From Patescibacteria group bacterium (GTDB taxonomy: Bacteria > Patescibacteriota > JABMPQ01 > JAQVVF01): DNA of 64,000 nucleotides. This document shows, piece after piece, positions 1 through 64,000 of this stretch. The notes below the pieces were generated by a model. That model was not told the DNA's origin. It saw nothing but the letters and a program-made list of their open reading frames with translations, and did no database searches. Position numbers and translations under genes: made by a program. Each line of letters opens with the position of its first letter. The stretch's first letter is position 1. The stretch covers positions 165,234 to 229,233 of the forward strand of contig JBAZSC010000002.1 of assembly GCA_041662665.1 (NCBI GenBank), written 5' to 3'.

Positions 1-372
1 AAAACTTATGAAATTAGATTAGAAAACGACAAAGAAGTTGATAAAAAATTAGTCTCTGAAGAAAAAACTCTAGAGCCTCAAAACAAAATTATAGTTTATG
101 GTACAAAAAAACATCCACAAGGCAAGGTAATTACTGGCGGTCGAGCAACTTACTATTACGGTCCAACTATCGCAGCATGCAATCTTTTTCCCAAAGGAAC
201 CAAACTTCGCGTTACTAATGTAGATAATGGCCAGAGTATTGAAGTTATTGTTGACGATACCGGCGGTTTTGGCTGGCCGACAGTAATTGATCTTCGCCAA
301 GATTATTTTGAAAAAATCGGCGGTACAACAAATGCCGGCATTATTAATGTTACAATAGAAGAAATCCTTTAG
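1..372 (+). CDS. Partial (5'-truncated) cell-wall-binding protein with G5-like and 3D (RlpA/MltA-like double-psi beta-barrel) domains
   Basis: An open frame runs from nt 1 to the TAG at 370-372. The translation GGRATYYYGPTIAACNLFPKGTKLRVTNVDNGQSIEVIVDDTGGFGW... is typical of the 3D domain found in YabE/Rpf/MltA proteins. The listed minus-strand ORF 70..393 is its antisense shadow. Confidence 0.6.
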   Translation, partial: KTYEIRLENDKEVDKKLVSEEKTLEPQNKIIVYGTKKHPQGKVITGGRATYYYGPTIAACNLFPKGTKLRVTNVDNGQSIEVIVDDTGGFGWPTVIDLRQDYFEKIGGTTNAGIINVTIEEIL

Positions 373-567
373 AATGCCTAAATCTATTGCCAAATTGCTA
401 ATCCTATGCTAAAATCAAAGAACTAGAATAATTTTAAATAAAACAAACAGTGTTCAACAATTTAGCAATTGAACAATTAAAAATTTTGGAATACAAAATT
501 TTTAAGCAATTCAACATATTTAACCAATCTAACTAGTCTAACCAGTTTAACTCATTAATCAATACGT

Positions 568-783
568 ATGTCTAATATCTTAAGTATTATCCAAATTGTT
601 ATTTCTGTCTTTTTAATGATCACAATTTTAGTTCAAAATAAAGGCGTCGGATTATCTGCCACCTTTGGCGGTGAAGGCAATGTTTACCGTACCAAAAGAG
701 GTGCAGAAAGAGCCATTTTTATAACTACAATAGTTTTGGCTGTACTATTCTTAGTTACGGCTATGCTAAATCTGTTTTTCTAA
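568..783 (+). CDS. secG: Preprotein translocase subunit SecG
   Basis: The 71-aa product has two TM helices separated by a Gly-rich loop (LVQNKGVGLSATFGGEGNVY...VLAVLFLVTA). This closely matches the known SecG pattern LLQ..K..GLSGA..GG....VLAVLFF. Confidence 0.7.
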   Translation: MSNILSIIQIVISVFLMITILVQNKGVGLSATFGGEGNVYRTKRGAERAIFITTIVLAVLFLVTAMLNLFF

Positions 784-799
784 AACCAAACTAGCTTAA

Positions 800-2524
800 A
801 TGAACAAATTTAAAACGGAGGACAAAAAACAAAAATTTCCTCATTTTTCTCAGCTTAAATTTCTTCCAAAGACTCTAAACAAAAAAGAAAAAATTCAAAG
901 CTTAGTCCTAATTATAATTTTGATTTTTAGTTTAGGATTTTTAGGCTATCAAGAATATACAAAAAGAATTGAAGTAATTGCCAAAGATGGCGGAAGATAT
1001 ACTGAAGGCGTTGTTGGCACGCCAAAATTTGTTAATCCATTATATTCTCAAACTAGTGACGTAGATTCAGATCTTACAAAACTGATTTACAGAGGCTTAA
1101 TGAAATATAATGCCAATCAAGAATTAGTCCCTGATCTGGCTGAATCTTATGAAATTTCCAAAGATAAAAAAATCTATACTTTCAAACTAAAAAATAACGT
1201 CAAATGGCATAACAATGAATCGTTTAATGCTGATGATGTCATTTTTACAGTTCAAGCAATCAAAAACCCAGAGTATCAAAGTCCTTTACAAATCAATTTT
1301 GAAGGCGTCGAAGTCAGCAAGATTGACGATTTTACTGTCCAATTCACTTTGCAGAAAGAAAAATATTCTCCATTTCTTACCGAAAATACACTTTTTGGCA
1401 TCATTCCCAAAAAAGTTTGGGAAAGCATTCCACCAAAAAATGCGCCTTTTTCAGAACAAAATTTAGTTCCTGTAGGATCAGGACCTTTCAAATTCAAAGA
1501 ATATAAAAAAGATAAAACTTCTGGCCAAATTGTTTCTTATACTCTTGAAAAATTTCCTGATTATTATGGCAAAAAACCATATCTTTCAGAAATAATTTTC
1601 AAATTTTATAATGATTATCCTGATTTAGCAAAAGCTTACAACAAAAAACAAATTGACGCCATTAGCTATATTCCAATTGAAGAACAACAAAATATCAAAA
1701 AAGAAATAAATTCTTTCAATCTTAATTTACCTCAATATTACGCTATCTTTTTTAACACTGATCAAAATGATGCATTGAAATATAAACCAGTCCGTCAAGC
1801 TTTAAATTTTGCAATTGATCGCGATAAAATAGTTAGCGAAGCTTTAAACAAACAAGCAATTTTAATTGATTCTCCAATTCTGCCAAATTATCAAGAATAT
1901 AATCCAGATGCCAAAAAATATAATTTTGATTTGGAAAAAGCAAAAAAAACTTTAAAAAAAGGCGGTTGGACAAAACAAGGAGATTATTTAGCTTTTGAAG
2001 ACACGACGCTTGAAATAACTTTAACTATCATCAACCAACCAGAATTTCAAAAAATAGCTGAAATTATCAAATCAAATTGGGAAAGTTTAGGAGTCAAAGT
2101 CAATATTGAAGCCCTAGAGGCAACTGATCTTCAATCAAATTATATTCGACCAAGACAATATCAAGCTTTGCTTTATGGACAATTACTAGGCCATGATCCA
2201 GATCCATATCCATTCTGGCATTCTTCACAAGCTAAAGATCCAGGTTTGAATTTAACATCTTTACAAAGAGATAAAATTGATAAGTTATTAGAAACTGCCC
2301 GCCAACAAATCAATCCTGAAGAACGCAAAAAAACTTATCAAAAATTTCAAGAACTTTTAATCAATGAAGCTCCTGCAATATTTTTATACAGTCCAACTTA
2401 TTTGTATGGACAGAATAAAAAAGTTAAAGGCTTCAACCAAAAATTTACTTTTGTTCCATCAGACCGATTTTCAGATGTGGAAAATTGGTACGTCAAAACA
2501 AAATTAAAGATAAAAAATCCCTAA
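800..2524 (+). CDS. ABC transporter substrate-binding protein, family 5 (peptide/nickel-like), N-terminal membrane anchor
   Basis: The 574-aa product has an N-terminal TM segment, and its length and architecture fit the SBP_bac_5 family (OppA/DppA-like). No permease or ATPase genes are adjacent. Confidence 0.7.
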   Translation: MNKFKTEDKKQKFPHFSQLKFLPKTLNKKEKIQSLVLIIILIFSLGFLGYQEYTKRIEVIAKDGGRYTEGVVGTPKFVNPLYSQTSDVDSDLTKLIYRGLMKYNANQELVPDLAESYEISKDKKIYTFKLKNNVKWHNNESFNADDVIFTVQAIKNPEYQSPLQINFEGVEVSKIDDFTVQFTLQKEKYSPFLTENTLFGIIPKKVWESIPPKNAPFSEQNLVPVGSGPFKFKEYKKDKTSGQIVSYTLEKFPDYYGKKPYLSEIIFKFYNDYPDLAKAYNKKQIDAISYIPIEEQQNIKKEINSFNLNLPQYYAIFFNTDQNDALKYKPVRQALNFAIDRDKIVSEALNKQAILIDSPILPNYQEYNPDAKKYNFDLEKAKKTLKKGGWTKQGDYLAFEDTTLEITLTIINQPEFQKIAEIIKSNWESLGVKVNIEALEATDLQSNYIRPRQYQALLYGQLLGHDPDPYPFWHSSQAKDPGLNLTSLQRDKIDKLLETARQQINPEERKKTYQKFQELLINEAPAIFLYSPTYLYGQNKKVKGFNQKFTFVPSDRFSDVENWYVKTKLKIKNP

Positions 2525-2546
2525 TTAACTGATTGATTAGTTTAAT

Positions 2547-2629
2547 GCCGGAGTGGCGAAATGGCAGACGCGTAGCGTTCAGGACGCTATGTTCTTTTGG
2601 ACATGTGGGTTCGACTCCCACCTTCGGCA
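2547..2629 (+). tRNA. tRNA-Leu (anticodon CAG), type II with long variable arm
   Basis: A cloverleaf can be folded by eye. The acceptor stem is GCCGGAG/CTTCGGC, the D-arm is TGGCGAAATGGCAG, the anticodon stem-loop is TAGCG-TTCAGGA-CGCTA (anticodon CAG), the variable arm is long, and the T-arm GTGGGTTCGACTCCCAC is followed by discriminator A. Confidence 0.8.
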
Positions 2630-2645
2630 GTAACTTACAACTTCT

Positions 2646-3245
2646 ATGATAAAAACTATTATCTTTGATATTGATGGAATGATTATTAAGAGAGAAATGT
2701 ATTTTAGCCAATATTACTCACAAAAATTCAAAGTTCCTATAGAAAAAATGCTTCCATTTTATAATAATAAATTTCAACTTTGTTTAATTGGAAAAGCAGA
2801 TCTAAAAAAAGAAATTGCCAAATATCTAAATCAATGGAAATGGAAAAAATCAGTCGATGATTTTCTCTTACTTTGGTTCAAATACGAAAGCAATCTAGAT
2901 AATAAAGTTTTGGAAAGCATAAAAAAATTGAGAAAGAAAAAGATCAATTGTTATATTGGTACTGACAACGAAAAATATCGTGTCAACTATCTACTTAACA
3001 ATCTGAAATTAGCAAAATATTTTGATGGAATTTTTGCTTCATCCAAAATTGGTTACCAAAAATCACAACAAGAATTTTGGTCACAAGTCTACAAAAGTCT
3101 TAAGCAACCTAACAAATCAGAAATCCTATTTTGGGACGATGATCCAAAAAACGTAAAGTCAGCACAAGATTTTGGCTTCAACGCTAAAGTCTATACTAAC
3201 TTTTCAGATTACGAAAACAAAATAAAATTATTAATTAACATTTAA
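2646..3245 (+). CDS. HAD-superfamily hydrolase
   Basis: The N-terminal motif IIFDIDGMI is HAD motif I (DxDG), and a C-terminal motif WDDDPKNV is also present. Confidence 0.7.
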   Translation: MIKTIIFDIDGMIIKREMYFSQYYSQKFKVPIEKMLPFYNNKFQLCLIGKADLKKEIAKYLNQWKWKKSVDDFLLLWFKYESNLDNKVLESIKKLRKKKINCYIGTDNEKYRVNYLLNNLKLAKYFDGIFASSKIGYQKSQQEFWSQVYKSLKQPNKSEILFWDDDPKNVKSAQDFGFNAKVYTNFSDYENKIKLLINI

Positions 3246-3329
3246 CAACAAAAAACAAAAACATTTTAAAAGTAAATTTTTATTTACTAATTAACAAATA
3301 AAACTAATAAACTAATTAAACTAAATATT

Positions 3330-5021
3330 ATGAACAATAAATTTATTCCAAAATTAAAAATTATTCCGCTAGGCGGATTAGAAGAAATAGGTCGAAATAT
3401 GACCTTAATTGAATATGCAAGAGACATCATCATCATTGATATGGGCTTGCAATTCCCAGAAGAAAACATGCCTGGAATTGATTATATCATTCCAAACATC
3501 GCCTATTTGAAAGGCAAAGAAAATTATATTAGAGGCGTTATTATTACTCATGGTCATTTTGACCATATCGGCGCTATCCCTCACATCATGGATCGCATTG
3601 GCAACCCAACTATTTTTACTGCCAAATTAACAAGGGCAATGATTGAGAAACGCCAGGAAGAATTTGATAAAAAAGAAAAATTATCAATTTATACAATTTC
3701 AGAACAAGACCAAATTCAGCTTGGCCAATTTAAAGTTGAATTTTTTAAAGTCAATCACAACATTCCAGATGGCTATGGAGTAATCGTCCACTCGCCTGTC
3801 GGTACGATCATTCATACTGGCGATTTTAAATTTGATCCAACACCAGTTGGAGACATGCCAGCAAATAAAGAAAAATTAGCCAAAATTGGAAAACAAGGAG
3901 TTCTCGCATTAATGTCAGATAGCACTGGTGCTGAAAATTCAGGTCATTCCATTTCTGAAAAAACGATTATGGAAACATTAAACAAAATTATTTCTGAAGC
4001 AAAAGGCAGAATCATTTTAGCTACTTTTTCATCACTTATTACTCGTATTCAACAAGTTATTTTCATTGCTGAAAAATTAGGCAAAAAAGTTGCAATCGAA
4101 GGTTTTTCTATGAAAACAAATGTTGAAATCTGCAAAAAGCTAGGCTATTTAAAAACTGGCAAGAAAATTCTCGTCAGTACAAAACAAGCTTTGAAATTAC
4201 CAAAAGATAAAATAATTATTTTATGCACTGGTGCTCAAGGTGAAGAAGCAGCTGTTCTAATGCGTATTGCCAATCAAGATCACAAAGAAATAGAAATCGA
4301 AAAAGGAGATTCTGTTATTTTTTCATCATCAGTAATTCCAGGAAATGAAAGAAGTGTTCAAAGATTAAAAGATAATTTGACTAGATTAGGTGCTGATATT
4401 TTTCATTACAAAATGATGGATGTCCATTCCAGCGGTCATGGTTTTATTGATGATCTAACAGAAATGATTACCTTAACCAAACCAAAATATTTTATTCCAG
4501 TTCATGGAAATCATTTCTTATTAAAATTACATGGCGATATTGCAAGAAACACAAATATCGTCAAAGATCCAAATATCTTTGTTTGCGACAATGGCCAAAT
4601 CATGGAATATCAAAAACAAGGCGAAACAGTTGTCGGCGAATTAACAAAACGAAAAGTTCCAGCAGGACATGTTATGGTTGATGGACTTGGCGTCGGCGAT
4701 GTTTCAAATGTTGTTTTAAGAGATCGTCAAGCTATGGCAGAAGATGGCATGTTCGTGATAATCTTAACTATGGATGGAAATACTGGAAAATTAGTCAGCG
4801 ATCCAGATATCATCTCTCGTGGCTTTGTCTTTATGAAAGAATCAAAAAGATTAATTGGCCAGACCAAAGAAAGAATCAAAAAAATCTTAATTGATCATGA
4901 TCCAAAGACTTCATCAAATGATACTTATATCAGAAATAAAGTCCGCGATCAAATTGGTCAATTCTTATTTACCAGAACTCAAAGAAGACCAATGATTCTT
5001 CCAGTCATCATCGAAGTTTAA
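3330..5021 (+). CDS. rnj: Ribonuclease J (metallo-beta-lactamase/beta-CASP RNase)
   Basis: The product has the HxHxDH-type motif ITHGHFDHIGAIP, the N-terminal motif IIPLGGLEEIGRNM, and a 563-aa length typical of RNase J. Confidence 0.85.
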   Translation: MNNKFIPKLKIIPLGGLEEIGRNMTLIEYARDIIIIDMGLQFPEENMPGIDYIIPNIAYLKGKENYIRGVIITHGHFDHIGAIPHIMDRIGNPTIFTAKLTRAMIEKRQEEFDKKEKLSIYTISEQDQIQLGQFKVEFFKVNHNIPDGYGVIVHSPVGTIIHTGDFKFDPTPVGDMPANKEKLAKIGKQGVLALMSDSTGAENSGHSISEKTIMETLNKIISEAKGRIILATFSSLITRIQQVIFIAEKLGKKVAIEGFSMKTNVEICKKLGYLKTGKKILVSTKQALKLPKDKIIILCTGAQGEEAAVLMRIANQDHKEIEIEKGDSVIFSSSVIPGNERSVQRLKDNLTRLGADIFHYKMMDVHSSGHGFIDDLTEMITLTKPKYFIPVHGNHFLLKLHGDIARNTNIVKDPNIFVCDNGQIMEYQKQGETVVGELTKRKVPAGHVMVDGLGVGDVSNVVLRDRQAMAEDGMFVIILTMDGNTGKLVSDPDIISRGFVFMKESKRLIGQTKERIKKILIDHDPKTSSNDTYIRNKVRDQIGQFLFTRTQRRPMILPVIIEV

Positions 5022-5022
5022 A

Positions 5023-5067
5023 CCACAGATTTGCACAGATACTGAACAGATTTAACACAGATACTAA
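5023..5067. repeat. CACAGAT tandem array (reverse orientation of the ATCTGTG family)
   Basis: The sequence is ccacagatttgcacagatactgaacagatttaacacagatact. Confidence 0.7.
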
Positions 5068-5091
5068 AACAAATTAAACAAAAATAAAATT

Positions 5092-5520
5092 ATGTTTTTA
5101 CACAAAGAGTTAAGTTGGAAAATTATTGGTATTTGTATGAAAATTCAAAATGAATATGGTTCAAATCATAATGAAAGAATTTATCATTCATTACTAATAG
5201 AGCAATTTACTCTTCAAAAAATCAATTTTTTATCCAAACCCAAAATTCCAGTTTTATCTAAACAAACAGGCAAAAAAATTGGCCTATATGAACCTGATTT
5301 TCTCATCGAAAAATTAATAATCTTAGAAATCAAAGCCAAACCTTTTAATTTTAAAAAAGATGAAACTCAATTACAAGAATATCTGAATACAACGCCTTAT
5401 GAAATTGGTTATTTAGTAAATTTTGGTTTTCAAAATAAATTATATTTCAAAAGAATTATCTGTACCAATAATCTCAAAAATTTCCTAAGCCTTCCTAAAA
5501 AATTATATGCGTCTCAATAA
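5092..5520 (+). CDS. GxxExxY family protein (PD-(D/E)XK-like)
   Basis: The N-terminus GICMKIQNEYGSNHNERIYHSLL matches the GxxExxY signature. The gene is flanked by inverted arrays of the ATCTGTG repeat (5023-5067 and 5533-5582). Confidence 0.6.
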   Translation: MFLHKELSWKIIGICMKIQNEYGSNHNERIYHSLLIEQFTLQKINFLSKPKIPVLSKQTGKKIGLYEPDFLIEKLIILEIKAKPFNFKKDETQLQEYLNTTPYEIGYLVNFGFQNKLYFKRIICTNNLKNFLSLPKKLYASQ

Positions 5521-5532
5521 ATCAGTAGTAAA

Positions 5533-5582
5533 GTATCTGTGTCTCTGTGAACATCTGTCTCGTATCTGTGTAAGATCTGTGG
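5533..5582. repeat. ATCTGTG tandem array (period about 10-11 bp)
   Basis: The sequence is gtatctgtgtctctgtgaacatctgtctcgtatctgtgtaagatctgtgg. Confidence 0.7.
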
Positions 5583-5607
5583 TAAACTAATATCTAACAA
5601 TAAAAAT

Positions 5608-6597
5608 ATGTCTAAAGTTATTTTCTCAGGTATTCAACCAAGTGGAGAATTACACATTGGCAATTATTTCGGTGCAATTAAAAACTGGTTAGAATTACAA
5701 AAACAAGAAAGTCTTTGCTATTTCTGCGTTGTTGATTTACATGCCATTACTATCGATTATGATCCAAAACAATTTCAAGACAAAATTCTAGACACTATAG
5801 CAACTTATCTTGCGTGCGGAATTGATCCAGAAAAATCAATTATTTTTGTTCAATCAAAAGTCAAAGAACATGCTGAATTAGCCTGGCTTTTAAACACTAT
5901 TACTCCTATTTCCGAGCTTGAAAGAATGACTCAATACAAAGATAAGCGCGCCCAACATATCAAAAACGTTAATATTGGCCTTCTAGATTATCCAGTTTTA
6001 CAAGCCGCCGATATATTGCTTTATAATACAAACATCGTTCCAGTGGGCCAGGATCAAAAACAGCATATTGAATTAGCAAGAACTATTGCCAATAAATTCA
6101 ATACTAAATTTGGAAAGACTCTTACAATTCCAGAACATTTCATTCCAGAAGTTGGCGCTAAAATTATGTCGCTTCTTGAGCCAACCAAAAAAATGTCCAA
6201 ATCCCATAATCCAAAATCATATATTTCTTTATCTGATTCCAAAGAACATATTGAGAAAAAAATAATGTCAGCAGTTACTGATTCTGATAATAAAATATTT
6301 TTTGATCCAGAAAAAAAGCCAGCTATTTCAAATCTATTATCAATCTATCATTTAGCAACTGGCTGGACTTTGCAACAAATTCAAGATAAATATAAAGATT
6401 CAACTAGCTATGCCCAATTTAAAAAAGATTTGGCAGAAAATATAATAAAATTATTGCAACCGATTCAAGATAAAAAACAAGAATTATTAAAAGACGAAAC
6501 TAAGCTTTTAGAAATCTTAGATAATAGCACCAAAAAAGCTCAAACCGAAGCTACAAAAACAATGCTTATTGTTAAGAAAAAAATGGGTTTAATTTAA
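5608..6597 (+). CDS. trpS: Tryptophanyl-tRNA synthetase
   Basis: The class I HIGH motif (GELHIGNYFGA) and the KMSKS motif are present. The length is 329 aa. Confidence 0.9.
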   Translation: MSKVIFSGIQPSGELHIGNYFGAIKNWLELQKQESLCYFCVVDLHAITIDYDPKQFQDKILDTIATYLACGIDPEKSIIFVQSKVKEHAELAWLLNTITPISELERMTQYKDKRAQHIKNVNIGLLDYPVLQAADILLYNTNIVPVGQDQKQHIELARTIANKFNTKFGKTLTIPEHFIPEVGAKIMSLLEPTKKMSKSHNPKSYISLSDSKEHIEKKIMSAVTDSDNKIFFDPEKKPAISNLLSIYHLATGWTLQQIQDKYKDSTSYAQFKKDLAENIIKLLQPIQDKKQELLKDETKLLEILDNSTKKAQTEATKTMLIVKKKMGLI

Positions 6598-6632
6598 ACT
6601 ATTTTAAAGTTTAATAATTAAAATAAAAAAAT

Positions 6633-6770
6633 ATGCCAACATGCAAAGATTGCAAAAATTTCGCTCCAAATCCAACTGATCCAAACAAAGGTGAATGCTA
6701 TGGACACGAAGTTGATGCAAACATGGACTCAGAAAAATGCCCAGCAAAAAGCTTTCAAGCAAAAGAATAA
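6633..6770 (+). CDS. Small Cys-rich protein (45 aa, CxxC...C...C, zinc-ribbon-like), absent from the ORF track because it is under 60 aa
   Basis: The ATG at 6633 opens a frame encoding MPTCKDCKNFAPNPTDPNKGECYGHEVDANMDSEKCPAKSFQAKE. An intrinsic terminator follows directly. Confidence 0.4.
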   Translation: MPTCKDCKNFAPNPTDPNKGECYGHEVDANMDSEKCPAKSFQAKE

Positions 6771-6785
6771 TTGATTTTAAAGAAA

Positions 6786-6818
6786 CAAAAACGAGACCAT
6801 TTCAGCCTCGTTTTTTTA
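6786..6818 (+). terminator. Rho-independent terminator downstream of trpS/small ORF
   Basis: A hairpin AAAAACGAG-N11-CTCGTTTTT is followed by a T-run. Confidence 0.5.
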
Positions 6819-6821
6819 TTT

Positions 6822-6870
6822 ATCTGTGTCTCTGTGCTTTATCTGTAAAGTATCTGTATAAAATCTGTGG
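6822..6870. repeat. ATCTGTG tandem array
   Basis: The sequence is atctgtgtctctgtgctttatctgtaaagtatctgtataaaatctgtgg. Confidence 0.7.
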
Positions 6871-6871
6871 C

Positions 6872-8725
6872 CTAGCCTAATATTTCAAATCTCTCTCCAC
6901 CAATAGAAATTTTTTCTGCTCTCAAAACAAAATCTTCCAAAATTTCATGCACTAACTTATCACATTTCTCTTTTATCTCTTGATATTCTTCATCAGATTT
7001 ATTAATGCCAACTTCCATTCCACAAGCTGCATAAAATTTTATTTTGGGTTCAGTTCCAGATGGTCTAACAACTACTCTGATTGTCTTTTCTTTATTTAAA
7101 TAAAATATTAATGCATTATCTGGAAAACCAATATATTTTCCAACAACTTTATTAGTTTTTGGATCAATAAATTTTTTTTCTAATTGATCTAAAACAGTAA
7201 ACACTTCTAATCCAGAAACTTTAGTTGGCAATTTCGCTCTAAATTTATCCATTATTTTTTTCATTTTATCCATTCCATCCATACCCTTGTAAAAAACAGC
7301 TTGCAACAATTCGCGATAATAACCATATTTTTTCTTTATAATTTCTAATTGTTGATACAAAGTCTTCCCTTCTTTTTTTAACAAACCAGCATATTCACAA
7401 ATTAATAATGCTGCAATTGCACCATCTTTATCTCTCGCATAATCTCCATACAAATATCCATGGCTTTCTTCAGCCCCAAATAAAAATTTATTGCCTTTTA
7501 ATCTTGTATCAATTGCATTGCCAATATATTTAAAACCAACTGGCAAATCTGTTATAACTTTACAACCATTATCTTCGGCAATTTTTGTCAGCAAGTCAGT
7601 AGTTACAACAGTTTTAATCATCATTGTTTTTTTCAAATCTGTTTTTTTACTCAACATTCTTGTTATATAATCCAAAAGCAAAACTCCAATTTGATTGCCA
7701 TTCAAAAATATATATTTTTCTTTTTTTATTGTTTCTGGACTAACAACGCCAATTCTATCAGCATCAGGATCAGCAGCAACCAACACATCAACCTTATTTT
7801 TTTTAGCCTGTTTTGTCCCAAGATCTAAAGAAATTGGAACTTCAGGATTTGGAATTTGTTTTGCAACACTTTTAAAATCTGGATCAAAAGGCATTTGGCT
7901 TTTTACAGTTTCAACTTTTTTGAAACCAACATTTTTCAAAACTGGCAAAAAAGAAGTACTCGCACAACCATTCAAAGGCGTAAATAAAATATGAACGTCT
8001 CGATAATTACCTAATGACAATTTACTTACAGTATCAACAAAAGCTTGATCAATATCTTTACCTAAAATTTTAATCTTTCCAGATTCTTTTGCTTTATTAA
8101 AATCAATTGTTTTTATTTTTTTAACAGCCATGACTTTATTAATAATATTTTTGTCATGAGGAGGAACAATTTGACCGCCATTATCAAAATATACTTTAAT
8201 TCCATTATCAGAAGGAGGATTATGGCTTGCACTAATCATTGCTCCACCGACTGCTTTCATTTTCCTAATTGTAAAAGATATCTGCGGAGTTGATCTAACA
8301 CCCTCATAAAAATATACTTTAAAATTATTTCCAGCAAAAACTGAAGCTGCTGTCTTTGCAAACAATTCAGAATTATGACGAACATCATAAGTCACTACAA
8401 TTCCTTTTTTTAACGCTTTATTCCCAAAAAATTTAATTAGATAATCAGCAAAACCTTGTGCAGATTCAGAAATTGTTCGAACATTAATTCTATTTGATCC
8501 AACTCCCATCATTCCCCTTCTTCCTCCAGTTCCAAAAGGAATAACCTGAAAAAAAGCGTTATTCAAATCATCAACTTTTTCATTATTAATCATCTCAATA
8601 ATTTCATCCCAAAATTTTTCACATTCATCACTATTCAACCAAATTTTTATATTTTTAACAGCCGAATCCACCAAACCTTTTTTCTTTAAACTAAGGAGTT
8701 TAGCATTTATTTCATTTATTTTCAT
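6872..8725 (-). CDS. Phosphoglucomutase/phosphomannomutase (alpha-D-phosphohexomutase family)
   Basis: The active-site serine loop ISASHNPPSDNGIKV is present, and the 617-aa length is compatible with PgcA-type enzymes. Confidence 0.85.
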   Translation of the reverse strand: MKINEINAKLLSLKKKGLVDSAVKNIKIWLNSDECEKFWDEIIEMINNEKVDDLNNAFFQVIPFGTGGRRGMMGVGSNRINVRTISESAQGFADYLIKFFGNKALKKGIVVTYDVRHNSELFAKTAASVFAGNNFKVYFYEGVRSTPQISFTIRKMKAVGGAMISASHNPPSDNGIKVYFDNGGQIVPPHDKNIINKVMAVKKIKTIDFNKAKESGKIKILGKDIDQAFVDTVSKLSLGNYRDVHILFTPLNGCASTSFLPVLKNVGFKKVETVKSQMPFDPDFKSVAKQIPNPEVPISLDLGTKQAKKNKVDVLVAADPDADRIGVVSPETIKKEKYIFLNGNQIGVLLLDYITRMLSKKTDLKKTMMIKTVVTTDLLTKIAEDNGCKVITDLPVGFKYIGNAIDTRLKGNKFLFGAEESHGYLYGDYARDKDGAIAALLICEYAGLLKKEGKTLYQQLEIIKKKYGYYRELLQAVFYKGMDGMDKMKKIMDKFRAKLPTKVSGLEVFTVLDQLEKKFIDPKTNKVVGKYIGFPDNALIFYLNKEKTIRVVVRPSGTEPKIKFYAACGMEVGINKSDEEYQEIKEKCDKLVHEILEDFVLRAEKISIGGERFEILG

Positions 8726-8784
8726 ATTTATTTTTATTACTTTTTATAATAAAAAATGCCGAAGTTTCCTTCGACATTATATTG

Positions 8785-9000
8785 TTATCTTACAAAAGTA
8801 AGCAATCCCAATACCCTTGCTCTTTTAATTGCCTTAGCAACCATTCTTTGGTGTCTTGCGCAATTTCCAGTTCTTCTTGTTGAAGCAATCTTAGAATAAG
8901 GAGTCAAAAATCTTTTTAAAAAATTAATGTCTCGATAATTGATTGTTTCAATTTTTTCCGCGCATAGCATACACGGTTTTCTAAAAATAGTCTCCGCCAT
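8785..9000 (-). CDS. rpsR: 30S ribosomal protein S18
   Basis: The motifs RKPCMLCAEK..INYRDINFLKRFLT..KI..RRTGNCARHQR..AKAIKRAR fit S18. It is the last gene of the rpsF-ssb-rpsR operon. Confidence 0.85.
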   Translation of the reverse strand: MAETIFRKPCMLCAEKIETINYRDINFLKRFLTPYSKIASTRRTGNCARHQRMVAKAIKRARVLGLLTFVR

Positions 9001-9022
9001 AAAATATTATGAATTAAATAAT

Positions 9023-9634
9023 TTAAAATGGAATATCTTCAACTTTAATTTCTTCATCTTTATTAACTTCTGTTGCAACTGGACTTGGCATTGCTTGTGG
9101 CATTACATTTTCAGAAGGCTGTGCTTGCGCAACAGAATTAGCTGGCTCTTCTAATGATATTGATGGTAGATTTTCAGATACAGGTTTTGAAACTGCTCCA
9201 AAGCTTTCTGATTGATTAACTGGTCTTGCAAAAGACTGAGTTTGTGCTTGAGTTTGAACAGGATTTTGATTTGCAAAATTTCCTGAATTAACTGGCTGAC
9301 TTGCACCTCTTGAATCTAGCATAATCATATTTTCTGCAACTATTTCTGTTCTATATCTTTTAACACCATCTTGTCCTACCCAATCGCGAGTTTGAATTCT
9401 GCCTTCAAGATAAACCTTTTTGCCTTTTGATAAATATTGGCTACAAATATCAGCTAATTTTCTCCAAGTAACAATATTGTGATATTCAACTTTTTCTTGT
9501 CTTTGACCTGATGCATCTTTCCACATCAAATTAGTTGCTACACTGAAACTGCAAACATTAGATCCCGAAGGAATAGTTCTTGTTTCTGGATCACGAGTCA
9601 ATCTTCCGATAATCATTGCTTTGTTCAAATCCAT
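9023..9634 (-). CDS. ssb: Single-stranded DNA-binding protein
   Basis: The N-terminus MIIGRLTRDPETR is an OB-fold SSB signature, and the C-terminal acidic tail ends in DIPF. Confidence 0.9.
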   Translation of the reverse strand: MDLNKAMIIGRLTRDPETRTIPSGSNVCSFSVATNLMWKDASGQRQEKVEYHNIVTWRKLADICSQYLSKGKKVYLEGRIQTRDWVGQDGVKRYRTEIVAENMIMLDSRGASQPVNSGNFANQNPVQTQAQTQSFARPVNQSESFGAVSKPVSENLPSISLEEPANSVAQAQPSENVMPQAMPSPVATEVNKDEEIKVEDIPF

Positions 9635-9820
9635 AGTTTTCTAGAGCTCTACCCCTTATCCGCCAAAATCCCGAAAATTTCGGGAATCAAACGGAGTTTC
9701 CCAAATGCTTAAGCTATTTGTAAGCTATGGGCAAGGGCGAACTCGTATTTATTTATATAAAATTTTTGTTTAAAAAATTTTTTTTACCTATTTTTAATTT
9801 CATCAAAAATTTTTATTGAC

Positions 9821-9880
9821 TTCTGCGTTTTTCGCGTCAGCTTCCGCATATTCCGCGTCAGCTTCTGCGTAGGTCTGCGG
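9821..9880. repeat. CGCGTCAGCTTC(C/T)GC tandem repeat just downstream of rpsF
   Basis: The sequence is ttctgcgtttttcgcgtcagcttccgcatattccgcgtcagcttctgcgtaggtctgcgg. Confidence 0.55.
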
Positions 9881-9883
9881 TTA

Positions 9884-10543
9884 TTAGTCAATTATGTCTT
9901 CTTCTAAAATTTTATCTAATTTTTTATCCAAATCAATTTCTTTTGATTCTTTCTTTTTCAAAGCTGGTTTTTCTTCCTTGTCCGCCGAAGCTTTAGCGAA
10001 GGCGGATTCTTCCTCTTTAACGTCAACAGGTTTTTCTTCCTTTTCTTTTTCTTCACCTTCAATCTTTTCTTCCTTGTCCGCCGGTTTGTCCACTGAAACT
10101 TTAGTGGAGGTGGAAGCTTTAGCGAAGGCGGATTTCTTTTCAACTTTTTCAGTTTTTTCTTCTTTCACTTCTTCTTTTGTTTCACCTTCACCTTCAACTT
10201 TTTCCTTATGTTCCTTGACTGCCGAAGCTTCAGCGGAGGCAGTAGCTTCTAATTTAACGTCTTTTTCTTGCTTTGTTACTAATATTCTGACGACATCCAT
10301 TTCATCAGCAACTTGATATCTAATCTTTTTAATTTTAGATGGATCAGCTTCAATCTTTGCAATAAAATAATATCCTTGGCTAAAATGTTTAATTTCATAA
10401 GCCAAATCTTTCATTCCCAAAAAATTTGATTCCAAAATTTTTGCATCAAACTTTGCTAAAATCTTTTCTAATTCTTGAGCCTTTTTTTCTGCTTGTTCAT
10501 CAGTCATTTTAGGAGACAAGAACATTGATAATTCGTACTTCAT
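9884..10543 (-). CDS. rpsF: 30S ribosomal protein S6 with a long Lys/Glu-rich C-terminal extension
   Basis: The N-terminal roughly 95 aa (MKYELSMFLSP...LAYEIKH..GYY...VVRILV) fit S6. The extension of about 120 aa contains three in-frame copies of the palindromic element encoding SAFAKAS-type peptides. The plus-strand ORFs 9894..10316 and 9958..10143 are shadows of this gene. Confidence 0.8.
   Translation of the reverse strand: MKYELSMFLSPKMTDEQAEKKAQELEKILAKFDAKILESNFLGMKDLAYEIKHFSQGYYFIAKIEADPSKIKKIRYQVADEMDVVRILVTKQEKDVKLEATASAEASAVKEHKEKVEGEGETKEEVKEEKTEKVEKKSAFAKASTSTKVSVDKPADKEEKIEGEEKEKEEKPVDVKEEESAFAKASADKEEKPALKKKESKEIDLDKKLDKILEEDIID
9981..10006. repeat. Palindromic element copy (TCCGCC-GAAGCTTTAGCGAAG-GCGGA) in frame in rpsF
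   Basis: Exact 26-mer also at 38264-38289; variants at 10077-10132, 10218-10241, 19057-19082 and 40655-40684. Confidence 0.7.
10077..10132. repeat. Nested palindromic element: outer TCCGCC...GCGGA interrupted by inner TCCACTGAAACTTTAGTGGA
   Basis: The sequence is tccgccggtttgTCCACTgaaactttAGTGGAggtggaagctttagcgaaggcgga. Confidence 0.6.
10218..10241. repeat. Palindromic element variant CTGCC-GAAGCTTCAGCGGAG-GCAG
   Basis: It encodes TASAEASAV in the rpsF tail. Confidence 0.55.
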
Positions 10544-10671
10544 AATGTAGTAAATTAAATCCTCCTTCGTCCTGCTGGACTACGGCGGATGCTAAAATTT
10601 GTATTTCTTATCTTATCACAAAAATCTGAATAATGCAAGGAAATTCGGTATTTTTTATTTTAGCGATAATT

Positions 10672-10944
10672 TTATTCCTTAAAAATTTTTCGTAGTTCAT
10701 CTTTTGCCTTATTTAAAACATTTTTCTGCTGTCCAGATAAGTTCCTTCCTGCTCGATTAATATAAAAATTCAACATCGACATCGCTGACTGAAATTCAGT
10801 TCCTTTTCTACGATTGCTTTTTTCCGCCGATTTTTTTAAAGATTCAGCAATTTTTTTAGGATCATTAAATGTAAAAACACCATCTTCTAAATCCAAAGCA
10901 TTACTTTCTTTTGTTACTTTGCCGGACCAATATTTTTTTGTCAT
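10672..10944 (-). CDS. DUF3175-family protein
   Basis: The product contains SAMSMLNFYINRAG and DLEDGVFTFNDPKKIAESLKKSAEKS, which are motifs characteristic of DUF3175. Confidence 0.6.
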   Translation of the reverse strand: MTKKYWSGKVTKESNALDLEDGVFTFNDPKKIAESLKKSAEKSNRRKGTEFQSAMSMLNFYINRAGRNLSGQQKNVLNKAKDELRKIFKE

Positions 10945-11183
10945 ACTTTTTTATTTTACATCCATCACTAGTTTTATTAATTTTATCAATTTTACTTATT
11001 TTACTCATACCATTCCATCCTGTTTTTACAAAAAGTTTGCCAGAACCTCTAAAAAATCTTTAAAAAAATTTAGACAATATTATTATATCAAATTGTTTTT
11101 AATTAACAAAAATATAATCTTTAAAATTAGTTCTTCTCTTGCAAAAAACAAGGAAATAAGCTAAAATTCAGTTTGAATCTAAA

Positions 11184-11230
11184 TATCTGTGTTATCTGTC
11201 ATAATCTGTAATTAATCTGTGTTAAATTTG
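11184..11230. repeat. ATCTGTG tandem array immediately upstream of ychF
   Basis: The sequence is atctgtgttatctgtcataatctgtaattaatctgtgttaaatttgtag. Confidence 0.7.
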
Positions 11231-11236
11231 TAGCTT

Positions 11237-12295
11237 ATGAAAATCGGTATCGTTGGTCTTCCAAACGTTGGCAAGTCAACACTTTTCAACGCTCTGACCA
11301 AAAAACAAGTTGACGCTTCAAATTATCCTTTTTGTACAATCGACCCAAATGTCGGTATTGTTAGCGTACCTGATGAAAGAATAGATCAACTAGTAAAAAT
11401 TGATCATCCTGCAAAAATCGTACCTGCAGTTGTAGAATTTGTTGATATTGCTGGTCTTGTTCGAGGTGCTCATAAAGGTGAAGGTCTTGGCAACAAATTT
11501 TTAACTCACATTAAAGAAGTTGACGCTATTGTCCATGTTCTAAGAAATTTTTCTGACAAAAATGTTACTCATGTTCATGGAAAAATCGACCCCAAAGAAG
11601 ATGCCGATACAGTTGAATTAGAATTGATTTTAGCTGATCTTGATCTTGTTTCAAAATTATTTGAACAAGCAAATAGAAATTCCAAATCAGGCGATAAAGA
11701 AATGATTGCCAGAGCATCAGCATTAGAAAAAATTAAATTAGCATTAGAAAAAAATGAGCTTGCAAGAAAAGTCACTTTAGAAAAAGATGAAAAAGATTCA
11801 ATCAGAGATGTTCAACTTTTAACAACCAAACCAATTCTGTATGTTTTAAATATTGATGAAAATGAAATTGGCAAAGAAATTAATTGTCCAAAACAACCTT
11901 GTATTCCAATTGCCGCTAAAATTGAATCAGAATTAGTTCAGTTATCAGCCGAAGAAGTTAAAGAATATTTACAAGAATATAATCTAAAAGAAACAAGCTT
12001 GAATAAATTTATCAAAGCATCATATGATCTTTTAGGTTTAATCACTTTTTTCACTTCTGGCATTACCGAAACTCATGCCTGGACAATCAAAAATGGTAGC
12101 AATGCACAACAAGCTGCTGGCAGAATCCATACTGATTTTTATAATAAATTTATTCGAGCTGAAATTATTTCGTTTGACGATTATGTATCTTCAGGCGGAG
12201 AATCAAAAGCCAAAGAAAAAGGCAAAATGAGAGTTGAAGGCAAAGACTATATTATCAAGGATGGCGATGTCGCCTATTTCAGAATTGGTCAGTAA
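11237..12295 (+). CDS. ychF: Ribosome-binding ATPase YchF (Obg-family GTPase)
   Basis: The G1 motif GIVGLPNVGKSTLFNALT, a coiled insert and a C-terminal TGS-like domain are present. Confidence 0.9.
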   Translation: MKIGIVGLPNVGKSTLFNALTKKQVDASNYPFCTIDPNVGIVSVPDERIDQLVKIDHPAKIVPAVVEFVDIAGLVRGAHKGEGLGNKFLTHIKEVDAIVHVLRNFSDKNVTHVHGKIDPKEDADTVELELILADLDLVSKLFEQANRNSKSGDKEMIARASALEKIKLALEKNELARKVTLEKDEKDSIRDVQLLTTKPILYVLNIDENEIGKEINCPKQPCIPIAAKIESELVQLSAEEVKEYLQEYNLKETSLNKFIKASYDLLGLITFFTSGITETHAWTIKNGSNAQQAAGRIHTDFYNKFIRAEIISFDDYVSSGGESKAKEKGKMRVEGKDYIIKDGDVAYFRIGQ

Positions 12296-12300
12296 AACAG

Positions 12301-12420
12301 AAGAATCTTGAATTTAGAATCTAGAATCTTAAATAGAATATGGAATAAAGAATTTAGAATTCTCTATTCTCTATTCTAAATTCATTCTAAATTCAAGATT
12401 CCAGATTCTAAATTCTTATA
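12301..12420. repeat. AT-rich imperfect palindrome built from AATTTAGAAT/TCTAAATTC units (ychF-efp intergenic region)
   Basis: The left half gaatttagaatctagaatcttaaatagaat is the reverse complement of a right-half segment attctatt...tctaaattc. Confidence 0.6.
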
Positions 12421-12439
12421 AATATTTAATTCAAAATTT

Positions 12440-12997
12440 ATGTTAAGCATGAACGATCTAAAATCAGGAACAATTATTGATTACGAAGATCAACCTTACG
12501 AAGTTTTATCCAAAGACTTTGTTAAAAATGCTCAAAGACGTCCAGTAATGTTTACCAAATTAAAAAACTTAATTTCTGGAAAAATCATTGAACATTCTTT
12601 CCAACAAAGCGATCGCTTGAATGAATCTGACGTTACCAAAAAAGACGCTCAATATATGTATGAAGACAATGGCAATTATAATTTCATGGACAGCGAGACT
12701 TATGAACAATTCTCTTTAGCCAAAAATATTCTAGGCAACAAAACTGATTTTTTATTAGAAAATGGCACAGTAAAAATTGTTTATTATAACAATGATCCAA
12801 TTAACATTGAATTACCTATTAAAATGGAATTCAAAATTATTGAAACTGCTCCAGGCGTAAAAGGAAATTCTGCAACAAACGCCATGAAAGAAGCAACAAT
12901 AGAGACTGGCAAAAAAATTCAAGTTCCATTATTCGTCAAAGAAGGAGATTTGATCAGAATTGATTCTAGAACTGGTGAATATTTGGAAAGAGTTTAA
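12440..12997 (+). CDS. efp: Elongation factor P
   Basis: The 185-aa product has three OB/KOW-like domains, and the N-terminus NDLKSGTIIDYEDQPYEV is typical of EF-P. The true start may be the Met at 12449. Confidence 0.9.
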   Translation: MLSMNDLKSGTIIDYEDQPYEVLSKDFVKNAQRRPVMFTKLKNLISGKIIEHSFQQSDRLNESDVTKKDAQYMYEDNGNYNFMDSETYEQFSLAKNILGNKTDFLLENGTVKIVYYNNDPINIELPIKMEFKIIETAPGVKGNSATNAMKEATIETGKKIQVPLFVKEGDLIRIDSRTGEYLERV

Positions 12998-13016
12998 TAT
13001 TATAAAATAATCAAAA

Positions 13017-13046
13017 CAAAACCGAGCCTCAACACTCGGTTTTTTA
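13017..13046 (+). terminator. Rho-independent terminator after efp
   Basis: A hairpin AAACCGAG-CCTCAACA-CTCGGTTT is followed by a T-run. Confidence 0.6.
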
Positions 13047-13129
13047 ATATCCGTAATTTCCGAATATCCGAATATCTTAATTTCCGTCAGTACTTTATGG
13101 ACTTTAAAAACTTTATGAACTTTAGAAAC
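13041..13129. repeat. Composite tandem repeats: ATATCCGAAT family followed by AACTTTA(A/T)AA family (downstream of recA)
   Basis: atatccgtaatttccgaatatccgaatatcttaatttccgtc ... actttatggactttaaaaactttatgaactttagaaactt. ATATCCGAAT-family arrays also occur at 20911-20945, 25291-25330 and 44621-44650. Confidence 0.65.
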
Positions 13130-14188
13130 TTAGTCAACTTTCGCTGCTTTAATCAAGTCCCAAATTTTCTTTTCAATCATATTTGCAACTTTTGGATTAT
13201 CTCGCAAAAATTGTTTTGAAGCTTCTCTACCTTGACCCAATTGCGCTTTATCAAAAGTATACCAAGATCCAGACTTGCCCAAAACTTTGTAAACAACTCC
13301 AGTATCCAATAAATCACCAACTCTTGAGATTCCTTCATTATACATAATATCAAATTCTGTCGTCTGAAATGGCGGAGCAACTTTATTTTTAACAATTTTT
13401 ACTTTCACTCTATTTCCAATAATTTTATCATTCATTTTAATTTGAGCTGCTCTTCTTAATTCAATTCTCACTGAAGAATAAAATTTCAATGCTTTTCCAC
13501 CAGTTGTTTCTTCTGGATTGCCAAACATCACACCAATCTTCATTCTTATTTGATTCAAAAATATTACTGTTGTTTTTGAACTAGAAATTGCAGCTGTTAA
13601 TTTTCGAAGAGCTTGCGACATTAATCTTGCATGCAAACCCATATGAGAATCACCCATATCGCCTTCAATTTCTGCGCGCGGAGTCAAAGCTGCTACAGAA
13701 TCGATTACAATTACATCAACTGCGTTTGATCGAACAAGAGTTTCAACAATTTCCAAAGCTTGCTCGCCTGTTTCTGGCTGAGAAATTAGCATATCATTAA
13801 TATTAATGCCAATTTTTTTTGCATAATCAGGATCCAAAGCATGTTCAGCGTCAACAAATGCCGCTAATCCGCCTTTTTTCTGAATATTAGCAATGATATG
13901 TTGTGCCAAAGTCGTCTTGCCAGAACTTTCCATACCAAAGATCTCAATAATTCTTCCTCTTGGCACTCCGCCAATTCCCAAAGCAATATCCAAAGAAATT
14001 GATCCAGTAGTAATTGCATCAATTTGCATTGTCTTTACTTCTCCTAACTTCATTATCGCTCCTTCACCAAAACGATCCTTAATCTGATCAATCGCTGATT
14101 CCACAGCCTTTGCCTTTCCCTCCATCGCACTACTTTTTTTTGCATCTTTCGCCATAAAATTAAATTGTTTAATTACTAAATTGCTCAA
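13130..14188 (-). CDS. recA: Recombinase RecA
   Basis: The Walker A motif [13 protein letters not shown] is present, and RecA L1/L2-loop context is conserved throughout. Confidence 0.95.
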
Positions 14189-14224
14189 TTGTTAAATCGC
14201 TAAATTGTTAAAACAAACGAACAT

Positions 14225-14330
14225 CGCCAACAATTTAACAATTCAACAATTTAACATTTTTTAACTAGTCTAACTTATCTAACTCGTTTTTTACTTTACG
14301 AACTTTAAAAACTTTAAGAACTTTATAACT
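14225..14330. repeat. Composite repeat module: AATTGTTAAAT inverted units, then TAACTAGTCTAAC/TATCTAACTCG, then AACTTTAAAAACTTTAAGAACTTTATAACT (recA upstream region)
   Basis: The same three repeat families occur in combination at 48125-48215. AACTTTA units also occur at 13091-13129 and 32691-32740. TAACTAGTCTAAC units also occur at 521-560 and 44551-44590. Confidence 0.65.
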
Positions 14331-15375
14331 ATTTGATTTCTTTATCACGTACAACTTCACCTTCTTTTCCCAAAAATCCCAAATCTTTTCCATTCAAAAC
14401 AGCTTTTGTTTTATCTGCTTTTCCTGATGACACAAAAAACTTTTCTTTTGCTTTAAAAGTTTGCGAAGCATCAGGCAACATCATTCCAGAATAAATTAAT
14501 CTATCATCAGCCTTTATTTGTATCCAAGCTGCCTTGTCTACAACTGTAATTACTAATTCTGATTCTTGTTTTACAGGAGTTGTCGGTGTTTTATTTTTAT
14601 CTTTTGAATTAGGATCTTTTACAGGTTCTTCTTTTTTATATTCTCCTCTCAAAGCTAATTTTTCATTTTCTTTTTGTCTCTCCAAATCACCAGTCAATTC
14701 AACCATAATATTTCTCTTTACTTCCGTACTCTTACCGAATTTATTATTAGCAACGATTTTTAGAATATTCAATCCATCTTGCAAAGCAACAGTCTCTTTA
14801 AATTTTCCGCTTCCATCAACTTGAATCGGCTGATCATTTATTTTTACTTCTGCTTCCAAATCTGTTTCGCCAACCAAAACAATCACATCATCATTTACTG
14901 TTTTATCTTCAGATGGATCCAAAATTGTTAATACTGGCGGTTTTGACAATCCGCTTAATTGAAACCATATATACAAAAACATTACAAAAACAGCCAAACA
15001 GACTAAACAAATCTTTATCAATCTTGGCGTAATTACAAATGAATTAGACTTATATGATGACAATGGAGCGGGCTCTTTTGATTTCTTAATATTTTCCTGT
15101 ATTCCTCGCTCATTTTTATAAATATTTAATGCCGCTTGAAAATCAATTCCAACATAATTACAGTAGCTTCTCAAAAAACCTCTGACATAAACATCAGCCG
15201 GCAATTCACTGTATCTTCCTTCTTCCAAATATCTAATATATGTTTCTCGAACTCTAATACTTTGTGAAATTTCTTTTAACGTCAAATTAGCCTCTTCTCT
15301 TGCATTCTGCAATCTCTCGCCCAAAGTTTCGGCACTTTTCAGACGATGAGTAGTAAAACCTTCACCTAATTTCAT
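14329..15375 (-). CDS. rodZ: RodZ-like cytoskeleton protein (HTH-XRE, TM, extracellular domain)
   Basis: The N-terminal HTH is followed by the RodZ-type motif YVRGFLRSY, a single TM segment and a C-terminal DUF4115-like region. Confidence 0.65.
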   Translation of the reverse strand: MKLGEGFTTHRLKSAETLGERLQNAREEANLTLKEISQSIRVRETYIRYLEEGRYSELPADVYVRGFLRSYCNYVGIDFQAALNIYKNERGIQENIKKSKEPAPLSSYKSNSFVITPRLIKICLVCLAVFVMFLYIWFQLSGLSKPPVLTILDPSEDKTVNDDVIVLVGETDLEAEVKINDQPIQVDGSGKFKETVALQDGLNILKIVANNKFGKSTEVKRNIMVELTGDLERQKENEKLALRGEYKKEEPVKDPNSKDKNKTPTTPVKQESELVITVVDKAAWIQIKADDRLIYSGMMLPDASQTFKAKEKFFVSSGKADKTKAVLNGKDLGFLGKEGEVVRDKEIK

Positions 15376-15614
15376 AACAGATTATTATTACTTTCCTAAA
15401 CCAAAAAAATAAAAATGAAAAAAATATTTTTTTACGAACAAAGCTATTAACTTTTTTGATTAAAAAAGTTAATCAGCACCTTTTGGAAATATGACCCAAC
15501 AAAATTTAAAAATTAAGCTAATAAATTAATAAATAGTCACACTCATCATATCAAAACCTCAAAAGGTGCGGGCGAAATACTGCAGTGAGTAAAAAAATAA
15601 TTTTTTCATTAATT

Positions 15615-17903
15615 TCATAACTGATTGTTATTAAACTGTTTATTTGCTAATTCTTCTTTGCTTGGAAGTCCCATCGTATCACCTGGCGCAACTAAAATTT
15701 CTCTTGGCTTTGCACCATCAGCTTGTCCAACAATTCCTCTTTCTTCCAAAATATCTAAAAGTCGAGCAGCTCTCGCATAACCAACTCTCAATCTTCTTTG
15801 CAATAATGACGCTGAAGCCTTTCCTGACATTATAACAGTTTCTTTTGCTTCTTCATATAATTCGTCATCAACTTCACCCTCAACTGATATTCCTCCATTA
15901 GCCATCATTTTTTGTTGCTTTTGAACTATTGATTCATCATATTCTGGCTGTCCTTTATCTTTCAAATATTTAGTTACAGAATGGATATCTTTTTCAGTTA
16001 CAAATGACCCTTGAACTCTTCTTGGCTTACCAAGATCTGGAGAGATAAAAAGCATATCACCATTGCCTAATAATCTTTCCGCTCCACCAACATCAATAAT
16101 CGTCCTTGAATCAATTTGTGATGCTACTGCAAAAGCAATTCTCGCTGTAATATTAGCTTTAATTAAACCAGTAATAACATTAACTGACGGTCTTTGTGTT
16201 GCCAAAATCAAATGGATGCCAGTTGCACGAGCCATTTGCGATAATCTGACAATTGCTGCTTCAACCTCTTTAGATGCAACAGCCATCAAATCAGCCAACT
16301 CATCAATTACAACTACGATAAATGGCAATCGATCTTTTCCAGCCGAAGCATTATATGAATGAATATCTCTTTTTTTGCATTCTGCAAACAAAGTAAAACG
16401 TTTCTCCATTTCCGATACTGTCCAACGCAATGCATTAACAGTTTTATCAACTTCAGTAATTACTGGAGTTAATAAATGCGGAATATCTGCATAACTCGTC
16501 ATTTCTACTTTTTTTGGATCAACTAAAATCAATCTCAAATCATCAGGAGAATTTTGGTATAACAAACTCATAATAATCGTATTCAAACAGATTGACTTTC
16601 CAGAACCAGTTGCACCAGAAATCAAAAGATGAGGCATTTTATCAAGCTCGCAAACTGTTGGACTTCCTGCCACATTCCTACCCAAAACCATTGTTAAAGA
16701 AGATTTTGAACCAACAAATTCTTTGCTTTCTAAAACTTCTCTCAAACGAACAATCGCTACTTTCTGATTTGGCACTTCTACGCCAACCAATGATTTACCA
16801 GGAATTGGCGCTTCAAGTCTTATTGGATGTGCTGCAAGAGCCAATGCTAAATCATTATTCAAAGTAACAATTTGACTTAATTTTACTCCTTCGTCAGGCT
16901 TAAAAGTATATTGTGTAACTGTTGGACCGACATTAACTTCATGCATTTTTACATTAATATTGAAACTTTTCAAAGTCTGCTGAATTACTCTCGCATTATT
17001 CTTGACATCACCAGCCATTGGCGTAGTGCTTTGATTATTCAATAGATCAAGAGGATAAGGTTTCCAATCGCTCCATTTCTTTGAACGTATTATACTCTTT
17101 TTTGCTTTTCCATCTTCCATATTTTTCACTCGCAATTCTGAATTGCCTTCGCCTTCAACAGGTACAACAACTCTTTCGTTCATTCCTTTGATTGTTAATT
17201 CTCCTTCTATTGGCTGCTTATGTAATAATTTCAAAATAAATAATCTCAATTGCTTGAAACTTTCGATAACATCTTTCAAAGAAATATTAAAAGTCATTAT
17301 TGTTCCAATTGTAAAAATCGCCAGCAAAATCACTCCTGAAGCCCAAAATCCCATAAAAAGCTGCAATGGATAAGAAAAAACATAACCCAAATATCCTCCG
17401 CCAACTCCATCTTTTATTACGCCTAACGCTGCTTCTCCATTATATTTCACATGAAAAACTCCGCATAAACCAACTAACAACATTATTGATCCAATCAAAT
17501 TATATTTGCTGAAATTCGGCTCTTCCAACCTTTCTGATCTAAAAATTGCAATAGCTAAACCAATTAATAAAAATGGAAAAATATATGCTGGCCTGCCCAT
17601 TGCCTGCCTTAAGCCAATACTTAAAAAATGTCCCATTTTTCCAGCCATTCCAACTAATGCCAATAAACTTAAAATTCCAACAATAAAAAAGACAACCAGC
17701 ATAATGCCTCGAACGACTTCGGGCTGCATGCCAATATTAAACAAAAAACCCATTGAGCCTTTTCTTTTTCGCCCATGTATTTTTGGCGGTCTGCCTGGTT
17801 TTCTTTTTTGTTGCTTCAAAATTGAAGCTGGAATTATATTTTTCGCTTTTGGCGGACGTCCTCTTTGTGCCATTTTATTTTGTTTATTTTTATTTAATTT
17901 CAA
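15615..17903 (-). CDS. ftsK: DNA translocase FtsK/SpoIIIE
   Basis: N-terminal TM helices are followed by the motor-domain Walker A GATGSGKS and a C-terminal winged-helix gamma domain. Confidence 0.9.
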   Translation of the reverse strand: MKLNKNKQNKMAQRGRPPKAKNIIPASILKQQKRKPGRPPKIHGRKRKGSMGFLFNIGMQPEVVRGIMLVVFFIVGILSLLALVGMAGKMGHFLSIGLRQAMGRPAYIFPFLLIGLAIAIFRSERLEEPNFSKYNLIGSIMLLVGLCGVFHVKYNGEAALGVIKDGVGGGYLGYVFSYPLQLFMGFWASGVILLAIFTIGTIMTFNISLKDVIESFKQLRLFILKLLHKQPIEGELTIKGMNERVVVPVEGEGNSELRVKNMEDGKAKKSIIRSKKWSDWKPYPLDLLNNQSTTPMAGDVKNNARVIQQTLKSFNINVKMHEVNVGPTVTQYTFKPDEGVKLSQIVTLNNDLALALAAHPIRLEAPIPGKSLVGVEVPNQKVAIVRLREVLESKEFVGSKSSLTMVLGRNVAGSPTVCELDKMPHLLISGATGSGKSICLNTIIMSLLYQNSPDDLRLILVDPKKVEMTSYADIPHLLTPVITEVDKTVNALRWTVSEMEKRFTLFAECKKRDIHSYNASAGKDRLPFIVVVIDELADLMAVASKEVEAAIVRLSQMARATGIHLILATQRPSVNVITGLIKANITARIAFAVASQIDSRTIIDVGGAERLLGNGDMLFISPDLGKPRRVQGSFVTEKDIHSVTKYLKDKGQPEYDESIVQKQQKMMANGGISVEGEVDDELYEEAKETVIMSGKASASLLQRRLRVGYARAARLLDILEERGIVGQADGAKPREILVAPGDTMGLPSKEELANKQFNNNQL

Positions 17904-17982
17904 AAATCCTAAAAAATAGGGTTACCATTATTATACTATAATTAAACATTTACAACAATAAAAAATCGTAGATAAACTACGA

Positions 17983-19023
17983 TTAACCTCCATAAAAACA
18001 TAAAGGATCAGGACCTTGCAACATATTGCCATTATAAGCAGAAAATCTTTGTGCTAAACATCCTCCTTTACATGAATCCAACAAAACGCATTTTCTACAT
18101 TTACCTTTTAATCTTTTATAACCATAACTTTGGAATCTTCTAAATATATCAACCATTGGATGTTTTAGCCAAAAATATTCCAAATTATTTTCCAAAATAT
18201 TACCAAATGCCGGATATTTCATTGCCGAACAATATGTCACATCGCCATTTGCTCTAATCAAAATCTTTTCTTGACCAATATTACAACTTCTAATTGGAAA
18301 ACTTTCATCATAACTATATCGTCTATCAATGTTATGTCCTAATATCAAATCAAAACGTTGAGGTATCAAATAAGAGAAAAATCTTTGCGCGACTCTAAAT
18401 TGTTCTTGATTCAAAACTAATTCTGGATGATTTGCGCAACTGCCTTGAACAACCAATCTCAATAAGTGCCAGTTCTTTACTCCCAGATCTCTCAACAAAT
18501 CATACATCAAACCCAATTCAAGATAATTCACTGCCATTACAGTAGTATGCACTTCAACTTTTAATCCTCTTGCAACAGCTAAGGCAATACTTGCCATCAA
18601 CAAATCAAATGATCCTTCTAGTCCTGTCACTTTTTCATGCGTTTCTTTCATCCCATGCAAACTAAAAACTATTCTGTCATCTTTATGAGAATAACGTCTC
18701 CAAAAATCAAAGAAAGCTTCTTTCAAAGAAAACATTTTTCCTTTTTCATTTTTATAAATAGCGCTCGTCTGCAATCTTACAGAAAAACCAAATCGCCATG
18801 CATAAAGCATTAAATCAATACAATCTTTTCGCATCAAAAGCTCGCCTCCGCTAATCGTAAAAATACTTGCCCCAAGCCATTTTGCTTGTCTCAAAATATC
18901 CATTATTTCTGCCTGCGATAATTCTCTTTCAAAAGGCAAACCAGCATTTGAAGAACAATGAAGGCAACTTAAAGCACATTGATTTGTGATCTCAATTGAA
19001 ATTTCTTTCAATAGCCTTGGCAT
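17983..19023 (-). CDS. Radical SAM enzyme with C-terminal SPASM domain
   Basis: The CALSCLHCSS (Cx3Cx2C) motif is present. A C-terminal Cys cluster (CNIGQ...YCSAMKY...CRKCVLLDSCKGGCLA) is typical of SPASM auxiliary Fe-S domains. A strong RBS (AAAGGAGGGAGA) precedes the gene. Confidence 0.8.
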   Translation of the reverse strand: MPRLLKEISIEITNQCALSCLHCSSNAGLPFERELSQAEIMDILRQAKWLGASIFTISGGELLMRKDCIDLMLYAWRFGFSVRLQTSAIYKNEKGKMFSLKEAFFDFWRRYSHKDDRIVFSLHGMKETHEKVTGLEGSFDLLMASIALAVARGLKVEVHTTVMAVNYLELGLMYDLLRDLGVKNWHLLRLVVQGSCANHPELVLNQEQFRVAQRFFSYLIPQRFDLILGHNIDRRYSYDESFPIRSCNIGQEKILIRANGDVTYCSAMKYPAFGNILENNLEYFWLKHPMVDIFRRFQSYGYKRLKGKCRKCVLLDSCKGGCLAQRFSAYNGNMLQGPDPLCFYGG

Positions 19024-19056
19024 TTCTCTTCTCCCTCCTTTGTCCCATCAACTTTG

Positions 19057-19082
19057 TCCACCGAAGCTTTAGCGCAGGTGGA
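19057..19082. repeat. Palindromic element variant TCCACC-GAAGCTTTAGCGCAG-GTGGA (intergenic, in the 5' region of the rSAM gene)
   Basis: Its arms and loop are homologous to those of the rpsF copies. Confidence 0.6.
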
Positions 19083-19162
19083 AGCGTAAACGAAGATGGA
19101 CTTGTTTTCAAAGAACATTTTCAATCAACAATATCATATTAATTTGATACTTACAATAAAAA

Positions 19163-19192
19163 ATAGAGGCACAAAATCTTGTGCCCCTAGAT
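19163..19192 (-). terminator. Intrinsic terminator hairpin, identical copy of the one at 20881..20910
   Basis: On the minus strand, a GGGGCACAA-GATT-TTGTGCC hairpin is followed by CTCTATTTTTT. Confidence 0.6.
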
Positions 19193-19237
19193 TAGAGATA
19201 GCATTCGAGAATCGTATTCGAGCTCGCATTAGAGAAA

Positions 19238-20794
19238 TCATTTCACCCCAATTGCAAAATACTGCGTCTTCGTTGGATATTTAGTGAAATACTTTACAAT
19301 GAATTTTCTGTTTTTCTTTATTACTTTAGCATCAGTAAATACTGTAGATATATTCTGCCAAGAACCACCTTTTTTCTTGTATTTCAAATAAAGATTTGAT
19401 GCTGTTGCTGATTTATTTTTCTTTAAAAATTTCTTTAATGCTTTCTTAGTATATTTGAATGTTACTTTAATTTTATATTTCTGTGATAACTTTTTTGCTT
19501 TGTATTTATATAGATTAGTCTTTAATTTCCAATTGCTTAAGAATGTCTTATTTGGATATTTGCTTAATTTATTCCATTGCATCCAATAAGCGCTGTTCTT
19601 TGTTAATTTTGTTGGAAGCTTGGTGAAATTGATAACTAGATTTTGGCCTGAAATTGTTTGTTGATTTAGAGCTGGCATCAACGTAACTTTGTCACCATTA
19701 ATCAAATTGTTCTCCTCTAAAAGCCTATCGTATTCTTTTTGCTCTTCAGCGCTTAAAGTGTATTTCCAGACCTTTCCGACATAACTTTCATCAGAATTAC
19801 TATCACCTCCAGCATAAATTGAACCATCTGAGACTTGAATCAAAGAATAAACATCAGACCCAGCCATTATTCCAGTAAAATCTGACCAAGAACCATTCGA
19901 ATATTTAGAAACTTTAGCATAAACACCATTACCACCTGCATAAATCGAACCATCTAAAGCCTGAGATAGAGAATAAACATGGGTCATATCCAGCGTACCA
20001 GTGATATCTGTCCAAGAATTATTTGAATATCTATAGACTTTAGCATAATTAGTAGAATAAAAACCACCTGAATAGCCACCAGCATAAATTGAACCATCTA
20101 TCGCCTGAAACAAAGATCGAACGTTAGACATATTTAATGTTCCAGTAACATCTGACCAAGAACCATTTGAATATTTAAAAACTTTACCATAATCATCACT
20201 ACCATCATAATAATGTCCTCCAGCATAAATTGAACTATCTGAAGCTTGAATCAAAGAAGTTACAACAGACATATTTGAAATTTCAGAGATACTGATCCAA
20301 GAACCATTTGAATATTTAAAAATTCTATCATCATAATTAAAACCATTATAGACATATCCACCAGCATAAATCGAACCATCTGAGGCTTGAAGTAAAGTAG
20401 TAACAAAAGACATATCCGATAATCCAGAAACATCAGTCCAAGAACCATTCGAATATTTATAGACTTTAGCAAGATAATCGCTAGCTAAAACATATCCGCC
20501 AACATAAATCGAACCGTCTGAGGCTTGAAGTAGAGAAGCTACATTAGACATATTTAATGTTCCAGTAATATCTGACCAAGAACCATTTGAATATTTAGAA
20601 ACTCTACCATAAAAATGGCTACCATCATCATAATTCCCACCGGCATAAATCGAACCATCTGAAGCATAAACCAAAGAATAAACTGTAGATATACTCAATG
20701 TCCCAGTAATATCTCCCCATTCAGCACTAGCAATTCCGCCTAATCCAAACAATAACCCCACGCAAAACAAACTTGTTAATAAAAACTTTCTCAT
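19238..20794 (-). CDS. Secreted beta-propeller repeat protein with the shared Lys-rich C-terminal module
   Basis: A signal peptide is followed by about eight repeats of roughly 45 aa (YSNGSW.D.TG...SLLQASDGSIYAGG). The C-terminal segment of about 150 aa is homologous to the C-termini of four other secreted proteins in this window. Confidence 0.7.
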   Translation of the reverse strand: MRKFLLTSLFCVGLLFGLGGIASAEWGDITGTLSISTVYSLVYASDGSIYAGGNYDDGSHFYGRVSKYSNGSWSDITGTLNMSNVASLLQASDGSIYVGGYVLASDYLAKVYKYSNGSWTDVSGLSDMSFVTTLLQASDGSIYAGGYVYNGFNYDDRIFKYSNGSWISISEISNMSVVTSLIQASDSSIYAGGHYYDGSDDYGKVFKYSNGSWSDVTGTLNMSNVRSLFQAIDGSIYAGGYSGGFYSTNYAKVYRYSNNSWTDITGTLDMTHVYSLSQALDGSIYAGGNGVYAKVSKYSNGSWSDFTGIMAGSDVYSLIQVSDGSIYAGGDSNSDESYVGKVWKYTLSAEEQKEYDRLLEENNLINGDKVTLMPALNQQTISGQNLVINFTKLPTKLTKNSAYWMQWNKLSKYPNKTFLSNWKLKTNLYKYKAKKLSQKYKIKVTFKYTKKALKKFLKKNKSATASNLYLKYKKKGGSWQNISTVFTDAKVIKKNRKFIVKYFTKYPTKTQYFAIGVK

Positions 20795-20880
20795 AATTTT
20801 TTGATTTTATTTTTATATAATAAATTTAGTTAATAATATTATACCACAATCAAAGAAGAAGAAGAAGTTATCCACAAAAA

Positions 20881-20910
20881 AATAGAGGCACAAAATCTTG
20901 TGCCCCTAAT
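20881..20910 (-). terminator. Intrinsic terminator downstream of rpoC
   Basis: This is the same 30-nt hairpin plus T-run as at 19163..19192. Confidence 0.6.
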
Positions 20911-20945
20911 ATCCGTAATTTCCTAATTTCTTGATATCCGAATAT

Positions 20946-23900
20946 TTAGACCTTCTTCACGTATCCAGTACCAGCTGGAATTAACTTGCCAAGAATTACA
21001 TTTTCTTTCAAACCTTTCAATTCATCAACCTTGCCAGTGATTGAAGCATCAATCAATACTCTTGCAGTTTCTTGGAAAGAAGCAGCAGATAGGAAACTAT
21101 CAGTTGATAATGAAGATTTTGTAATACCTAATAATAATTCATCAGCCTCTGGTAATTCTTTTCCTTCTTTTCTTAATTTATCGCGAACAGCCAAGAATTT
21201 TACTCTATTCATTACATCGCCAGCAATCAAATCACTCTTGCCAGTTTTTCTAACTCTTACCCAATTCAACATTTGTCTGATAATCAATTCAACATGTTTA
21301 TCATCTACATCCTGACCTTGGCTTGAATAAATATATTGTACTTCTTTCAAAATATATTTTTGAATTGCTTCTCTTCCACAAGACTTGAATAGATTTTGCA
21401 AATCTAATGCGCCTTCTGATAATTGTTGGCCCTTGCTTACCAAATCCTTATTCTTTACCCACAAGACAGCATTGCTAGGCAAAATATATTCTTTTTCAAC
21501 ATCGCCTTCTTTGACAATAATTAAATTCTGTCCATCAATTTTCACAAAACCAGAAGCTTTTGCTTTAATTTCTTTGCCTTTTTCTGTTTTGATCAAAACA
21601 TCGCCTTTATTAACATCTGTTGCATCTTTAACAACAAGTTTGTCATTTGTTCCAAATTGATATAAATCTTTGCTGACATTTGAAGCAACGATTCTCAAAA
21701 TTTTTCTGTCTTTTTCTTCTTCAATTGAAGCAATACCATCTAATTCTGCAAAAATCGCTGGTTTTTTAATTCCTCGAGCTTCAAATAATTCTTCAACTCT
21801 AGGCAAACCTTGAGTAATATCGCCTTCGGAAGCTACACCACCAGTATGAAAAGTTCTCATTGTCAACTGTGTTCCTGGCTCACCAATTGATTGAGCAGCA
21901 ATAATACCAACTGCTTGTCCAATTGCTACTTTTTCATTTCTACCTAAATCCCAACCATAACATTTTTGACAAATTCCTCTTTCCATTTTACAAGTTGTTA
22001 CTGAGAAAATTCTAACACCATCCAAATCCAAACTATCAATCAATTTTCCATAAATTTTTGTAACAATTTCTCCTTTTTTAATAACAACCTTACCAGTTTT
22101 ATCTTTAATGTCTTGAGCCAAAGTTCTACCTAAAATTCTATCACCAATAGTTGTATTCATTTCTGTACTATCTTTTTTGGTTATTTCAAGACCTTTTGTA
22201 TCACTGCATTCGGGAGCTTGGACAATGATATCTTGAGAAACATCAATCAATCTTCTTGTTAAATAACCAGCATTAGCAGTTCTCAAAGCTGTATCAGTCA
22301 AACCTTTACGAGCACCGTGAGTAGAAATGAAATATTCCAATACGCCTAAGCCTTCTTTAAAACTATTCTTAACTGGCAACTCAATAGTCTTTCCAGATGG
22401 AGCAGCCATCAAGCCTCTCATACCCATCATCTGAACAATTTGTGGCCATGAACCTCTCGCACCTGATTCAACCATTGCATAAACTGGACCAAATTCTTCA
22501 ACTGTATTTCTAGTTACTTCTGTAATCTTCTCTTTTACATTTGCCCAAGTTTCAATAACTTTGACATAACGTTCATGATCAGTTAGAAGACCAGCTTTGT
22601 ATTGTTGTCTGATTTCTTCAATTTTCTTTGTTGCATCGGTCATCATTCCTGCTTTTTCTTTTGGCAATTTCAAATCATCCATACCCCAAGAAAGTCCAGC
22701 CTTAGTCAAATATTCAAAACCAATTTCTTTAATTGCATCAACTAATAATACAGTTTCATCACCGCCATGCTTATGCAAACATTCGCCAATTAATTCTCTT
22801 AATACTTTTTTATCAAAAACATTATTTCTAAAACCAAAATCTGCTGGCAAAACTCGATTAAAGATAATTCTACCAACGCAAGTTTCTACTATTTCTTCAT
22901 TTATTCTAACTTTGATTTTTGCTCTAATATCAACTAAATCATTTTCATAAGCTAAGATTGCTTCTTCAGCATCTGAAAAGATTTTACCTTCTCCCTTCAT
23001 TCCAACTCGCATATTAGAAATATAATAACAACCCAAAACAATATCTTGAGAAGGAGTAGTAATTGGAACACCAGTCGCAGGCTTTAATAAATTTTTTGTT
23101 GAAGCCATAATTTCTTTTGCTTCTTTTTGCGCTAAAACTGTTAACGGTACATGGACAGCCATCTGATCACCATCAAAATCAGCATTAAAAGCAGAACATA
23201 CCATTGGATGAATCTGCAATGCTTTGCCTTCAATCAAAATTGGCTTGAAAGCTTGAATACCTAGTCTATGCAAAGTCGGAGCACGATTTAACAACACATA
23301 TTTATCAGCAATAATTTCTTCCAATGCATCCCAAACTTCTGATCTGCCTTCTTCAATTAATTTTCCTGCTGATCTAACATTATGAGCATATTCATTCTTA
23401 ATCAAACTATTAATAACAAATGGTTTAAATAATTCCAAAGCCATTGTTTTTGGAATACCACACTCGCCTAATTTTAAGTGAGGTCCAATAACAATTACTG
23501 AACGACCAGAATAATCAACGCGCTTACCTAACAAATTTTGTCTGAAACGTCCTTGCTTGCCTTTCAACATATCAGCCAAAGATTTTAATAATCTTTTCTG
23601 TCCAGTTGAAGCAGCAGTTACTTTTCCAGATCTTGCTGAATTATCCAATAATGCATCAACAGCTTCTTGCAACATTCTTTTTTCATTTCTACAAATAACT
23701 TCTGGCGCATTTAATTCAATCAATCTTTTTAAACGATTATTGCGATTTATAACTCTTCTATACAAATCATTCAAATCAGAAGCTGCATATCTGCCACCAT
23801 CCAATTGAACCATTGGACGTAGATCAGGAGGAATAACAGGAAGAACAGTTAAAATTGTATATTCTGGTCTGATTCCAACTTTAATTAAATTTTTAACTAA

Positions 23901-24770
23901 TTTTAATCTTCTTTTAATTTTCTTTTTAATTTGGGCTGGTGCGTTGATTACTTCTTTTTCTAAATCAACTGCCATTTTTTCCAAATTAATTTCTGCTAAT
24001 ACTTTTCTAACGGCTTCAGCGCCAATCGATGCTTTAAAAACATGTCCATATTTCATGGACAAATTTCTGTATTTTAATTCAGAAATAACACTTAATTTTT
24101 TAATGTCTTTAACTTCTTCTTTTTCAAAATTAAAAACTTTATTCAACTTTTGTTGTTCTTTTTCTTTATCGGAATACAAAACTTTTAATCTTTTTTCAGC
24201 ATCTGCTGAATTTCCTTTTTCAGCTTTTTGTTTAACTCTTAGTTGTTTTAATTCGGAAGCTAAATTTTTGTACTTATCATCAATTCCTCTTTTCTTAGAT
24301 TTAAATTCGTCTTCTAATTCATTCAAAGTTTCTGTCTTTGCTTTTTCATCAACTGAAGTTATTAAATAGCTGGCAAAATATACAACTTTTTCCAAACTTT
24401 TTGCTGACAAATCTAAAATCAATCCAACTTTTGATGGAACACCACGTAAAAACCAGATATGAGAAACAGGAGCTGCTAATTCAATATGTCCCATTCTTTC
24501 ACGTCTGACAATTGATCTCGTAACTTCAACACCGCATTTGTCGCAGATTATTCCTTTGTATCTAATTCTTTTATATTTTCCGCAATAACATTCCCAATCT
24601 TTTGTTGGACCAAAAATTCTTTCCGAAAAAAGTCCATCTTTTTCCGGACGTTGGGTACGATAATTGATTGTCTCTGGTTTTTTTACTTCTCCATAAGACC
24701 AATCTAAAATTTCGTCTGGAGAAGCCAGTTTCAATCTTATCGCATTAAAATCAGTTGTAATATTTGCCAT
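20946..24770 (-). CDS. rpoC: DNA-directed RNA polymerase subunit beta'
   Basis: The 1274-aa product has the zinc-binding motif CYCGKYKRIRYKGIICDKCGVEV, the catalytic motif NADFDGDQM and a trigger-loop region. Confidence 0.95.
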   Translation of the reverse strand: MANITTDFNAIRLKLASPDEILDWSYGEVKKPETINYRTQRPEKDGLFSERIFGPTKDWECYCGKYKRIRYKGIICDKCGVEVTRSIVRRERMGHIELAAPVSHIWFLRGVPSKVGLILDLSAKSLEKVVYFASYLITSVDEKAKTETLNELEDEFKSKKRGIDDKYKNLASELKQLRVKQKAEKGNSADAEKRLKVLYSDKEKEQQKLNKVFNFEKEEVKDIKKLSVISELKYRNLSMKYGHVFKASIGAEAVRKVLAEINLEKMAVDLEKEVINAPAQIKKKIKRRLKLVKNLIKVGIRPEYTILTVLPVIPPDLRPMVQLDGGRYAASDLNDLYRRVINRNNRLKRLIELNAPEVICRNEKRMLQEAVDALLDNSARSGKVTAASTGQKRLLKSLADMLKGKQGRFRQNLLGKRVDYSGRSVIVIGPHLKLGECGIPKTMALELFKPFVINSLIKNEYAHNVRSAGKLIEEGRSEVWDALEEIIADKYVLLNRAPTLHRLGIQAFKPILIEGKALQIHPMVCSAFNADFDGDQMAVHVPLTVLAQKEAKEIMASTKNLLKPATGVPITTPSQDIVLGCYYISNMRVGMKGEGKIFSDAEEAILAYENDLVDIRAKIKVRINEEIVETCVGRIIFNRVLPADFGFRNNVFDKKVLRELIGECLHKHGGDETVLLVDAIKEIGFEYLTKAGLSWGMDDLKLPKEKAGMMTDATKKIEEIRQQYKAGLLTDHERYVKVIETWANVKEKITEVTRNTVEEFGPVYAMVESGARGSWPQIVQMMGMRGLMAAPSGKTIELPVKNSFKEGLGVLEYFISTHGARKGLTDTALRTANAGYLTRRLIDVSQDIIVQAPECSDTKGLEITKKDSTEMNTTIGDRILGRTLAQDIKDKTGKVVIKKGEIVTKIYGKLIDSLDLDGVRIFSVTTCKMERGICQKCYGWDLGRNEKVAIGQAVGIIAAQSIGEPGTQLTMRTFHTGGVASEGDITQGLPRVEELFEARGIKKPAIFAELDGIASIEEEKDRKILRIVASNVSKDLYQFGTNDKLVVKDATDVNKGDVLIKTEKGKEIKAKASGFVKIDGQNLIIVKEGDVEKEYILPSNAVLWVKNKDLVSKGQQLSEGALDLQNLFKSCGREAIQKYILKEVQYIYSSQGQDVDDKHVELIIRQMLNWVRVRKTGKSDLIAGDVMNRVKFLAVRDKLRKEGKELPEADELLLGITKSSLSTDSFLSAASFQETARVLIDASITGKVDELKGLKENVILGKLIPAGTGYVKKV

Positions 24771-24814
24771 AATATTTAGTTAATTAACCTTTTTAAATTA
24801 ATTTTTGTCAATTG

Positions 24815-25174
24815 CTAAAAATCAGTCCCATTTACATCATTTTCATTATAATCAATTGTTATTTCTTCGCCAAAATAAATATTTCTAACAGCAATAGTAT
24901 CTTTAAATTGTCCTAGACTTTTTGTATTTGGATTTTCTGAATGATTTATAAACCTTGCATTATCAGTATCCAAATAAACATAATCTTCACCATTATCAAC
25001 AGCGTATGTGTCAAAAAATTCTTCTGCATTTTTCGGTATATCTTTTTTGTTTACTTTTATATCAATGACAGAATTAAAAACCCAAACAGATTGACCTTTT
25101 TTAATTTCTTGATCAGCAATCAAACCAATCCCTTTCCCATTTATTTCTTTTAACCTTGTCTTAACTACTAACAT
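24815..25174 (-). CDS. Minimal SET-domain protein (putative protein-lysine methyltransferase)
   Basis: The 119-aa product has GKGIGL (GxG), RFINHSENPN (NHSxxPN) and GEEITIDY (GEELxxDY) in canonical order. It lies between rpoB and rpoC on the same strand. Confidence 0.75.
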   Translation of the reverse strand: MLVVKTRLKEINGKGIGLIADQEIKKGQSVWVFNSVIDIKVNKKDIPKNAEEFFDTYAVDNGEDYVYLDTDNARFINHSENPNTKSLGQFKDTIAVRNIYFGEEITIDYNENDVNGTDF

Positions 25175-25330
25175 ATATTTTTACAGTTTAACTAGATTAA
25201 TTTAAAATTATTTCGCTAATCATAACCGCATATACTTTTATTATGTAATATCACAAAGCGAATAATCAATTAATTTCACATAACTCGTCAATATCTAATA
25301 TCCGAATATCCGTAATTTCCGAATATCCGT

Positions 25331-28300
25331 CTATTTACGTTCGTACTTTTTTTCTTCAGTTTCAAGAATATTTCCATTTTTATCCAAAATTTCAACATTC
25401 AAAGCTAAGCTTTTTAATTCTTTAACTAAAACGCTGAATGATTCTGGAACATTTGGCTGTCTGATTGGTTCACCCTTAATAATCGCTTCATAAGTTTTTG
25501 AACGTCCAATAACATCATCTGATTTTATTGTTAACAATTCCTGTAACACATGAGAAGCGCCATAAGCCTCAATTGCCCAAACTTCCATTTCACCAAATCT
25601 TTGTCCACCAAATTGTGCTTTACCGCCTAATGGCTGTTGAGTAACTAATGAGTACGGCCCGATTGATCTTTGATGGATCTTATCTTCAACTAAGTGATAA
25701 AGTTTCAAGATATACATCACACCAACTGTTGTTTTTTCCGTAAATGCATTACCTGTTCTACCATCATAAAGTTGAACTTTGCCATTTTCTGGCCAGTTTG
25801 CTCTTTTTAATTCAGATTTAATTGTTTCTTCTTTTACACCATCCAAAACTGGAGTTGCAACTTTATAGCCTAATAATTTTGCCGCCATGCCTAAGTGAAC
25901 TTCCAAAATCTGACCTTGATTCATACGAGAAGGCACGCCTAATGGATTCAAAATAATATCAACTGTTCTTCCATCTGGCAAATATGGCATATCTTCCTGT
26001 GGAACAATCTTTGAGATAACACCTTTATTACCATGACGTCCAGCTAATTTATCGCCAACTTGAATTTTTCGAAGTTGTGCGACAGAAACTTGAATCGTCT
26101 TGATAACGCCAGTTGGCAATTTATCGCCTTTTTCTCTAGAAAATATTTTAACATCAACAACCTTACCATGTTCGCCATGTTGCAAATATAATGAAGTGTC
26201 TTTTACATCTCTAGCTTTTTCACCAAAGATCGCTCTTAATAATCGCTCTTCTGCTGTTAATTCAGTTTCACCTTTTGGTGTAATTTTACCTACCAAAATA
26301 TCACCTGAAGTAACTTGAGCTCCGACTCTAACAATTCCTTCTTCATCCAAATCTTTTAGTTTTTCTTCACCAACATTTGGAATATCGCGAGTAACTAATT
26401 CTGAACCTAATTTTGTATCACGAACATCAATCGAAAAATCCTCAATATGAATTGAGCTATAAACATCTTCGCGAACTAGTCTATCAGAAATCAACATCGC
26501 GTCTTCAAAATTTCCACCTTGCCATGCCATGAATGCAACTACAACATTTTTTCCTAAAGCTAATTCGCCTTTATCAGTTGAAGATCCATCAGCAATAATC
26601 TGACCCTTTTTTACTTTCTCACCAACTGAAACGATTGGTCTTTGATCAATACAAGTTGAAGTATTTGATCTTAAGAAATTTAATAATTTATATTCTCTAA
26701 TATTTTTATTAGCTTCCAATACTTTTATTCTTTTTCCAGATACTTCAATGATCTCTCCATCTTTTTTACAAACAATAACTACACCTGAATCTTTAGCAGC
26801 TCTCTCTTCACAACCAGTACCTACAATTGGTGAATCAGGATTAATACATGGCACAGCCTGACGTTGCATGTTTGAACCCATCAAAGCACGATTAGCATCA
26901 TCATGTTCCAAAAATGGAATCAAAGCTGTAGTAATAGATACAATTTGTTTTGGAGAAACATCCATATATTCGATTCTGCCTGTTGCTTCCATTGATGGCT
27001 CGCCTGCAACTCTAACTTCTGCTCTTTTATCAACAAAATAGCCTTTTTCATCAATTAAAATTGTTGCTGGAGCTGTCACATGTTTTTCTTCCTCAATTGC
27101 ATCTAGATATTCAATTTCATCAGTAACTCTTGATCTAATTTGAACTACTTTCAAACCAGCATTTTTAATTTTATTGATATCTTTTTTATCAAGAACTTTG
27201 TCAGCTGGAATAATCACTCTTCTTTTTTCATCTAGGATTCCAGATTTATAAGAAATCTCGCCGATTGCCTTTTCTGCTCTTTCAATTGGAATTTCTCTTA
27301 AAATCTTTCTATAAGGAGTTTCAATAAAACCATATTCATTAATTCTTGCATATGAAGAAAGATGGCCTACCAAACCAATGTTTGGACCTTCAGGAGTCGA
27401 AATAGGACAAATTCTGCCATAGTGAGTTCTGTGTACATCACGTACATCAAAACCAGCTCTTTCACGAGACAAACCTCCAGGACCCATTGCTGATAATCTT
27501 CTCTTATGTTCTAACTCGGATAATGGATTTGTTTGATCCATAAATTGAGAAAGTTGAGAAGACATGAAAAATTCTCGAATTGAAGAAATAACTGGTCTAG
27601 CATTAATCAATTGAGCTGGAGTAGAAGTATTAATATCCAAAGTACTCATTCTATCTCTAATGATTCTTTCCATTCTCATCAAACCAACTCTCATTTTATT
27701 TTGGACCAATTCACCAATCGCTCTAACTCTTCTATTTCCTAAATGATCAATATCATCAGGATTGCCTTGATTAATATTTAATTTAATTAATTCTTTTATA
27801 ACATTAACAAGATCTTCTTTTCTTAAAACTCTATTTTGCTTGTTAATAATAATTTTTTCACCTAATCTTTTGTTCATTTTGAAACGTCCAACTTTGCCAA
27901 AATCATATCTTTCAAAATTAAAAAACATTGCTTCAATCAATGATCTTGCATTATCCGCAGTTGCTAAATCTCCAGGTCTAATTCTTTTATATACTTCAAT
28001 AAAACCTTCAGCTTGATTTTTTGCAATATCTTTTTCTAATGTATTTTTGATAAATTTTCGATCAGGCAAAGTATCAACATCCTTGAATTGAGCCAAAATT
28101 TCAGAATCTGTGGAAAACCCAAAAGCCCTTAACAATGACGTTACAGGTACTTTTCTTTTGCGATCGATTTTTGCATAAATAACACTTTTTGAGTCAGTTT
28201 CAATTTCTATCCAAGCGCCTCTGTTTGGAATAATTTTTGCGCCAAATAATTTTTCGCCTTTTGTTAATTCAGCAGTAAAAAATACGCCAGGAGATCTAAT

Positions 28301-28696
28301 CAATTGAGAAACAACTACTCTTTCAACACCATTGATAATAAATGTGCCTCGATCAGTCATCAATGGAAATTCGCCTAAATATACTTCTTGTTCTTTTATT
28401 TCACCAGTTTGTTTATTAACTAATTGAACTTTGCAACGAACTGAAGCTTCATAAGTTGCATTTCTTGATTTTGCTGCAACTTCATCAACTTTTGGTTCAT
28501 CAATTACATAATCAACAAAACTTAATTCTAGATTTTTTTCAGTAAAATCTTTGATTGGAGAAATTTCATCAAACAATTCTCTCAAACCTTCTTTAAAAAA
28601 CCAATCATAAGAATCAGTTTGAACTCTGATTAAATCAGGAAGTTCAATAACATCATGCAATTTAGTAAAAAATTTTCTTTTTTGCTTTTGAGGCAT
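25331..28696 (-). CDS. rpoB: DNA-directed RNA polymerase subunit beta
   Basis: Conserved beta-subunit regions are present throughout. The ORF-track start at 28741 uses TTG and adds 15 hydrophobic residues. The ATG at 28696 ([10 protein letters not shown]...) is the more plausible start. Confidence 0.95.
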
Positions 28697-28744
28697 ACTA
28701 TAAAAAATTAATATATAATAACAAATACTAATCATTTGCAATTA

Positions 28745-28803
28745 AATCTGTATGCATCTGTGTCTCTGTATCAAATCCGTTATAAATCTGTGTAAAATTT
28801 GTG
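28745..28803. repeat. ATCTGTG tandem array in the rpoB upstream region
   Basis: The sequence is aatctgtatgcatctgtgtctctgtatcaaatccgttataaatctgtgtaaaatttgtg. Confidence 0.7.
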
Positions 28804-29023
28804 CGCTAAAGATAACAAAAAATGACCAAAAATTAACACTTTTGGCTTATTTAAAGTCTTTTATAAATATCACGCCCGAGGCTATTCACCTCTGCTTTGA
28901 ATATCATACTTCAAGTATAAGCGTTTTATTTAAAAAGTCAAGCTATTTTTAATTAAAAACAATATTTAGGCTTATCTAAAACAAAAATAAAGCTATCAAA
29001 TTTTCTTATCCACAACGACTTCT

Positions 29024-30253
29024 TTACATCAAAGCTGCAGTTAGAATATTTCTTAATTCCGTTAAACGACCCAGTTCTTCTTCATCTTTAGTCTTTCCAA
29101 TCTTCTTTTCTACCCCTTTTAATTCTTTTTTATATTTGCTTCTTACTCCTCTTTCTTTTTTGGATAATGTAAAAAAAGTTTTCAATTCTTTTCCTGTTCC
29201 CATCACTGAACCAGCAATTCCAGACAAACTAGTTTCTGCTAAATTTCTAGCACTTGCCAAAATTTTTGCCATATTAGCACTAGCTTTCTCCAATCCAGGC
29301 GTTTGTCTAAGCTGTTCAGCAGTATAACCCAATTCTCCAGCAATACTCCCAACATTATTAACAACCTTAACCAACCTGTTTTCAGCATCATGAGCTACCT
29401 GTTTTTCTTTCATAAATTGATCTCTTGACACATCATTAACTTTTTTTTCAAGTGATCCAGTATCTTCAGATGAGATTCTTTCATCTTCAACCATTTTAGC
29501 TAATTCCTCAAGTGTTGGTGGCTCTATATCATCATATTCTGCCTTCGGAACATTAGGTGCTGGCAATTTTGCCTCTTTTTTTGACACAGCTAAACCACCT
29601 TCAATCAATCCTTGTACGTCAACATACTCCTCTTCACCACGTATCTCTTTAGGTGTTGGTTCATCGATTTCAACCACACCTTCTCCTTCCTGCGAAGAAT
29701 CTGGCAATGTACGTTGTACATCAGCTCTGCGAGTAAATTCAGTTTCAGTAAAATTGCCGGTTTTTTCATCATATTCAGGCAGATCCGGTACTAAAACAAG
29801 CTCAGTCGGATCAAATTTTTCTAAGTCTGCTTCAGTTAATTCCATTTCATCTGTTTCTAAAGCAGGAGCTGCTTGAACTTTTTGTTCGCCATAAGCACCT
29901 TCCTTAACTGTTGGCACATCCTCAATATTTATTTCTTTTTGAGTCGGCGCTTCATAAATATCTTTCATTGCTTGATCAAGTTTATTGCTCCATTCAGCCC
30001 AGACTTTTTTTTCATCATCAGTTTCTGGCATTCTTGGCAAATCTTCTTTTTTAAATATTTCAACGCCTTGTAAACCAATTTGTTCAATTTGCGAATCCTC
30101 AACTTCTGGAATTACTTCTTCAGCTGTTACAGCTTCTTCAATTCCTGGTTTTATTTCTCTGCCTTTTTTGTCTATAGAAACTTTTTTAAATTCTGTTTCA
30201 CCAGCTGCTTTTCTTTGGACTTCTAACGCTTGCGCATTATCACCTTTTGCCAT
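29024..30253 (-). CDS. Acidic low-complexity protein of unknown function (paralog of 30739..31899)
   Basis: The 409-aa product is Glu/Asp-rich with no signal peptide. Its C-terminal block (GELGYTAEQL...GKELKTFFT) resembles that of 30739..31899 (ELGYGAVSAGENL...GKSLKSFFSG). Confidence 0.5.
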   Translation of the reverse strand: MAKGDNAQALEVQRKAAGETEFKKVSIDKKGREIKPGIEEAVTAEEVIPEVEDSQIEQIGLQGVEIFKKEDLPRMPETDDEKKVWAEWSNKLDQAMKDIYEAPTQKEINIEDVPTVKEGAYGEQKVQAAPALETDEMELTEADLEKFDPTELVLVPDLPEYDEKTGNFTETEFTRRADVQRTLPDSSQEGEGVVEIDEPTPKEIRGEEEYVDVQGLIEGGLAVSKKEAKLPAPNVPKAEYDDIEPPTLEELAKMVEDERISSEDTGSLEKKVNDVSRDQFMKEKQVAHDAENRLVKVVNNVGSIAGELGYTAEQLRQTPGLEKASANMAKILASARNLAETSLSGIAGSVMGTGKELKTFFTLSKKERGVRSKYKKELKGVEKKIGKTKDEEELGRLTELRNILTAALM

Positions 30254-30279
30254 ATTTTTAAAAAATTAATTTTTAATAA

Positions 30280-30669
30280 CTATTGGATTTGCTCTTTTAT
30301 TCTTTTTTTCTTGTCTTCTTCAACCAATTTTACTGCTTCTTGAAAAACATCATCTAGCCTTTTATCTAATTTCTCAATTCCTTTTTGATATTCGTCATTT
30401 GCATATTTCATCCTTTTCAACATTCTAAAATAAATCAAATCCAAAACTAATTTGTCTTGATGAATTTGAGTACCCAAACCTTCTTTAGTTTTTTCTTTGT
30501 CTTTAATTCCTTTTTGCACTTTTTTGATATGATTATCAATTGCTTTGATAATGCTATCTCGCACTTTTTTACTTAAACCTTCTGTTTCTATTTTTTTAAT
30601 CAAACTATTTTTCTCGCGAGTTGTTAAATCGGATTGCTTGATTAGTTCTATTGCTTTTTTTGTTTCCAT
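30280..30669 (-). CDS. Hypothetical coiled-coil protein
   Basis: The 129-aa product is Lys/Glu-rich and predicted helical. It lies between two paralogous acidic proteins on the same strand. Confidence 0.45.
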   Translation of the reverse strand: METKKAIELIKQSDLTTREKNSLIKKIETEGLSKKVRDSIIKAIDNHIKKVQKGIKDKEKTKEGLGTQIHQDKLVLDLIYFRMLKRMKYANDEYQKGIEKLDKRLDDVFQEAVKLVEEDKKKRIKEQIQ

Positions 30670-30738
30670 ATTTTTGTATTTAAAAGATTAAATAATTAAG
30701 CTTGTCCACCAGAGTCTCCCGCAGAAGACGCAGGTACA

Positions 30739-31899
30739 TTATTCACCAAATTTTGCTCTTAATTCTTTAAAACGAACTTCTTGCGCTTTTAATTTTTCAT
30801 ATTCTCTTCTTTCCATTTTTTCTTTTGCAGATCCTACTAATACTTTTGCTTGTTCCTTTTTAAATCTTTCCCATTCCGCTATTTTCCTTTTCGTTCTAGC
30901 AATTTCAATTGGAAAATCAGTTGCCATTTCTTTATATGCTTTAACAGCCTCTTCAGAAACCGTTCTTAATCCTGAATCCATTCTTTTCATTGCTATTTTT
31001 GGCAAATTTTCTCCAGCCGAAACAGCACCATATCCTAATTCAGTCATAGTTTTACCAAAAGAAGTTAAAGTATTTTTTACAGGACCGCTAAAAAAACTTT
31101 TTAATGATTTACCTGCCTTATCTAATCTATCTTTTGCAAATCTTGTTAAGCTCTCTACTCTTTGCCTGCCCAATTCAGTATCCCAAATTTGATCTTCTTC
31201 TGCTTTTTTTACTAAAGCTAATCTCTCTGTATCTCTAACAAGAGTATCGGTATTATATATAACAGTATCAACATCTTCGCCACTTGGATTAACCAATGCT
31301 AAATCCAAAGCTGTTTCAACTCTTTGCCAATCGCTATCAAATTGTGCGTCAAATTCAGGATCTAAAAATTGCTCATTATTTCCAGCATTTAAAATCTCTA
31401 AAACCTCAGCTGTAGCTACTTCTTGTCCAGTATCTTTTTTGAGCTCTCTGACCATTTGAGCTAAAACATCTTCTTCTGGAAGTCCTTCCTCGAGTGAAGA
31501 TTTTGGAGGCTCAACTTTTGGAAGCTCAATTGTCTGAGCGCTTTCGATTTGCTTATGTGCGGCAGCCCTTCTCAAAGAAGCTTTTTCTTCTTCTGTTGCT
31601 CCACCTTTTTCAGTTTGAGTAATTTTATGTTCTGCTTTTACACCAGTAGTTGTTATTGGTTGACCATTTTCATCAACTTCTTTAACATCTTTATCAGCTA
31701 CTTCAGTTCCTTGTGCTTCTGGCAACGTTGGTGCAGTTTCCTCTTTAATTGTTGGCGCACCAATCTCAGCAACTGTTGGCGCTTCTTCAATCACAACGCC
31801 CTTGCCACTTTTTCCTTTTTTTCTCGCAGATCTCGATTTTCCTTTATAAAAAGCTTCCTGTTCTTTTGGATTTGGCACATCAATACTTTTTCTTGCCAT
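30739..31899 (-). CDS. Acidic low-complexity protein of unknown function (paralog of 29024..30253)
   Basis: The 386-aa product has PT/E-rich repeats (APTVAEIGAPTIKEETAPTLPEAQ) and a C-terminal block shared with 29024..30253. Confidence 0.5.
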   Translation of the reverse strand: MARKSIDVPNPKEQEAFYKGKSRSARKKGKSGKGVVIEEAPTVAEIGAPTIKEETAPTLPEAQGTEVADKDVKEVDENGQPITTTGVKAEHKITQTEKGGATEEEKASLRRAAAHKQIESAQTIELPKVEPPKSSLEEGLPEEDVLAQMVRELKKDTGQEVATAEVLEILNAGNNEQFLDPEFDAQFDSDWQRVETALDLALVNPSGEDVDTVIYNTDTLVRDTERLALVKKAEEDQIWDTELGRQRVESLTRFAKDRLDKAGKSLKSFFSGPVKNTLTSFGKTMTELGYGAVSAGENLPKIAMKRMDSGLRTVSEEAVKAYKEMATDFPIEIARTKRKIAEWERFKKEQAKVLVGSAKEKMERREYEKLKAQEVRFKELRAKFGE

Positions 31900-31968
31900 A
31901 AATTTTAATTTTATTTTTTAACAAAAACTACCAATAATTAAGTATAGCACAAAATAACAAGTTTCGCA

Positions 31969-32649
31969 TTATTTTTTTGGTTTTGTAATATGCGGTTCTC
32001 TTAAATAATACGGCATAACAACTTCATTTTGTTCTTTATTATTTAATTTTTCTTCTCCAATTTTTAACAAATTTTCCAGAATATCTTGATCAAAATCATC
32101 TTTAATCTTTATATCTAGAACTTTATTTTTCAATTTTTCTCTAATTATTTTTTCTTTTTCTGAATTTATTTGTCCAATAAAATAAGTTGGCAAAGTTATT
32201 TTTTCACACAACTGCTCAACAGTGCAAACGTATCTTTCTGTTTTCTGTTTCCTGTTTCCTGTTAACAATAGTTCTACATAAATCAAATCACTAATATTTT
32301 CTAAAATTGTAACAACATTATTCAAAACTCCATCGTTCTGACGTTCTAACGCTCCGACGTTCTGACGCTCCATTACTTCAAATCTATCCACACCCACAAC
32401 CTTGCAATTAAAACCAAAAGCCAAAGCATTCGCAGTAGCAACACCAACGCGCAATCCAGTATAAGATCCAGGCCCAATCACTACAATAATTCCGTCAATT
32501 TTATTATTTCCAACTATTTTTTTAATAATTGGCAATAATTCTTCAGATTGCCGAAAATTTGCTTCCCAAATTTTCTTCCTTATAATCTTATTTTGGTCAG
32601 CCAATCCGACAAAAGAAATATAAGTAGCTGTATTTATTAATAATATCAT
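31969..32649 (-). CDS. tsaB: tRNA threonylcarbamoyladenosine biosynthesis protein TsaB (YeaZ-like) with in-frame repeat insertions
   Basis: The N-terminus LLINTATYISFVGL...IIVVIGPGSYTGLRVGVATANALAFG fits TsaB. Internal repeats tctgttttctgtttcctgtttcctgtt and cgttctgacgttctaacgctccgacgttctgacgctcc encode VMERQNVGALERQNDGV. Confidence 0.75.
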   Translation of the reverse strand: MILLINTATYISFVGLADQNKIIRKKIWEANFRQSEELLPIIKKIVGNNKIDGIIVVIGPGSYTGLRVGVATANALAFGFNCKVVGVDRFEVMERQNVGALERQNDGVLNNVVTILENISDLIYVELLLTGNRKQKTERYVCTVEQLCEKITLPTYFIGQINSEKEKIIREKLKNKVLDIKIKDDFDQDILENLLKIGEEKLNNKEQNEVVMPYYLREPHITKPKK

Positions 32650-32737
32650 TTTAAAAAAATAAATTTTATGCTATATTTTCTATATCTAAGTTCAATTTTA
32701 TGAACTTTAAAAACTTTATAACTTTATAACTAATAAC

Positions 32738-33193
32738 ATGCTTATCATCCCAAAAGTACTTATTATTGCACTTGCATCAGGCGTTGTTGTACAAATCATC
32801 AAAGCTTGCATCATGTCTTGGCAAAACAAAGAAATTTTTAATTTTCATTATCTCTCTCGTTATGGCGGCATGCCTTCAACTCATTCTGCATTTCTAGCAT
32901 CTTTATCATCTGCAGTCTTTCTTGAAGACGGCTTTGCATCTACCTCTTTTGCCATCTGCTTAATTTTTTCTATTATTATAATCAGAGATGCCTTTGGTTT
33001 TAGAATGCTTTTGGAAAATCAAGGTAAAACATTAAAGAAAATGATTGATAATAACGAGAAAGAATTCAAAGAAATTGAAAAATACGATCGATACAAAACT
33101 TTAGGCTTGCGTGTCGGCCACACTTTACCAGAAATTATTGTTGGAACAATGATTGGAATCCTTGTTACCTTGTCTTTATTCTTTATAATCTAG
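32738..33193 (+). CDS. Divergent PAP2-family membrane protein (PF02681-like)
   Basis: The GGMPSTHSA motif is present, with four TM helices in a 151-aa product. Confidence 0.7.
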   Translation: MLIIPKVLIIALASGVVVQIIKACIMSWQNKEIFNFHYLSRYGGMPSTHSAFLASLSSAVFLEDGFASTSFAICLIFSIIIIRDAFGFRMLLENQGKTLKKMIDNNEKEFKEIEKYDRYKTLGLRVGHTLPEIIVGTMIGILVTLSLFFII

Positions 33194-33194
33194 A

Positions 33195-33340
33195 CTCAAA
33201 ACTCTAAATCCTAAATTCTAAATCCTAAACAAACTCAAAACCCAAATATCCAAATTCCAAAAACTCCGAAGTGCACTTTTGAATTTTATATTTTAGTTAT
33301 TTAAATTTGTTTAGAATTTAGAATTTAGTGCTTAGAATTT
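33195..33340. repeat. AT-rich imperfect palindrome of CTAAATCCTAAATTC / GAATTTAGAATTTAG units between convergent genes
   Basis: ctaaatcctaaattctaaatcctaaac ... gtttagaatttagaatttagtgcttagaatttt. Confidence 0.6.
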
Positions 33341-34731
33341 TAACGACTTAGGATTTTTTCCAATTCTTCTCTCACAACTACCCTGTCATCCCACGCAATT
33401 CCTTTTCCACTTCCAACTGGTCCAGTCATTATCATTTGCTCGCAACCTTTTCCAGTTATCAAAACCACATCGCCCTTCTGGGCTTTTTTTATTGCCAAAG
33501 CAATGGCATCTCGTCGATTCAAAATTTTAAATAAATTCTCATTCAATCGTTTTGGTTTAGCATTCGAAAAAGTATTTGATTTATTCGAAAAAGAATTTGA
33601 GTGATTCAACACGCCTGCCACAACATCATCGATAATGGTCTTCGGGTCATCATCATAAGGATCTTCATTCGTCACAATCACAATGTCAGCATATTTTGCA
33701 GCTAGTGCTCCTAGCTTTGGTCTTCTTGCCACATCACGTCCTCCACCAGTTGATCCTAAAACAGAAATTATCCGTCCCCGAGTACCTAAAAAACTAAGTA
33801 ACTTAGTAACTGCTTGATAAACATTTTCTAAAGCATTTGGCTCAAATGCATAATCAACAATTACTTTAAAATCTTGTCCTTCTTCAATAAACTCCATTTT
33901 GCCTAAATGCAATTTTACTTTTTTCAAAATATTTGCGCAATCTTCAAGTTTCATTTTATATAATGAACAAACCGCAATTGCAGACAACGCATTATAAACA
34001 TTATACTCACCTAACATATTCAAACTAAAATCAATGTCATTATTTATATTCGAAACTTCACATTTTGAATTCATTTGACATTTCGGATTTAAAATTTGAA
34101 ACTTTACTTGCAATCCTTCTGTTTTAATATTAACTGCTCTAAAATTGCAATTTTCATTTTTAATTCCAAATGTTAATTTTTCTCTAACTAAAAAATCCAA
34201 AAATTCAGGCGCATATTTGCTATCTGCATTTGCGACAATTTTATTTTTTACAACTTTGAAAAATTTTAATTTTGCTTTTTTATAATTCTCAAATCCACCA
34301 TGCGCTTCAACATGTTCTGAAAATAAATTTGTAAAAACTCCGCAATCAAAATCAATGCCTTTATGACGATATTGTTCAATTCCTTGCGAAGTTACTTCAA
34401 TAATACAAAATTTACAGCCTTCTTTAACAGCTTCTTTCAAAAATTTTTGTGTTTTAAATCTGCCAAGCATTGTCTGTTTGTACTTGCTGATCCATTCTTT
34501 ATCGCCAATTGCAAAATTTGATGTTGACATCATCGCGCATTTTTTTCCAGATTTTTGTAAAATTTGATAAATTAAATTGCATGTTGTTGTCTTACCAGTT
34601 GTGCCAGTTACTCCAATTACTGTCAATTTTTTTGATGAATGACCATACAAAAAAGCAGCTAAACCAGCCAAAACAAAATGATAAGCTCTCAAAATCGGCT
34701 TTGGAATAATTTTTCTTAAAATATTCATCAT
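33340..34731 (-). CDS. Mur ligase family protein (MurE-like)
   Basis: The motif VIGVTGTTGKTTT is a Mur-ligase P-loop. The C-terminus TNEDPYDDDPKTIIDDV...DRRDAIALAIKKAQKGDVVLITGKGCEQ is MurE-like. An in-frame tandem repeat is inserted (HSNSFSNKSNTFSN). Confidence 0.7.
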   Translation of the reverse strand: MMNILRKIIPKPILRAYHFVLAGLAAFLYGHSSKKLTVIGVTGTTGKTTTCNLIYQILQKSGKKCAMMSTSNFAIGDKEWISKYKQTMLGRFKTQKFLKEAVKEGCKFCIIEVTSQGIEQYRHKGIDFDCGVFTNLFSEHVEAHGGFENYKKAKLKFFKVVKNKIVANADSKYAPEFLDFLVREKLTFGIKNENCNFRAVNIKTEGLQVKFQILNPKCQMNSKCEVSNINNDIDFSLNMLGEYNVYNALSAIAVCSLYKMKLEDCANILKKVKLHLGKMEFIEEGQDFKVIVDYAFEPNALENVYQAVTKLLSFLGTRGRIISVLGSTGGGRDVARRPKLGALAAKYADIVIVTNEDPYDDDPKTIIDDVVAGVLNHSNSFSNKSNTFSNAKPKRLNENLFKILNRRDAIALAIKKAQKGDVVLITGKGCEQMIMTGPVGSGKGIAWDDRVVVREELEKILSR

Positions 34732-34845
34732 ACATCTAAAATAACATAGAAAACGTCTTTTTTCAACTTAGCCAAAAAAAATACGGCTAAACATTTTAGC
34801 CGTATTAGAGATTTATTCGTCGTATTAGAGACTTTATTAGAGAAA

Positions 34846-36897
34846 TTACTTCACGCCAATCGTCAGCAATGTGTCTTTCTGTTTAAAATATCTGAAATCA
34901 GTTGCAAATGTATTTTTCTTAGTCTTCTGTTTTGTATTCGCTATCAATTTCAACTTGTTAGCATTGATCCAAGTCTTAGTTCCTTTGTCATAGATTTTTA
35001 ACCATAACTTCTTTTCAGCTTGTTTTTTCGTTAGCTTCTTTAAAACAGAATTCTTCAGTCTCAATTTATTCACCAATTTAGTAGTATAGTAAAACTTTAT
35101 TCTTACCTTAAACATTTTATTCTGATATTTTACTACCTTCTTTTTGTAAGTCTTCAATTTCGCACTACTACAACTCAAACTGTTATAGCAATCCGCATAA
35201 TTGCTTTCAGCATTTATCAATTTTTTTCTATAAGCTTTTCTATATGTATAAAGATTTGTTCTAACTTTCCAATATCTTTTAATCGTATTTGATTTGTATT
35301 TTGGATATTTTTTATTATATTTTTTGTATCTAAAAGTCTGCAACCAATACCTAGTTGGATCATTAGGAACTTCTTTCCAAGTATAAACTAAATCATAATT
35401 AACTATTTCTTGACCAATAATATCCTCTGTTACAGTTCGCCTTTCAGATTCACCAGTTTCCTCTTCGGCAGCTGATTCAGTTAAAGCAGTTGATATTGTA
35501 TTGCCTGCCCAATCTGACACTCTGAAATATATTGTTTTAACAGTTGAACTCGAAGCAGGATATATACGATCAGTAAAAGTTTCTGAAGTCAAAGCTGTTC
35601 CTATTCCAGCTGTCAAAGGATTGCAAGTATCATTTTCATCAATGCAATAATACTTTGCTCCACCCATTTTTGCATAATCAGATGCCGACATTTTATAACT
35701 AAATTCAGCTCCTGCCTTGCCAGTTAAAGCAACAGTTGCAGTTGGAATAACAGAATCAAGTAAAACTAAATTTTGATTATCATTACCAGTGGAATAATCT
35801 GATATAAAATAATTTTCATTACCATTTATCATTGATGTGTTTGTATTGCCCGCATCCATAGATTCTATTACTGTATCGCTAATTCCAGCAGAGCTATTTG
35901 TAGCATAATTTAAAAAATAGGCTGAAGTATAAGAAGAATGAGAAATATGAGAATAATTTTGACTATCTAATACAATCGATGGTGCTCCACCAATTCCAGT
36001 ACTATTGCAAGTATAAGATTCTGAAGTAAAACCGCTCACACTGCCAGCAGCAACTTTCAAACAAAACGTTGAGCCATTGTAATAAAAATAACCAATTCTT
36101 ACAACATTATCGCTTCCGATAGAAATACTATTATTTTTATACAAAAAATGACTTAGCGCAATAGTAGTAGCAACAGCAACATCCAGCGACCATGACCCAT
36201 TCGCATGCAATTGAATATATCTAATAGCTGCAGTACTTCCTCTATAATATGAAATATGAATATTATCAGATGAATCAACAACCGCCGATATATCCCATCC
36301 ATTATTTCCTGAAACAGCTGCATTTTCTGTAATCCAACTGTCACCACTTAAATATGCATGTTTTACATAACTAGTACCAGCATCAAAAACTTTTTGATAA
36401 AAAACATGGGGAGTACCATTTGAAGTTAAAACTATTGATGTATGATAACCTGTATCGCCATCAGCGTCAGCCGTCCAAACAGAAGACCACGAACCACCAG
36501 TATTTTTATAAACGTACAAATTTGAATCCGATTGAAAACTAATCCAAATATTATTATTAGACTTGTCTATCGCAATCGAACAATATTTTCCGAAATCAAC
36601 AAACAATGAACGCCCAACAACTTCAACTTGCCAAGCAGTTCCATCCCAATATGCATGTTTCAATCCATGATATGTCCCATCCTCATAATACGAACAAAGA
36701 TGAGGATAATCATTACTATCAAGAGCGATAAATCTATCACCAAAATAATCCTTGGCATCACCAACTACGTCTGCAAAAGTCACCTTTCCACTTTCATTCG
36801 TTTGCGTCACTGCCTTCGCTTGATTTGTATTAGCAATCATTCCAAATGCAAAGAAAATTGCTAAAAAACAAAGTAAAGACAATACTTTTTTCTTCAT
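34846..36897 (-). CDS. Secreted repeat protein with the shared Lys-rich C-terminal module
   Basis: A signal peptide is followed by W-containing beta-propeller-like repeats, a CHB_HEX_C-like segment (TVKTIYFRVSDWAGN), and a C-terminus homologous to the other four secreted proteins (RYWKVRTNLYTYRK...TIGVK). Confidence 0.65.
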   Translation of the reverse strand: MKKKVLSLLCFLAIFFAFGMIANTNQAKAVTQTNESGKVTFADVVGDAKDYFGDRFIALDSNDYPHLCSYYEDGTYHGLKHAYWDGTAWQVEVVGRSLFVDFGKYCSIAIDKSNNNIWISFQSDSNLYVYKNTGGSWSSVWTADADGDTGYHTSIVLTSNGTPHVFYQKVFDAGTSYVKHAYLSGDSWITENAAVSGNNGWDISAVVDSSDNIHISYYRGSTAAIRYIQLHANGSWSLDVAVATTIALSHFLYKNNSISIGSDNVVRIGYFYYNGSTFCLKVAAGSVSGFTSESYTCNSTGIGGAPSIVLDSQNYSHISHSSYTSAYFLNYATNSSAGISDTVIESMDAGNTNTSMINGNENYFISDYSTGNDNQNLVLLDSVIPTATVALTGKAGAEFSYKMSASDYAKMGGAKYYCIDENDTCNPLTAGIGTALTSETFTDRIYPASSSTVKTIYFRVSDWAGNTISTALTESAAEEETGESERRTVTEDIIGQEIVNYDLVYTWKEVPNDPTRYWLQTFRYKKYNKKYPKYKSNTIKRYWKVRTNLYTYRKAYRKKLINAESNYADCYNSLSCSSAKLKTYKKKVVKYQNKMFKVRIKFYYTTKLVNKLRLKNSVLKKLTKKQAEKKLWLKIYDKGTKTWINANKLKLIANTKQKTKKNTFATDFRYFKQKDTLLTIGVK

Positions 36898-36970
36898 TTT
36901 TTTGATTTTATTTTTATAAAAATTTTGTTAAGTATATTATAACACAAATAATAATAATAGATATCCCAAC

Positions 36971-38125
36971 TTAATTAAACTTCGCCACTACATTATAAAA
37001 AATCTGATAAACAATTCCTCCGCCAAAAATTATATACAAAATATAAATTAAAAATTTCGGCAATCTCAATGAATAAGCTGGCTTTAATTGTCCTATTTTT
37101 TTTGCCTTCAAAAACATTCTCAATATCATAATACCTTGCAAACCGCCAGTCACTGTTCCAACTATTTCAATAACCGCAATAAAACTCCTTGCACCTAAAA
37201 CAAAAATTATTAATGGTATTGTAACTGTAATAACCCACGCCCAAATATTTTTTATTTTATAATCAAATTGAAACATATCTTTCATTGTCATACCAAGACT
37301 AAAAAAAGAAGTTGCCACAGCTAAAATACCTAAGATCGCTCCAGCAACAACAATCTTCCTACCCAAAATTTTGCTAACACCAACAATTGCTTCCTCGCTT
37401 GTTTGATCGCCAGAAATTCCAACAATCACAAAACTAAAAAATAAATAAACTAAAAAAGCAATTATCATTCCAAATATAATCGCAATTTTTAATCTTCTCT
37501 TATTCTTCGCTAATAAATCAACCATGCCCGGAATAGTCGACGCACCTTCATAAGAAAATAGAATAACACCATAAGGCAAAAACAAAGATCCTATTCCTAA
37601 ACCAATAAAATTAGTTAAACTTATTTCACGAACTCCGATAATAATCACAAAACCAACAATTAATAAAAGCAGAAAAACCATTAAATTCTCGAGCTTTTCT
37701 ATTACTCTCATGCCGAATAATAAAGCAATACTCGCTAGAATATAAAAAATGAGCGAGTATAAAAAAGGCGTCCCACCAAAATAAGGCTTAAAAACTATCG
37801 CTAAAAAATTACCGATACCTATAGTATAAGCTAAAGTTGCACCAAAAACTCCAAAAATTAACGAAAATGCTACTGTTCTTTGTCCCCAAATTCCAGCATA
37901 TTTTTTTGCATAACCAGTCATCTGATGATGACCTTTTGTCCTCAAAATAATCTCGCCAAACGCCAAAGTTGTAATTGTTACCATAATTCCCAAAATCAAC
38001 AAATACAAAAAACCAACTCCAAAACCAACTTTGGAAATTACATAAGGAATACCAAACATACCAACACCAATCACAGTGCCAACCAACATCGCTACAGCGC
38101 TAAAAAAATTTGCTTTCAATTTCAT
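36971..38125 (-). CDS. Amino acid permease (APC/aromatic amino acid transporter-like), about 11 TM helices
   Basis: The product is hydrophobic throughout, and its N-terminus FSAVAMLVGTVIGVGMFGIPYV is typical of amino-acid permeases. Confidence 0.65.
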   Translation of the reverse strand: MKLKANFFSAVAMLVGTVIGVGMFGIPYVISKVGFGVGFLYLLILGIMVTITTLAFGEIILRTKGHHQMTGYAKKYAGIWGQRTVAFSLIFGVFGATLAYTIGIGNFLAIVFKPYFGGTPFLYSLIFYILASIALLFGMRVIEKLENLMVFLLLLIVGFVIIIGVREISLTNFIGLGIGSLFLPYGVILFSYEGASTIPGMVDLLAKNKRRLKIAIIFGMIIAFLVYLFFSFVIVGISGDQTSEEAIVGVSKILGRKIVVAGAILGILAVATSFFSLGMTMKDMFQFDYKIKNIWAWVITVTIPLIIFVLGARSFIAVIEIVGTVTGGLQGIMILRMFLKAKKIGQLKPAYSLRLPKFLIYILYIIFGGGIVYQIFYNVVAKFN

Positions 38126-38214
38126 AGATATAATACAAATATACGAATTTATACAAATGATACAAATATGCGAATTCGTATATTCGCAACATTTGCATTA
38201 TTTGTATATTCGTA

Positions 38215-38472
38215 TTATTTTTTCCAGAATTCCCACCATTTCTTTTGTATTTTTTCTTCTTTATCCGCCGAAGCTTTAGCGAAGGCGGACTCTCTCATCT
38301 TTTCTGCAACGTCTTCTTGTTCGTCTGGCCTTAGATTAAATTTGCTTTCTTCGTTCATTTCATTATGTTGCTTATCAATTGTTTTCTCTTGCATCTTGTT
38401 TGCATAACCAGAATCACGCGCATCTTCTCTCTTCTTTTCAACACGATCAAATGGATTTTGTTGGTCTACCAT
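38215..38472 (-). CDS. Small charged hypothetical protein carrying an in-frame palindromic element (SAFAKASADKEEK)
   Basis: The 85-aa ORF contains the 26-nt element at 38264-38289. Its coding status is uncertain. Confidence 0.35.
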   Translation of the reverse strand: MVDQQNPFDRVEKKREDARDSGYANKMQEKTIDKQHNEMNEESKFNLRPDEQEDVAEKMRESAFAKASADKEEKIQKKWWEFWKK

Positions 38473-38490
38473 AAATTTAAAATTATTTTA

Positions 38491-40329
38491 TTAAATAGTG
38501 CTGATCGCAAACTTATTCTTTTGCCATCTAAAATTATTAATCCAAATTCTAAACTTTTTTTCTTTTTTTAAATATACTGCTGGCATAGTCTGCCATTGAT
38601 TAGTATTATTATTATAAAATTTTAATTTCAAATCTTTTTTCTTTAACCCATGCAATAATCTATTTCTAAATTTAAAAACCATTTTAATTTTAAATTTTTT
38701 ATCACTTTTTATCTTGTTTAAATTTGATTCTATTTTCCAATAGCCTTTTAATGTTTTTGATTTATTCAAACCACTCGGTTTTTTTGCTATTCTCGCTATT
38801 TTAAACCAATAATCAGTCGGTTTGTTAGGTATTTTTTTAAACTTAAAATCCAATAATTTTCCTTCTAAAGCAATATTTTTCAATCCTTTTCTTAAATCAA
38901 ATTTCTTATCATTATAAACGATATTGTAATTTTCTGTCCTGACGATTTCTTGATTACCAAGACTATCAACTGAAAAAAATTTTAATGTTTTGTCATTAAA
39001 AATTCTAAACGCTGAAGAATATTTTGTTGAACTAATGGTCGGTGTTGAACCGTCAAGAGTATAATAAATTCCTGAAATGCCATTTGTATCTGTAGCAGTT
39101 AAAGTAATTTTTTTATATTTTTTATAATCTCCGCCTACAGGCACTGCTACAGTTTTCGGCTCCAAAAAATTTTCTGAAATTTTATTCCACAAATCAGCAT
39201 ATCCATTGTCATATCCCAAAGCCCAAATTCCAATACCTAACAAAGCATTATCATTCACCAAATCATATTTATATTGCAAGCTTTCTTCATCCTCATACCA
39301 AGTCTGCCTAAAACTTCCATATTTATAGTAAGGAGTTTTTGAATCATTATCCCAAATTCGTGAATAATTTAAAATTGCCAATCTATTTTCAGCATAAGTT
39401 TTTGCTTCACCAGTCCCAATCGTATTAGCTGGAACTGTATCAGCACTAACTTCCCAATCATAACCATAATAAGGCACACCTAAAATCAATTTTTGTCGAT
39501 TATTATTTGTTAAACTTAAATAAGTTTCTAATGTACTCACAACATTATAATTACCCCAAGTACTACTATCATCATATGGAGCAATTGGACCTGCAGTTGA
39601 TCCGCTTTGCCAATGGTAATCATAAGCCATAATCATCAATCCATCAGAATTTAAAGCTAGCGCATTTTCATCAAAAGCATCAGACCAATCAACAGCCGGC
39701 ACATCAATTGCAATATGATAAGAAGAATTGGAAATTTTAAAAGTATTATTCAAATCAGTGATAAAAGTCGTCAAATTTGTTTTCATCGCAGAATCGACAT
39801 TTTCAAAATCAATATTTATTCCGTCAGCAGATGTGCTTTTAACTTCATTCAATAAATTATTAATTAAGTTATTTCTATAAGTTGCGTTTGATAATAAAGT
39901 TGATAAATCAGATGAACTAAAATTTTGTGCTGTTAAAACAACTTTCACTCCATTTTGATGAGCCAAATTTAATAAAGTATTATTTGGCCAGCCATGTTTA
40001 TCTCCCAAACTCCCATCGCTATTAACTTCAATTGAAAAATATGCCAAATGCGTAATCAAATTCCATTGAAAATTTGCATAAGTATCACCCATCCAATAAG
40101 GAAAAAAACCATAAACAACTTTAGAAACATCTGGCGATAAACTAACATTGCCATTGCTGACAATTCCAATATTACTTTCTTTAATTCTATAATCCTTATA
40201 TTTTTCAAGTTCAGTTTGATGAATACTCTTATCATCCGACAAAACATTAAGTGAAGATAAATTAGCAAAAACAAAATTTCCAGAAAATAGAATTAAACAA
40301 ATAATTAAAATATAAAATATTTTTTTCAT
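38491..40329 (-). CDS. Secreted GH18-family (chitinase-like) protein with a CHB_HEX_C-like domain and the shared Lys-rich C-terminal module
   Basis: A signal peptide is followed by the GH18 core (VVYGFFPYW...DGINIDFEN, MAYDYHW), the segment YYTLDGSTPT, and the shared C-terminus (GYWKIESNLNK...). Confidence 0.7.
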   Translation of the reverse strand: MKKIFYILIICLILFSGNFVFANLSSLNVLSDDKSIHQTELEKYKDYRIKESNIGIVSNGNVSLSPDVSKVVYGFFPYWMGDTYANFQWNLITHLAYFSIEVNSDGSLGDKHGWPNNTLLNLAHQNGVKVVLTAQNFSSSDLSTLLSNATYRNNLINNLLNEVKSTSADGINIDFENVDSAMKTNLTTFITDLNNTFKISNSSYHIAIDVPAVDWSDAFDENALALNSDGLMIMAYDYHWQSGSTAGPIAPYDDSSTWGNYNVVSTLETYLSLTNNNRQKLILGVPYYGYDWEVSADTVPANTIGTGEAKTYAENRLAILNYSRIWDNDSKTPYYKYGSFRQTWYEDEESLQYKYDLVNDNALLGIGIWALGYDNGYADLWNKISENFLEPKTVAVPVGGDYKKYKKITLTATDTNGISGIYYTLDGSTPTISSTKYSSAFRIFNDKTLKFFSVDSLGNQEIVRTENYNIVYNDKKFDLRKGLKNIALEGKLLDFKFKKIPNKPTDYWFKIARIAKKPSGLNKSKTLKGYWKIESNLNKIKSDKKFKIKMVFKFRNRLLHGLKKKDLKLKFYNNNTNQWQTMPAVYLKKEKKFRIWINNFRWQKNKFAISTI

Positions 40330-40332
40330 TAA

Positions 40333-41307
40333 TTATTTTAGAGAATCCAAATAATATTTTAAAATTTTAGTCCAAATTTCTAATAATTTTTCTTTCTCTT
40401 CAAGAGGAATATCTGATCCGCCTATATCTGCCAAAATTGTCCCAACAGATCTTCCCAACATTCCTAAATCAAACCCTTTTTTATCAGTAAGTTCATTCTT
40501 AACAAAAATATTTTTCCAATCCAAACTTTCTTTCAATGCCAAATCATAATTTATAATCTTTCTTGCATCTTGAATTATTGACCAAACTATAAAAGGTCCT
40601 TCGGCAAATTCAGGTTGCCAACAACAATGAGCAAAATCAGTCAAATAATACTTGTCCGCCGAAGTCCCACAGGACGTAGGCGGATTTACCTTAAAAATTT
40701 CCTTTGGCTTAAAATGTCCATGTGTCCAGATAAATTTATATCCATTGCCATCTTTTTTCAAAACATCAATCGCTTTTTCACACAAATCATAACTCTCTTG
40801 TTTTAACCAACTTTTTTCTTTTGCCAATTTTTTCCATTTTGATATATTTCTCAACGCCCAATCGCCAACTGTCTTATCTTTAAAAATTTTTAATTCAGGA
40901 TTTTTGGGCCAGATCTTTTTATATTCGATAAAAACTTTAAAAAATTCTTCTCTGTTTTCAACTTTCGGCATGCCCTCAAAAATATGTTTGCTTGTATCAA
41001 TGTATTCTTCAATCAGCCAGCCGGAATGATCATCATACATTTTATAATTATATAATTTCGGAGCAGTTAAAATTTCACTTTTATTATTTTTTAAAAATTC
41101 TTTCAAATTCAAAGGTTCATACACTTCTCTTGGATCTTTCCACATTTTCAAAATCGCTTTTTTATTTTCAAAATTTCCTTTAAAAATAATATTTCTTGTT
41201 TTGCCTTTTCTATAATAGGTACTTGAATAAATTTCTTTTTCGGAAACAAAGCGAGCCTCTAAAATTATCCTTTTTATTTCCGCATCGCTTAAAAAATCAA
41301 ATTTCAT
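40333..41307 (-). CDS. Phosphotransferase (APH/choline-kinase-like kinase fold) with a palindromic element inserted near the catalytic loop
   Basis: The motifs HGHFKPKEIF and YYLTDFAH resemble the HGD.hp.N / DFE motifs. The element at 40655-40684 encodes NPPTSCGTSADK between them. Confidence 0.55.
   Translation of the reverse strand: MKFDFLSDAEIKRIILEARFVSEKEIYSSTYYRKGKTRNIIFKGNFENKKAILKMWKDPREVYEPLNLKEFLKNNKSEILTAPKLYNYKMYDDHSGWLIEEYIDTSKHIFEGMPKVENREEFFKVFIEYKKIWPKNPELKIFKDKTVGDWALRNISKWKKLAKEKSWLKQESYDLCEKAIDVLKKDGNGYKFIWTHGHFKPKEIFKVNPPTSCGTSADKYYLTDFAHCCWQPEFAEGPFIVWSIIQDARKIINYDLALKESLDWKNIFVKNELTDKKGFDLGMLGRSVGTILADIGGSDIPLEEKEKLLEIWTKILKYYLDSLK
40655..40684. repeat. Palindromic element variant TCCGCC-GAAGTCCCACAGGACGTAG-GCGGA in frame in the kinase-like gene
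   Basis: It has the same 6-bp arms and the GAAG...AG loop ends, but the loop core differs. Confidence 0.55.
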
Positions 41308-41316
41308 AACTCAAAA

Positions 41317-41394
41317 TATCTGTGTTATTTGTGTAAAATTCTTATTAATTTGTCATCAATCTGTGTAATTTGTGTTCATCTGTAATAAATCTGC
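41317..41394. repeat. ATCTGTG/ATTTGTG tandem array
   Basis: The sequence is atctgtgttatttgtgtaaaattcttattaatttgtcatcaatctgtgtaatttgtgttcatctgtaataaatctgcc. Confidence 0.7.
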
Positions 41395-41396
41395 CG

Positions 41397-43373
41397 TCAT
41401 TTGCGGGAAGCTAAAGTAAACCAGTTTTTCATTTTTGAAAAAAATCTGATATCTGTCGACAATAATTTTTGATTTTTTTTCAAAATAGTTTTGTTCCTTT
41501 TATTCCAAAAATTTATATAACTTTCTTCTTTCGAAAATAATTCCAAATTTTTTGCTTTTATCTTAGATTTTTTTATACTTTTTTTTGTATATGGAAAAGA
41601 AATTTTTACTCTAAACTTTCCAGAACTTTTTTTATACAAATTTGTCCTCAATTTCCAATAATATTTTAATGATTTTTCATTCTCCAAAAAATTAGGCTTT
41701 TTCTTTACTTTTTCAATTTGTATCCAAAATTTTTCTGGAGTTTCAGGCAAATTCAAAAACTTTATTCCAACTCCTGTTTTACTAGAAATATATTTTATAC
41801 CCAAAGAATCGTCATTAAATTTAATATATTTTTTAAAATATTTAATTGCAATTTTTGACAAAGATCCAATGCTCGCTTCAGGTTCGTCAGCTGTATATTT
41901 CCTATCGCCAAAAAGTTTTATCATCCAATCATTATCAGAATCACCAGTTGAAAAGCCAGCTAAAACGAAATCATCATTTTGATTAAAATCGATATCTAAA
42001 TATGCCTCGTCATTGCTTTCATCTTCTACAATTTCTTTCAACAAATTTCCATCACTATCATATTTCCTAACCAATAAATCATTGCCTGTTTCTGCTTTTG
42101 AATTTCCAACAACCATTATTTCATCAGCAATATTAACTTCCATTCCATACAAATAATCGTTTCCTAATTCGCTATCATACAACCTATCCCACAATAAATT
42201 TCCTTCAGAATCTAATTTTCGAAGCAACCAATTATTATCTGTTTCATTATAATATCCGCCTAAATAAATGTTATCATTTGAATCTACATTAACTGCTTTA
42301 AAATAATCAGCAGTTCCTTTTTCATAATTAGAATTCCAATCTTCAACTAAATTATTATCATATTTTATTGTATAAAATTCAAAGCTTGAAGCAGTCGCAC
42401 TGTTTCCAGTTGCAATAATATTATTTCCTGAATCAACCACTAAATCATACAAAATATCATCACCAAGTCCAGAATTATATTCTTGATCAGTTATGACATT
42501 ACCATTTGCGTCATATTTTCTAAGATACCAATTCTTATCAGAATTTATTTTTAATCCTCCAACAATAATATTATCATCAGAATCAGTTATTACCGCATTT
42601 GCTTCGTCGATATTTCCTGAATCATAAATTTTACTCCACAAAATATTGCCATCAGAATCATATTTTCTAAGATACCAATCTTTATCGCCTAATAATTCAT
42701 AATAACCAATAACAATAATGTTATCCGATTTATCAATTGCCAAATCTTTAACCTCGCCATTATCAAAATCAAAAGTATCTGACCAAATTTCCTCTCCATC
42801 GTTATTGTATTTTATTAATCGCCAATCATTGCCATCAGCTTCATTAATATAATTTCCAGCTATAACAAATTCACCAGTTGATAAAAATTTTACGCCTTTC
42901 GCTTGATCATTGCCATTTCCACTATCATAATTTTTAACAAAAAAATTGACTGGCTCTAGTTCCATTGTTTCATTATATGAACTTGCTAAAACAGCTTCTG
43001 AATTTCCAAAATAAAGATAAATTGTCTTATTGCTATTTGCCAAAAGTTCTGACACTTCCACCCAAATAATTGCCGAATTTTCTTCATAATCAAATTCTTT
43101 CAGCCAAAAATCAAGATCTGTTGAATCATCAGCATCAACTAATCTAATATCTGATCCATCACTTTTTATCCTTGCCCAAAAATCAACTTGTTCGTCTGTC
43201 AAAGTTATTTTTACTTGATAATTGCTCAGGTTTTCTGAATTTAAAGAATTTTCCAAAACAATTGGCATTCGATAATCATAATCATTACTATACCAAGCCG
43301 AAGCCGAATTAGAAATAACAAAATAACAAAATAACAAAATAACAAAAATCGCCCCAATTAAAATTCGTTTCAT
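41397..43373 (-). CDS. Secreted SBBP-type beta-propeller repeat protein with a DUF2341-like N-terminal domain and the shared C-terminal module
   Basis: A signal peptide/TM is followed by six or more repeats of the form KDWYLRKYDSDGNILWSKIYDSG...DNIIVGG, which fit the SBBP motif. The C-terminus KYYWKLRTNLYKK... matches the family. Confidence 0.7.
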   Translation of the reverse strand: MKRILIGAIFVILLFCYFVISNSASAWYSNDYDYRMPIVLENSLNSENLSNYQVKITLTDEQVDFWARIKSDGSDIRLVDADDSTDLDFWLKEFDYEENSAIIWVEVSELLANSNKTIYLYFGNSEAVLASSYNETMELEPVNFFVKNYDSGNGNDQAKGVKFLSTGEFVIAGNYINEADGNDWRLIKYNNDGEEIWSDTFDFDNGEVKDLAIDKSDNIIVIGYYELLGDKDWYLRKYDSDGNILWSKIYDSGNIDEANAVITDSDDNIIVGGLKINSDKNWYLRKYDANGNVITDQEYNSGLGDDILYDLVVDSGNNIIATGNSATASSFEFYTIKYDNNLVEDWNSNYEKGTADYFKAVNVDSNDNIYLGGYYNETDNNWLLRKLDSEGNLLWDRLYDSELGNDYLYGMEVNIADEIMVVGNSKAETGNDLLVRKYDSDGNLLKEIVEDESNDEAYLDIDFNQNDDFVLAGFSTGDSDNDWMIKLFGDRKYTADEPEASIGSLSKIAIKYFKKYIKFNDDSLGIKYISSKTGVGIKFLNLPETPEKFWIQIEKVKKKPNFLENEKSLKYYWKLRTNLYKKSSGKFRVKISFPYTKKSIKKSKIKAKNLELFSKEESYINFWNKRNKTILKKNQKLLSTDIRFFSKMKNWFTLASRK

Positions 43374-43400
43374 TTTAGTTTTTATTTTTAATCAAATTAC

Positions 43401-43440
43401 TAATTTTATTAGTCTTACCAATTTTATAGTTAATAAATCT
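43401..43440. repeat. ATTTTACCAATTTTACT-family tandem repeat
   Basis: Related arrays lie at 44585-44620 and 49281-49320 (both intergenic) and in frame in queH at 44990-45060. Confidence 0.55.
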
Positions 43441-43447
43441 AACTTAT

Positions 43448-43915
43448 TTAACTCGCCTTTAATACCTCGACAGCTTTATCAATAATAACTTGCATATTCT
43501 TATAGCTTTCAATCCTACTTAGTTCATCAACAGTGACCCATTTCAATTCTGCAATTCCTTCTGCATCTTGCAACTCAATATTAACATCTTCTGGTGCTTC
43601 CATCAAATACCAATATACCACTTTATGAATCAAATCTTTGCCTCCTGGCTTGCCTTTTGAATCAGCTTTAAACCAATAGTCCATTTCACCAAGTTTTTCG
43701 CTTAATTTAAGCCCATACATTCCTGTTTCTTCAGCTACTTCTCGCAAAGCTGCACGCTCCACTCTTTCACCTTCTTCAACATGTCCTTTTGCAAAAGTCC
43801 ATTTATGAAAAGGATCCAAAATCAAGGCGATTTTAACACCTGCTTTTGTTTTTTTGAATACTATACCACCTGCCGAAAATTCTAGTTTTGATGACATATA
43901 AAATATTATACACAA
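43448..43915 (-). CDS. NUDIX hydrolase
   Basis: The Nudix box GHVEEGERVERAALREVAEETG is present. Confidence 0.85.
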   Translation of the reverse strand: MCIIFYMSSKLEFSAGGIVFKKTKAGVKIALILDPFHKWTFAKGHVEEGERVERAALREVAEETGMYGLKLSEKLGEMDYWFKADSKGKPGGKDLIHKVVYWYLMEAPEDVNIELQDAEGIAELKWVTVDELSRIESYKNMQVIIDKAVEVLKAS

Positions 43916-43973
43916 AAATTTTGAATTAAAAAAGACTAAAATTAGTCTTTTTTTACTATTATCTTATAATTTT

Positions 43974-44528
43974 TTACTTTTGCCTTATTTTAACATCATA
44001 CAAAATTTCTTCCAGCCTCTTCAAATTTCTTTTAGCTTCATCGAATTTTACTCTCAATTTTCCAGTCAGATCAAATTTGATTAACTCGCCAATAATATCA
44101 TCAACAGCTTGCTTATAATCAGAAATTTTTTCAGCCTCGCCTTTTGTTACCAAAATTACAGCCATTCTTACCATCTCACCAGTCAAATCACAAATTCCAG
44201 AAATCATTGTTTCAAAACCAAATTTCAATTCTGATTTAAAATCAATATCACCACTATTTAAATATTCAAAAAACATTTTTGCTTCCACAAATTCTTCCGC
44301 AGCTTCATAATATGCACCAACTCCTGAAGAATTACCCAAAGCAATCAATTTCTTTTCAGCATCTGTCAAAACTTCTTCCGCTTTTTTCAAATCATCGCGA
44401 TGCATTAAAAAAATCGCTTGTTTTGACATTTTTAAAACAACTCTTGCCTCACCAATAATTTTTTCGCGCATCAAACTATGCTCTTGATTTTCGACTAATA
44501 ATCTTTCAAATAATTCTTTGTTCAGCAT
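43974..44528 (-). CDS. Hypothetical all-helical protein, possibly translin-family
   Basis: The motif ISGICDLTGEMVRMAVI resembles the translin/TRAX GxxDLTGELMR signature. The call is weak. Confidence 0.35.
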   Translation of the reverse strand: MLNKELFERLLVENQEHSLMREKIIGEARVVLKMSKQAIFLMHRDDLKKAEEVLTDAEKKLIALGNSSGVGAYYEAAEEFVEAKMFFEYLNSGDIDFKSELKFGFETMISGICDLTGEMVRMAVILVTKGEAEKISDYKQAVDDIIGELIKFDLTGKLRVKFDEAKRNLKRLEEILYDVKIRQK

Positions 44529-44632
44529 AAATATTTATTAATTAATTTAACTAATCTAACTGGTCAAACAAATTTAACTCGTCAATTTTACTAATTTTAC
44601 CAATTTTACTAAATAATCAATATCCGAATATC

Positions 44633-45220
44633 TTAATATCTCGAATATTCACATCCGCAGTAACGCTGTCTATAAATTCCATTTAATTTACACAACTCAA
44701 TACTTCTTTTATATAATCCGCTAAAATCTTGTTCCAAAAATTTCACTCCATATTTCTTTTCTAATTCAAGACCGATTCTATTTATCATCATTGTATTCTT
44801 GTATGGCGAAATAGACAAGGTCGTTCCAAACATTTCAAAGCCATTCAACATCGCAAATTCTGCTGTTTTTTCTAATCTGAATTTAATGCAAGCCTCGCAT
44901 CTTTTTCCGCCTTCCTTTTCTTTTTCTAAACCAACAACTTTTTTTTGCCAATTCTTAACATCATTTTTCGGAACAGCGAATTTTAGTTTATCAATTTTAG
45001 CATTATCAATTTTACTTATTTTACTAATTTTACTAACATTATTAATTTTACCAATTTTACTCGCAAGTTTATTCAAATTCTCTAATCTTAAATCATATTC
45101 GCTTTTTGGATAAATATTTGGATTATAAAAATAGCCAGTAATTTCATAATCTGGTTTTATTTTTTCTAAAACTGCACTCGCACATGGGCCGCAGCAAATA
45201 TGTAATAATAATCTTGTCAT
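44633..45220 (-). CDS. queH: Epoxyqueuosine reductase QueH (DUF208)
   Basis: The motifs LLLHICCGPCAS...YFYNPNIYPKSEY and the C-terminal CGCEYS are present. An in-frame tandem repeat encodes NNVSKISKISKIDNAKIDKL. Confidence 0.8.
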   Translation of the reverse strand: MTRLLLHICCGPCASAVLEKIKPDYEITGYFYNPNIYPKSEYDLRLENLNKLASKIGKINNVSKISKISKIDNAKIDKLKFAVPKNDVKNWQKKVVGLEKEKEGGKRCEACIKFRLEKTAEFAMLNGFEMFGTTLSISPYKNTMMINRIGLELEKKYGVKFLEQDFSGLYKRSIELCKLNGIYRQRYCGCEYSRY

Positions 45221-45349
45221 AATTACTGCATTATATTCTAAAAAATATAAATGTCAAAAAACACAATAAAAACATAGAGACGTTGCAATGCAACGTCTCT
45301 ACCATATTCGAAAATAATTAGAATTTAATTCGAAAATTAATTCGAATAA

Positions 45350-47713
45350 TTACTTCACAATCGGCGCATCCAACGCATTCTTCACCACATCATCCATTGT
45401 TTTTACAAAAACAATTTTCAAATCTTTCTGAATATTCTTTGGAATATCTGCCAAATTTGGCCTATTTTCTTCTGGCAACAAAACAATTTTTACACCAGCT
45501 TGTTTAGCAGCCAAAACTTTTTCCTTAACTCCGCCAATTGGCAAAACTTTTCCTCTCAAAGTTACTTCACCAGTCATTGCCACATCTTTATTTATTTTTC
45601 TGCCAGACAAAACCGAAACTAAAACTGTTGCCATTGCTGTACCTGCCGAAGGTCCATCTTTTGGAATTCCGCCAGCTGGAACGTGAATATGAATATCGTC
45701 ATTTTTGTAAAACTTTTCTTCAACACCTAATTTATCAGCAATTGTTCTAGCATAAGAATAAGCTGCTTCTGCTGATTCTTTCATTACTTTTCCTAATTGT
45801 CCGGTCAATCTTAATTCGCCTTTACCAGGCATGCGAGATGCTTCAATATGCAAAATATCGCCACCAGCTGGAGTCCAAGCAAGTCCGGTCACTACTCCAA
45901 CTTCATCTTTCTTTTCAGTTTTTTCTTGAGTAAATGTTGCTGGCCCTAAATATTTTTTCAAATCAGCAATTGTTACATTGTTATCGCCCTTGCCTCCAGA
46001 AGCAACTGATTTTGCCATTTTTCGGCAGATTGCTGCAATTTGTCTTTCCAAATTTCTAACACCAGCTTCTTTAACATAATCAGAAATAATATGACGCAAT
46101 GATGGATCGGAAAATAAACATTGCTCTTTTTTCAATCCATTCTCTTTTAATTGTCTTGGAATTAAATATTTTTTAGCAATATGAAATTTTTCTTCTTCTG
46201 TATATCCCAAGAATTCGATTATTTCCATTCTATCTCGCAAAGCTGGCGGAATTGTATCCAAGACATTTGCAGTTGTAATGAACATTACGTCAGACAAATC
46301 AAATGGCACTGATAAATAATTATCTACAAATTCTTTATTCTGAGCTGGATCTAATGCTTCAAGTAAAGCCGAAGACGGATCGCCTCGATAGTCATTACCA
46401 ACTTTATCAATCTCATCTAACATAAAAACTGGATTTCTAGATTTCACTGAATTTATTCCTTGAATAATTCTGCCTGGCATTGCTCCAACATAAGTTCTGC
46501 GATGTCCACGAATTTCTGCTTCGTCTCTAATTCCACCAAGACTCATTCTAAAAAATTCTCGACCTAAAGACTTTGCAATTGATTTTCCTATTGAAGTTTT
46601 TCCAACTCCTGGAGGTCCAAAGAAACAAAGAATTGGACCTTGAATTTGATTTGTTAATTTTCGCACTGATAAATATTCCAAAATTCTTTCTTTAACTTTT
46701 TCCAAACCATAATGATCATGATCCAAAATCTGTTTTGATTTTTTGACATCAACTTTGCATTCGCTTCTTTTATTCCATGGAAGTCCAACCATCCAATCAA
46801 TATATGTTCTGATATACGAAATTTCTGGTGAAAAAGATGGCATGCCTTTCATTCTGTTGAATTCTTTCATCACTTCTTCTTCTGTTTTCTTCGGCATTTT
46901 CACTGCCTTTATTTTTTTCTCCAAAGAAACAGTTTCATCTTCTCCTCCGCCTAATTCGCCCAATTCTTTTTGAATTGATTTCATCTTTTCTCGCAAATAC
47001 ATTTCTTTCTGCATTTTTTCTAATTCTTTTCCAGTGTTCTCTTCCAATTTTTGCGCCATTGCAAAAACTTTTGTCTGTTTGCCTAATAATTCATTCAAAT
47101 TTTTTAATTTTTCTTTAACATCATTTAATTCCAATAACTTTTGTTTTTCTGAAACTTTTAGATCTAAATTTGAAACAATTAAATCACATAATTGCCATGG
47201 ATCTTTCATATTCAAAATCACCATCATTACATCCAATGGCACATTCGCGCCCATTGAGACAACAGATTTGAATTGATTAATTACTGTATACATCAATGCT
47301 GTAACTTCTTCTGTTTTTTCAAATTTTTCTTCTCCCAAAGATTCAACATCAATTTTCAAATATGGATCTGTTTGTGCTAATTTTTGGAATTTTGCTCTGC
47401 CTAATCCTTCCACCAAAACAGTCATTGATCCGTCTTCAGTAACTTCCATATCTCTAATTCTGCCAATCGTTCCAATTTGATAAATCTCGTCTTCTTTTTT
47501 AATTTCTTCTAAATCTTCTTTTTTCTGCGCAACAAAAAATAGAACATTATCATTATGCTCTTTTGCAAATTCAATTGCTTTGATTGATTGCTTTCTTTTT
47601 ACAACCAATGGCACAGCTAATTTTGGAAAAATAACAGCATCTTTTAGCGCAACAGATGGCAATGTTTCTTTCTTTTTACCCAAAATAAGCTCTTTCAAGA
47701 AATTATCCTTCAT
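45350..47713 (-). CDS. lon: ATP-dependent Lon protease
   Basis: The Walker A motif GPPGVGKTS and the protease Ser-Lys dyad region PKDGPSAGTAM are present. The length is 787 aa. Confidence 0.95.
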   Translation of the reverse strand: MKDNFLKELILGKKKETLPSVALKDAVIFPKLAVPLVVKRKQSIKAIEFAKEHNDNVLFFVAQKKEDLEEIKKEDEIYQIGTIGRIRDMEVTEDGSMTVLVEGLGRAKFQKLAQTDPYLKIDVESLGEEKFEKTEEVTALMYTVINQFKSVVSMGANVPLDVMMVILNMKDPWQLCDLIVSNLDLKVSEKQKLLELNDVKEKLKNLNELLGKQTKVFAMAQKLEENTGKELEKMQKEMYLREKMKSIQKELGELGGGEDETVSLEKKIKAVKMPKKTEEEVMKEFNRMKGMPSFSPEISYIRTYIDWMVGLPWNKRSECKVDVKKSKQILDHDHYGLEKVKERILEYLSVRKLTNQIQGPILCFFGPPGVGKTSIGKSIAKSLGREFFRMSLGGIRDEAEIRGHRRTYVGAMPGRIIQGINSVKSRNPVFMLDEIDKVGNDYRGDPSSALLEALDPAQNKEFVDNYLSVPFDLSDVMFITTANVLDTIPPALRDRMEIIEFLGYTEEEKFHIAKKYLIPRQLKENGLKKEQCLFSDPSLRHIISDYVKEAGVRNLERQIAAICRKMAKSVASGGKGDNNVTIADLKKYLGPATFTQEKTEKKDEVGVVTGLAWTPAGGDILHIEASRMPGKGELRLTGQLGKVMKESAEAAYSYARTIADKLGVEEKFYKNDDIHIHVPAGGIPKDGPSAGTAMATVLVSVLSGRKINKDVAMTGEVTLRGKVLPIGGVKEKVLAAKQAGVKIVLLPEENRPNLADIPKNIQKDLKIVFVKTMDDVVKNALDAPIVK

Positions 47714-47802
47714 GTAATTTTTATTTTAAATTATTTGTAAATATAACTAAGTATAACAATTATTACACTTTTGACCAAGTGTATAACAAAAAACAATATC
47801 TT

Positions 47803-47849
47803 ATCTGTGTATCTGTGTAAATCCGTCTTAAATCTGTGTTAAATCTGTC
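47803..47849. repeat. ATCTGTG tandem array upstream of lon
   Basis: The sequence is atctgtgtatctgtgtaaatccgtcttaaatctgtgttaaatctgtc. Confidence 0.7.
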
Positions 47850-48124
47850 GCCTTCATCTCTTCCCATCCATTCTTTTCTTCACTAAAAATATAAGCTTTA
47901 ACATAATTAATCATTTCTGATTCCGAATCAGCATCATCAACATTAACATTTTTAAAGCCAGATTTTTTTTGTTTTTCTACCCATTCCAATCTCATCTTGC
48001 CTTGAGGATTTTCAAATTCAATCCATTCCATTTTTTCTCCATAACCTTCATCAATTCCTTTATCAGAAACTTCAAATTTTTTTTCAACATTTTCCAAAAT
48101 CAAATCCCATTTTTCTTTAGTCAT
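47828..48124 (-). CDS. Hypothetical small protein
   Basis: The 98-aa ORF has no recognisable motifs. A composite repeat module lies in its upstream region. Confidence 0.4.
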   Translation of the reverse strand: MTKEKWDLILENVEKKFEVSDKGIDEGYGEKMEWIEFENPQGKMRLEWVEKQKKSGFKNVNVDDADSESEMINYVKAYIFSEEKNGWEEMKATDLTQI

Positions 48125-48215
48125 ATATAAACATTTAACAATTAACTATTAACATTTAACTTTACAAACTTTAAGAACTTTATAACTAGTCTAATTTGTC
48201 TAACCTATCTAACTC
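48125..48215. repeat. Composite repeat module (ATTTAACAATT, AACTTTAAGAACTTTATAACT, AGTCTAATTTGTCTAACCTATCTAACTCG)
   Basis: This is a paralogous arrangement to 14225-14330. Confidence 0.65.
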
Positions 48216-49302
48216 GTATTTTTCCCGCTAAATTATAAAACCAATACCAAGCTTTTTTATACACTAGATCCCAAGCTCCCACATAATTTTTTTCAAATCC
48301 ACCAAACCCACGTTTAAATCTCGAAATTCCTTCCCATTCCTCAACTTTTGCTGTTGGCATAACTAATTTATTTGCAGGTGCTATTCCCCAAAAATCATAG
48401 TATTTACAACCTCTTGCTTTTGCTTCTTTAATCGCTTCCCATTGCAAAACATTAGGCGCCATGTATTTTCGATATTCATAATCTGATGCTCCATGCATGT
48501 ATACCGCAGTATCGCCCCAAAAAGAAACAATAATTCCAGCCACAACTTTTCCATTCAATTCTGCCAAAAATAAATTAATAAAATCTTTCTTGCCAAAATA
48601 TTCTAATTGCTTAATATAATAATCTTTTGGATGCAAAGCAAATTTATCTCTTGCAGCTGTCTTTTCCAAAATCTTCCAAAATTCTTCAAACTTAGTATCT
48701 TTAATTCCATCAACACTAGAATATCTATTTACTTTGATATCTTTTTTTTGCGCCAATCTAATATTGTATCTCGCCTTACTATGCATTGACGACATCAATT
48801 CATCTTCATTTTTACTTAAATCCAAAATCCAAGTATCTTTTGGCTGAACTTCTTTTTTTGCTTTTTTAAATCCTAAATCACTCAAAAATTTTACATTCAC
48901 TTCATCCATTTGCCAGTCAGGATCAATCCTTAAAAACATCGATTTTTCCTGTTTAGCAATTCGTCCAATCTCGTCCAAAAGGTTTGTAATTTGAGTTTTG
49001 TAATTTGTAATTTGTTTGGAATTTGGGATTTGGAATTTAGGATTTCCAATAATTGGTCCGCGACCACAATATAAATAATGCAAATTTTTCGTTAAATCCA
49101 TTTTTACAATTAAGCTACTTCCAATTAATTCATTATTTTCTTCCAATCCAATCCGCCAAATTTTTCTGCCTACCATTTTCTGAAATTCTCCCCAATCAAA
49201 ACTCTGCAACATTGATCCATTATTTTGCTTTAAAAAAATATTTAATTTTTCATGATCTTTTATTTCAACAACTTGCATTATCAATTTTATTAATTTTACC
49301 AA
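48205..49302 (-). CDS. FemAB-family peptidoglycan interpeptide-bridge aminoacyltransferase-like protein with an in-frame repeat insertion
   Basis: The overall FemX/FemA pattern is present (LQSFDWGEFQ...FLRIDP...MHSKARYNIR...YMAPNVLQWEAIKEAKARGCKYYDFWGI). The repeat caaattacaaattacaaa... encodes IGNPKFQIPNSKQITNYKTQITNL. Confidence 0.7.
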   Translation of the reverse strand: MVKLIKLIMQVVEIKDHEKLNIFLKQNNGSMLQSFDWGEFQKMVGRKIWRIGLEENNELIGSSLIVKMDLTKNLHYLYCGRGPIIGNPKFQIPNSKQITNYKTQITNLLDEIGRIAKQEKSMFLRIDPDWQMDEVNVKFLSDLGFKKAKKEVQPKDTWILDLSKNEDELMSSMHSKARYNIRLAQKKDIKVNRYSSVDGIKDTKFEEFWKILEKTAARDKFALHPKDYYIKQLEYFGKKDFINLFLAELNGKVVAGIIVSFWGDTAVYMHGASDYEYRKYMAPNVLQWEAIKEAKARGCKYYDFWGIAPANKLVMPTAKVEEWEGISRFKRGFGGFEKNYVGAWDLVYKKAWYWFYNLAGKIRVR

Positions 49303-49321
49303 TTTTACAAACGTTAGGTTT

Positions 49322-49882
49322 TTATCTTCCTAGATATTTTAACGCTTCTCTAATCTGCTCTTGCAACGCCAATTTAGAATCAACTTTTTTCAAAGCCTCG
49401 CTTAAATCATCACGTTTATATCCCAAACTTACCAAACTATCTGCTAAATCTTTATTCTCACAAAAATCAAAATTATCATCACAAGTTCCTAATTTATCTT
49501 TCAATCCAAAACAAATTTTTTCTGCCATTTTTTTGCCAATTCCAGGAACGCTTGTCAAAAAATCCAACTTTTTATTAATAATTGCCGATTTTACTTGATC
49601 AGCTGGACCAGTTGATAAAATTGCAATTGCCTTTTTTGGACCAACACCTGAAACAGAAATAATTTTTTCAAAAAAATTCAATTCATTGCAATTTTCAAAT
49701 CCAAATAGATCATTCATATTCTCGCCTAAATGCTGGAAAATAAAAAATTCTTGTTCTCTGTTAATTTCTGTTTTTAACAAGACTTTTGCTGACAAAAAAA
49801 TTTTATAACCAATATTATTTACATTAAGAATTATAAAATTATTTCCCTTAAATATAATTTTTCCAAATAAATAAGCAATCAT
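49322..49882 (-). CDS. ruvA: Holliday junction branch migration protein RuvA
   Basis: The N-terminus MIAYLFGKI...NNIGYKIFLS is OB-fold domain I, followed by HhH motifs. Confidence 0.85.
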   Translation of the reverse strand: MIAYLFGKIIFKGNNFIILNVNNIGYKIFLSAKVLLKTEINREQEFFIFQHLGENMNDLFGFENCNELNFFEKIISVSGVGPKKAIAILSTGPADQVKSAIINKKLDFLTSVPGIGKKMAEKICFGLKDKLGTCDDNFDFCENKDLADSLVSLGYKRDDLSEALKKVDSKLALQEQIREALKYLGR

Positions 49883-50030
49883 TATTTTAAAAAAATTAGA
49901 ACAAAAAACTGCTTCTTTATCTTAGCAGATTTTAAACACTTCTGCCAGAATTTATACAAAACAAAAACACCTCTAAATAGGTGTCAAAAAAATGAACGAA
50001 CTTCTTAAGATATTTTTCATCTTCAAAAAT

Positions 50031-50786
50031 TTAGGAACAAGCCTGCATATTCAAACTCAACTGAGTTCCAGAACTATTATCATTTTTATCATCATTATCA
50101 TCAACAGCGTCGTCGTCGTCATCGTTATCTTCTTCATCATCATTCACAACCTTCGGACGTTCAAGATTGATTTCTGCCAAAGAAATATCTCGTCCAAACT
50201 CATAAACAACATCAGCTTGTCTTCTCAATTCCTGATGCAAGAAGAAAGAATACATGCAAACAATTCGATAGACACTCTTACCTTTGTATTGATTAATCAA
50301 GCTAAAGGTAATTGCAAAATTCCGACTACCTGAAACCAAAACAAGATGAGTGATTTCACCATAAAAAGCATTTGCCAACATCAATGATGCAATTGCTGTA
50401 TCTGTACCATATACATCTTCTGTCTCCATTTGAAAACCCATGCCTATCTTTTCAAAATCAAAGTGAAGTGCACTCGCAAACGATGTTTCAGTCTTTTTTT
50501 CATTTACTACCAAAATAACTCTGCAATCTTTATATTCAAGGCACATCTTTTCACAAATCTTCTGAGCCAAAACTACCAAATCAATCCGGAATCTTCTTCT
50601 TGCACATGCATTTAAAATTGACCTTGCATCCATCACGATCAATGCTTTTCCTACGATTTTCCCACGCATCGGAACTCCTTCGTCAACCCTTCTTGCAATT
50701 GAGGGTTGACTAATCGATGGAAATATCTTAAAATTATAAAGATCAAGCGTACTCACTAATCTACCAGCTTTATCAAACACTGTCAA
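50031..50786 (-). CDS. NYN/LabA-like (PIN-related) domain protein with a poly-acidic C-terminal tail
   Basis: The segment ALIVMDARSILN...VILVVNEK...LVLVSGSRNF resembles NYN-domain cores. The tail is DDEEDNDDDDDAVDDNDD. Confidence 0.45.
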   Translation of the reverse strand: MTVFDKAGRLVSTLDLYNFKIFPSISQPSIARRVDEGVPMRGKIVGKALIVMDARSILNACARRRFRIDLVVLAQKICEKMCLEYKDCRVILVVNEKKTETSFASALHFDFEKIGMGFQMETEDVYGTDTAIASLMLANAFYGEITHLVLVSGSRNFAITFSLINQYKGKSVYRIVCMYSFFLHQELRRQADVVYEFGRDISLAEINLERPKVVNDDEEDNDDDDDAVDDNDDKNDNSSGTQLSLNMQACS

Positions 50787-50835
50787 GAGATTCGCCCAAA
50801 GTTATTATACAAAAAAATCAAGGATATTACTATAT

Positions 50836-52902
50836 ATGAAATTTAAATTAATCTCAAAATTCGAACCAAAAGGAGACCAGCCTCAAGCAATTGACAAGCT
50901 TTATAATAATCTTAAAAATAAACAAAAATTTCAAACTCTTCTTGGCGTAACAGGTTCAGGTAAAACCTTTACCATGGCCAAAGTGATCGAAAAAAATCAA
51001 AAACCAACTTTAGTTATTTGCCATAACAAAACATTAGCTGCTCAGCTCGCATCAGAATTCAAATCATTTTTTCCAGATAATGCTGTCCATTATTTTGTCA
51101 GTTTTTATGATTATTATCAGCCAGAATCTTACATGCCTGTTACTGATACTTATATTGCCAAAGATGCCAGTATTAATGAAGAAATTGAACGCCTCCGCCA
51201 TGCAGCCACAGAAAGCCTTTTAACTCGCAAAGATGTCATAATCGTAGCTTCAGTTTCTTGTATTTATGGTTTAGGCTCTCCAGCAGAATATCAAAAAGAA
51301 AGTATTAAATTAACCTTAAATGGAAAAATTGAATTACCAGATTTATTAAGACAGTTGACTTCAATCAATTACGAACGTGATCAATTCACTTTAAAACGCG
51401 GAACATTCCGAGTCCGTGGCGACATTGTTGATATTTTTCCTCCATATTCTATTAATGAAATTGTCAGAATTGAATTATTCGGCAATAAAATTGAAAAAAT
51501 TTCCAAAATAAACTACTTAACAGGAGAAATAATTAGAGATTCATTAGAGAAAAAGTATTCGAGCAACATTAGAGAAATAGTTATATTTCCAGCATCTCAT
51601 TACATCGCCCCACACGATAAATTTAACCAATCTCTAAAACAAATTTCACAAGACATGATTTTAGAAGTTGAAGAATTAAAAAAAAGAGGCAAAGAATTAG
51701 AAGCTCAAAGATTAAAACAAAGAACAGAATATGATTTAGAAATGCTAAAAGAAACAAGCTATTGTAATGGCATTGAAAATTATTCTCGCTATTTTGATGG
51801 AAGAAAACCAGGCCAGCCTCCATACACTTTAATGGATTTCTTTCCACAAGATTTTCTGATGTTTATTGATGAATCACATATGACAATTCCACAAATTGGC
51901 GGAATGTATTATGGTGATCGCGCCAGAAAAGAATCATTAGTTCAATATGGTTTTCGACTTCATTCAGCTTTTGATAATCGTCCATTAAAATTTAATGAAT
52001 TTGAAAAACATATTAATCAATGCATTTTTGTATCAGCTACTCCAGGACCATATGAATTTAGTCAAAGCAAAATTAAACAGAATTCGAGATCGCATTCGTC
52101 TAATTCGAGATTAAATTCGGGAATAGTTGAACAGATAATCAGACCAACAGGCTTAATCGACCCAAAGATTGATATTAAACCTACCAAAAATCAAATTGAT
52201 GATTTGTTAATCAGAATTCAAAACCGAATAAAAAATAAACAGCGAGTTTTAGTCACAACTTTAACCAAAAAATTGGCAGAAGAATTAACTGATTATCTAA
52301 AAGACCTAAATCTAAAAGTCGCCTATCTCCATTCTGACATTGCCACTTTAAAAAGATTAGAAATATTGCGAGATTTAAGACTTGGAAATTATAATGTTTT
52401 AGTTGGTATCAATCTATTGCGCGAAGGACTTGATTTGCCAGAAGTTAGCTTAGTTGCAATTCTGGATGCTGACAAAGAAGGCTTTTTGCGTTCTGAACAA
52501 GCCTTAATTCAGACAATGGGCAGAGCTGCTAGACACATTGATGGCCAAGTAATAATGTACGCTGATACAATTACTGGCTCCATGAAAAAAGCAATTTCTG
52601 AAACTAGCCGCCGTCGAAAAATTCAAGTTGAATACAATAAAAAACACCATATTACTCCAAAAACAATTGAAAAAGAAATCAAAGATGAAAGATTGGCTGG
52701 TCAAAAAAGCGAAGAAGAAATAGCTTCAAATGAAACAATAAAAATCGCTGCTGAAAAATCCGATCCTAAAAAAATAAAAATTTTAATTAAAGAATTGACT
52801 GACCAAATGAATTTATCAGCCAGAAATTTAGAATTTGAAGAAGCAGCAAAATTGAGAGATGAAATTAGAAATTTGCGAAAAGCCTTGCAAAAATTGCAAT
52901 AA
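50836..52902 (+). CDS. uvrB: Excinuclease ABC subunit B
   Basis: The motif GVTGSGKTFT is present, along with helicase motifs and a C-terminal UVR domain. An in-frame repeat is inserted (IKQNSRSHSSNSRLNSGIVEQ). Confidence 0.95.
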   Translation: MKFKLISKFEPKGDQPQAIDKLYNNLKNKQKFQTLLGVTGSGKTFTMAKVIEKNQKPTLVICHNKTLAAQLASEFKSFFPDNAVHYFVSFYDYYQPESYMPVTDTYIAKDASINEEIERLRHAATESLLTRKDVIIVASVSCIYGLGSPAEYQKESIKLTLNGKIELPDLLRQLTSINYERDQFTLKRGTFRVRGDIVDIFPPYSINEIVRIELFGNKIEKISKINYLTGEIIRDSLEKKYSSNIREIVIFPASHYIAPHDKFNQSLKQISQDMILEVEELKKRGKELEAQRLKQRTEYDLEMLKETSYCNGIENYSRYFDGRKPGQPPYTLMDFFPQDFLMFIDESHMTIPQIGGMYYGDRARKESLVQYGFRLHSAFDNRPLKFNEFEKHINQCIFVSATPGPYEFSQSKIKQNSRSHSSNSRLNSGIVEQIIRPTGLIDPKIDIKPTKNQIDDLLIRIQNRIKNKQRVLVTTLTKKLAEELTDYLKDLNLKVAYLHSDIATLKRLEILRDLRLGNYNVLVGINLLREGLDLPEVSLVAILDADKEGFLRSEQALIQTMGRAARHIDGQVIMYADTITGSMKKAISETSRRRKIQVEYNKKHHITPKTIEKEIKDERLAGQKSEEEIASNETIKIAAEKSDPKKIKILIKELTDQMNLSARNLEFEEAAKLRDEIRNLRKALQKLQ

Positions 52903-52942
52903 CGTGATAATCTAATGTTAATTATTAATTGTTAAATGTTAA

Positions 52943-53266
52943 TTGTTATATATGCCTATCAAACACGCAGCTAAAAAAGCTTTAAGAAAATCTAAGAGAC
53001 AACAAAAAGTAAACTTAGTCTGGAAAGACAAGATCAAAAAAATTACTAAAACTGTTCGAGAATTAGTCAGAGATAATAAAAAAGAAGAAGCTAAAAAAGA
53101 ATTAGCTACAGCTTACAAAATTTTTGACAAAGCTAGCAAAGCAAAAAAAATCAAGAAAAATACAGCTGACCGCAAAAAATCTAGATTAACAAAACTAGTA
53201 AATAAATCAGAAAAAGAAGTCAAAACAGAAGTTAAGAAAAAAGCAAAAAAAGTAGTAAAAAAATAA
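52943..53266 (+). CDS. rpsT: 30S ribosomal protein S20 with a Lys-rich extension
   Basis: The motif PIKHAAKKALRKSKRQQKVN is an S20 N-terminal pattern. The start is possibly at 52952. Confidence 0.7.
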   Translation: MLYMPIKHAAKKALRKSKRQQKVNLVWKDKIKKITKTVRELVRDNKKEEAKKELATAYKIFDKASKAKKIKKNTADRKKSRLTKLVNKSEKEVKTEVKKKAKKVVKK

Positions 53267-53280
53267 TTAAGATACAAAAA

Positions 53281-53308
53281 CAAGGCGTTAATTTCAGCCT
53301 TGTTTTTT
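53281..53308 (+). terminator. Rho-independent terminator after rpsT
   Basis: A hairpin CAAGGC-N10-GCCTTG is followed by TTTTTT. Confidence 0.6.
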
Positions 53309-53360
53309 AATTTTTGTAATTTGGAATTTGTAATTTGTTTGGGATTTGGAATTTGTAATT
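53301..53360. repeat. GTAATTTG/GGAATTTG tandem array (intergenic); the same family is inserted in frame in the femAB-like gene at 48961-49040
   Basis: The sequence is tttgtaatttggaatttgtaatttgtttgggatttggaatttgtaattt. Confidence 0.65.
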
Positions 53361-53363
53361 TTT

Positions 53364-54323
53364 TTATAGCTCAACAATGAATTTATCCATTTTCAACATA
53401 ATATCACCTTCACCATTTTTTAAATCTCGCTCAATTCTAAACAATTGATCATAAATATTTTTTAAATCAGCAATTTCAAAATTCTTAACAACATCTAAAG
53501 ATTTCAAAACTGCATATGGATGAATTTTTGCCATCTTTGCAATTTGATATTGATTAAAATTTTTGCTAGCCAGATCTTTAACTCTAATCATATTTCGAAA
53601 TTGAAAAACAATCATTGATAAAAAATAATTAAAATCACTATCAAAAACAAATTGCTCATGGAAAAGTTTTAAAGCATTTTTTTTATCTTTTCGACTTAGA
53701 CTTTCAGTAAAATTAAAAATATTTTCATCAATATTTGCACCTACTAACAAATCAATATCGGAAACAGAAATTTGTCTTTTTCCACCCTCGCCAACAACAG
53801 TATAAGCAATCAATTTATCAATTTCTTTATTTAATCTAAAAAGATCCGGACCAACAAAGCTCGCCAATTTATTTATCGCCATTTTATCTATTAATCCATT
53901 CCTCTTTTTTACTTCATTTTCTATCCATAAATTTACTTGAGAATAATTAAGCTGGTTAAAAACAAGAACCTGATCTGATTTTAATAATTTTTTAAATATT
54001 TTTTTTCGACTATCAATTTTTCCATTCTCAAAAAATATTACAATAAAATCTTTAGAAATATTTTTTTTATCAAGCAAATCAACAATTTTTTCCTGCAAAT
54101 CTTTTTTTGCTTTACTAATAATATTTTCAATGACAACCATTTTTTTATCGCTAAAAAAAGTGCTAGTTGAAACAGCTTGCTGTATTTTTAGCCAATCTAA
54201 ATTATTGTCAGAAAAATAAATAAAATTCAAACCTGATTTATCAGTCTTTATAAAATTATTTTTAATTTCATTCAATTTTTGGCGAGCTAAAAATTTATCC
54301 TCGCCATAAATAAATATTGTCAT
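53364..54323 (-). CDS. holA: DNA polymerase III subunit delta
   Basis: The size (319 aa) fits, and the N-terminus IFIYGEDKFLARQKLNEIK and overall helical C-terminus resemble HolA. Confidence 0.65.
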   Translation of the reverse strand: MTIFIYGEDKFLARQKLNEIKNNFIKTDKSGLNFIYFSDNNLDWLKIQQAVSTSTFFSDKKMVVIENIISKAKKDLQEKIVDLLDKKNISKDFIVIFFENGKIDSRKKIFKKLLKSDQVLVFNQLNYSQVNLWIENEVKKRNGLIDKMAINKLASFVGPDLFRLNKEIDKLIAYTVVGEGGKRQISVSDIDLLVGANIDENIFNFTESLSRKDKKNALKLFHEQFVFDSDFNYFLSMIVFQFRNMIRVKDLASKNFNQYQIAKMAKIHPYAVLKSLDVVKNFEIADLKNIYDQLFRIERDLKNGEGDIMLKMDKFIVEL

Positions 54324-54407
54324 ATCAGCCCATTTTATCTTTTTAAGTAAATTTTGTAAACAATAAAAAACTCCTCAGTTTTTACTAAGGAGCTTAATCA
54401 ACTTAAA

Positions 54408-54740
54408 TTATTTTTCTCTCCATTTTCCTTCTAAAACACTAGCTATATCATCCAATACATCAACAAGCTTTCTATTTGAATATTCAGGATGCCCCTCAAT
54501 TTCAGGAGTCATTATATCTAGTGACTTTCCATTAAACTTTAAATCACTATAATTAGCTTTTAATTTGTCCAAATCTTTAATAATCGTCTGCTTTTCGACC
54601 TCATCCTTATTTAACAGAACTTTATCAAGCGCTTTGACTGTATCTTTAAGTTCACCTTCCAACAGACCTATTTCACGTGCTTGATCTTTTTCATCTTTTA
54701 TTCCCAAATCTTCTGGGCTTGGTCCTTCATTTTCTACCAT
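54408..54740 (-). CDS. Hypothetical protein
   Basis: The 110-aa acidic ORF has no recognisable motif. Confidence 0.4.
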   Translation of the reverse strand: MVENEGPSPEDLGIKDEKDQAREIGLLEGELKDTVKALDKVLLNKDEVEKQTIIKDLDKLKANYSDLKFNGKSLDIMTPEIEGHPEYSNRKLVDVLDDIASVLEGKWREK

Positions 54741-54851
54741 AAATTTTTGTATTAATTAATAATAATTTTAAAAATTTTTTGTTATTTTTAATTTCTAATT
54801 TATCATTTACATTTTACCCCCCCCTATTATTTGTAAAGCCAGCACCTGTGG

Positions 54852-54879
54852 ATAAAAAAACGAACTACAAGAGTTCGTT
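54852..54879 (-). terminator. Intrinsic terminator downstream of small ORF 54897..55085
   Basis: On the minus strand, a perfect 8-bp stem AACGAACT-CTTGT-AGTTCGTT is followed by TTTTTTT. Confidence 0.6.
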
Positions 54880-54896
54880 ATAAACAAAGAACAAAA

Positions 54897-55085
54897 TTAC
54901 ACACCGTAAAAACCAGTTGACTCAGTAATAGGCTTCCTATTAGGATCACGTGTTGTGTCAACAAAAGTCACACAAATTCTCAAGTTATTTCTACCATCAA
55001 TCACCAATCCCTGCTTTTTTGCTTCCACATTTCGAGATTCATTTTCCAGCAAGTACGTAAGCAACAATCTTTTCAGTGCTCTCAT
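54897..55085 (-). CDS. Small hypothetical protein (62 aa) preceded by a conserved leader motif and terminator hairpin
   Basis: The ATG at 55085 is preceded by the RBS GAGGAGGGAAGGAAG, and the product is MRALKRLLLTYLL.... The ORF-track start at 55136 adds 17 aa that overlap the RBS and are unlikely. Confidence 0.45.
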   Translation of the reverse strand: MRALKRLLLTYLLENESRNVEAKKQGLVIDGRNNLRICVTFVDTTRDPNRKPITESTGFYGV

Positions 55086-55120
55086 CTTCCTTCCCTCCTC
55101 TTCTGGTCTGTGGCCAAGGT

Positions 55121-55214
55121 GCAAAATAAAGAACAAAAAACCACTGACTGCAGTGGATTGTTTCTTTGCTTTTTAATTTAGGCAATCAAACAATTCACCG
55201 CTGTCCGTGGCTAA
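55121..55214 (-). promoter_or_regulatory. Conserved leader element: motif TTAGCCACGGACAGCGGTG, spacer, GC hairpin CCACTGCAGTCAGTGG and T-run (candidate attenuator or small RNA); paralogous to 59826..59911
   Basis: The two copies are about 75% identical over some 45 nt, and each ends in a CCAC...GTGG hairpin followed by a T-run on the minus strand. Confidence 0.35.
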
Positions 55215-55370
55215 AAAAGAAAAAATATCTATTTGTTAGTATATTCTTTTTCATCAAATTAAATATAATCTAATAAAAATAATTAGTCAAGATTTTATTA
55301 TCAACCAAAAAAAATTAAAAAATATAAAAAACAGGCATTTTGTTTTTGCCTGTTTCATAATTTTTAATCT

Positions 55371-58300
55371 TTATTCAAAAAAGAAATCTTGACTATCCGA
55401 TGTTTCAGAATTTGTTAAATTAGATAAAGCATTTTTCTCAGCAATCACGAATTTAATCTTTTTCAATGTTCTAAAATAGAAAGATGGAGCAAATGGTCTG
55501 TTCTTTGTTTTAATATCTAGCGGATTTGGAATTGGATTCTTTGGAGGTTTTACTAGATAATTTCTAATTTTAAATTTCAGAGTATGAGTTGTTTTGTTTT
55601 GATATATTCTGTATGGTCCTCGCCAGATGTTGTCTCTGTCTTTGATGAATAATCTTAAATTCTTTTCTTTAATATTTGTCTTGTTTAATTTTGTCTTGGA
55701 ATATCTAACTGAAACTCTGAAATTAATATGTTTATTAACATTTTTTTGATAAGCTTTTTTGACTGTGCCGATATTTGATAATAGTTTTAAATAACCAGGA
55801 TAGCTGTTCTTCTTAGTAAATCCATTTAGATGTTTCTTCTTGTTTCTGATTAATTTAATGTAGAGATCTTTGATTACTTTTTGTTTTGGAAGAAGATAGA
55901 AAAGAAGATCTGCATTATCTGTAACGCTTTGATAGGTTTGATTTAGAATTACGTTTTCTAAATTAAGTTTTTCGGTAAAAAGAATGGCTGAAATGATAAC
56001 ATAGTTTTCTGTTTTGATACTTTCTGTATGGCCTAAAATGTCAACTGAAAAGAATTTAAGTGTTGCTGTTTCAGAAATTGTAATTGGCGTTGTGTATTGT
56101 GTTGATAACGTAGTTGGATCTATACCATCAAGTGTATAATATGTTATTGCTGTTTCATCTGTTGTTAAAGTTACAGCTTGAGCGTTATCGTATGTTCCAC
56201 CAGCTGGAGTAGCAGTTGTTACTGGTGCTTCTGTATCAATGATAACAGAACCAGTTGCTGACCAATCAGATATATTGTCAGCTATATCTACTGCATTGAC
56301 TCTAAAATACCAAGTACCATCAATCAAAGAAATTGTATGAGTAAAAGAGTTTGCTATTGCAGTTGAGATATTCAAATCACAACCAATAAAGCTTGAATTA
56401 TCGCACCATTGTACATTGTAAGCTGGATCACCTAGTCCTGAAGTTGTATCTGTTGATGCTGTCCATGTCCATTCTGGCTTGTTATTATTAGTTGGTGAGG
56501 TTGTTATAGGATCACCTGGAATTGAAGGAGGTGTTGTGTCAATTTGAACTAGATAACTGTTGTAATTGTTAGATGGATCATTATCAAGATTAACAGCGAT
56601 CGTATGAATATACCAAACTCCATCTGAAGGAACAGTTGCAGTAAATATGCCATCTGCATCAAAAGTACCAGCAAGTACTTCAACTTGAGTTGGTGTTGAA
56701 TTTTGAGAAACTAGATAATGATAATTTGTTGTAGAAGATCCATTGGATGATAATGACATATCAACTAATGCATCTGAATACCAAGTAACATGGGATGGAT
56801 GAGATGATGATGTAAATGTTGGATCTGGTGGTGTAACATATTCATACGCTCCCATATCATAATAGTCTACTGCACCTGCTCCTGTATTTACTACATCTGG
56901 ATCATCATATCTTTGCTTGCCAGCATAGTCAGTGGCAATATCTGTGTCGTAACCAGCATCGATGGCTGGAGAATCAGATTGAAGATGAAAGTCCGATCCA
57001 AAAGTTACAAATTTTGGATCAGTTATAATACTGCCTGTTCCACCTTCATTAGATGAATTATAGTAATCATTATATGAAATACTTTGTGTTCCAGCAGTAC
57101 TCGACAACACATCCGTAATGTTATAAAAAATATCATCTTTAAGATTAAGCGTTCCACCGCTCTGATTGATAAAAATACTTCCTGCAGAAGCTCTCCAAAA
57201 AACACTGTTATAAATATTAGCTGTCCCGCCAGCGAGTGTTATAAATGTTGTAGGAGCAATATTCATCACCTTTGATGCTATATTCAATGTTCCGTTGGTC
57301 ACAGTAAACGTGTTTGATGCGCCCATTGTTGGAGTATCAACAAGAGTGAGAGTTCCACCAGGAGCGTTAAGAGTTAAATTTTTTCCCCAAGTATTACCAT
57401 TTGTAGTCAGAGTATAAGATGATCGCCCTTCGAAAGTATACAATTGTGTCGATGCCGAAAACGTCCAGCTTGCAACAGGAGCAAGGGTCAGCGATCCAAA
57501 TATACTTGTAGCAGTACTTGTTGTGAAAGTCGGATTATTCGTAATGCCAGATTCTCCATTTAAACCTAAAAAAGTGGTAGTCGATATACGAGGCATATCC
57601 TGTATCAAAGTCATTCCTGTTGAACCAAAAGATGCCGAATCAAAAATAGCTGTGTCTTGACAAAGAGGCACGCGGCCAGCACCACCAATACCTCCAGAAG
57701 ATAGATACCAATTACCATCAGTACTCCAATTATTGCTAGCCCCGCTTAACTTGTACCAATATTGAGGAGTAGATGTTGTAAATAAAATACTGGAATTACC
57801 ACCACAATCCCCGCTTCTACCCGAAATATTACTCAGATCGTTCATAGATGCTAATTCCCATGTAACGGCAGAATAAATAGTATTAGCAATAGCTGCATAT
57901 CCAGCAGCAGACGGATGTAAATGATCACCATTATCATAAATTGGAAGAAGTTTATCCGGATCTGATGGATCTTCTAGAGCAGTATAAGTTTCAGCAACTA
58001 TATCCACGTCTGTAGCGCTATTTTGAATCCAATCATTGATCTGATCAGTTTTAATCTGTGCTGCTTCATACCACTCTGAATGTCCTTTCCATGGTGTTAT
58101 TTTTGCGGCAATTACAGTGAGACCTGCAGTTTTTAACGCGGTATACATGCTTTGCAGATTAGATTCAGTGCTCGCCACACTGTATCCGCTGCGTATGTCA
58201 TTCACTCCACCTAATACAATCGCATAACGAACATTCTGCAAGCTTGTGATAGAAGAAATTCTAGCAAGCATCGCATCGGTCTTTTGCCCATCGACACCAA

Positions 58301-59324
58301 AATTATATACACCGTATCCATATTCATTTGAATTTAGCTCTGTCGTCAAAAATTGAGGATAGGAACCATTATTTGCAGGTGTAGGATAACCTCTTGTAAT
58401 ACTGTCCCCAATAGCACCAATTGACTTAGTCGGCAAAGAAACATCGCGAAAATCTGTATTTGAGATAGAAATAGAAATAGCATTTATAATTCGTCGAAGG
58501 TTGATAGTGTCTGAGGCAACCAACATCCGGTTTGTCGAACTATTTCCGTTAATGGTTAAACTGTGTGTAACTGTAATATCTCCAGCAAGTGTAAATGTGT
58601 TGGTTTTACTGTTTGTGCCAGTTCTAGTCAGATCATAAAATGAGATATTTCCTGTGAGAGTATGAGCCGTTCCACTAAATGAAACTGCATGTGCATTAGG
58701 ATCAAAGTATCCAGAATTCAAAGCAAAAAGAACAGCTAAACCGAAATCCACATTGCTTGCTAGTTGTAATGTCCCAGTACCGGACATAATAAGAGAAGTC
58801 TTTATTTGAACACCGTTTGTGTTTAATGTTGTGGTAGTCCCAGTTGCTGGCGCAAAACGAGTGTATCCGCCACCATCTCCATAGGTCATACCTGATACCA
58901 GCACTGTTGATCCATATGAAAAAAGTGATACTCCTCCTGCAATAAATAATGTCGGATTTCCAGTGGCCGGATTAGCCCATGTAACATTATTACAATAGCC
59001 TGTGGCATTAACATTAACACTGTACGAATTAGCTGATGAATTGGAATCAAAAAAACAATTATCACTAGAGGTTGGCAGATTGCCTGCATCAGGACTGCCA
59101 CCAGACGTAGCTGCCCAATGAGTTGCAGCATCGCTCCAATTTCCTGAACCACCTACCCAATATCTTTCCGCTGCACTCGCCACCGCACCTCCAAAAAAAC
59201 AAACTCCCAAAACAAAAAAAAGACTCAAAAGAATCTTGTATTTTGAAATACCAAAAAATTTTACCTTTCCATTAAGCCCCCCCCCTCGTACTTTTTTGTT
59301 TATTTTTGTATTAAAAAAATACAT
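55371..59324 (-). CDS. Large secreted SGNH/GDSL-hydrolase-domain surface protein with beta-helix and Ig-like domains, a CHB_HEX_C-like domain and the shared Lys-rich C-terminal module
   Basis: A signal peptide precedes the GDSL motif IGAIGDSITRGYPT and a later DHLHPS. The protein also has YYTLDGIDPT and the shared C-terminus. A G9 tract lies at codons 13-15. Confidence 0.75.
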   Translation of the reverse strand: MYFFNTKINKKVRGGGLNGKVKFFGISKYKILLSLFFVLGVCFFGGAVASAAERYWVGGSGNWSDAATHWAATSGGSPDAGNLPTSSDNCFFDSNSSANSYSVNVNATGYCNNVTWANPATGNPTLFIAGGVSLFSYGSTVLVSGMTYGDGGGYTRFAPATGTTTTLNTNGVQIKTSLIMSGTGTLQLASNVDFGLAVLFALNSGYFDPNAHAVSFSGTAHTLTGNISFYDLTRTGTNSKTNTFTLAGDITVTHSLTINGNSSTNRMLVASDTINLRRIINAISISISNTDFRDVSLPTKSIGAIGDSITRGYPTPANNGSYPQFLTTELNSNEYGYGVYNFGVDGQKTDAMLARISSITSLQNVRYAIVLGGVNDIRSGYSVASTESNLQSMYTALKTAGLTVIAAKITPWKGHSEWYEAAQIKTDQINDWIQNSATDVDIVAETYTALEDPSDPDKLLPIYDNGDHLHPSAAGYAAIANTIYSAVTWELASMNDLSNISGRSGDCGGNSSILFTTSTPQYWYKLSGASNNWSTDGNWYLSSGGIGGAGRVPLCQDTAIFDSASFGSTGMTLIQDMPRISTTTFLGLNGESGITNNPTFTTSTATSIFGSLTLAPVASWTFSASTQLYTFEGRSSYTLTTNGNTWGKNLTLNAPGGTLTLVDTPTMGASNTFTVTNGTLNIASKVMNIAPTTFITLAGGTANIYNSVFWRASAGSIFINQSGGTLNLKDDIFYNITDVLSSTAGTQSISYNDYYNSSNEGGTGSIITDPKFVTFGSDFHLQSDSPAIDAGYDTDIATDYAGKQRYDDPDVVNTGAGAVDYYDMGAYEYVTPPDPTFTSSSHPSHVTWYSDALVDMSLSSNGSSTTNYHYLVSQNSTPTQVEVLAGTFDADGIFTATVPSDGVWYIHTIAVNLDNDPSNNYNSYLVQIDTTPPSIPGDPITTSPTNNNKPEWTWTASTDTTSGLGDPAYNVQWCDNSSFIGCDLNISTAIANSFTHTISLIDGTWYFRVNAVDIADNISDWSATGSVIIDTEAPVTTATPAGGTYDNAQAVTLTTDETAITYYTLDGIDPTTLSTQYTTPITISETATLKFFSVDILGHTESIKTENYVIISAILFTEKLNLENVILNQTYQSVTDNADLLFYLLPKQKVIKDLYIKLIRNKKKHLNGFTKKNSYPGYLKLLSNIGTVKKAYQKNVNKHINFRVSVRYSKTKLNKTNIKEKNLRLFIKDRDNIWRGPYRIYQNKTTHTLKFKIRNYLVKPPKNPIPNPLDIKTKNRPFAPSFYFRTLKKIKFVIAEKNALSNLTNSETSDSQDFFFE

Positions 59325-59436
59325 ATTTGTTTTTCTTATATAAATTTTGATAATCTAAGTATACCACATCTAAAAGAAAAAATTATCCACAAAAAAAGAG
59401 CGTCAAAACGCTCTACTCAAAAAAAGAACAAAAAGA

Positions 59437-59667
59437 TCAGCCGAGTTGTCCGAAATTGGAATGAATCAAAGGATTAAAACGCGAACCGTACTCACGTTCA
59501 AATTGCATTTCAACATCATTCAAATCCTTTCGATTTTTGCGATACACGTAAATGAGCTTTTCATGATCAGTCATCTCATCCCATGTCTTCGTCTTCATCT
59601 TCTCTCTTCCTCCTTTTCCGCAGGCACAGACACTACAAGGAGTCGTACAATTGCAGACCATACTCAT
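59437..59667 (-). CDS. Small Cys-rich hypothetical protein (N-terminal CNCTTPCSVCAC)
   Basis: The RBS AGGAGGGAGGA precedes the ATG. The ORF has higher GC than its surroundings and is preceded by the conserved leader motif/hairpin. Confidence 0.45.
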   Translation of the reverse strand: MSMVCNCTTPCSVCACGKGGREKMKTKTWDEMTDHEKLIYVYRKNRKDLNDVEMQFEREYGSRFNPLIHSNFGQLG

Positions 59668-59762
59668 TTTCCTCCCTCCTTTTCCTCTCCTCTCTCGCAG
59701 ACAAAATGAACTAATAATTATTAGCAGATTTGTGAATAATTATCAAGACATTTTGACAATCA

Positions 59763-59830
59763 GATGTCGGATGTCGGAAGTCGGAAGTCGGAACGTTCCG
59801 AAGTTCTGACGCTCCGACGTTCCGACGCTC
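59763..59830. repeat. GC-rich GTCGGAA / CGTTC(C/T)GACG repeat with dyad symmetry; the same family is in frame in tsaB (32330-32372)
   Basis: The sequence is gtcggatgtcggaagtcggaagtcggaacgttccgaagttctgacgctccgacgttccgacgctcc. Confidence 0.65.
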
Positions 59831-59911
59831 CAAAACAAAAGACCACCGGCATCGGTGGCTAGTTTATTTCAAAATATAGAAACTAAACATCACACCGCTG
59901 CCTGTGGCTAA
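59826..59911 (-). promoter_or_regulatory. Conserved leader element copy 2: TTAGCCACAGGCAGCGGTGTG, spacer, hairpin CCACCGATGCCGGTGG and T-run
   Basis: See 55121..55214. This copy lies about 170 nt upstream of ORF 59437..59667. Confidence 0.35.
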
Positions 59912-60053
59912 TAATAATGCTAATAATCAATTCAGTTTTAAGAACATTATTTTTCATCAATTTAATTTTAGCCTACAAAAAATTTCCAGTCAATAATTTT
60001 TATCAACAACTTGTTTTCTTGTTTCGTTGTTTCTTTGTTTTCGCCGTTTCCCC

Positions 60054-60083
60054 TTGACTTTTCTTTTTCATACAGTGTAATAT
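60054..60083 (+). promoter_or_regulatory. Near-consensus sigma-70 promoter (TTGACT-18 nt-TAATAT)
   Basis: The -35 element TTGACT is at 60054-60059 and the -10 element TAATAT at 60078-60083. About 55 nt downstream lies the RBS GGAGGA and the ATG at 60143. Confidence 0.5.
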
Positions 60084-60142
60084 ATTTAATAACAGTTTAC
60101 ACTCGCACCCTACAATCCCGAGGGAAACAAGGAGGAAGAGAA

Positions 60143-61300
60143 ATGCAATACTTGTTCCAAACACCACAGCAGAATCAACCGATTCATCAGCATCCATTTG
60201 TTTGGTGCAACGGCAGATTTTATAACATTCAAGATTTCGGTTTTCCAGTTTCTAAGCATGGTTTTCATTATGGCACAACAACGTTTGGCGGAACTGGCGT
60301 TCGCAAATGTATTGATGGAAAACATCGTATTTTCAGAGCAGAAGATCATGCCCAGCGATTTCTAGATCATGCCCAAGGCTTTGGACTTAAAGTTCCTTTC
60401 TCAGCTAAAGATATTCTTAATGCTTGCGTAGAAATCAGTCGGCGAAATATGCCAAGTTTAAAAACAGAAGATCTCTATTTACGCATGGCACTTGATCCAT
60501 TTGATCAATACCTTGGCGTTGGCTCTTCTGAACAAACAGATGTGGTCATTCTCGCTCAAGACTTAACCCAATACTTAAAGATTGCTGAAGGACGAACTGG
60601 CGCTTCATTGCTATTGCCAGGACAACAACTGTTTCGTAGAGGCGATGAAACTGTTGGGCTTCCTTTCTTCAAAAGTGCTATAAATTACGGACTTGGAAAT
60701 ATGTGGAAGCGTATTGCCCACCATTTTGGCGCAGTTGAAACTCTCGCTGCCGGACCAAGTTCAAACAGTTTGAGCGAAGCAACAGGAGCTTGCCTATTTG
60801 TTATCAAAAATGACGAAACGATTGCAACTCCTAGTCTTGATTACATGTGTCTAGATAGTATTACCAGACGAACAGTGCTTTGGATTCTTAGAACACTGAA
60901 TATTTTTGTTCATGAAACTCGCATCTCCGAAATTGATGTTCTATCTGCAAAATGCGTTTTTCTTGTCGGAACTTGGGCTGGACCAGTTTTCATTGAAGAA
61001 ATCCTTCATGATATCAGCACTCCAAGTATTCCAAAAGAAATTTTAACCGCTAACAATGGAAAAAATTTCTTTCAATATATTCTTGACAACCTGCATCCTA
61101 CATCGTATATGTTTCCAACATCAGGCGAGCATTATGATTTTTTCAGAAAAGTTGAAAGGATTTATTGGGACATTGTTCGTTGTAATTTCTCTGCCTTGCC
61201 ATCAGAATTTGTTATTCCAGAAAACTGGCACACATTGATTCCTCCTTCAGCTCCAAAAGAACCTGTAATCGATCCCGAAGATATTAAAGATTGGCCTTAA
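60143..61300 (+). CDS. Class IV (fold type IV) PLP-dependent aminotransferase family protein (BCAT/DAAT/ADC-lyase-like)
   Basis: The start is taken at the ATG at 60143, preceded by a strong RBS. The ORF-track N-terminal 44 aa lie upstream of the RBS and promoter and are unlikely. The motifs FVWCNGRFYN...FHYGTTTFGGTGV...RIFRAEDHAQRFLDHAQ match fold-IV transaminases. Confidence 0.6.
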   Translation: MQYLFQTPQQNQPIHQHPFVWCNGRFYNIQDFGFPVSKHGFHYGTTTFGGTGVRKCIDGKHRIFRAEDHAQRFLDHAQGFGLKVPFSAKDILNACVEISRRNMPSLKTEDLYLRMALDPFDQYLGVGSSEQTDVVILAQDLTQYLKIAEGRTGASLLLPGQQLFRRGDETVGLPFFKSAINYGLGNMWKRIAHHFGAVETLAAGPSSNSLSEATGACLFVIKNDETIATPSLDYMCLDSITRRTVLWILRTLNIFVHETRISEIDVLSAKCVFLVGTWAGPVFIEEILHDISTPSIPKEILTANNGKNFFQYILDNLHPTSYMFPTSGEHYDFFRKVERIYWDIVRCNFSALPSEFVIPENWHTLIPPSAPKEPVIDPEDIKDWP

Positions 61301-61326
61301 TCTTTATTTATTAGCTCCTTCATCAC

Positions 61327-61352
61327 AAAATCCACATTCCTGTGGATTTTTT
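61327..61352 (+). terminator. Rho-independent terminator after the aminotransferase gene
   Basis: A hairpin AAAATCCACA-TTCC-TGTGGATTTT is followed by TT. Confidence 0.65.
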
Positions 61353-61510
61353 AGTTGAGCAAGCATTTTTTCCGAACCGCAGTGAAGGAAAAACATGCTT
61401 GATCAAGTATCCCGCACCAAATGCCAAAATAAAAAAAGTATTATATAAAATTAAAATAATACTTTTTAAAATCCTAAAAACAAAGAATTCTATTTCATTT
61501 GGTGTGGGAT

Positions 61511-61858
61511 TTATTTCTTTTCTTTATATTGATTAATTGTCCAAAAAGGACTAGTTGGAATAATTGCTTCAAAATCACCTTCAACATAATACCACTTTTT
61601 CTTTTCAATCAAAATCATATCGCCAGATTTGAATTTGAATATTTTATTATCCAAAAAAAATTTTCCTTTTCCTTTTAAAATATAATACATTTCATCAACC
61701 TTTTCATTCATCGCTAAACCAAACTTTGGATATCTTTTTTTTATTTTCACAACACATAAACTCAAATTCCTATTTCCACCATATTCATAAATTACACAAT
61801 TTGGCTTTTTAATTTTTTCTGCCTTATTTTTAGAAACCAACATATTAGCGATTTGCAT
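61511..61858 (-). CDS. Cupin-domain protein
   Basis: The 115-aa product fits a small beta-barrel pattern (YEYGGNRNLSLCVV...YYILKGKGKF...GDMILI). Confidence 0.5.
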   Translation of the reverse strand: MQIANMLVSKNKAEKIKKPNCVIYEYGGNRNLSLCVVKIKKRYPKFGLAMNEKVDEMYYILKGKGKFFLDNKIFKFKSGDMILIEKKKWYYVEGDFEAIIPTSPFWTINQYKEKK

Positions 61859-61938
61859 ATTCGTATCATTTGCATTATTTGTATATTCGTATTATATTTC
61901 ACAAAGTTTTCAAAACTTAACGTGAAATATCAATTAGT

Positions 61939-64000
61939 CTATTCTTTTAAATCCCCCCAGTTTTTACCGATTCCAATATCAACAACCAAAGGCACTTCTA
62001 ACTTATAAATATTTTCCATTACATCTTTAACTTTTTTCAACACTTCATCAACTTTATTTTCTTTAACCTCAAAAACCAATTCATCATGCACTTGAAGTAT
62101 CATCCTAACATCATTTGCAGACATTAGAGATTTATTAGAGAAATCCGATTCGAGAAGGATTCGAGATATTTCTATCATAGCCATTTTAATAATATCAGCC
62201 GCAGTACCTTGTATTGGCATGTTAATCGCCATCCTCTCTCCCGCCATTTTAACCCTAAATGCAGATCCATCTTTTAATTCTGGCAAATATCTGCGTCTTC
62301 CAAATAATGTTTCCACATATCCATTTATTCTTGCAAAATCCAATGTCTGTTTCATATAAACAGCAATTGTTGGAAATTGCGCAAAATATTCGTTGATAAA
62401 TGTTTGCGCTTCTTCTCTTGGAATTCCTAATGACAATGACAGACCATGTGCTGACATTCCATACATAATTCCAAAATTAATTGTCTTAGCAACTCTTCTT
62501 TCTTTGTCCGAAATCTTATCCAAATCTTTTTTAAAAATTTTTGACGCAGTTGCAGTATGAATATCCTGTCCTTCTTCAAAAGCTTTGATCATATTCACAT
62601 CGCCTGAAACATGCGCCATTATTCTCAATTCAATTTGTGAATAATCAGCTGCCAATAATTTATAGCCTTTTTCAGCAATAAATGCTTTTCTTATTTGCTG
62701 ACCGACATCAGTTTTAATTGGAATATTTTGCAAATTCGGATCAGAAGAAGACAATCTGCCTGTTGCCGTAATTGTCTGGTTAAAACTCGTATGCACTCGA
62801 TCATCAGAATTTACTAATTCAGGTAAAGCATCCAAATAAGTGCTTTTTAATTTTGATAATTCTCGATGCTCTTCAATTAGACCAATAATTGGATGAACTT
62901 GTCTTAATTTTTCCAATTCTGATGCAGCTGTCGAAAATCCAGTTTTTATTTTTTTAATTTCTAAAGTCGATAATTTTAATTTATCAAATAACACTTCTTT
63001 CAATTGCAAAGTTGATCGCACATTAAAACGACAGCCTGCCATTTTATAAATTTCTGTTTCTAATCCTAATATTCTTTCGCCAAATTCTTTAGATAATTTT
63101 TTCAAAAAAGGAACATCAATTTTGATTCCATTATCTTCCATTTCTGACAACACAGGAACTAAAGGAATTTCAATTTTTTCTAAAACTTCAGTTAATTTTT
63201 TTTCATTTTTTAATTTTTCGCTAAATTTCTTAAACAACCTAAAAGTAAAATCAACATCTTCACAAGAATACCAAGCTAATTTTTTTGGATCAACTTCCAA
63301 AATATCTTTTTTTATTTTTTTCTTACTGCCATTTAAATCTTCAAAAAAAGCTGGACCAACTAATTCATCAAAACTCATCATTTCATAACCAAATTCTGAA
63401 AATGCCAAATCATCCAAGCTATGTTTTCTTGTTCCTGGATTCAAAACATATGATGCAAGCATTGTGTCAAAGCTAGCATTTTTTACTTTAATGCCAAAAT
63501 TTTCCATTACTAACAAATCATATTTTAAATTCTGGCAGATTTTTCTATATTTAGAATCTTCTAAAACTTTTTTTAATTCATCAAATTTTAATCTTGAATT
63601 AAACACTTGAATATAATAAGCAATTTTTTCTTGCCAACAAAGACTTATTCCAACTAATTCTGCTTCAAATGCTGCCTTGCTTGTTGTCTCAGTATCAAAA
63701 GCAAATTCTTTTTGCGATTTTAAATCATTAACTAATTTATCTAATTCTTGTTGTGTTTCAATTAATTTATAATCAACATTTTTATTCTTATTCCATTCTT
63801 CCATATAAAAATTTTCATTTTTTTTCAAATCAAATAATCCAACTTGTTTTTCTTCTTTTTTGCTTTCTGGTAATCTGTTTAATAAGCTTCTGAATCCTAA
63901 TTCTTGAAATAATTTAATTACTTTTTCTCGATCATAATCTTTCAAATCACATTTATTCAAATCAAAATCAAAATTAATGTCTGTAATTATTCTCGCCAAT
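61939..64000 (-). CDS. polA: DNA polymerase I, N-terminally truncated by the window edge (3'-5' exo-like and polymerase domains present)
   Basis: Motif B RVAKTINFGIMYGMSAHGL, motif C LQVHDELVFE, RRRYLPEL and the end of the H3TH region at the ORF start are present. An in-frame repeat is inserted (SDFSNKSLMSAND). Confidence 0.9.
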   Translation of the reverse strand, partial: LARIITDINFDFDLNKCDLKDYDREKVIKLFQELGFRSLLNRLPESKKEEKQVGLFDLKKNENFYMEEWNKNKNVDYKLIETQQELDKLVNDLKSQKEFAFDTETTSKAAFEAELVGISLCWQEKIAYYIQVFNSRLKFDELKKVLEDSKYRKICQNLKYDLLVMENFGIKVKNASFDTMLASYVLNPGTRKHSLDDLAFSEFGYEMMSFDELVGPAFFEDLNGSKKKIKKDILEVDPKKLAWYSCEDVDFTFRLFKKFSEKLKNEKKLTEVLEKIEIPLVPVLSEMEDNGIKIDVPFLKKLSKEFGERILGLETEIYKMAGCRFNVRSTLQLKEVLFDKLKLSTLEIKKIKTGFSTAASELEKLRQVHPIIGLIEEHRELSKLKSTYLDALPELVNSDDRVHTSFNQTITATGRLSSSDPNLQNIPIKTDVGQQIRKAFIAEKGYKLLAADYSQIELRIMAHVSGDVNMIKAFEEGQDIHTATASKIFKKDLDKISDKERRVAKTINFGIMYGMSAHGLSLSLGIPREEAQTFINEYFAQFPTIAVYMKQTLDFARINGYVETLFGRRRYLPELKDGSAFRVKMAGERMAINMPIQGTAADIIKMAMIEISRILLESDFSNKSLMSANDVRMILQVHDELVFEVKENKVDEVLKKVKDVMENIYKLEVPLVVDIGIGKNWGDLKE

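Follow-up and report, generated by a model that had tools for sequence, protein, structure and literature searches.

Short tandem-repeat families in the spacers and, in frame, within housekeeping genes of a Patescibacteria genome

In a 64,000-nt stretch of a metagenome-assembled genome (MAG) of the Patescibacteria (CPR), here called the window, we find families of short tandem repeats that occur both between genes and, in frame, within housekeeping genes. The arrays within genes are insertions that are located in loops and vary between lineages. We assign a probability of about 0.7 to the interpretation that such arrays enter genes by slippage or copying, are filtered by selection and then turn over as neutral loops. 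For comparison, we used two syntenic sister species (A and B) and a more distant genome (C).

In-frame arrays within genes of the window

An earlier note on this DNA had listed six genes with short repeat arrays, which encode TsaB, a MurE-like ligase, QueH, a FemAB-family protein, UvrB and PolA (Pfam: TsaD/TsaB, Mur_ligase_M+C, QueH, FemAB, UvrB and DNA_pol_A). Repeat units of 7–12 bp are present in all six genes where they had been reported, and the low-complexity peptides quoted were all recovered with an intact reading frame and no stops. We detected three additional sites, namely a second site in the Mur ligase gene, a further site in uvrB (51532-51576) and a site in a signal peptide (43313-43347). 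All nine in-gene arrays evaluated are in frame and stop-free. The inserts have a size of 33–84 bp, differ in unit number between species and encode peptides enriched in S, N, K, I, Q and R.

The coding DNA of the window contains 32 tandem arrays compared to 9.1 ± 3.4 after codon shuffling, and array density is 6-fold higher between genes (3.5 per kb in intergenic compared to 0.56 per kb in coding DNA). In the sister lineage C (L010), the number of arrays is about ten-fold lower. For the arrays considered here, TRF gives periods of 7–12 bp, with 7, 8 or 9 bp being the most common. The repeats are imperfect, with TRF match values of 74–94% for the TsaB, Mur, QueH and FemAB arrays; apart from the array at 43313-43347 (100%), the in-gene arrays are not perfect or near-perfect tracts.

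TsaB contains two arrays. The insert ERQNVGALERQNDGVL (32323-32370, minus strand) consists of about five 8-bp units (GGAGCGTC/AGAACGTC) and is located in the linker joining the two TsaB domains; TRF reports 4.2 copies of the 8-mer CGTTCTGA (32334-32371). Because the unit is 8 bp long, the peptide has a period of 8 aa, equal to three units. There are about ten units in species A and about four in species B, whereas the array is absent or short in C, and the TsaB linker of another relative (L093) carries a different insert at the same site. In the AlphaFold (AF2) model of TsaB, the 10-residue blocks at residues 91–110 have a mean pLDDT of 57–63, compared to 87.6 for the whole model. The second array (LTGNRKQKTER, 32233-32265, minus strand) comprises 3.7 copies of the 7-bp unit GAAACAG (TRF 32238-32263, 7-mer CTGTTTC x3.7) in a predicted beta-hairpin turn. 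It is 7-periodic and less homogeneous in species A, is 4 aa shorter in species B and has no intergenic counterpart within the window.

In the MurE-like ligase, the insert NHSNSFSNKSNTFSNAK (33556-33606, minus strand) lies in the C-terminal domain and has a period of 21 bp with 2.2 copies (TRF 33562-33607). Its counterparts in A and B are evidently made of TCTCGAAT/TCTCTAAT units, with that of A being longer by 6 aa, and about 20 residues have no partner in the MurE of T. maritima (4bub). The second variable site of this gene (AVTKLLSFLGTR, 33778-33813, minus strand) is located between the middle and C-terminal domains and contains four copies of the 8-bp unit AGTTACTN (TRF 33781-33811).

The QueH insert ASKIGKINNVSKISKISKIDNAKIDKLK (44981-45064, minus strand) is built from 9-bp units NGTAAAATT, for which TRF reports a 15-mer and six copies of the 9-mer AATTTTACT (44979-45061). 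At this site the window exceeds A and B by 21 aa, and the closest relative (P0071, L092) carries these units there too, in an array of 18 aa. The insert corresponds to an alignment gap relative to QueH of T. maritima (7lc5); in the AF2 model, residues 60–76 are coil with a pLDDT below 50 (whole-model mean 81.5). By eye, ATAAACT is found on both flanks of this insert, where it cannot be told from the repeat itself; at the other sites no such flanking repeat is evident. The FemAB-family insert PKFQIPNSKQITNYKTQITN (48982-49041, minus strand) consists of the 7-bp units TTCCAAA/TTACAAA (TRF 48983-49045, 7-mers TTTGTAA/TTTGGAA) and adds about 12 residues compared to FemX of S. aureus (6snr).

The first UvrB insert (IRDSLEKKYSSNIRE, 51532-51576, plus strand) carries three ATTMGAGA motifs in the UvrA-interaction domain. 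Compared to A and B it has 6 additional aa, and it falls at a 9-residue gap relative to chain 9gy7_E. The second UvrB insert (KQNSRSHSSNSRLNSG, 52075-52122, plus strand) is made of degenerate ATTCGAGA-type units of 9–12 bp between the motifs SATPxxYE and VEQIIRPTG. Among 79 genomes, this linker is 15–20 aa long in 69 and 32–59 aa long in the window, in A and in eight other fetched genomes, where it is filled by unrelated repeats. Since unrelated repeat inserts occupy the same linker in eight other genomes, the UvrB linker is a hot spot. The PolA insert ISRILLESDFSNKSLM (62122-62169, minus strand), which comprises four TCTCKAAT units, is located directly before the QVHDE motif. The insert exceeds this site of A and B by 8–10 aa, and in the comparison with Taq polymerase (4xiu) 11 residues have no partner.

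TRF detects no array at uvrB 52075-52122 and polA 62122-62169 even at a score of 30, as these stretches are too degenerate. We thus rejected their description as clean tandem repeats and describe them as clusters of the ATTMGAGA motif. The window contains five same-strand clusters of this motif, two intergenic (at 19191 and 34804) and three genic (at 51532 and 52082 in uvrB and at 62123 in polA), compared to 0.005 expected from 200 dinucleotide shuffles.

The signal-peptide array (43311-43349, minus strand) consists of 4.4 perfect 8-bp units TGTTATTT (TRF 43313-43347, 100% match, score 70) and encodes the hydrophobic core IFVILLFCYFVIS of a 658-aa protein with DUF2341. Species B has three imperfect units and species A a degenerate version. 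This array resembles the architecture of the opa genes of Neisseria, which have repeat tracts in their signal-peptide region. Such a comparison would suggest contingency (phase-variation) loci, in which units of 7 or 8 bp, not being multiples of three, slip often and switch genes on and off or generate strain-specific variants; the perfect x4.4 array fits this idea. However, the arrays in the housekeeping genes are imperfect or unscored by TRF, and these genes are essential and single-copy. Furthermore, the length differences between species are all multiples of 3 bp and no length variant is found among the available near-identical assemblies. We thus consider phase variation very improbable.

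Variation between lineages and location in loops

To what extent do the arrays contribute to protein divergence? In 22 orthologous genes (8808 aa) compared between the window, A and B, these arrays account for 8 of the 15 sites with an indel of 3 aa or more. Residues of the inserts are 29.6% identical and 33.6% gapped in comparison with the sister species, whereas the rest of the six proteins is 84.5% identical and 0.2% gapped. The inserts are not conserved across lineages: neither A nor B has those of QueH and PolA, B also lacks the second UvrB insert, which the window shares with A, and in TsaB, Mur and FemAB the number of units varies among the three. The inserts are likewise missing from more distant homologues and from every solved structure.

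The earlier note had expected the inserts to form surface loops. In comparison with solved homologues, every insert falls into a gap between secondary-structure elements, and the AlphaFold models show coil of low confidence at the inserts in TsaB and QueH. Its broader proposal, that essential proteins tolerate insertions made of repeats, is likewise supported, as the inserts vary between lineages and fall into alignment gaps.

It had further been suggested that the inserts could differ between strains. This holds between species and between divergent strains, but we found no difference among close strains. The only polymorphism that we observed concerns the second Mur site in two species-B contigs that are 89% identical: contig L007 has a 36+9-bp array of the TsaB-type 8-mer ATCGGAACGTCAGAAAATCGGAAA, which L006 lacks. 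Over positions 27730-35390 (7.7 kb), which include the TsaB and Mur arrays, three assemblies from other samples match the window with 100% identity, and two pairs of species-B contigs with 99.3–100% identity show no change in the arrays. In a collection of 15 billion proteins, each of the six window proteins is represented by one sequence, besides a 54-aa fragment and a 462-aa version of the Mur ligase, and the protein clusters of the collection contain no length variants of the inserts. The comparison of close strains is based on a thin sample of three to five assemblies. The absence of length changes among near-identical genomes suggests that the process is slow or episodic; active slippage and hypervariability at the level of strains are putative.

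The same data bear on the question of an artefact. Since the window stems from a metagenome assembly, in which short repeats can mislead the assembler, the inserts might result from mis-assembly, belong to pseudogenes, or be bypassed or spliced out of the protein. We regard this as the least probable explanation of all, since the three assemblies that agree over 7.7 kb are independent and the sister genomes carry related arrays at the same sites. Furthermore, all nine inserts are in frame and stop-free, which need not be the case for bypassed or spliced segments. Programmed translational bypass or a removed intervening sequence was rejected for this reason and because the differences are multiples of three.

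Links between genic and intergenic arrays

In the spacers of the window, short tandem repeats of about a dozen families are found. Their units are 7–12 bp long, and the arrays frequently occur as inverted pairs that form long hairpins. Among eleven motifs tested, ten exceed the shuffle expectation by 2.4- to 12.5-fold and one does not; each of the eleven is found at several loci. The intergenic arrays are located in the gap between stop codon and terminator or just 5' of start codons. For instance, an array of the ATTMGAGA family (34804-34845) lies behind the gene at 34846-36897, between its stop codon and its terminator hairpin (34806-34780), and a second array of this family is found at 19191-19237. 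A QueH-type array of the 9-mer AATTTTACY (44584-44610) lies in the 3' UTR of queH and has a 19-mer, AGTAAAATTGGTAAAATTA, in common with the QueH insert, as read from the sequences; further copies are found at 10972-11003 and 49279-49310. In Rfam, neither the arrays nor the neighbouring conserved elements have a match, with tRNA-Leu being the sole hit.

According to the earlier note, the in-gene arrays are of the same kinds as those between genes. We did not use the raw sharing of 8-mers as evidence, since AT-rich 8-mers are common by chance, and replaced it by a clustered-hit statistic and motif-cluster shuffles. The claim is borne out for TsaB, QueH, FemAB and the first UvrB insert (p≤0.015) but not, based on exact 8-mers, for Mur, polA and the second uvrB insert, which in the window are tied to intergenic arrays through a degenerate motif only. 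The window contains 7-mer, 8-mer and 9-mer families that each have genic and intergenic copies. Two recurrences that had been pointed out were also found. The TsaB array matches the intergenic palindrome at 59763-59831 at 35 of 39 nt, and the FemAB insert matches the intergenic TTTGTAA/TTTGGAA array at 53303-53361 (TRF 53313-53361), which lies directly 3' of a terminator hairpin. In addition, a compound unit, ATTCGAGATCGCATTCGT, is common to uvrB of the window and one intergenic array of species A.

The intergenic arrays of the three families that TRF finds both in and between genes are open in three to five of the six frames, and eight intergenic arrays without any open frame have no gene-internal counterpart. 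The idea that units of 7 or 8 bp leave every frame of the coding strand open was rejected; one or two of the three are open, except for the signal-peptide array.

Might the arrays instead be functional cis-elements that are selected at the level of DNA or RNA, with the peptide as a by-product? Possible roles would be binding sites for nucleoid or RNA-binding proteins, transcript stabilisation, recombination or DNA uptake. Such elements would be consistent with the defined positions of the arrays and with the co-orientation of family copies on the chromosome, which is nearly always observed. Furthermore, inverted arrays form strong hairpins (z about -6), with fold z-scores of -5.8 to -6.9 for four intergenic arrays. 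The palindrome at 59763-59831 comprises inverted arrays of the TsaB-type 8-mer, with four copies of GTCGGAAN followed by the inverse (TRF 59766-59831, GTCGGAA / ACGTTCCG), and its predicted RNA hairpin has -42.6 kcal/mol (z = -5.8); in the orthologous slot, species A has a diverged copy and species B another family. More generally, orthologous intergenic slots contain different families in the window, A and B, with the hairpin being kept while the family changes, and TTTGGAA-like heptamers recur in distant genomes. However, about a dozen unrelated families coexist within 64 kb, and arrays at orthologous sites are gained, lost and replaced between species with 80–90% protein identity. The sister species have the same essential genes without in-gene copies, and the in-gene arrays have a single orientation and no significant fold (z = 0.2 for TsaB and -1.1 for FemAB). 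We thus consider selected cis-elements, in any of the roles listed, quite improbable. A DNA-uptake sequence in particular was rejected, as there are many families and not one motif.

Within genomes, some genic arrays are closer to an intergenic array than to their orthologues. In species A, a segment within FemAB and one in a spacer about 4.5 kb away agree at 48 of 51 nt, including a non-periodic part; the alignment score is 87 compared to 50 for orthologous FemAB arrays. The FemAB/intergenic pairs of the window and of A differ from one another in the same manner. Similarly, the TsaB array of the window scores 58 against its own intergenic array and 47 against orthologous TsaB arrays. This pattern points to copying between loci in addition to local slippage, and the copying may have gone in either direction, from intergenic DNA into genes or from genes into intergenic DNA. 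The likeness within genomes is based on few short low-complexity sequences, among which only the FemAB pair of species A appears to be strong.

Alternatively, the arrays could result purely from local slippage at codon seeds, so that nothing moves and the likeness to intergenic arrays is convergence through AT-rich composition. QueH relatives without the insert already encode such a two-unit seed, xKIxKIN, at the insert site; the 7-mer array of TsaB has no intergenic counterpart and a precursor-like 7-periodic version in species A, and shared AT-rich 8-mers are expected by chance. On the other hand, convergence does not account well for the 48 of 51 nt in species A, which include non-periodic sequence, or for the parallel differences between the two FemAB pairs. 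Neither is composition an explanation for the GC-rich TsaB 8-mer (GGAGCGTC/GGAACGTC), which recurs at 59763-59831 and in Mur of species B, or for five ATTMGAGA clusters where 0.005 are expected. Local slippage as the only process thus seems unlikely, albeit less so than the cis-elements.

The interpretation that we prefer combines both processes. Replication slippage would enlarge a small pre-existing seed within a gene or, alternatively, an array of the same family from elsewhere on the chromosome would be copied in via ectopic gene conversion or template switching. Selection would then retain only in-frame and stop-free copies at structurally permissive places, such as inter-domain linkers, surface loops and hairpin turns, with one T-rich unit encoding the hydrophobic core of a signal peptide. 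An established array would gain and lose units and be homogenised against its relatives, so that the encoded low-complexity peptide changes far faster than the remaining protein. We infer the molecular copying mechanism, and the neutrality of the inserts is assumed: they would essentially be passengers, that is, selfish or junk DNA translated into tolerated loops and not functional modules. The occurrence of similar heptamers in distant genomes and the co-orientation of copies are not predicted by a purely neutral junk model.

A more speculative possibility, which we consider improbable though somewhat less so than slippage alone, is that ultra-small-genome lineages including the Patescibacteria harbour undescribed mobile modules of short tandem repeats. 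These might spread between loci, and perhaps between genomes, with a fixed polarity and might recolonise linkers of essential proteins, such as the SATP-to-RPTG linker of UvrB and the inter-domain linker of TsaB. If true, this would imply a targeting or copying mechanism, or a function at the nucleic-acid level that makes coding sequence their habitat.

Comparison with known repeats and significance

The closest analogues are Rickettsia palindromic elements, cyanobacterial STRR repeats and the low-complexity inserts of Plasmodium. The Rickettsia palindromic elements (RPEs) are selfish repeats that occur between genes and in frame in housekeeping genes, where the encoded peptide is compatible with the protein fold (PMC10969869). 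The window similarly has dispersed families with intergenic and intragenic copies, as well as in-frame, fold-compatible inserts in unrelated housekeeping genes. However, RPEs are discrete palindromes of ~150 bp that each encode a conserved peptide in a Rickettsia host, whereas the inserts described here are 30–85-bp arrays of 7–12-bp units in variable number, without fixed ends and in a Patescibacteria host. The fixed length (about 100–150 bp), consensus and palindromic or terminal-inverted-repeat form of RPE- or MITE-like elements are not seen in the in-gene inserts, although some intergenic copies are palindromic.

In cyanobacteria, several families of tandem repeats with units of ~7 bp (STRR) are intergenic, can form hairpins and possibly have a role in transcript stability (PMC2670836). 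The arrays of the window share the short units, the presence of several families at many loci and the hairpins of inverted arrays. STRR have been described as intergenic in filamentous cyanobacteria and have other unit sequences, whereas the window arrays also occur in genes. To our knowledge, STRR have not been described as systematically occupying housekeeping genes in frame. We take the units of the window, whose host is a Patescibacteria MAG, to be unrelated to the cyanobacterial heptamers. In the AT-rich genome of Plasmodium falciparum, N/K/S/I-rich and poorly conserved inserts, presumably surface loops made by slippage, separate conserved blocks of essential enzymes. The inserts of the window are also biased and poorly conserved segments between conserved blocks (29.6% compared to 84.5% identity). 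In contrast to the Plasmodium inserts, which are mostly codon-level (trinucleotide or homopolymeric) repeats without matching intergenic families, the window units are 7–12 bp long and matched between genes.

REP/BIME and MITE-type repeats are small, dispersed near gene ends and terminators, have hairpin potential and are occasionally fused in frame to ORFs (PMC10969869). The elements of the window differ from these in being arrays of very short units and not a single conserved module, and we recognised no terminal inverted repeats and no clear target-site duplications at the window inserts, with the ATAAACT flanks of the QueH insert being a possible duplication that cannot be told from the repeat. 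A literature search on tandem or in-frame repeats in Patescibacteria/CPR returned nothing relevant.

Streamlined CPR genomes (~1 Mb) are usually regarded as free of junk. Despite the small genome, most spacers of the window and several essential genes carry tiny tandem-repeat families, and these repeats make up about half of the protein length changes of at least 3 aa between the window and the two sister species. The inserts affect the alignment, modelling and annotation of CPR proteins, as they are loops that derive from repeats rather than additional domains. They are natural markers of permissive sites in essential enzymes and can also serve as markers that separate species. Furthermore, the arrays are a tractable case for studying how DNA that is selfish or prone to slippage can last in a minimal genome. 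At the UvrB hot spot, where unrelated repeats are found in many lineages, tolerance versus targeting is directly testable.

Short-unit arrays inside housekeeping genes

The window has a G+C content of 31% and the majority of its genes lie on the minus strand; its proteins are recorded under a MAG named 'Patescibacteria group bacterium', where they lie on a contig of 258 kb. Pfam bears out the six gene identities proposed in an earlier note: TsaB (31969-32649, -), a MurE-like Mur ligase (33340-34731, -), QueH (44633-45220, -), a FemAB-family transferase (48205-49278, -), UvrB (50836-52902, +) and the polymerase part of PolA (61939-63999, -), whose gene is cut by the window end. That note had read in-frame repeat insertions in all six. 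Tandem Repeats Finder (TRF) places four of them where they had been read: in TsaB (32231-32372; the 7-mer CTGTTTC x3.7 and the 8-mer CGTTCTGA x4.2), the Mur ligase (33561-33600; a 21-mer x2.2), QueH (44990-45060; a 15-mer, then the 9-mer AATTTTACT x6) and the FemAB gene (48961-49040; the 7-mers TTTGTAA/TTTGGAA). All peptides quoted in the note were found, in frame. The uvrB (52078-52125) and polA (62131-62175) stretches are too degenerate for TRF but real as clusters of the 8-bp motif ATTMGAGA, which forms five same-strand clusters in the window compared to 0.005 expected, two of the five being intergenic.

Three further in-gene sites were detected: a second one in the Mur ligase (33778-33813; an 8-mer x4), a second one in UvrB (51532-51576) and a perfect 8-mer array (43313-43347; x4.4) coding for a signal-peptide core. 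Each of the nine in-gene arrays is stop-free and in frame, and their length differences between species are always multiples of three. Coding DNA contains more arrays than expected (32, compared to 9.1 +/- 3.4 after codon shuffling), and their density between genes is six times the coding density.

The signal-peptide array (43311-43349, -; TGTTATTT x4.4, 100% match) codes for the hydrophobic core of the signal peptide in a surface-type DUF2341 protein of 658 aa (gene 41397-43373). Of two syntenic sister species, A and B, the latter has three imperfect units and the former a degenerate version. The array is built like a slipped-strand phase-variation switch. A 141-bp (47-aa) tandem repeat x5.6 at 19928-20714 (-), inside a 518-aa ORF (gene 19238-20794), is a protein-level domain repeat, distinct in kind from the short-unit arrays.

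Variation among relatives and location in the proteins

We compared the window to species A (GCA_964574655.1) and B (GCA_028699085.1), which are both syntenic and whose UvrB is 87% identical in each case, and to more distant relatives. The TsaB array has about five units in the window, about ten in A, about four in B and essentially none in the more distant sister lineage C. The Mur array occurs in the window, A and B alike, with 6 aa extra in A, and the FemAB array of the window exceeds that of A by 5 aa. The QueH insert (21 aa, or 18 aa in the closest relative) is missing in A, B and two others. The second UvrB insert is present in the window and A but not in B, whereas the first UvrB insert and the PolA insert are found only in the window when compared to the sister species. 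A set of 22 orthologous genes (8808 aa) contains 15 sites with an internal indel of 3 aa or more, and eight of these are the arrays described here. Compared to A and B, insert residues of the six proteins are 29.6% identical and 33.6% gapped; for the remainder the values are 84.5% and 0.2%. At orthologous intergenic positions the three species carry different families, so that turnover is fast relative to a protein identity of 80-90%. Arrays are densest in the window, A, B and a small number of further low-GC loci, and about ten-fold sparser in lineage C.

Both A and B lack, in their syntenic regions, the segment 54408-59709 with its 1317-aa gene (55371-59324); this segment has a higher G+C (0.38) and was probably inserted.

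In alignments with solved homologues, each of the inserts sits in a gap. The YeaZ/TsaB structure match stops at residue 94-95, where the TsaB insert starts; the QueH insert is a gap compared to T. maritima 7lc5, both UvrB sites compared to the solved homologue, the FemAB insert compared to S. aureus FemX, and the Mur ligase insert, in the C-terminal domain, compared to T. maritima MurE. The PolA insert is a gap compared to Taq polymerase, immediately before the QVHDE motif. In the AlphaFold model of TsaB (mean pLDDT 87.6) the 10-residue blocks of 91-110 reach only 57-63, and the second array is located at a hairpin turn; in that of QueH (mean 81.5) residues 60-76 are coil with pLDDT below 50. 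Both objections considered for the reading as variable loops, namely conservation across distant lineages and location in essential elements, are thereby answered in its favour.

The earlier note had further suggested that the loops could differ between strains. Across 7.7 kb, assemblies from three further samples match the window at 100% identity, no array change was seen among near-identical species-B contigs, and no insert length variants were found in the protein collection. A single polymorphism was seen: the Mur genes of two species-B contigs sharing 89% identity differ by a 36+9-bp array of 8-mers. We thus regard the inserts as species-level variables and not as demonstrated hypermutable strain markers.

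Families shared between genes and spacers

About a dozen unit families occur, and the majority of spacers in the window hold arrays of them, either between stop codon and terminator hairpin (e.g. 34804-34845, 45303-45349) or immediately upstream of start codons. Several are inverted and form long hairpins (z about -6). The proposed links between in-gene and intergenic arrays hold: the TsaB 8-mer array shares 35/39 nt with an arm of the 59763-59831 palindrome, and the FemAB 7-mers match 53303-53361. Further copies of the QueH 9-mer family lie at 44584-44610, 49279-49310 and 10972-11003. The ATTMGAGA family is common to both UvrB inserts, the PolA insert, 19191-19237 and 34804-34845, and in sister species it also ties in the Mur insert. 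Co-orientation on the chromosome is near-universal within a family (ATCTGTRT 16:1, AATWTCCG 11:1, ATTMGAGA clusters 5:0) and is kept despite opposite strands of the host genes (uvrB compared to polA and mur); repeat polarity seems to follow the chromosome and not transcription.

Two non-array elements were also observed. An identical terminator hairpin, AATAGAGGCACAAAATCTTGTGCCCCTA, stands behind two different genes (19130-19165 and 20885-20915), each time adjoining a short-unit array. A conserved element, about 90 nt long and containing a pair of GC-rich hairpins (GACCACCGGCATCGGTGGC ... CACCGCTGCCTGTGGC), lies at about 59835-59930 and about 55140-55230, as well as in the sister genomes (L012, a species A locus, about 13870-13960; two copies in L013). 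It has no Rfam match and could represent either a terminator module or a small RNA.

Two processes are visible in the origin of the arrays, slippage from a seed and copying or homogenisation between loci. In the former, an array would grow from a small pre-existing seed; at the QueH site, relatives lacking the insert already have a two-unit xKIxKIN. In the latter, arrays would be copied or homogenised. In species A, a FemAB-internal segment and an intergenic one about 4.5 kb away, after a terminator, are identical at 48/51 nt, including the non-periodic part; the corresponding pair in the window shares a right-hand part unlike that of the A pair. Paralogous FemAB/intergenic scores (87 in A, 70 in the window) exceed the orthologous FemAB score (50), and the TsaB array of the window is nearer to the window's own intergenic array than to its TsaB counterparts in A or B. 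Selection would then filter which in-gene arrays survive: families that TRF detects both in and between genes have most reading frames open, and eight intergenic arrays without any open frame have no gene-internal counterpart. We infer both a mechanism of copying and the neutrality of the insert peptides.

Two cases in relatives concern the same genes. The FemAB orthologue of species A carries a AATATCCG-type 8-mer array x4.8 in its coding sequence (L012 7976-8016; peptide RYSDIGDIKN), with FemAB length unchanged compared to the window; a repeat family can apparently replace coding sequence and cause no indel. The QueH ORF of the closest relative (P0071; L092 1300-1440) extends 25 aa beyond its ordinary end, into a palindromic array on the 3' side (ATTKTQKLTKTQKEEKNFVSL); here intergenic repeats have turned into a C-terminal extension.

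Linker hot spots and known analogues

Flanking motifs were found in 79 UvrB orthologues (the window and 78 fetched loci). The segment from SATP to RPTG spans 15-20 aa in 69 of these. In the window, A and eight further MAGs it spans 32-59 aa, and a different repeat fills it in each. The fillers include CAAATTC heptamers encoding NSKFQINSKLQIPN, a type shared with the FemAB insert of the window, a palindromic element starting GTCATTGCGAG, GAATTAAGA 9-mers and a 14-mer. Since unrelated repeats fill the linker not only in the window and A but in eight more MAGs, it is a hot spot that crosses lineages. The TsaB linker of locus L093 likewise holds an insert different from that of the window.

Examples of UvrB linker inserts among loci L012-L091 are L043 (around 9799-9886) and L042 (11210-11278); in L043 and L085 the heptamers yield FQI(P)NSK peptides as in the window's FemAB insert. 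The 11-mer GTCATTGCGAG was found in 7 of 92 fetched loci (L021 at 2422, 2562, 11213 and 11233; L042 at 11210 and 11268; single matches in L033, L045, L058, L086 and L087). In L042 and L021 it opens the palindromic element (continuing ..GCGAAGCAATCT), in frame within uvrB, with peptides such as VIARSEATKQS and RFARNDN.

Low-complexity inserts in the housekeeping proteins of Plasmodium are a close analogue. Together with these, the closest analogues are Rickettsia palindromic elements and cyanobacterial STRR arrays. The former are selfish repeats, in frame in housekeeping genes, but they are discrete modules, palindromic and about 150 bp long (PMC10969869). STRR heptamer arrays, of unknown function, are similarly dispersed and hairpin-forming, but are described as intergenic (PMC2670836). 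Our literature search found no description of such repeats in Patescibacteria. Similar heptamers recur in distant genomes, and this recurrence, together with the co-orientation of families, keeps a more novel reading of the arrays open.

Follow-up and report, generated by a model that had tools for sequence, protein, structure and literature searches.

We found that the palindromic hairpin at positions 40655–40684 of the window, the whole 64-kb stretch of DNA that was analysed, corresponds to a lineage-specific net gain of 27 nt in a kinase-like gene; the gain keeps the reading frame and lies past the catalytic loop and ahead of the DFG-equivalent Asp. It is likely that this copy represents a REP/RPE-like non-autonomous hairpin element, which is tolerated in a permissive loop of the kinase. 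The family to which it belongs appears to be undescribed; our literature search found no paper with these hairpin sequences and none on such repeats in Patescibacteria.

On the forward strand, the element at 40655–40684 reads TCCGCCGAAGTCCCACAGGACGTAGGCGGA and divides into TCCGCC-GAA-GTCC-CACA-GGAC-GTA-GGCGGA, a 30-nt unit in which a 3x3 loop separates a 6-bp stem from a 4-bp stem capped by a tetraloop. The gene (40333..41307) is encoded on the reverse strand, where the sense sequence of this B-type hairpin (40655..40684) is TCCGCC TAC GTCC TGTG GGAC TTC GGCGGA, followed on the 3' side by the CAAG tail of the family (40651-40654, reverse strand). The corresponding codons, AAT CCG CCT ACG TCC TGT GGG ACT TCG GCG GAC AAG, specify N208-PPTSCGTSA-D218-K219. 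The computed folding energy of the hairpin is −17.6 kcal/mol for RNA (z = −4.6); for DNA it is −10.4 kcal/mol (z = −4.7), and none of 200 shuffles was as stable in either case. The insert also stands apart from the remainder of the gene in GC content (70% vs 28%) and GC3 (67% vs 23%), and the majority of its codons are rare in this genome. The pattern CCGCC-N10-30-GGCGG occurs three times in the 64-kb window against an expectation of 0.01; this excess, together with the folding z-scores and the contrast in GC and codon usage, shows that the palindrome is not due to chance. The initial annotation had reported a palindromic element copy here, placed between catalytic-loop and DFG-like motifs, and its sequence, its coordinates, and its position between H196-E203 and D224-H227 all proved exact.

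The host gene (40333..41307, reverse strand) encodes a 324-aa protein; its ORF is intact and all invariant residues of the family are retained. Its 87 homologues are from Patescibacteria, and a precomputed match to PF01636 exists for only a few of them, while the protein itself has no Pfam match, PF01636 (APH) included. Because the family profile found no significant match among PDB sequences, the fold was assigned from the predicted structure (AF2 pLDDT 93.2). The best Foldseek match of the model was APH(4)-Ia (E = 2.9e-8, TM 0.60-0.65), followed by APH(9)-Ia, aminopropanol kinase (6ef6 among the matches), and LicA. The AF2 model and these matches indicate a bilobal protein-kinase-like fold, so the APH/choline-kinase-like identity originally proposed for the host is borne out, whereas the HGD-type catalytic loop proposed along with it is not. 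The equivalent segment is H196-G-H-F-K-P-K-E203 (40699..40722, reverse strand), in which H196, G197, H198, K200, and E203 are invariant; compared with the Brenner motif H-x-D-x4-N, His stands in place of the catalytic Asp, and Glu in place of the Asn, throughout the 84 homologues aligned. The DFG-equivalent motif D224-F-A-H227 (40627..40638, reverse strand; D224, F225, and H227 invariant) supplies the DFG-like metal-binding Asp, which is expected about 12 residues past the catalytic loop and lies 10–12 residues past it in the insert-free homologues. In our view, the invariant HGH..K..E catalytic loop is a more interesting feature of this protein than the insert.

The two nearest homologues, P0002 (65% identical, syntenic) and P0003 (55% identical), read AAA ATA AAT/AAT AAA TAT at the insert site (the slash marks the junction), without the element, and miss exactly 27 nt, or 9 aa. 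Codon comparison with loci L001 and L003 places the net insertion at 40657..40683 (reverse strand), covering codons P209-A217 (PPTSCGTSA). The linker is 10–12 residues long in 82 of the 84 homologues, compared with 19 in this protein. Filled versus empty orthologous sites, linker lengths, and the foreign composition with its rare codons thus identify the segment as an insertion; the alignment with homologues upheld this part of the original claim, but not the length of 12 aa given there. The exact junctions at the kinase site lie beyond the resolution of 65% protein identity.

In the AF2 model, pLDDT falls below 50 only at residues 211-215, where the beta-hairpin E204-207/E219-222 has its tip, and the model of the insert-free P0002 has a 2-residue turn at the same site, with the other secondary structure the same. 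The insert is therefore predicted to change a 2-residue beta-turn into a floppy, disordered 11-residue loop and to leave the fold otherwise as it was. A distant homologue, P0054, carries an unrelated 78-nt palindrome in the same loop. Taken together, the models with and without the insert, the fold assignment, and the palindrome of P0054 agree with the initial description of the site as a permissive surface loop. The inserted peptide probably has no function in the kinase, where the insert is probably neutral.

The window contains seven hairpin units at six sites, six of these units in addition to the kinase copy, and five of the six sites are coding. Three sites lie in the Lys/Glu-rich C-terminal extension of ribosomal protein S6, encoded by rpsF (9884..10543, reverse strand; PF01250, E = 3.2e-18), and one precedes this gene. 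The 5'UTR of rpsF contains a B-like copy (10560..10594, forward strand) that reads TCCTCC TTC GTCC TGCT GGAC TAC GGCGGA with a TGCTA tail, and alignment with L183 and L184 shows that it is a clean 35-nt insertion present in the window only. Site 1 of the S6 tail (10215..10244, reverse strand; ACTGCC TCC GC TGAA GC TTC GGCAGT CAA) is a 30-nt in-frame insertion that is likewise restricted to the window and missing from all S6 orthologues; a C-G to T-A change leaves its stem paired. Site 2 (10077..10132, reverse strand) is an older A-type copy common to P0208 and P0209, which in the window only is split by a nested 30-nt insertion (10085-10114, reverse strand; TCCACC TCC AC TAAA GT TTC AGTGGA CAAA). 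Site 3 (9981..10006, reverse strand) is an intact A-type copy, TCCGCC TTC GC TAAA GC TTC GGCGGA, encoding SAFAKASAD, and relatives have an AT-rich stretch of similar length or a deletion at this place. S6 orthologues have 0, 1, or 3 element sites each. The three window-only gains at the rpsF locus measure 35, 30, and 30 nt relative to relatives that are 87% and 85% identical, and alignment with these relatives revealed no visible target duplication at the three clean junctions.

The remaining coding site is in an 85-aa ORF (ESAFAKASADKEEK; 38215..38472, reverse strand), which carries an intact, in-frame A-type copy (38264..38289, reverse strand) identical to the one at 9981-10006. In the L001 orthologue of this ORF, the corresponding position has a doubled, nested copy. 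The nested 30-nt copy occurs at the same relative position (after GCT and before YCGGCGGA) in two different host copies from two genomes, and it is not a local duplication, since it differs from its host copy at 7 of 30 positions.

These copies can be described by one consensus, T-CCGCC-T(T/A)C-[variable G...C hairpin]-T(T/A)C-GGCGG-A-CAAG on the "pyrimidine" strand, with units of 26-30 nt that have RNA folding energies of −11 to −17.6 kcal/mol. The kinase copy is of the B-type, with an inner stem GTCC/GGAC, and the copies in S6 and the 85-aa ORF are of the A-type (GC/GC); the two are linked by their shared outer stem, loops, and tail, and by their occurrence side by side in other genomes. All 66 oriented copies have the ends T-CCGCC and GGCGG-A-CAAG. 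The A-type unit spans exactly 30 nt, which amounts to 10 sense codons (SAFAKASADK), and orientation and frame (..S-A-D-K) are the same in nearly all coding copies. The stems stay paired via compensatory changes, both in other genomes (CCTCC/GGAGG in L181 and CCACC/GGTGG in L028) and within the window (CTGCC/GGCAG, TCCAC/GTGGA, and inner AC/GT).

The family extends well beyond the window. We found 55 metagenome loci with the same asymmetric flanks, in hosts of 0.29 to 0.68 GC, and copies in named genomes of at least five phyla among the matches listed, with related copies in Bacteroidota, Ignavibacteriales, Planctomycetota, and Armatimonadota beyond Patescibacteria. In the scan of genome contigs, the pattern has 18 specified, GC-rich bases and chance matches dominate in high-GC genomes, so that the informative part is about 10 low-GC matches among the matches listed. 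An A-type 24-mer is identical in genomes of 31% and 64% GC. IMG/VR contains four A-type copies and zero B-type copies, and BLAST of the consensus against plasmids and phages gave only partial matches at chance level. In the other genomes, most copies are intergenic and they occur in both orientations relative to transcription. Inverted adjacent copies were found in L189, L187, L160/L131, L140, and L128, while the window copies are nested or tandem, not inverted. Several copies neighbour stable RNA genes, such as the one 4 nt after tmRNA in L028, those beside tRNA in L137 and L140, and those at rRNA operons in L128 and L141, and in L131 copies lie within RNase P RNA, in a terminal loop that is expanded by 137 nt. 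The cultured Fulvivirga kasyanovii carries two copies behind its tmRNA. A radical-SAM activase has an in-frame B-type copy; its site is occupied in L129 and L181, and L182 has it empty. This copy is missing from a 77%-identical homologue, with a net gain of 18 nt, and its distribution in the activase clade (L129, L181, L182, P0090, and P0091) may reflect either a single gain followed by a precise loss or two separate gains at one site. Further coding hosts are an M23/FG-GAP ORF and an rpoB tail.

Other readings of the hairpin were considered and rejected. One copy is upstream of rpsF, and the A-type unit presumably shares GCGAAGGCGG with 16S rRNA, but this 10-mer match is near chance by our own estimate; mimicry of 16S rRNA or of the S6:S18-binding leader is also at odds with the complete absence of the UTR copy in close relatives and with the opposite strand being presented in the mRNA of coding copies. 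From structure alone, a bulge-helix-bulge intron does not fit because it needs an offset of 4 bp between the 3-nt segments, which here lie directly opposite one another, a K-turn because the loop is symmetric (3x3), and a hammerhead because the CUGAUGA/GAAA core is lacking.

Copies arrive as discrete units of about 30-35 nt, with no visible target-site duplication, and they land in UTRs, coding regions, further copies of the element, and, in another genome, RNase P RNA. The initial annotation had read a second in-frame landing as a sign of mobility, and this reading gains support from the filled and empty sites at rpsF, the patchy occurrence in S6, and the activase copy. We propose that copies spread as single-stranded DNA hairpins, on which an HUH/Y1-type transposase (RAYT or IS200/IS605 kind) may act in trans, or, failing that, through an equivalent hairpin-templated copy process. 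Some REPs are mobilised by RAYT Y1 transposases. No Pfam match to Y1_Tnp was found in ten small ORFs of the window, which covers 64 kb of a 258-kb contig, and all-against-all BLAST of the ORFs of matched loci revealed no gene repeatedly beside copies. Only in-frame insertions in tolerant loops or tails would survive, and such selection for keeping the frame would explain the shared orientation and frame of nearly all coding copies. AT-biased mutation could then wear old copies into ordinary low-complexity coding sequence.

The kinase insert may also be one event of an undescribed, cross-phylum superfamily of about 30-nt hairpins, which is active now in Patescibacteria, inserts as frame-compatible units into proteins, UTRs, RNase P RNA, and site-specifically its own 3' loop, and is a significant source of the loop and tail expansions that characterise proteins of these organisms. 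We put this broader account forward tentatively. Its mover would be an enzyme or a conserved host process, which would explain the same core in phyla of differing GC.

A core identical across distant phyla counts against a REP-like reading, given that REPs are as a rule confined to one lineage, and may indicate some conserved function in the cell. The hairpin might be mainly a functional RNA or DNA motif, such as a site that a conserved host factor binds or processes, or a stabiliser of 3' ends, that is kept by selection, in which case the coding copies may be regulatory, acting through pausing or mRNA stability, rather than selfish. The compensatory changes in the stems, the enrichment of copies beside tmRNA, tRNA, and rRNA operons and inside RNase P RNA, and the copy in the rpsF 5'UTR would all agree with this. 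We nevertheless regard it as unlikely, as no Rfam family matches the hairpin (neither at gathering thresholds for the window and 22 loci nor at E <= 10 for the element regions), copies occur in both orientations relative to transcription, and the same sites in the same conserved genes are empty in close relatives. Nested self-insertion and inverted dimers are moreover hallmarks of repeats and not of regulatory sites. Function and mobility of the hairpin can coexist.

The mobile-element reading also has to be weighed against an origin without a transposase, in which template-switching at hairpins during replication, or short-patch gene conversion with another genomic copy as donor, left the kinase insert as a scar of repair or recombination for which an existing hairpin was the template. 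The coding boundaries are imprecise: the net gains of 27 nt (kinase) and 18 nt (activase), compared with the 35-nt B-type unit in the UTR, imply that a deletion went along with the insertion or that the boundary lies elsewhere. The element has taken the place of a sequence of similar length, instead of being added, at S6 site 3 and in the L181 activase. The lack of a transposase among the ten small window ORFs (Pfam) points the same way. In opposition to this, the three insertions at the rpsF locus are clean and unit-sized (30-35 nt), the nested copy is too different from its host copy (7 of 30 positions), and the kinase site has no flanking homology able to seed conversion, which makes such an origin improbable to us.

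It is very improbable that the nine residues are an adaptive, lineage-specific extension of the kinase loop under protein-level selection, with the palindrome incidental; the intact ORF and the expansion of the same loop in P0054 would allow it, but near-identical nucleotides, including synonymous sites and rare GC-rich codons, recur in the unrelated activase and in non-coding DNA, the loop is predicted to be disordered, and the other 82 homologues do without the extension. An assembly or sequencing artefact can practically be dismissed, since, apart from the general possibility of local misassembly at hairpins, nothing specific speaks for it, the reading frame is kept, the identical protein is present in NCBI, JGI, Logan, and ENA assemblies, and the independent JGI contig L167 is 100% identical to the window over 2709 nt.

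Work on in-frame palindromic repeats in essential genes has centred on Rickettsia and a small number of bacteria rich in REPs, and our results extend the same insertion process to Patescibacteria, with a far smaller unit. The rpsF locus provides a clean before-and-after comparison, with three gains relative to relatives about 87% identical, to which the nested self-insertion and the insertion into a catalytic RNA gene on a related metagenomic contig can be added. Combined, these cases offer a concrete route by which short disordered loops and Lys/Glu/Ala-rich tails might arise in reduced AT-rich genomes. The defined sequence family can serve as a query for finding the responsible enzyme. For annotation, the hairpins account for odd GC-rich, rare-codon segments and spurious small ORFs.

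Several known systems share part of these features. MITEs such as Correia, ERIC, and Nezha are also non-autonomous repeats able to fuse in frame with host ORFs, but they are 50-500 bp long and have terminal inverted repeats and target-site duplications, unlike the 30-35 nt units here, which show no duplication at the three clean junctions. The "peel and paste" of IS200/IS605, in which a subterminal imperfect hairpin is recognised and no target duplication arises, is a mechanistic analogy only, and elements of this type are known to insert into or beside other hairpins; here, however, we found no TnpA among the ten small window ORFs and no conserved 4-5 nt target 5' of the insertions. The mobile GC clusters of yeast mtDNA are short GC-rich palindromes spreading in a very AT-rich genome, with one in-frame insertion in a protein gene (var1), while they belong to a eukaryotic organelle, have another sequence, and in some families duplicate the target.

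As in REPs, the Patescibacteria hairpin is a dispersed, GC-rich imperfect palindrome in the 20-40 bp range; it falls into several subfamilies within a genome, carries a short unpaired tail, and in some genomes forms inverted dimers and clusters like BIMEs or REPINs (L189, L187, and L160). In contrast to REPs, it has no terminal GTAG or CGTC, such tags being found only in the internal loop of some variants, and a symmetric 3x3 T(T/A)C loop separates its stem from an inner hairpin that varies. REPs are typically numerous, dispersed, and mostly extragenic, downstream of ORFs; the window sites of the hairpin are coding in five of six cases, most copies in other genomes are intergenic, its core is found in at least five phyla among the matches listed, and Pfam revealed no RAYT gene among the ten small window ORFs. 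REP superfamilies are defined by the unpaired GTAG or CGTC tag at the palindrome end, REPs are sometimes found inside ORFs and translated, and RPE-4 and RPE-6 are REP-sized CGTC elements (PMC3733652).

The hairpins resemble RPE-1 to RPE-10 in being palindromic repeats of a reduced AT-rich genome that enter unrelated genes in frame at tolerant sites, as seen in the kinase, S6, the 85-aa ORF, the activase, and an rpoB tail. As Ogata et al. reportedly found in 2000, RPEs place an extra peptide at the surface of the host protein, which stays intact. RPEs inside ORFs, in frame and in unrelated genes, are documented (PMC10969869). Classical RPEs are about 100-150 bp long and restricted to Rickettsia, whereas the Patescibacteria element shares neither their length nor their homology, measures 26-35 nt, adds just 9-10 residues to its host protein, and spans beyond one genus.

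The palindrome at 40655-40684 reads TCCGCCGAAGTCCCACAGGACGTAGGCGGA on the + strand and is enclosed by a 324-aa ORF on the - strand (40333..41307). In the sense direction, the region is AAT CCG CCT ACG TCC TGT GGG ACT TCG GCG GAC AAG, which translates to N208-PPTSCGTSA-D218-K219. In the predicted hairpin, a symmetric 3x3 internal loop separates a 6-bp stem from a 4-bp stem capped by a tetraloop, and its folding energy is -17.6 kcal/mol as RNA (z = -4.6) and -10.4 kcal/mol as DNA (z = -4.7), and 0/200 shuffles were as good in either case. GC content is 70% in the 27 inserted bases as compared to 28% in the rest of the gene and ~31% in the window, GC3 is 67% in the insert and 23% elsewhere in the gene, and the majority of the inserted codons have 4-12% usage within their synonymous sets. 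The window has three occurrences of the pattern CCGCC-N10-30-GGCGG, where 0.01 would be expected. Folding, shuffles, composition, and pattern excess thus confirm the palindrome reported in the initial annotation, and it is not a chance feature.

The host protein is a 100% match to a hypothetical protein of a Patescibacteria MAG, and its 86 additional homologs are almost all without annotation, with a Pfam APH match in a few. Neither a Pfam search with the protein itself nor a PDB sequence search with the family profile gave a match. An AlphaFold2 model built from 21 sequences was confident (pLDDT 93.2, pTM 0.89), and Foldseek matched it to APH(4)-Ia (E = 2.9e-8, TM 0.60-0.65) as well as to APH(9)-Ia, aminopropanol kinase, and choline kinase LicA, so the APH/choline-kinase-like fold assigned from sequence was right. 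The catalytic loop had been described as HGD-type, but it is H-G-H-F-K-P-K-E, with His for the catalytic Asp and Glu for Asn. This HGHxKxxE loop (40699-40722, H196-E203) replaces HxDxxxxN and is invariant in 84 homologs; the DFG equivalent is D224-F-A-H. The family may be a pseudokinase or may perform a different chemistry.

The closest homologs, P0002 (65% identical, from the syntenic locus L001) and P0003 (55%, from locus L003), are shorter by exactly 27 nt at the insert site, reading AAA ATA AAT/AAT AAA TAT and AAA ATT AAA/AAT AAA TAT, respectively (slash, insert point). The net gain is therefore 9 aa and not the 12 aa first proposed; it compares with a B-like unit of 35 nt. Measured from the catalytic-loop Glu to the residue just before the DFAH motif, the linker has 10-12 residues in 82 of 84 homologs, 19 in the window kinase, and 38 in the distant homolog P0054. 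Residues 211-215 are the sole segment of the kinase model with pLDDT < 50 and form the tip of a beta-hairpin (E204-207/E219-222), whereas the prediction for insert-free P0002 joins E204-207 to E210-213 by a 2-residue turn, with the order of helices and strands otherwise unchanged. The empty site, the linker lengths, and the low-pLDDT tip support the suggestion of a surface-tolerant loop, and no homolog carries a non-palindromic version of the insert. These results show that the insert is a lineage-specific in-frame gain that lies in a disordered surface turn and leaves the rest of the protein intact, and its effect on the kinase is probably neutral. The same beta-turn in P0054 (L179 10001-11074) holds an unrelated, in-frame 78-nt perfect-stem palindrome (CCCCGCACCTATCA...TGATAGGTGCGGGG, -37 kcal/mol) that adds 26 residues; therefore, this position repeatedly tolerates insertions.

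The main interest lies in the repeat family rather than in the kinase insert. Further copies in the window were located by a scan for GC-rich islands and by direct reading. A-type copies, with the sense strand TCCGCC TTC GC TAAA GC TTC GGCGGA, read SAFAKASADK in the C-terminal tail of ribosomal protein S6 (9981-10006) and in an 85-aa ORF (38264-38289). The S6 tail also holds a composite copy (10077-10132) and a CTGCC..GGCAG variant (10215-10244), and a B-like copy is present in the rpsF 5'UTR (hairpin 10560-10589). At exactly 30 nt, the A-type unit keeps its ..SADK frame open, and almost all coding copies are in the sense orientation and in this frame. Initially placed in one element family with a copy in an unrelated protein, the kinase copy does have the A-type outer stem, T(T/A)C loops, and A-CAAG tail, but its inner stem is GTCC/GGAC where the A-type has GC/GC; it is a subtype (B-type) distinct from the S6 copies. 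A 612-aa secreted ORF (38491-40329) separates the kinase gene from the 85-aa ORF. It is missing from the otherwise syntenic L001 locus, so the two genomes differ by a 1.85-kb indel.

Alignment of the rpsF locus with its close relatives L183 (87% nucleotide identity) and L184 (85%) revealed three clean insertions present in the window alone. In the 5'UTR, the hairpin and a TGCTA tail add 35 nt (10560-10594); the other two are 30 nt each, one at 10215-10244 in the S6 tail and one, the variant TCCACC..GTGGA, at 10085-10114. The last is nested in an older A-type copy, which is uninterrupted in both relatives and from which it differs at 7/30 positions. No target-site duplication is visible at the three insertions, and the hairpin gains are shown to be discrete, unit-sized, and without target duplication. 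Among S6 orthologs, there are three element sites in the window protein, one each in P0208 and P0209, and none in P0210-P0214; at site 3, L183 has an equally long AT-rich stretch with 16/30 positions matching. The L001 ortholog of the 85-aa ORF has the same nested architecture as the S6 tail, with a 30-nt TCCACC..GGTGGA-CAAG unit after GCT and before TCGGCGGA of the older copy. Self-insertion of the hairpin is thus nested and position-specific, and because two independent host copies are broken at the same relative position, the nested copies argue for targeted insertion rather than random duplication.

As the first scan of species genomes was flooded by chance matches in GC-rich genomes, low-GC matches were used, and those listed agree with the window copies in the flanks and in the T(T/A)C loops, which are non-complementary. 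They include Bacteroidota (Fulvivirga, Saprospiraceae, and Chitinophagales), Ignavibacteriales, Sedimentisphaerales, one Armatimonadota MAG, and one Buchananbacteria MAG. A stricter pattern yielded 55 metagenome loci (host GC 0.29-0.68), all 55 with the asymmetric flanks T-CCGCC ... GGCGG-A(C/T)A(A/G). An anaerobic ribonucleotide reductase activase contains one of these copies in frame (L129; CPFCHNPELVYND-PPTSCGTLAD-KV), with the orientation and reading frame of the kinase copy. The L181 ortholog (from GCA_964574655.1, the assembly that also contains L001) carries a copy whose stem, CCTCC/GGAGG, is compensatory, while the L182 homolog, 77% identical to the L129 protein, reads FDNKNKTQITEEE and lacks the element, even though L181 and L182 are more alike (84% nucleotide identity) than either is to L129. 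The filled L181 allele is equal in length to the empty one, which suggests a compensating deletion or replacement and not a pure insertion. Together with the rpsF-locus gains and the patchy S6 sites, the filled and empty activase alleles bear out the earlier view that landing in unrelated proteins reflects mobility.

Within an RNase P RNA gene (RF00010, 110 bits; L131 418-905, equivalent to about 1-300 of L160), an A-type and a B-type hairpin stand back to back in one terminal loop expanded by 137 nt, the gene being 488 nt long against a 367-position model. Other copies lie 4 nt downstream of tmRNA (L028), beside tRNAs (L137, L140), within rRNA operons (L128, L141), and, oppositely oriented, within an M23/FG-GAP ORF (L145); insertions are thereby shown in coding and non-coding DNA as well as in structural-RNA sequence. 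Two copies lie directly 3' of the tmRNA gene in the cultured Fulvivirga kasyanovii (L028 4628-4657 and 4744-4771), one with a compensatory CCACC/GGTGG stem, and this organism could be an experimental handle. In the rRNA-operon spacer of L128 (about 100-200), two hairpins lie within an apparent duplicated 5' tRNA-Ile fragment, in the order GGGCCCATAGCTCAGC, hairpins, TTGGTTAGA..., with a group I intron (RF00028) nearby.

The A-type 24-mer is unchanged across genomes of 31% to 64% GC, a near-identical TCC-loop variant is found in a viral contig of 67% GC (L186), and L189 and L187 contain inverted dimers. Stem pairing is kept by compensatory double changes in at least five cases, as compared to three or four one-sided changes, and several subfamilies with covarying stems co-exist. 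The unusual conservation of the core across phyla and the copies adjoining stable RNA genes count in favor of a functional motif, a reading we consider improbable; the family fits a REP/RPE-like non-autonomous hairpin repeat.

GC-rich palindromes of other kinds were also seen. The Patescibacteria locus L179 has another hairpin family, CCTGCC..CCGGCAAGGCAGG, at 7556-7587, 7883-7913, 8429-8470, and 11847-11884, hosted by the rpoC C-terminal region, ftsK, and a neighboring gene, and near its rpoB end (4083) an A-type-like CCGCC GTC GCTAAAGC TAT GGCGG ACAAG. A perfect 34-nt GC palindrome of a different family (GGGACTCGGTCCCGGGTACCCGGGACCGAGTCCC, L003 139-172) is in frame in the gene upstream of P0003.

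No Rfam family matches the hairpin, plasmid and phage collections gave chance-level matches only, and a literature search returned nothing with these hairpin sequences or with such repeats in Patescibacteria. There was no transposase among ten small window ORFs, and no gene recurring beside the copies was found. The window encodes a PD-(D/E)XK nuclease at 5092-5520 (PDDEXK_3 family, E = 5.8e-23), for which no link to the hairpin was found. GC skew is strongly and continuously negative from ~6 kb of the window and almost all long ORFs are on the - strand, which therefore places the window mostly in one replichore arm.

Copies of the REP/RPE-like repeat may travel as single-stranded hairpins, mobilized by an HUH/Y1-type enzyme in trans or by an equivalent templated process. 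Selection would sieve insertions by frame and tolerance, and AT-biased decay could turn old copies into ordinary low-complexity sequence, as presumably at S6 site 3 in L183.

REPs have been documented inside ORFs, among them RPE-4 and RPE-6 of Rickettsia conorii and a large number in Opitutus terrae (PMC3733652); the classical case is that of RPEs inserted in frame (PMC10969869). The window family resembles REPs in having copies inside ORFs but is without the defining GTAG/CGTC tag, and it resembles RPEs in its in-frame insertion but is far shorter than the classical elements. MITEs have inverted repeats and duplications, whereas this family has neither, and it spans several phyla. On these grounds, we place it outside any described family and therefore file it as akin to the known REP/RPE kind.

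Follow-up and report, generated by a model that had tools for sequence, protein, structure and literature searches.

Phased heptamer arrays lie in intergenic spacers

The stretch of Patescibacteria DNA analyzed here (64,000 nucleotides, hereafter the window) contains seven arrays of the heptamer ATCTGTG, set among genes that include trpS, ychF, rpoB and lon. A first-pass annotation of the sequence had placed the seven arrays where we find them, with units 8-11 bp apart, and counts against shuffled sequence show them to be far from random: the window has 20 copies of ATCTGTG (5.0 expected; maximum of 12 in shuffles), and pairs of the form ATCTGT-N1-5-ATCTGT occur 13 times against an expectation of 0.01. 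After clustering, the arrays comprise 5-8 ATCTGT(G) units each, with unit-to-unit spacings of 8-9, 10-11, 11 and 11 bp, and six of the seven are in register over ~55 nt when aligned. AT-rich spacers separate the heptamers, with a phasing of 10-11 bp, and the outer unit reads ATCTGTGG in three arrays and is degenerate in the rest. An nhmmer search of the window with a profile derived from these arrays returned the seven loci only (E 2e-16 to 4e-4; next match E 1.7), and the 7.1 kb preceding the window contain no further arrays. In a count of coding versus intergenic positions, taken over the window, all seven arrays are intergenic although 89% of the window is coding, an outcome with a chance probability of ~2e-7; the sole ORF overlap is 22 nt between the array at 47803 and the 3' end of an ORF at 47828-48124.

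Five of the arrays stand alone, all on the plus strand. The flagged array (47803..47849, nhmmer E 1.3e-15) lies 90 nt upstream of the minus-strand gene lon and has five units, starting at 47803, 47811, 47822 (ATCCGTC), 47832 and 47843 (ATCTGTC). Another (28746..28802, E 7.5e-16) lies upstream of rpoB, also a minus-strand gene, and a third (11185..11231, E 2.3e-12) is located in the ychF leader, between a promoter-like TTGCAA-17-TAAAAT site (11139-11167) and the ychF start codon at 11237. The array at 6822..6870 (E 1.9e-16) is flanked by a terminator-like hairpin (6787-6815) and by the stop codon of a convergent phosphoglucomutase gene. A long, degenerate array of ~8 units (41318..41394), many of which read ATTTGTG, gives two overlapping nhmmer matches (E 1.4e-4 and 3.6e-4) and occupies the entire spacer between two minus-strand genes. 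RNA folding indicates that single arms, the 6822 array included, form no self-structure; none of the five has a long stem, and the 47803 array is unstructured as RNA on both strands. The window contains no rRNA genes, and its only Rfam match passing the gathering score is one tRNA.

Two other classes of site were set aside on inspection. The arrays do not form a DnaA-box cluster: some outer ends do read TGTGGATAA, but most units misfit TTATNCACA. Nor do they resemble a Chi-like or polar site, since the motif is clustered in spacers and not dispersed.

An inverted pair of arrays brackets a GxxExxY nuclease gene

The remaining two arrays form an inverted pair between the RNase J gene and trpS. 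The left arm (5023..5074, five units, nhmmer E 1.5e-12) has the plus-strand sequence CCACAGAT... and ends, on its outer side, 1 nt past the RNase J stop codon. The first-pass description of this array (from 5025 in our clustering) needs correction, in that it is on the minus strand, inverted with respect to the array at 5521. The right arm (5521..5582, plus strand, E 4e-16) abuts the stop codon of the enclosed ORF and ends ATCTGTGG, 25 nt ahead of the trpS start. The enclosed gene (5092..5520, plus strand) is bracketed by the arms at a distance of 0-17 nt and encodes a 142-aa GxxExxY protein (Pfam PF13366, 5.8e-23; NCBIfam TIGR04256, 74.8 bits). Arms and gene together, at 5023-5582, make up the one full gene-bearing element in the window, and pairing between its arms is predicted to yield -52.8 kcal/mol (z -10.7), compared with -14.6 in shuffles.

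An AF2 model of the GxxExxY protein (pLDDT 93) adopts a PD-(D/E)XK nuclease fold, and its best Foldseek matches are lambda-exonuclease-type enzymes and the Cas4 protein SSO0001. Across GxxExxY proteins, residues E28, D69, E79, K81 and Q93 are invariant and Y97 nearly so, and the window protein has all of them. We found no relative of the protein in the PDB by sequence and no defense-system match with PADLOC. The GxxExxY / PDDEXK_3 family is a large one, with 25,657 clusters at 50% identity, and often multi-copy; in the literature that we searched, GxxExxY, PDDEXK_3, PF13366 and TIGR04256 receive only incidental mentions, with a role given as "unknown".

Promoter-like features of the arrays

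The main reading in the first-pass annotation was that the arrays are clustered sigma-70 promoters, built of stacked TG-extended -10 elements and lying mostly just upstream of gene starts. The arrays do fill spacers ahead of several genes, and two units give a sense-strand TGNTANNNT before trpS and ychF. However, TGNTANNNT fits only 2 of ~36 units and is a common motif, with 238 matches in this AT-rich window; no sense-strand match occurs within the arrays before rpoB, lon or the gene at 40333-41307, all of which are on the minus strand. A sense orientation had been assumed at rpoB, where the arm at 28746 is in fact antisense to the gene. Promoter-like sites are no more frequent than in shuffled sequence, and none coincides with an array; for ychF and lon, the best candidates fall outside the arrays. 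The 6822 array lies between two convergent 3' ends and is therefore upstream of no gene. Arrays are also found in high-GC genomes, in contigs labeled archaeal and in a 23S rRNA gene, and close relatives lack them before trpS and ychF (see below). On this evidence a promoter function is very improbable, and the promoter-proximal appearance of the arrays is explained by their intergenic location in a compact genome.

Related arrays form inverted-repeat hairpins in many phyla

Searching across genomes with the pattern ATCTGTN4-5ATCTGTN4-5ATCTGT, we identified at least 120 loci in many phyla, including Bacteroidota and cyanobacteria as well as MAG contigs labeled archaeal, at 36-72% GC. Among the loci listed, the arm motif (CCACAGATnnnCACAGATnnnCACAGAT ... 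mirror image) occurs mostly as inverted pairs: at least 200 arms yield 59 minus-then-plus pairs and 5 in the opposite order, and 82 of 200 are solo by our pairing criterion, some with a degenerate partner nearby. Folding energies of complete hairpins range from -47 to -57 kcal/mol (z -8 to -13). Nested hairpins occur, and loops are unrelated in sequence between taxa, while lineage-specific subfamilies have internal sequence in common. Extension of the stem beyond the arms is non-significant overall (p 0.11-0.15), with long outer stems in about ten elements. All five GxxExxY ORFs in these motif-selected loci lie directly against arms.

These data identify the ATCTGTG arrays as repeat arms that belong to a widespread family of insertion elements with inverted repeats able to form hairpins. 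Each arm is a run of heptamers with the consensus CRCNGAT (here CACAGAT, that is, ATCTGTG) at a 10-11 bp period and an outer edge reading ...ATCTGTGG, and a full element consists of a left arm, a cargo gene or short loop, and a mirror-image right arm. The window contains one gene-bearing element and, in other spacers between genes, five single arms that follow the same layout of ~55 nt. The hairpin is rare on plasmids (2 of 72,556, neither among the eight plasmids that encode a GxxExxY gene), and a search of 5,426 E. coli genomes gave no match to it. Eight hairpin-bearing loci gave nothing in Rfam at gathering or E-value thresholds, with only miRNA-hairpin noise far below threshold, and exact two-unit repeat strings retrieved no papers in the searched literature. 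This type of insertion element is thus apparently undescribed in either source. Across the 59 pairs we found no target-site duplication (direct repeats of 3-8 bp, at any offset), and the elements are accompanied by neither a transposase nor an integrase, the GxxExxY nuclease being the only recurrent cargo.

The breadth of this family bears on two suggestions of the first-pass annotation. An extended -10 architecture of low-GC bacteria does not account for the same heptamer arrays across many phyla whose genomes span 36-72% GC, as found among the matches listed. Intrinsically bent DNA, the second suggestion, would fit, as would low-complexity repeats of no specific origin, the AT-rich, helically phased spacers of the window; in high-GC members, however, the heptamer is retained and the spacers read GAA, GGA or GCA, with no A-tracts, so that bending is not the conserved property. 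The link to a specific gene family and the very strong inverted-pair architecture of the listed loci also speak against bent or low-complexity DNA, which we consider hardly tenable.

Sorted by their neighboring genes, complete pairs in other genomes are co-directional in 33 cases, convergent in 9 and divergent in 4, a distribution that, like the 6822 array, runs counter to a bias toward gene starts. Complete pairs thus lie mostly downstream of genes, as would be expected if they benefited the host as RNA, that is, as processing sites for RNase III or another RNase, or as hairpins that stabilize operon, rRNA and tmRNA transcripts, with an RNA-binding factor reading the heptamers and the GxxExxY gene merely exploiting the sites. 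The high stability of the hairpins, their presence in a 23S rRNA gene, beside a tmRNA gene and within operons, and the precedent of the Coxiella intervening sequence (discussed below) are also in keeping with such a role. Against it, mismatches between arms are not skewed toward G.U on the transcribed strand (29:29 and 70:54), an asymmetry that would mark selection at the RNA level. Many arms are solo and unable to fold, and solo arms are unbiased relative to the direction of transcription (16 against 17). Moreover, an RNase III substrate needs no heptamer conserved across phyla, and close relatives do without arrays at the same sites. We therefore judge a host-beneficial RNA function unlikely.

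GxxExxY genes picked by protein sequence carry phased arms

In a reverse test, we picked 80 metagenome loci by GxxExxY protein sequence only and compared their flanks with background. Identical 6-mers at a distance of 10 occur 460 times in the GxxExxY flanks, versus 42 times in 2.3x more background. Inward-facing CRCNGAT arms of period 10 are present at 66 of 77 protein-picked genes, on both sides in 48, against a background rate of 14 such arms per 215 kb. More distant GxxExxY homologues have variant arms (ACACGAAT, CGCGAAT, CRCRGAG and ACAGAA). These results establish the small GxxExxY (PDDEXK_3 / TIGR04256) nuclease gene, whose product has a Cas4 / lambda-exonuclease-like fold, as the characteristic cargo of the elements. 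Heptamer variant tracks protein sequence only marginally (63.3% vs 62.4% identity, p ~0.015) and is not driven by GC content; this marginal tracking gives little support to the idea that the nuclease reads the heptamer. Cassettes are moderately co-oriented with their neighbors in the metagenome loci (25 vs 12 upstream, 32 vs 21 downstream) and were co-oriented in all ten loci that we inspected by hand.

Two four-helix-bundle (23S_rRNA_IVP) genes were considered as alternative cargo and rejected: one (L207) has no arms, and the other (L096) has arms of a different motif, GGGAAAN.

The first-pass annotation had also offered, as one of three options, that the arrays are binding sites, and this option is still compatible with the evidence. 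In one version of it, the arrays would bind a nucleoid-associated or regulatory protein of the host chromosome, with no relation to mobility or to GxxExxY. Direct repeats phased by one helical turn, an intergenic location and the frequency of solo arrays all agree with such a role. The arrays are, however, tied specifically to GxxExxY genes, in whose flanks they are ~47-fold enriched, and their distribution across phyla is patchy, with no matching hairpin in the E. coli genomes. They also occur inside rRNA, close relatives lack them at the corresponding positions, and no candidate host factor emerges. Taken together, these observations make a host-protein array improbable.

Insertion sites and close relatives

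Two close relatives (L209 and L210) have TrpS proteins 84-86% identical to that of the window and the same gene order, and contain no arrays in 21 kb that includes the upstream regions of trpS and ychF. The RNase J-trpS spacer, 586 bp long with the element here, measures 16 bp in L210 and is occupied by a DUF5680 gene in L209, and the ychF leader is ~45 bp longer here than in L210. The trpS-pgm spacer of the relatives contains only shorter, degenerate and weakly array-like sequence; these possible remnants suggest that the 6822 array is perhaps of long standing and not a recent insertion.

Elsewhere, two complete ATCTGTG hairpins lie inside the 23S gene of a Falkowbacteria genome (L116), at model positions 225-233 and 684-694, the latter a helix tip. 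Hairpins also bracket a tmRNA gene, and GxxExxY cassettes occupy the atpD/atpC and atpB/atpE junctions of ATP-synthase operons and a PSD1/DUF1501 junction. The atpD-atpC cassette looks vertically inherited, its protein being 55% identical between two genomes whose AtpD proteins are 82% identical, and this apparent inheritance implies that the elements can be long-lived residents and not active movers. With neither target-site duplication nor transposase or integrase, mobility is argued from presence/absence comparisons only.

A model for the element family

We consider it reasonably likely that the arrays are the arms of a selfish cassette of the intervening-sequence type. The elements would behave as selfish insertions akin to rRNA intervening sequences, with movement suggested by their presence and absence among relatives. 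Paired arms are predicted to form a duplex of ~28-45 bp in the transcript, from which RNase III would cut out the cassette; we propose that this excision is why insertion is tolerated in operons and even in rRNA. Single arms may be one-armed copies or remnants, with no promoter role of their own. The model leaves the shared orientation of the five solo arms in the window unexplained.

The phased heptamers are probably protein-binding sites. Their strict conservation across phyla, helical phasing and common occurrence in single arms, together with the lack of any RNA-strand-specific signature, lead us to infer that they would be recognized by a protein acting on DNA. Also in favor of recognition of DNA by protein, each arm retains the heptamer consensus independently and the nuclease has invariant catalytic residues. 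The likeliest recognizing protein may be the element's own nuclease, bound in several copies along one face of the helix.

More tentatively, GxxExxY nucleases and their arms could constitute an unrecognized class of selfish intervening-sequence cassettes, distributed over many phyla, in which the nuclease recognizes the arrays and spreads the arms; the class, a GxxExxY gene with phased heptamer arms, is one defined in the present analysis and not a curated family. The form recognized could be single-stranded DNA or an extruded hairpin, and the arms, whether or not accompanied by the gene, would spread into intergenic spacers, operons and rRNA helices. If true, this would assign a function to a family that lacks one and comprises about 25,000 protein clusters, and would give bacterial rRNA intervening sequences a common origin and mechanism. 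Nearly all GxxExxY / PDDEXK_3 members that we examined are set between inverted, helically phased arms, and solo arrays number in the hundreds; for this large family, the arms in any case provide a defined candidate partner of DNA or RNA. They also bear on the source and movement of bacterial rRNA intervening sequences. For annotation, the arrays can pass for promoters, operators or repeat-based regulatory sites, and in poorly known lineages, Patescibacteria among them, they mark insertion hot spots within rRNA genes and conserved operons.

Comparison with known systems

Several known systems share part of this architecture. Plasmid iterons and ParR-parC centromere-like arrays consist of short direct repeats spaced by about one helical turn, which proteins bind cooperatively on one face. 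The arrays described here are likewise direct repeats of a short motif with this phasing; unlike iterons and parC, they have housekeeping neighbors with no replication or partition genes, are found at many chromosomal loci, usually as inverted pairs, and are nearly absent from plasmids. Free-standing homing endonuclease genes of the phage seg/mob type are small nuclease genes wedged between conserved genes, and the RNase J-trpS site similarly has a nuclease ORF between conserved genes that is present or absent among relatives. In contrast to homing endonucleases, GxxExxY proteins fall outside the recognized families, and the repeat arms and gene-less copies have no counterpart there.

MITE-type repeats such as the Correia elements of Neisseria are short, non-coding, multi-copy intergenic sequences with terminal inverted repeats that form hairpins in transcripts. 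Our elements resemble them in their hairpin-forming terminal inverted repeats and in their lineage-specific subfamilies with common internal sequence, and differ in lacking target-site duplication, in that no related transposase-bearing insertion sequence was seen, and in having arms that are internally repetitive with a motif conserved across phyla. REP/RAYT systems (REPINs) likewise have one small gene flanked by inverted short repeats that are also scattered intergenically; as here, the repeats lie mostly downstream of genes and non-autonomous copies outnumber the gene. The gene is an HUH/Y1 transposase in REP/RAYT and a PD-(D/E)XK nuclease in our elements, the repeats are individual palindromes there and non-palindromic phased heptamers here, and REPs are lineage-specific whereas the present motif is common to many phyla.

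The rRNA intervening sequences (IVSs) of Coxiella, Leptospira, Salmonella and others share with our elements terminal inverted repeats, a long stem and an optional small ORF. They differ in cargo, which is a four-helix-bundle S23p protein in IVSs and a PD-(D/E)XK GxxExxY nuclease here, and in location, as the window elements lie in intergenic spacers and operons and not in rRNA, where IVSs typically sit at a helix tip. A 2024 survey of rRNA insertions in CPR bacteria contains no PDDEXK cargo and no mention of hairpins or inverted repeats. In the Coxiella 23S IVS, RNase III cuts a terminal stem of 28 bp that contains GACAGAT heptamers in tandem (PMC4990558). Excision by RNase III without re-ligation is established for Coxiella and other classic IVSs (PMC4990558), and is a prediction for the present elements. 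Heptamers are spaced at 10-11 bp here, in contrast to 7 bp in tandem in Coxiella, and many of our arms are single. As published, the Coxiella heptamer GACAGAT has an ACAGAT core in common with our motif. IVSs are regarded as horizontally acquired selfish elements, a status that the present cassettes would share, and the two ATCTGTG hairpins in the Falkowbacteria 23S gene indicate that these elements, like IVSs, are tolerated inside rRNA.

Phased arrays in the window

The window contains 20 copies of the heptamer ATCTGTG, compared with 5.0 expected (shuffle maximum 12), and 13 pairs of ATCTGT with a gap of 1-5 nt, compared with 0.01 expected. Clustering of these units recovered the seven arrays reported in the first-pass annotation, each with 5-8 units at successive spacings of 8-9, 10-11, 11, and 11 bp; six of the seven align in register over ~55 nt. 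A profile derived from the arrays matched the seven loci and nothing else in the window (E = 2e-16 to 4e-4; next match E = 1.7), confirming that the arrays are real, and found none in the 7.1 kb upstream. The arrays had been described as lying mostly just upstream of gene starts. All seven are intergenic in a window that is 89% coding (chance ~2e-7), with ORF overlap limited to 22 nt at an ORF 3′ end in the array at 47803-47849, but the array at 6822 lies between convergent genes.

Two arrays form an inverted pair, with a minus-strand left arm at 5023-5074 and a plus-strand right arm at 5521-5582 bracketing ORF 5092-5520 at gaps of 17 and 0 nt. Pairing of these arms is predicted to span ~45 bp at -52.8 kcal/mol (shuffles, -14.6; z = -10.7). 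The remaining five arrays are unpaired ("solo") arms, all on the plus strand and nearly structureless on both strands (0 to -7 kcal/mol, z ~0). The arm at 6822 has a terminator-like hairpin on one side and the convergent gene's stop codon on the other; that at 11185 is flanked by a TTGCAA-17-TAAAAT site and the start codon of ychF; and those at 28746, 41318, and 47803 lie in spacers separating minus-strand genes. The array at 41318 occupies the entire 89-bp spacer between two such genes (41308-41396), so the transcription and translation signals of the downstream gene are either inside the array or absent; no Shine-Dalgarno-like sequence precedes the ATG at 41307 in this spacer. All five solo arms, in their single orientation, fall within positions 6000-50000, a region of strongly negative GC skew whose genes lie almost entirely on the minus strand; positions 1-6000 carry plus-strand genes, with GC skew near 0 and positive AT skew.

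Clustered promoters with stacked TG-extended -10 elements had also been put forward as one of three possible readings of the arrays. We found TGNTANNNT inside the arrays only twice, before trpS and ychF; it is absent from the sense strand of the arrays preceding rpoB, lon, and gene 40333-41307, and occurs 238 times in the whole window. Sigma-70-like sites are present in the window at shuffle frequency, and for ychF and lon the strongest candidate sites fall outside the arrays. In other genomes, complete pairs among the loci listed separate co-directional genes in 33 cases and convergent genes in 9, but divergent genes in only 4. The promoter reading is thus not supported.

Arrays and hairpins in other genomes

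A search of species-representative genomes with the pattern ATCTGTN4-5ATCTGTN4-5ATCTGT yielded at least 120 loci; counts from this and the metagenome collections are lower bounds, not a census, and ORFs at these loci are crude calls. Record titles among the loci listed include Prevotella, Bacteroides, Pedobacter, Treponema, Scytonema, Nostoc, Chloracidobacterium, Planctomycetes, Verrucomicrobia, NC10, Chloroflexota, Deltaproteobacteria, Chromatiaceae, and Patescibacteria, with locus GC content spanning 36-72%. Two listed MAG contigs are labelled archaeal, though MAG taxonomy, above all archaeal labels, may be wrong. Searches of 5,426 E. coli genomes and 50,697 phage records found no matching hairpin, and only 2 of 72,556 plasmids carry one.

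The canonical element consists of CCACAGATnnnCACAGATnnnCACAGAT, a loop, and then the mirror image with end ATCTGTGG. Among the loci listed, 118 of 200 arms form 59 minus-then-plus pairs, while the opposite order accounts for only 5 adjacent pairs. Loops between paired arms are mostly 4-191 bp, with four of 375-536 bp. Searching the listed 120 loci with the window protein encoded by ORF 5092-5520 identified five GxxExxY ORFs, four of which occupy these 375-536 bp loops; the fifth (at locus L090) adjoins an arm. Predicted folding energies of complete hairpins range from -47 to -57 kcal/mol, with z of -8 to -13. Spacers agree better between the two arms of one pair (0.67) than between arms of different elements (0.49), as do the five bases beyond the last unit (0.77 within pairs, 0.46 between elements). 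Loop sequences show no relatedness between taxa, and some contain a second nested hairpin.

In one Prevotella MAG (L003:700-1300), three gene-less elements lie head to tail in 600 bp with nearly identical loops of 90-97 bp, and a related copy is found in a second Prevotella MAG (L110:6350-6430); together they make up a lineage-specific multi-copy subfamily. A four-unit array at L207:15073-15110 lies within a called minus-strand Wzy_C ORF (14079-16322), reflecting either a wrong gene call or an arm inserted into coding sequence.

Association with GxxExxY genes

The product of ORF 5092-5520 is a GxxExxY protein (Pfam PDDEXK_3, 5.8e-23; NCBIfam TIGR04256, 74.8 bits). Residues E28, D69, E79, K81, and Q93 are invariant in 38 homologues and Y97 nearly so; these are the predicted PD-(D/E)XK catalytic set and QxxxY motif. 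Its AlphaFold model (pLDDT 93) is nearest to the solved structures of alkaline exonuclease LHK-Exo, lambda exonuclease, and Cas4 SSO0001 (E = 4.5e-4 to 1.4e-3, TM 0.40-0.49). A PDB sequence search and a search with defence-system models gave no match to the protein.

The GxxExxY family comprises 25,657 clusters at 50% identity. Many members (e.g. P0160-P0168, P0174, P0177) either are ~265 aa with two domain copies or are 400-900 aa with the domain embedded; such proteins could represent nested cassettes, genuine fusions, or gene calls that read through.

We also picked at least 80 metagenome loci on protein similarity alone. Identical 6-mers exactly 10 bp apart numbered 460 in the GxxExxY flanks of 80 loci, compared with 42 in 2.3 times more background. 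An inward-facing CRCNGAT arm accompanies 66 of 77 protein-picked genes, on both sides in 48, against a background of 14 arms per 215 kb. Units beside these genes vary (CGCAGAT, CACAGAT, CGCCGAT, CACGGAT, and others), and more distant homologues carry ACAGAA and CGGAT type units (two Patescibacteria) or ACACGAAT and CGCGAAT units (Planctomycetota and Omnitrophota); a homologue in cultured Bacteroides finegoldii has CRCRGAG units. Together, the flank enrichment, the 66 of 77 genes, and the variant arms indicate that phased inverted arrays are a general property of GxxExxY genes. The ATCTGTG arrays of the window are the form found in this organism.

Gain, loss, and genomic context

The window derives from a Patescibacteria MAG, and two relatives with the same gene order (TrpS 84-86% identical) contain no arrays in 21 kb. 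The RNase J-trpS spacer is 586 bp in the window, filled by the element; it is 16 bp in one relative and holds a DUF5680 gene in the other (L209:9505-9990), and is apparently a repeated insertion point for small accessory genes. The ychF leader is ~45 bp longer in the window than in a relative, matching the size of an array, and the trpS-pgm spacer in the relatives is a shorter sequence with faint array-like remnants. This presence and absence points to gain and loss of arrays over a short evolutionary scale.

Within F1Fo ATP-synthase operons, GxxExxY cassettes separate atpD from atpC in two related Patescibacteria (L202:10001-10429, L205:10001-10441) and atpB from atpE in a Planctomycetota MAG (L211:1501-1893). 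In two diverged genomes the atpD|atpC cassette proteins are 55% identical and AtpD 82%; this cassette looks vertically inherited. Another cassette lies between PSD1 and DUF1501 genes.

Two complete ATCTGTG hairpins lie within a Candidatus Falkowbacteria 23S rRNA gene (L116:785-895 and 1455-1590, JACRDY010000039.1; Rfam LSU, 1094 bits). One places 90 nt in lieu of 8 model positions and the other 101 nt in lieu of an 11-nt helix tip; both look like ORF-less intervening sequences. In a Patescibacteria contig (L014, JBAZBH010000002.1), complete hairpins at 4588-4653 and 5077-5175 flank a tmRNA gene (4667-5070; Rfam 107.6 bits) at 7-14 nt.

Proposed recognition of the arrays

Between paired arms, mismatches compatible with G·U on the transcribed strand were not in excess, either in empty hairpins (29 versus 29) or in gene-bearing ones (70 versus 54, p = 0.18). 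Solo arms had no preferred orientation relative to transcription (16 versus 17), and the heptamer variant tracks protein similarity only marginally. No target-site duplication was found at the elements, and stems do not as a rule continue past the arms. Together with these tests, conservation of the heptamer sequence, phasing of the units at one helical turn, and the frequency of solo arms favour sequence-specific recognition of the heptamers over selection for RNA pairing alone; a protein acting on DNA would be the simplest form of this. RNase III-type excision of paired elements is still plausible given their stable hairpins and rRNA and operon contexts, as a step proposed by analogy with classic intervening sequences.

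Relation to known elements

None of the five closest known systems fits the arrays fully. REP sequences with their RAYT gene follow the same genomic logic, but enzyme and repeat type differ; MITE-like hairpin repeats, free-standing homing endonuclease genes, and iteron-like phased arrays are also near. rRNA intervening sequences share the architecture and rRNA tolerance, but differ in cargo and location. A study of the Coxiella burnetii 23S intervening sequence describes RNase III cleavage of its 28-bp terminal inverted-repeat stem, and three tandem GACAGAT heptamers ahead of an internal ORF (PMC4990558). The ACAGAT core common to these heptamers and our arrays, compared by published description, is a lead. 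We place the elements with intervening-sequence-type selfish hairpin elements; Rfam and the literature searched describe neither the arrays nor the GxxExxY link, though database family descriptions may mention one.

In a Hydrogenophilus MAG (L096:1240-1700), a four-helix-bundle gene lies between inverted arrays built from another short repeat, GGGAAAN. A jackhmmer search links this gene to the 23S_rRNA_IVP gene that Pfam annotates in L207 (E = 5.5e-35), a hint that the other classic "IVS protein" family shares this cassette layout but uses a repeat of its own.
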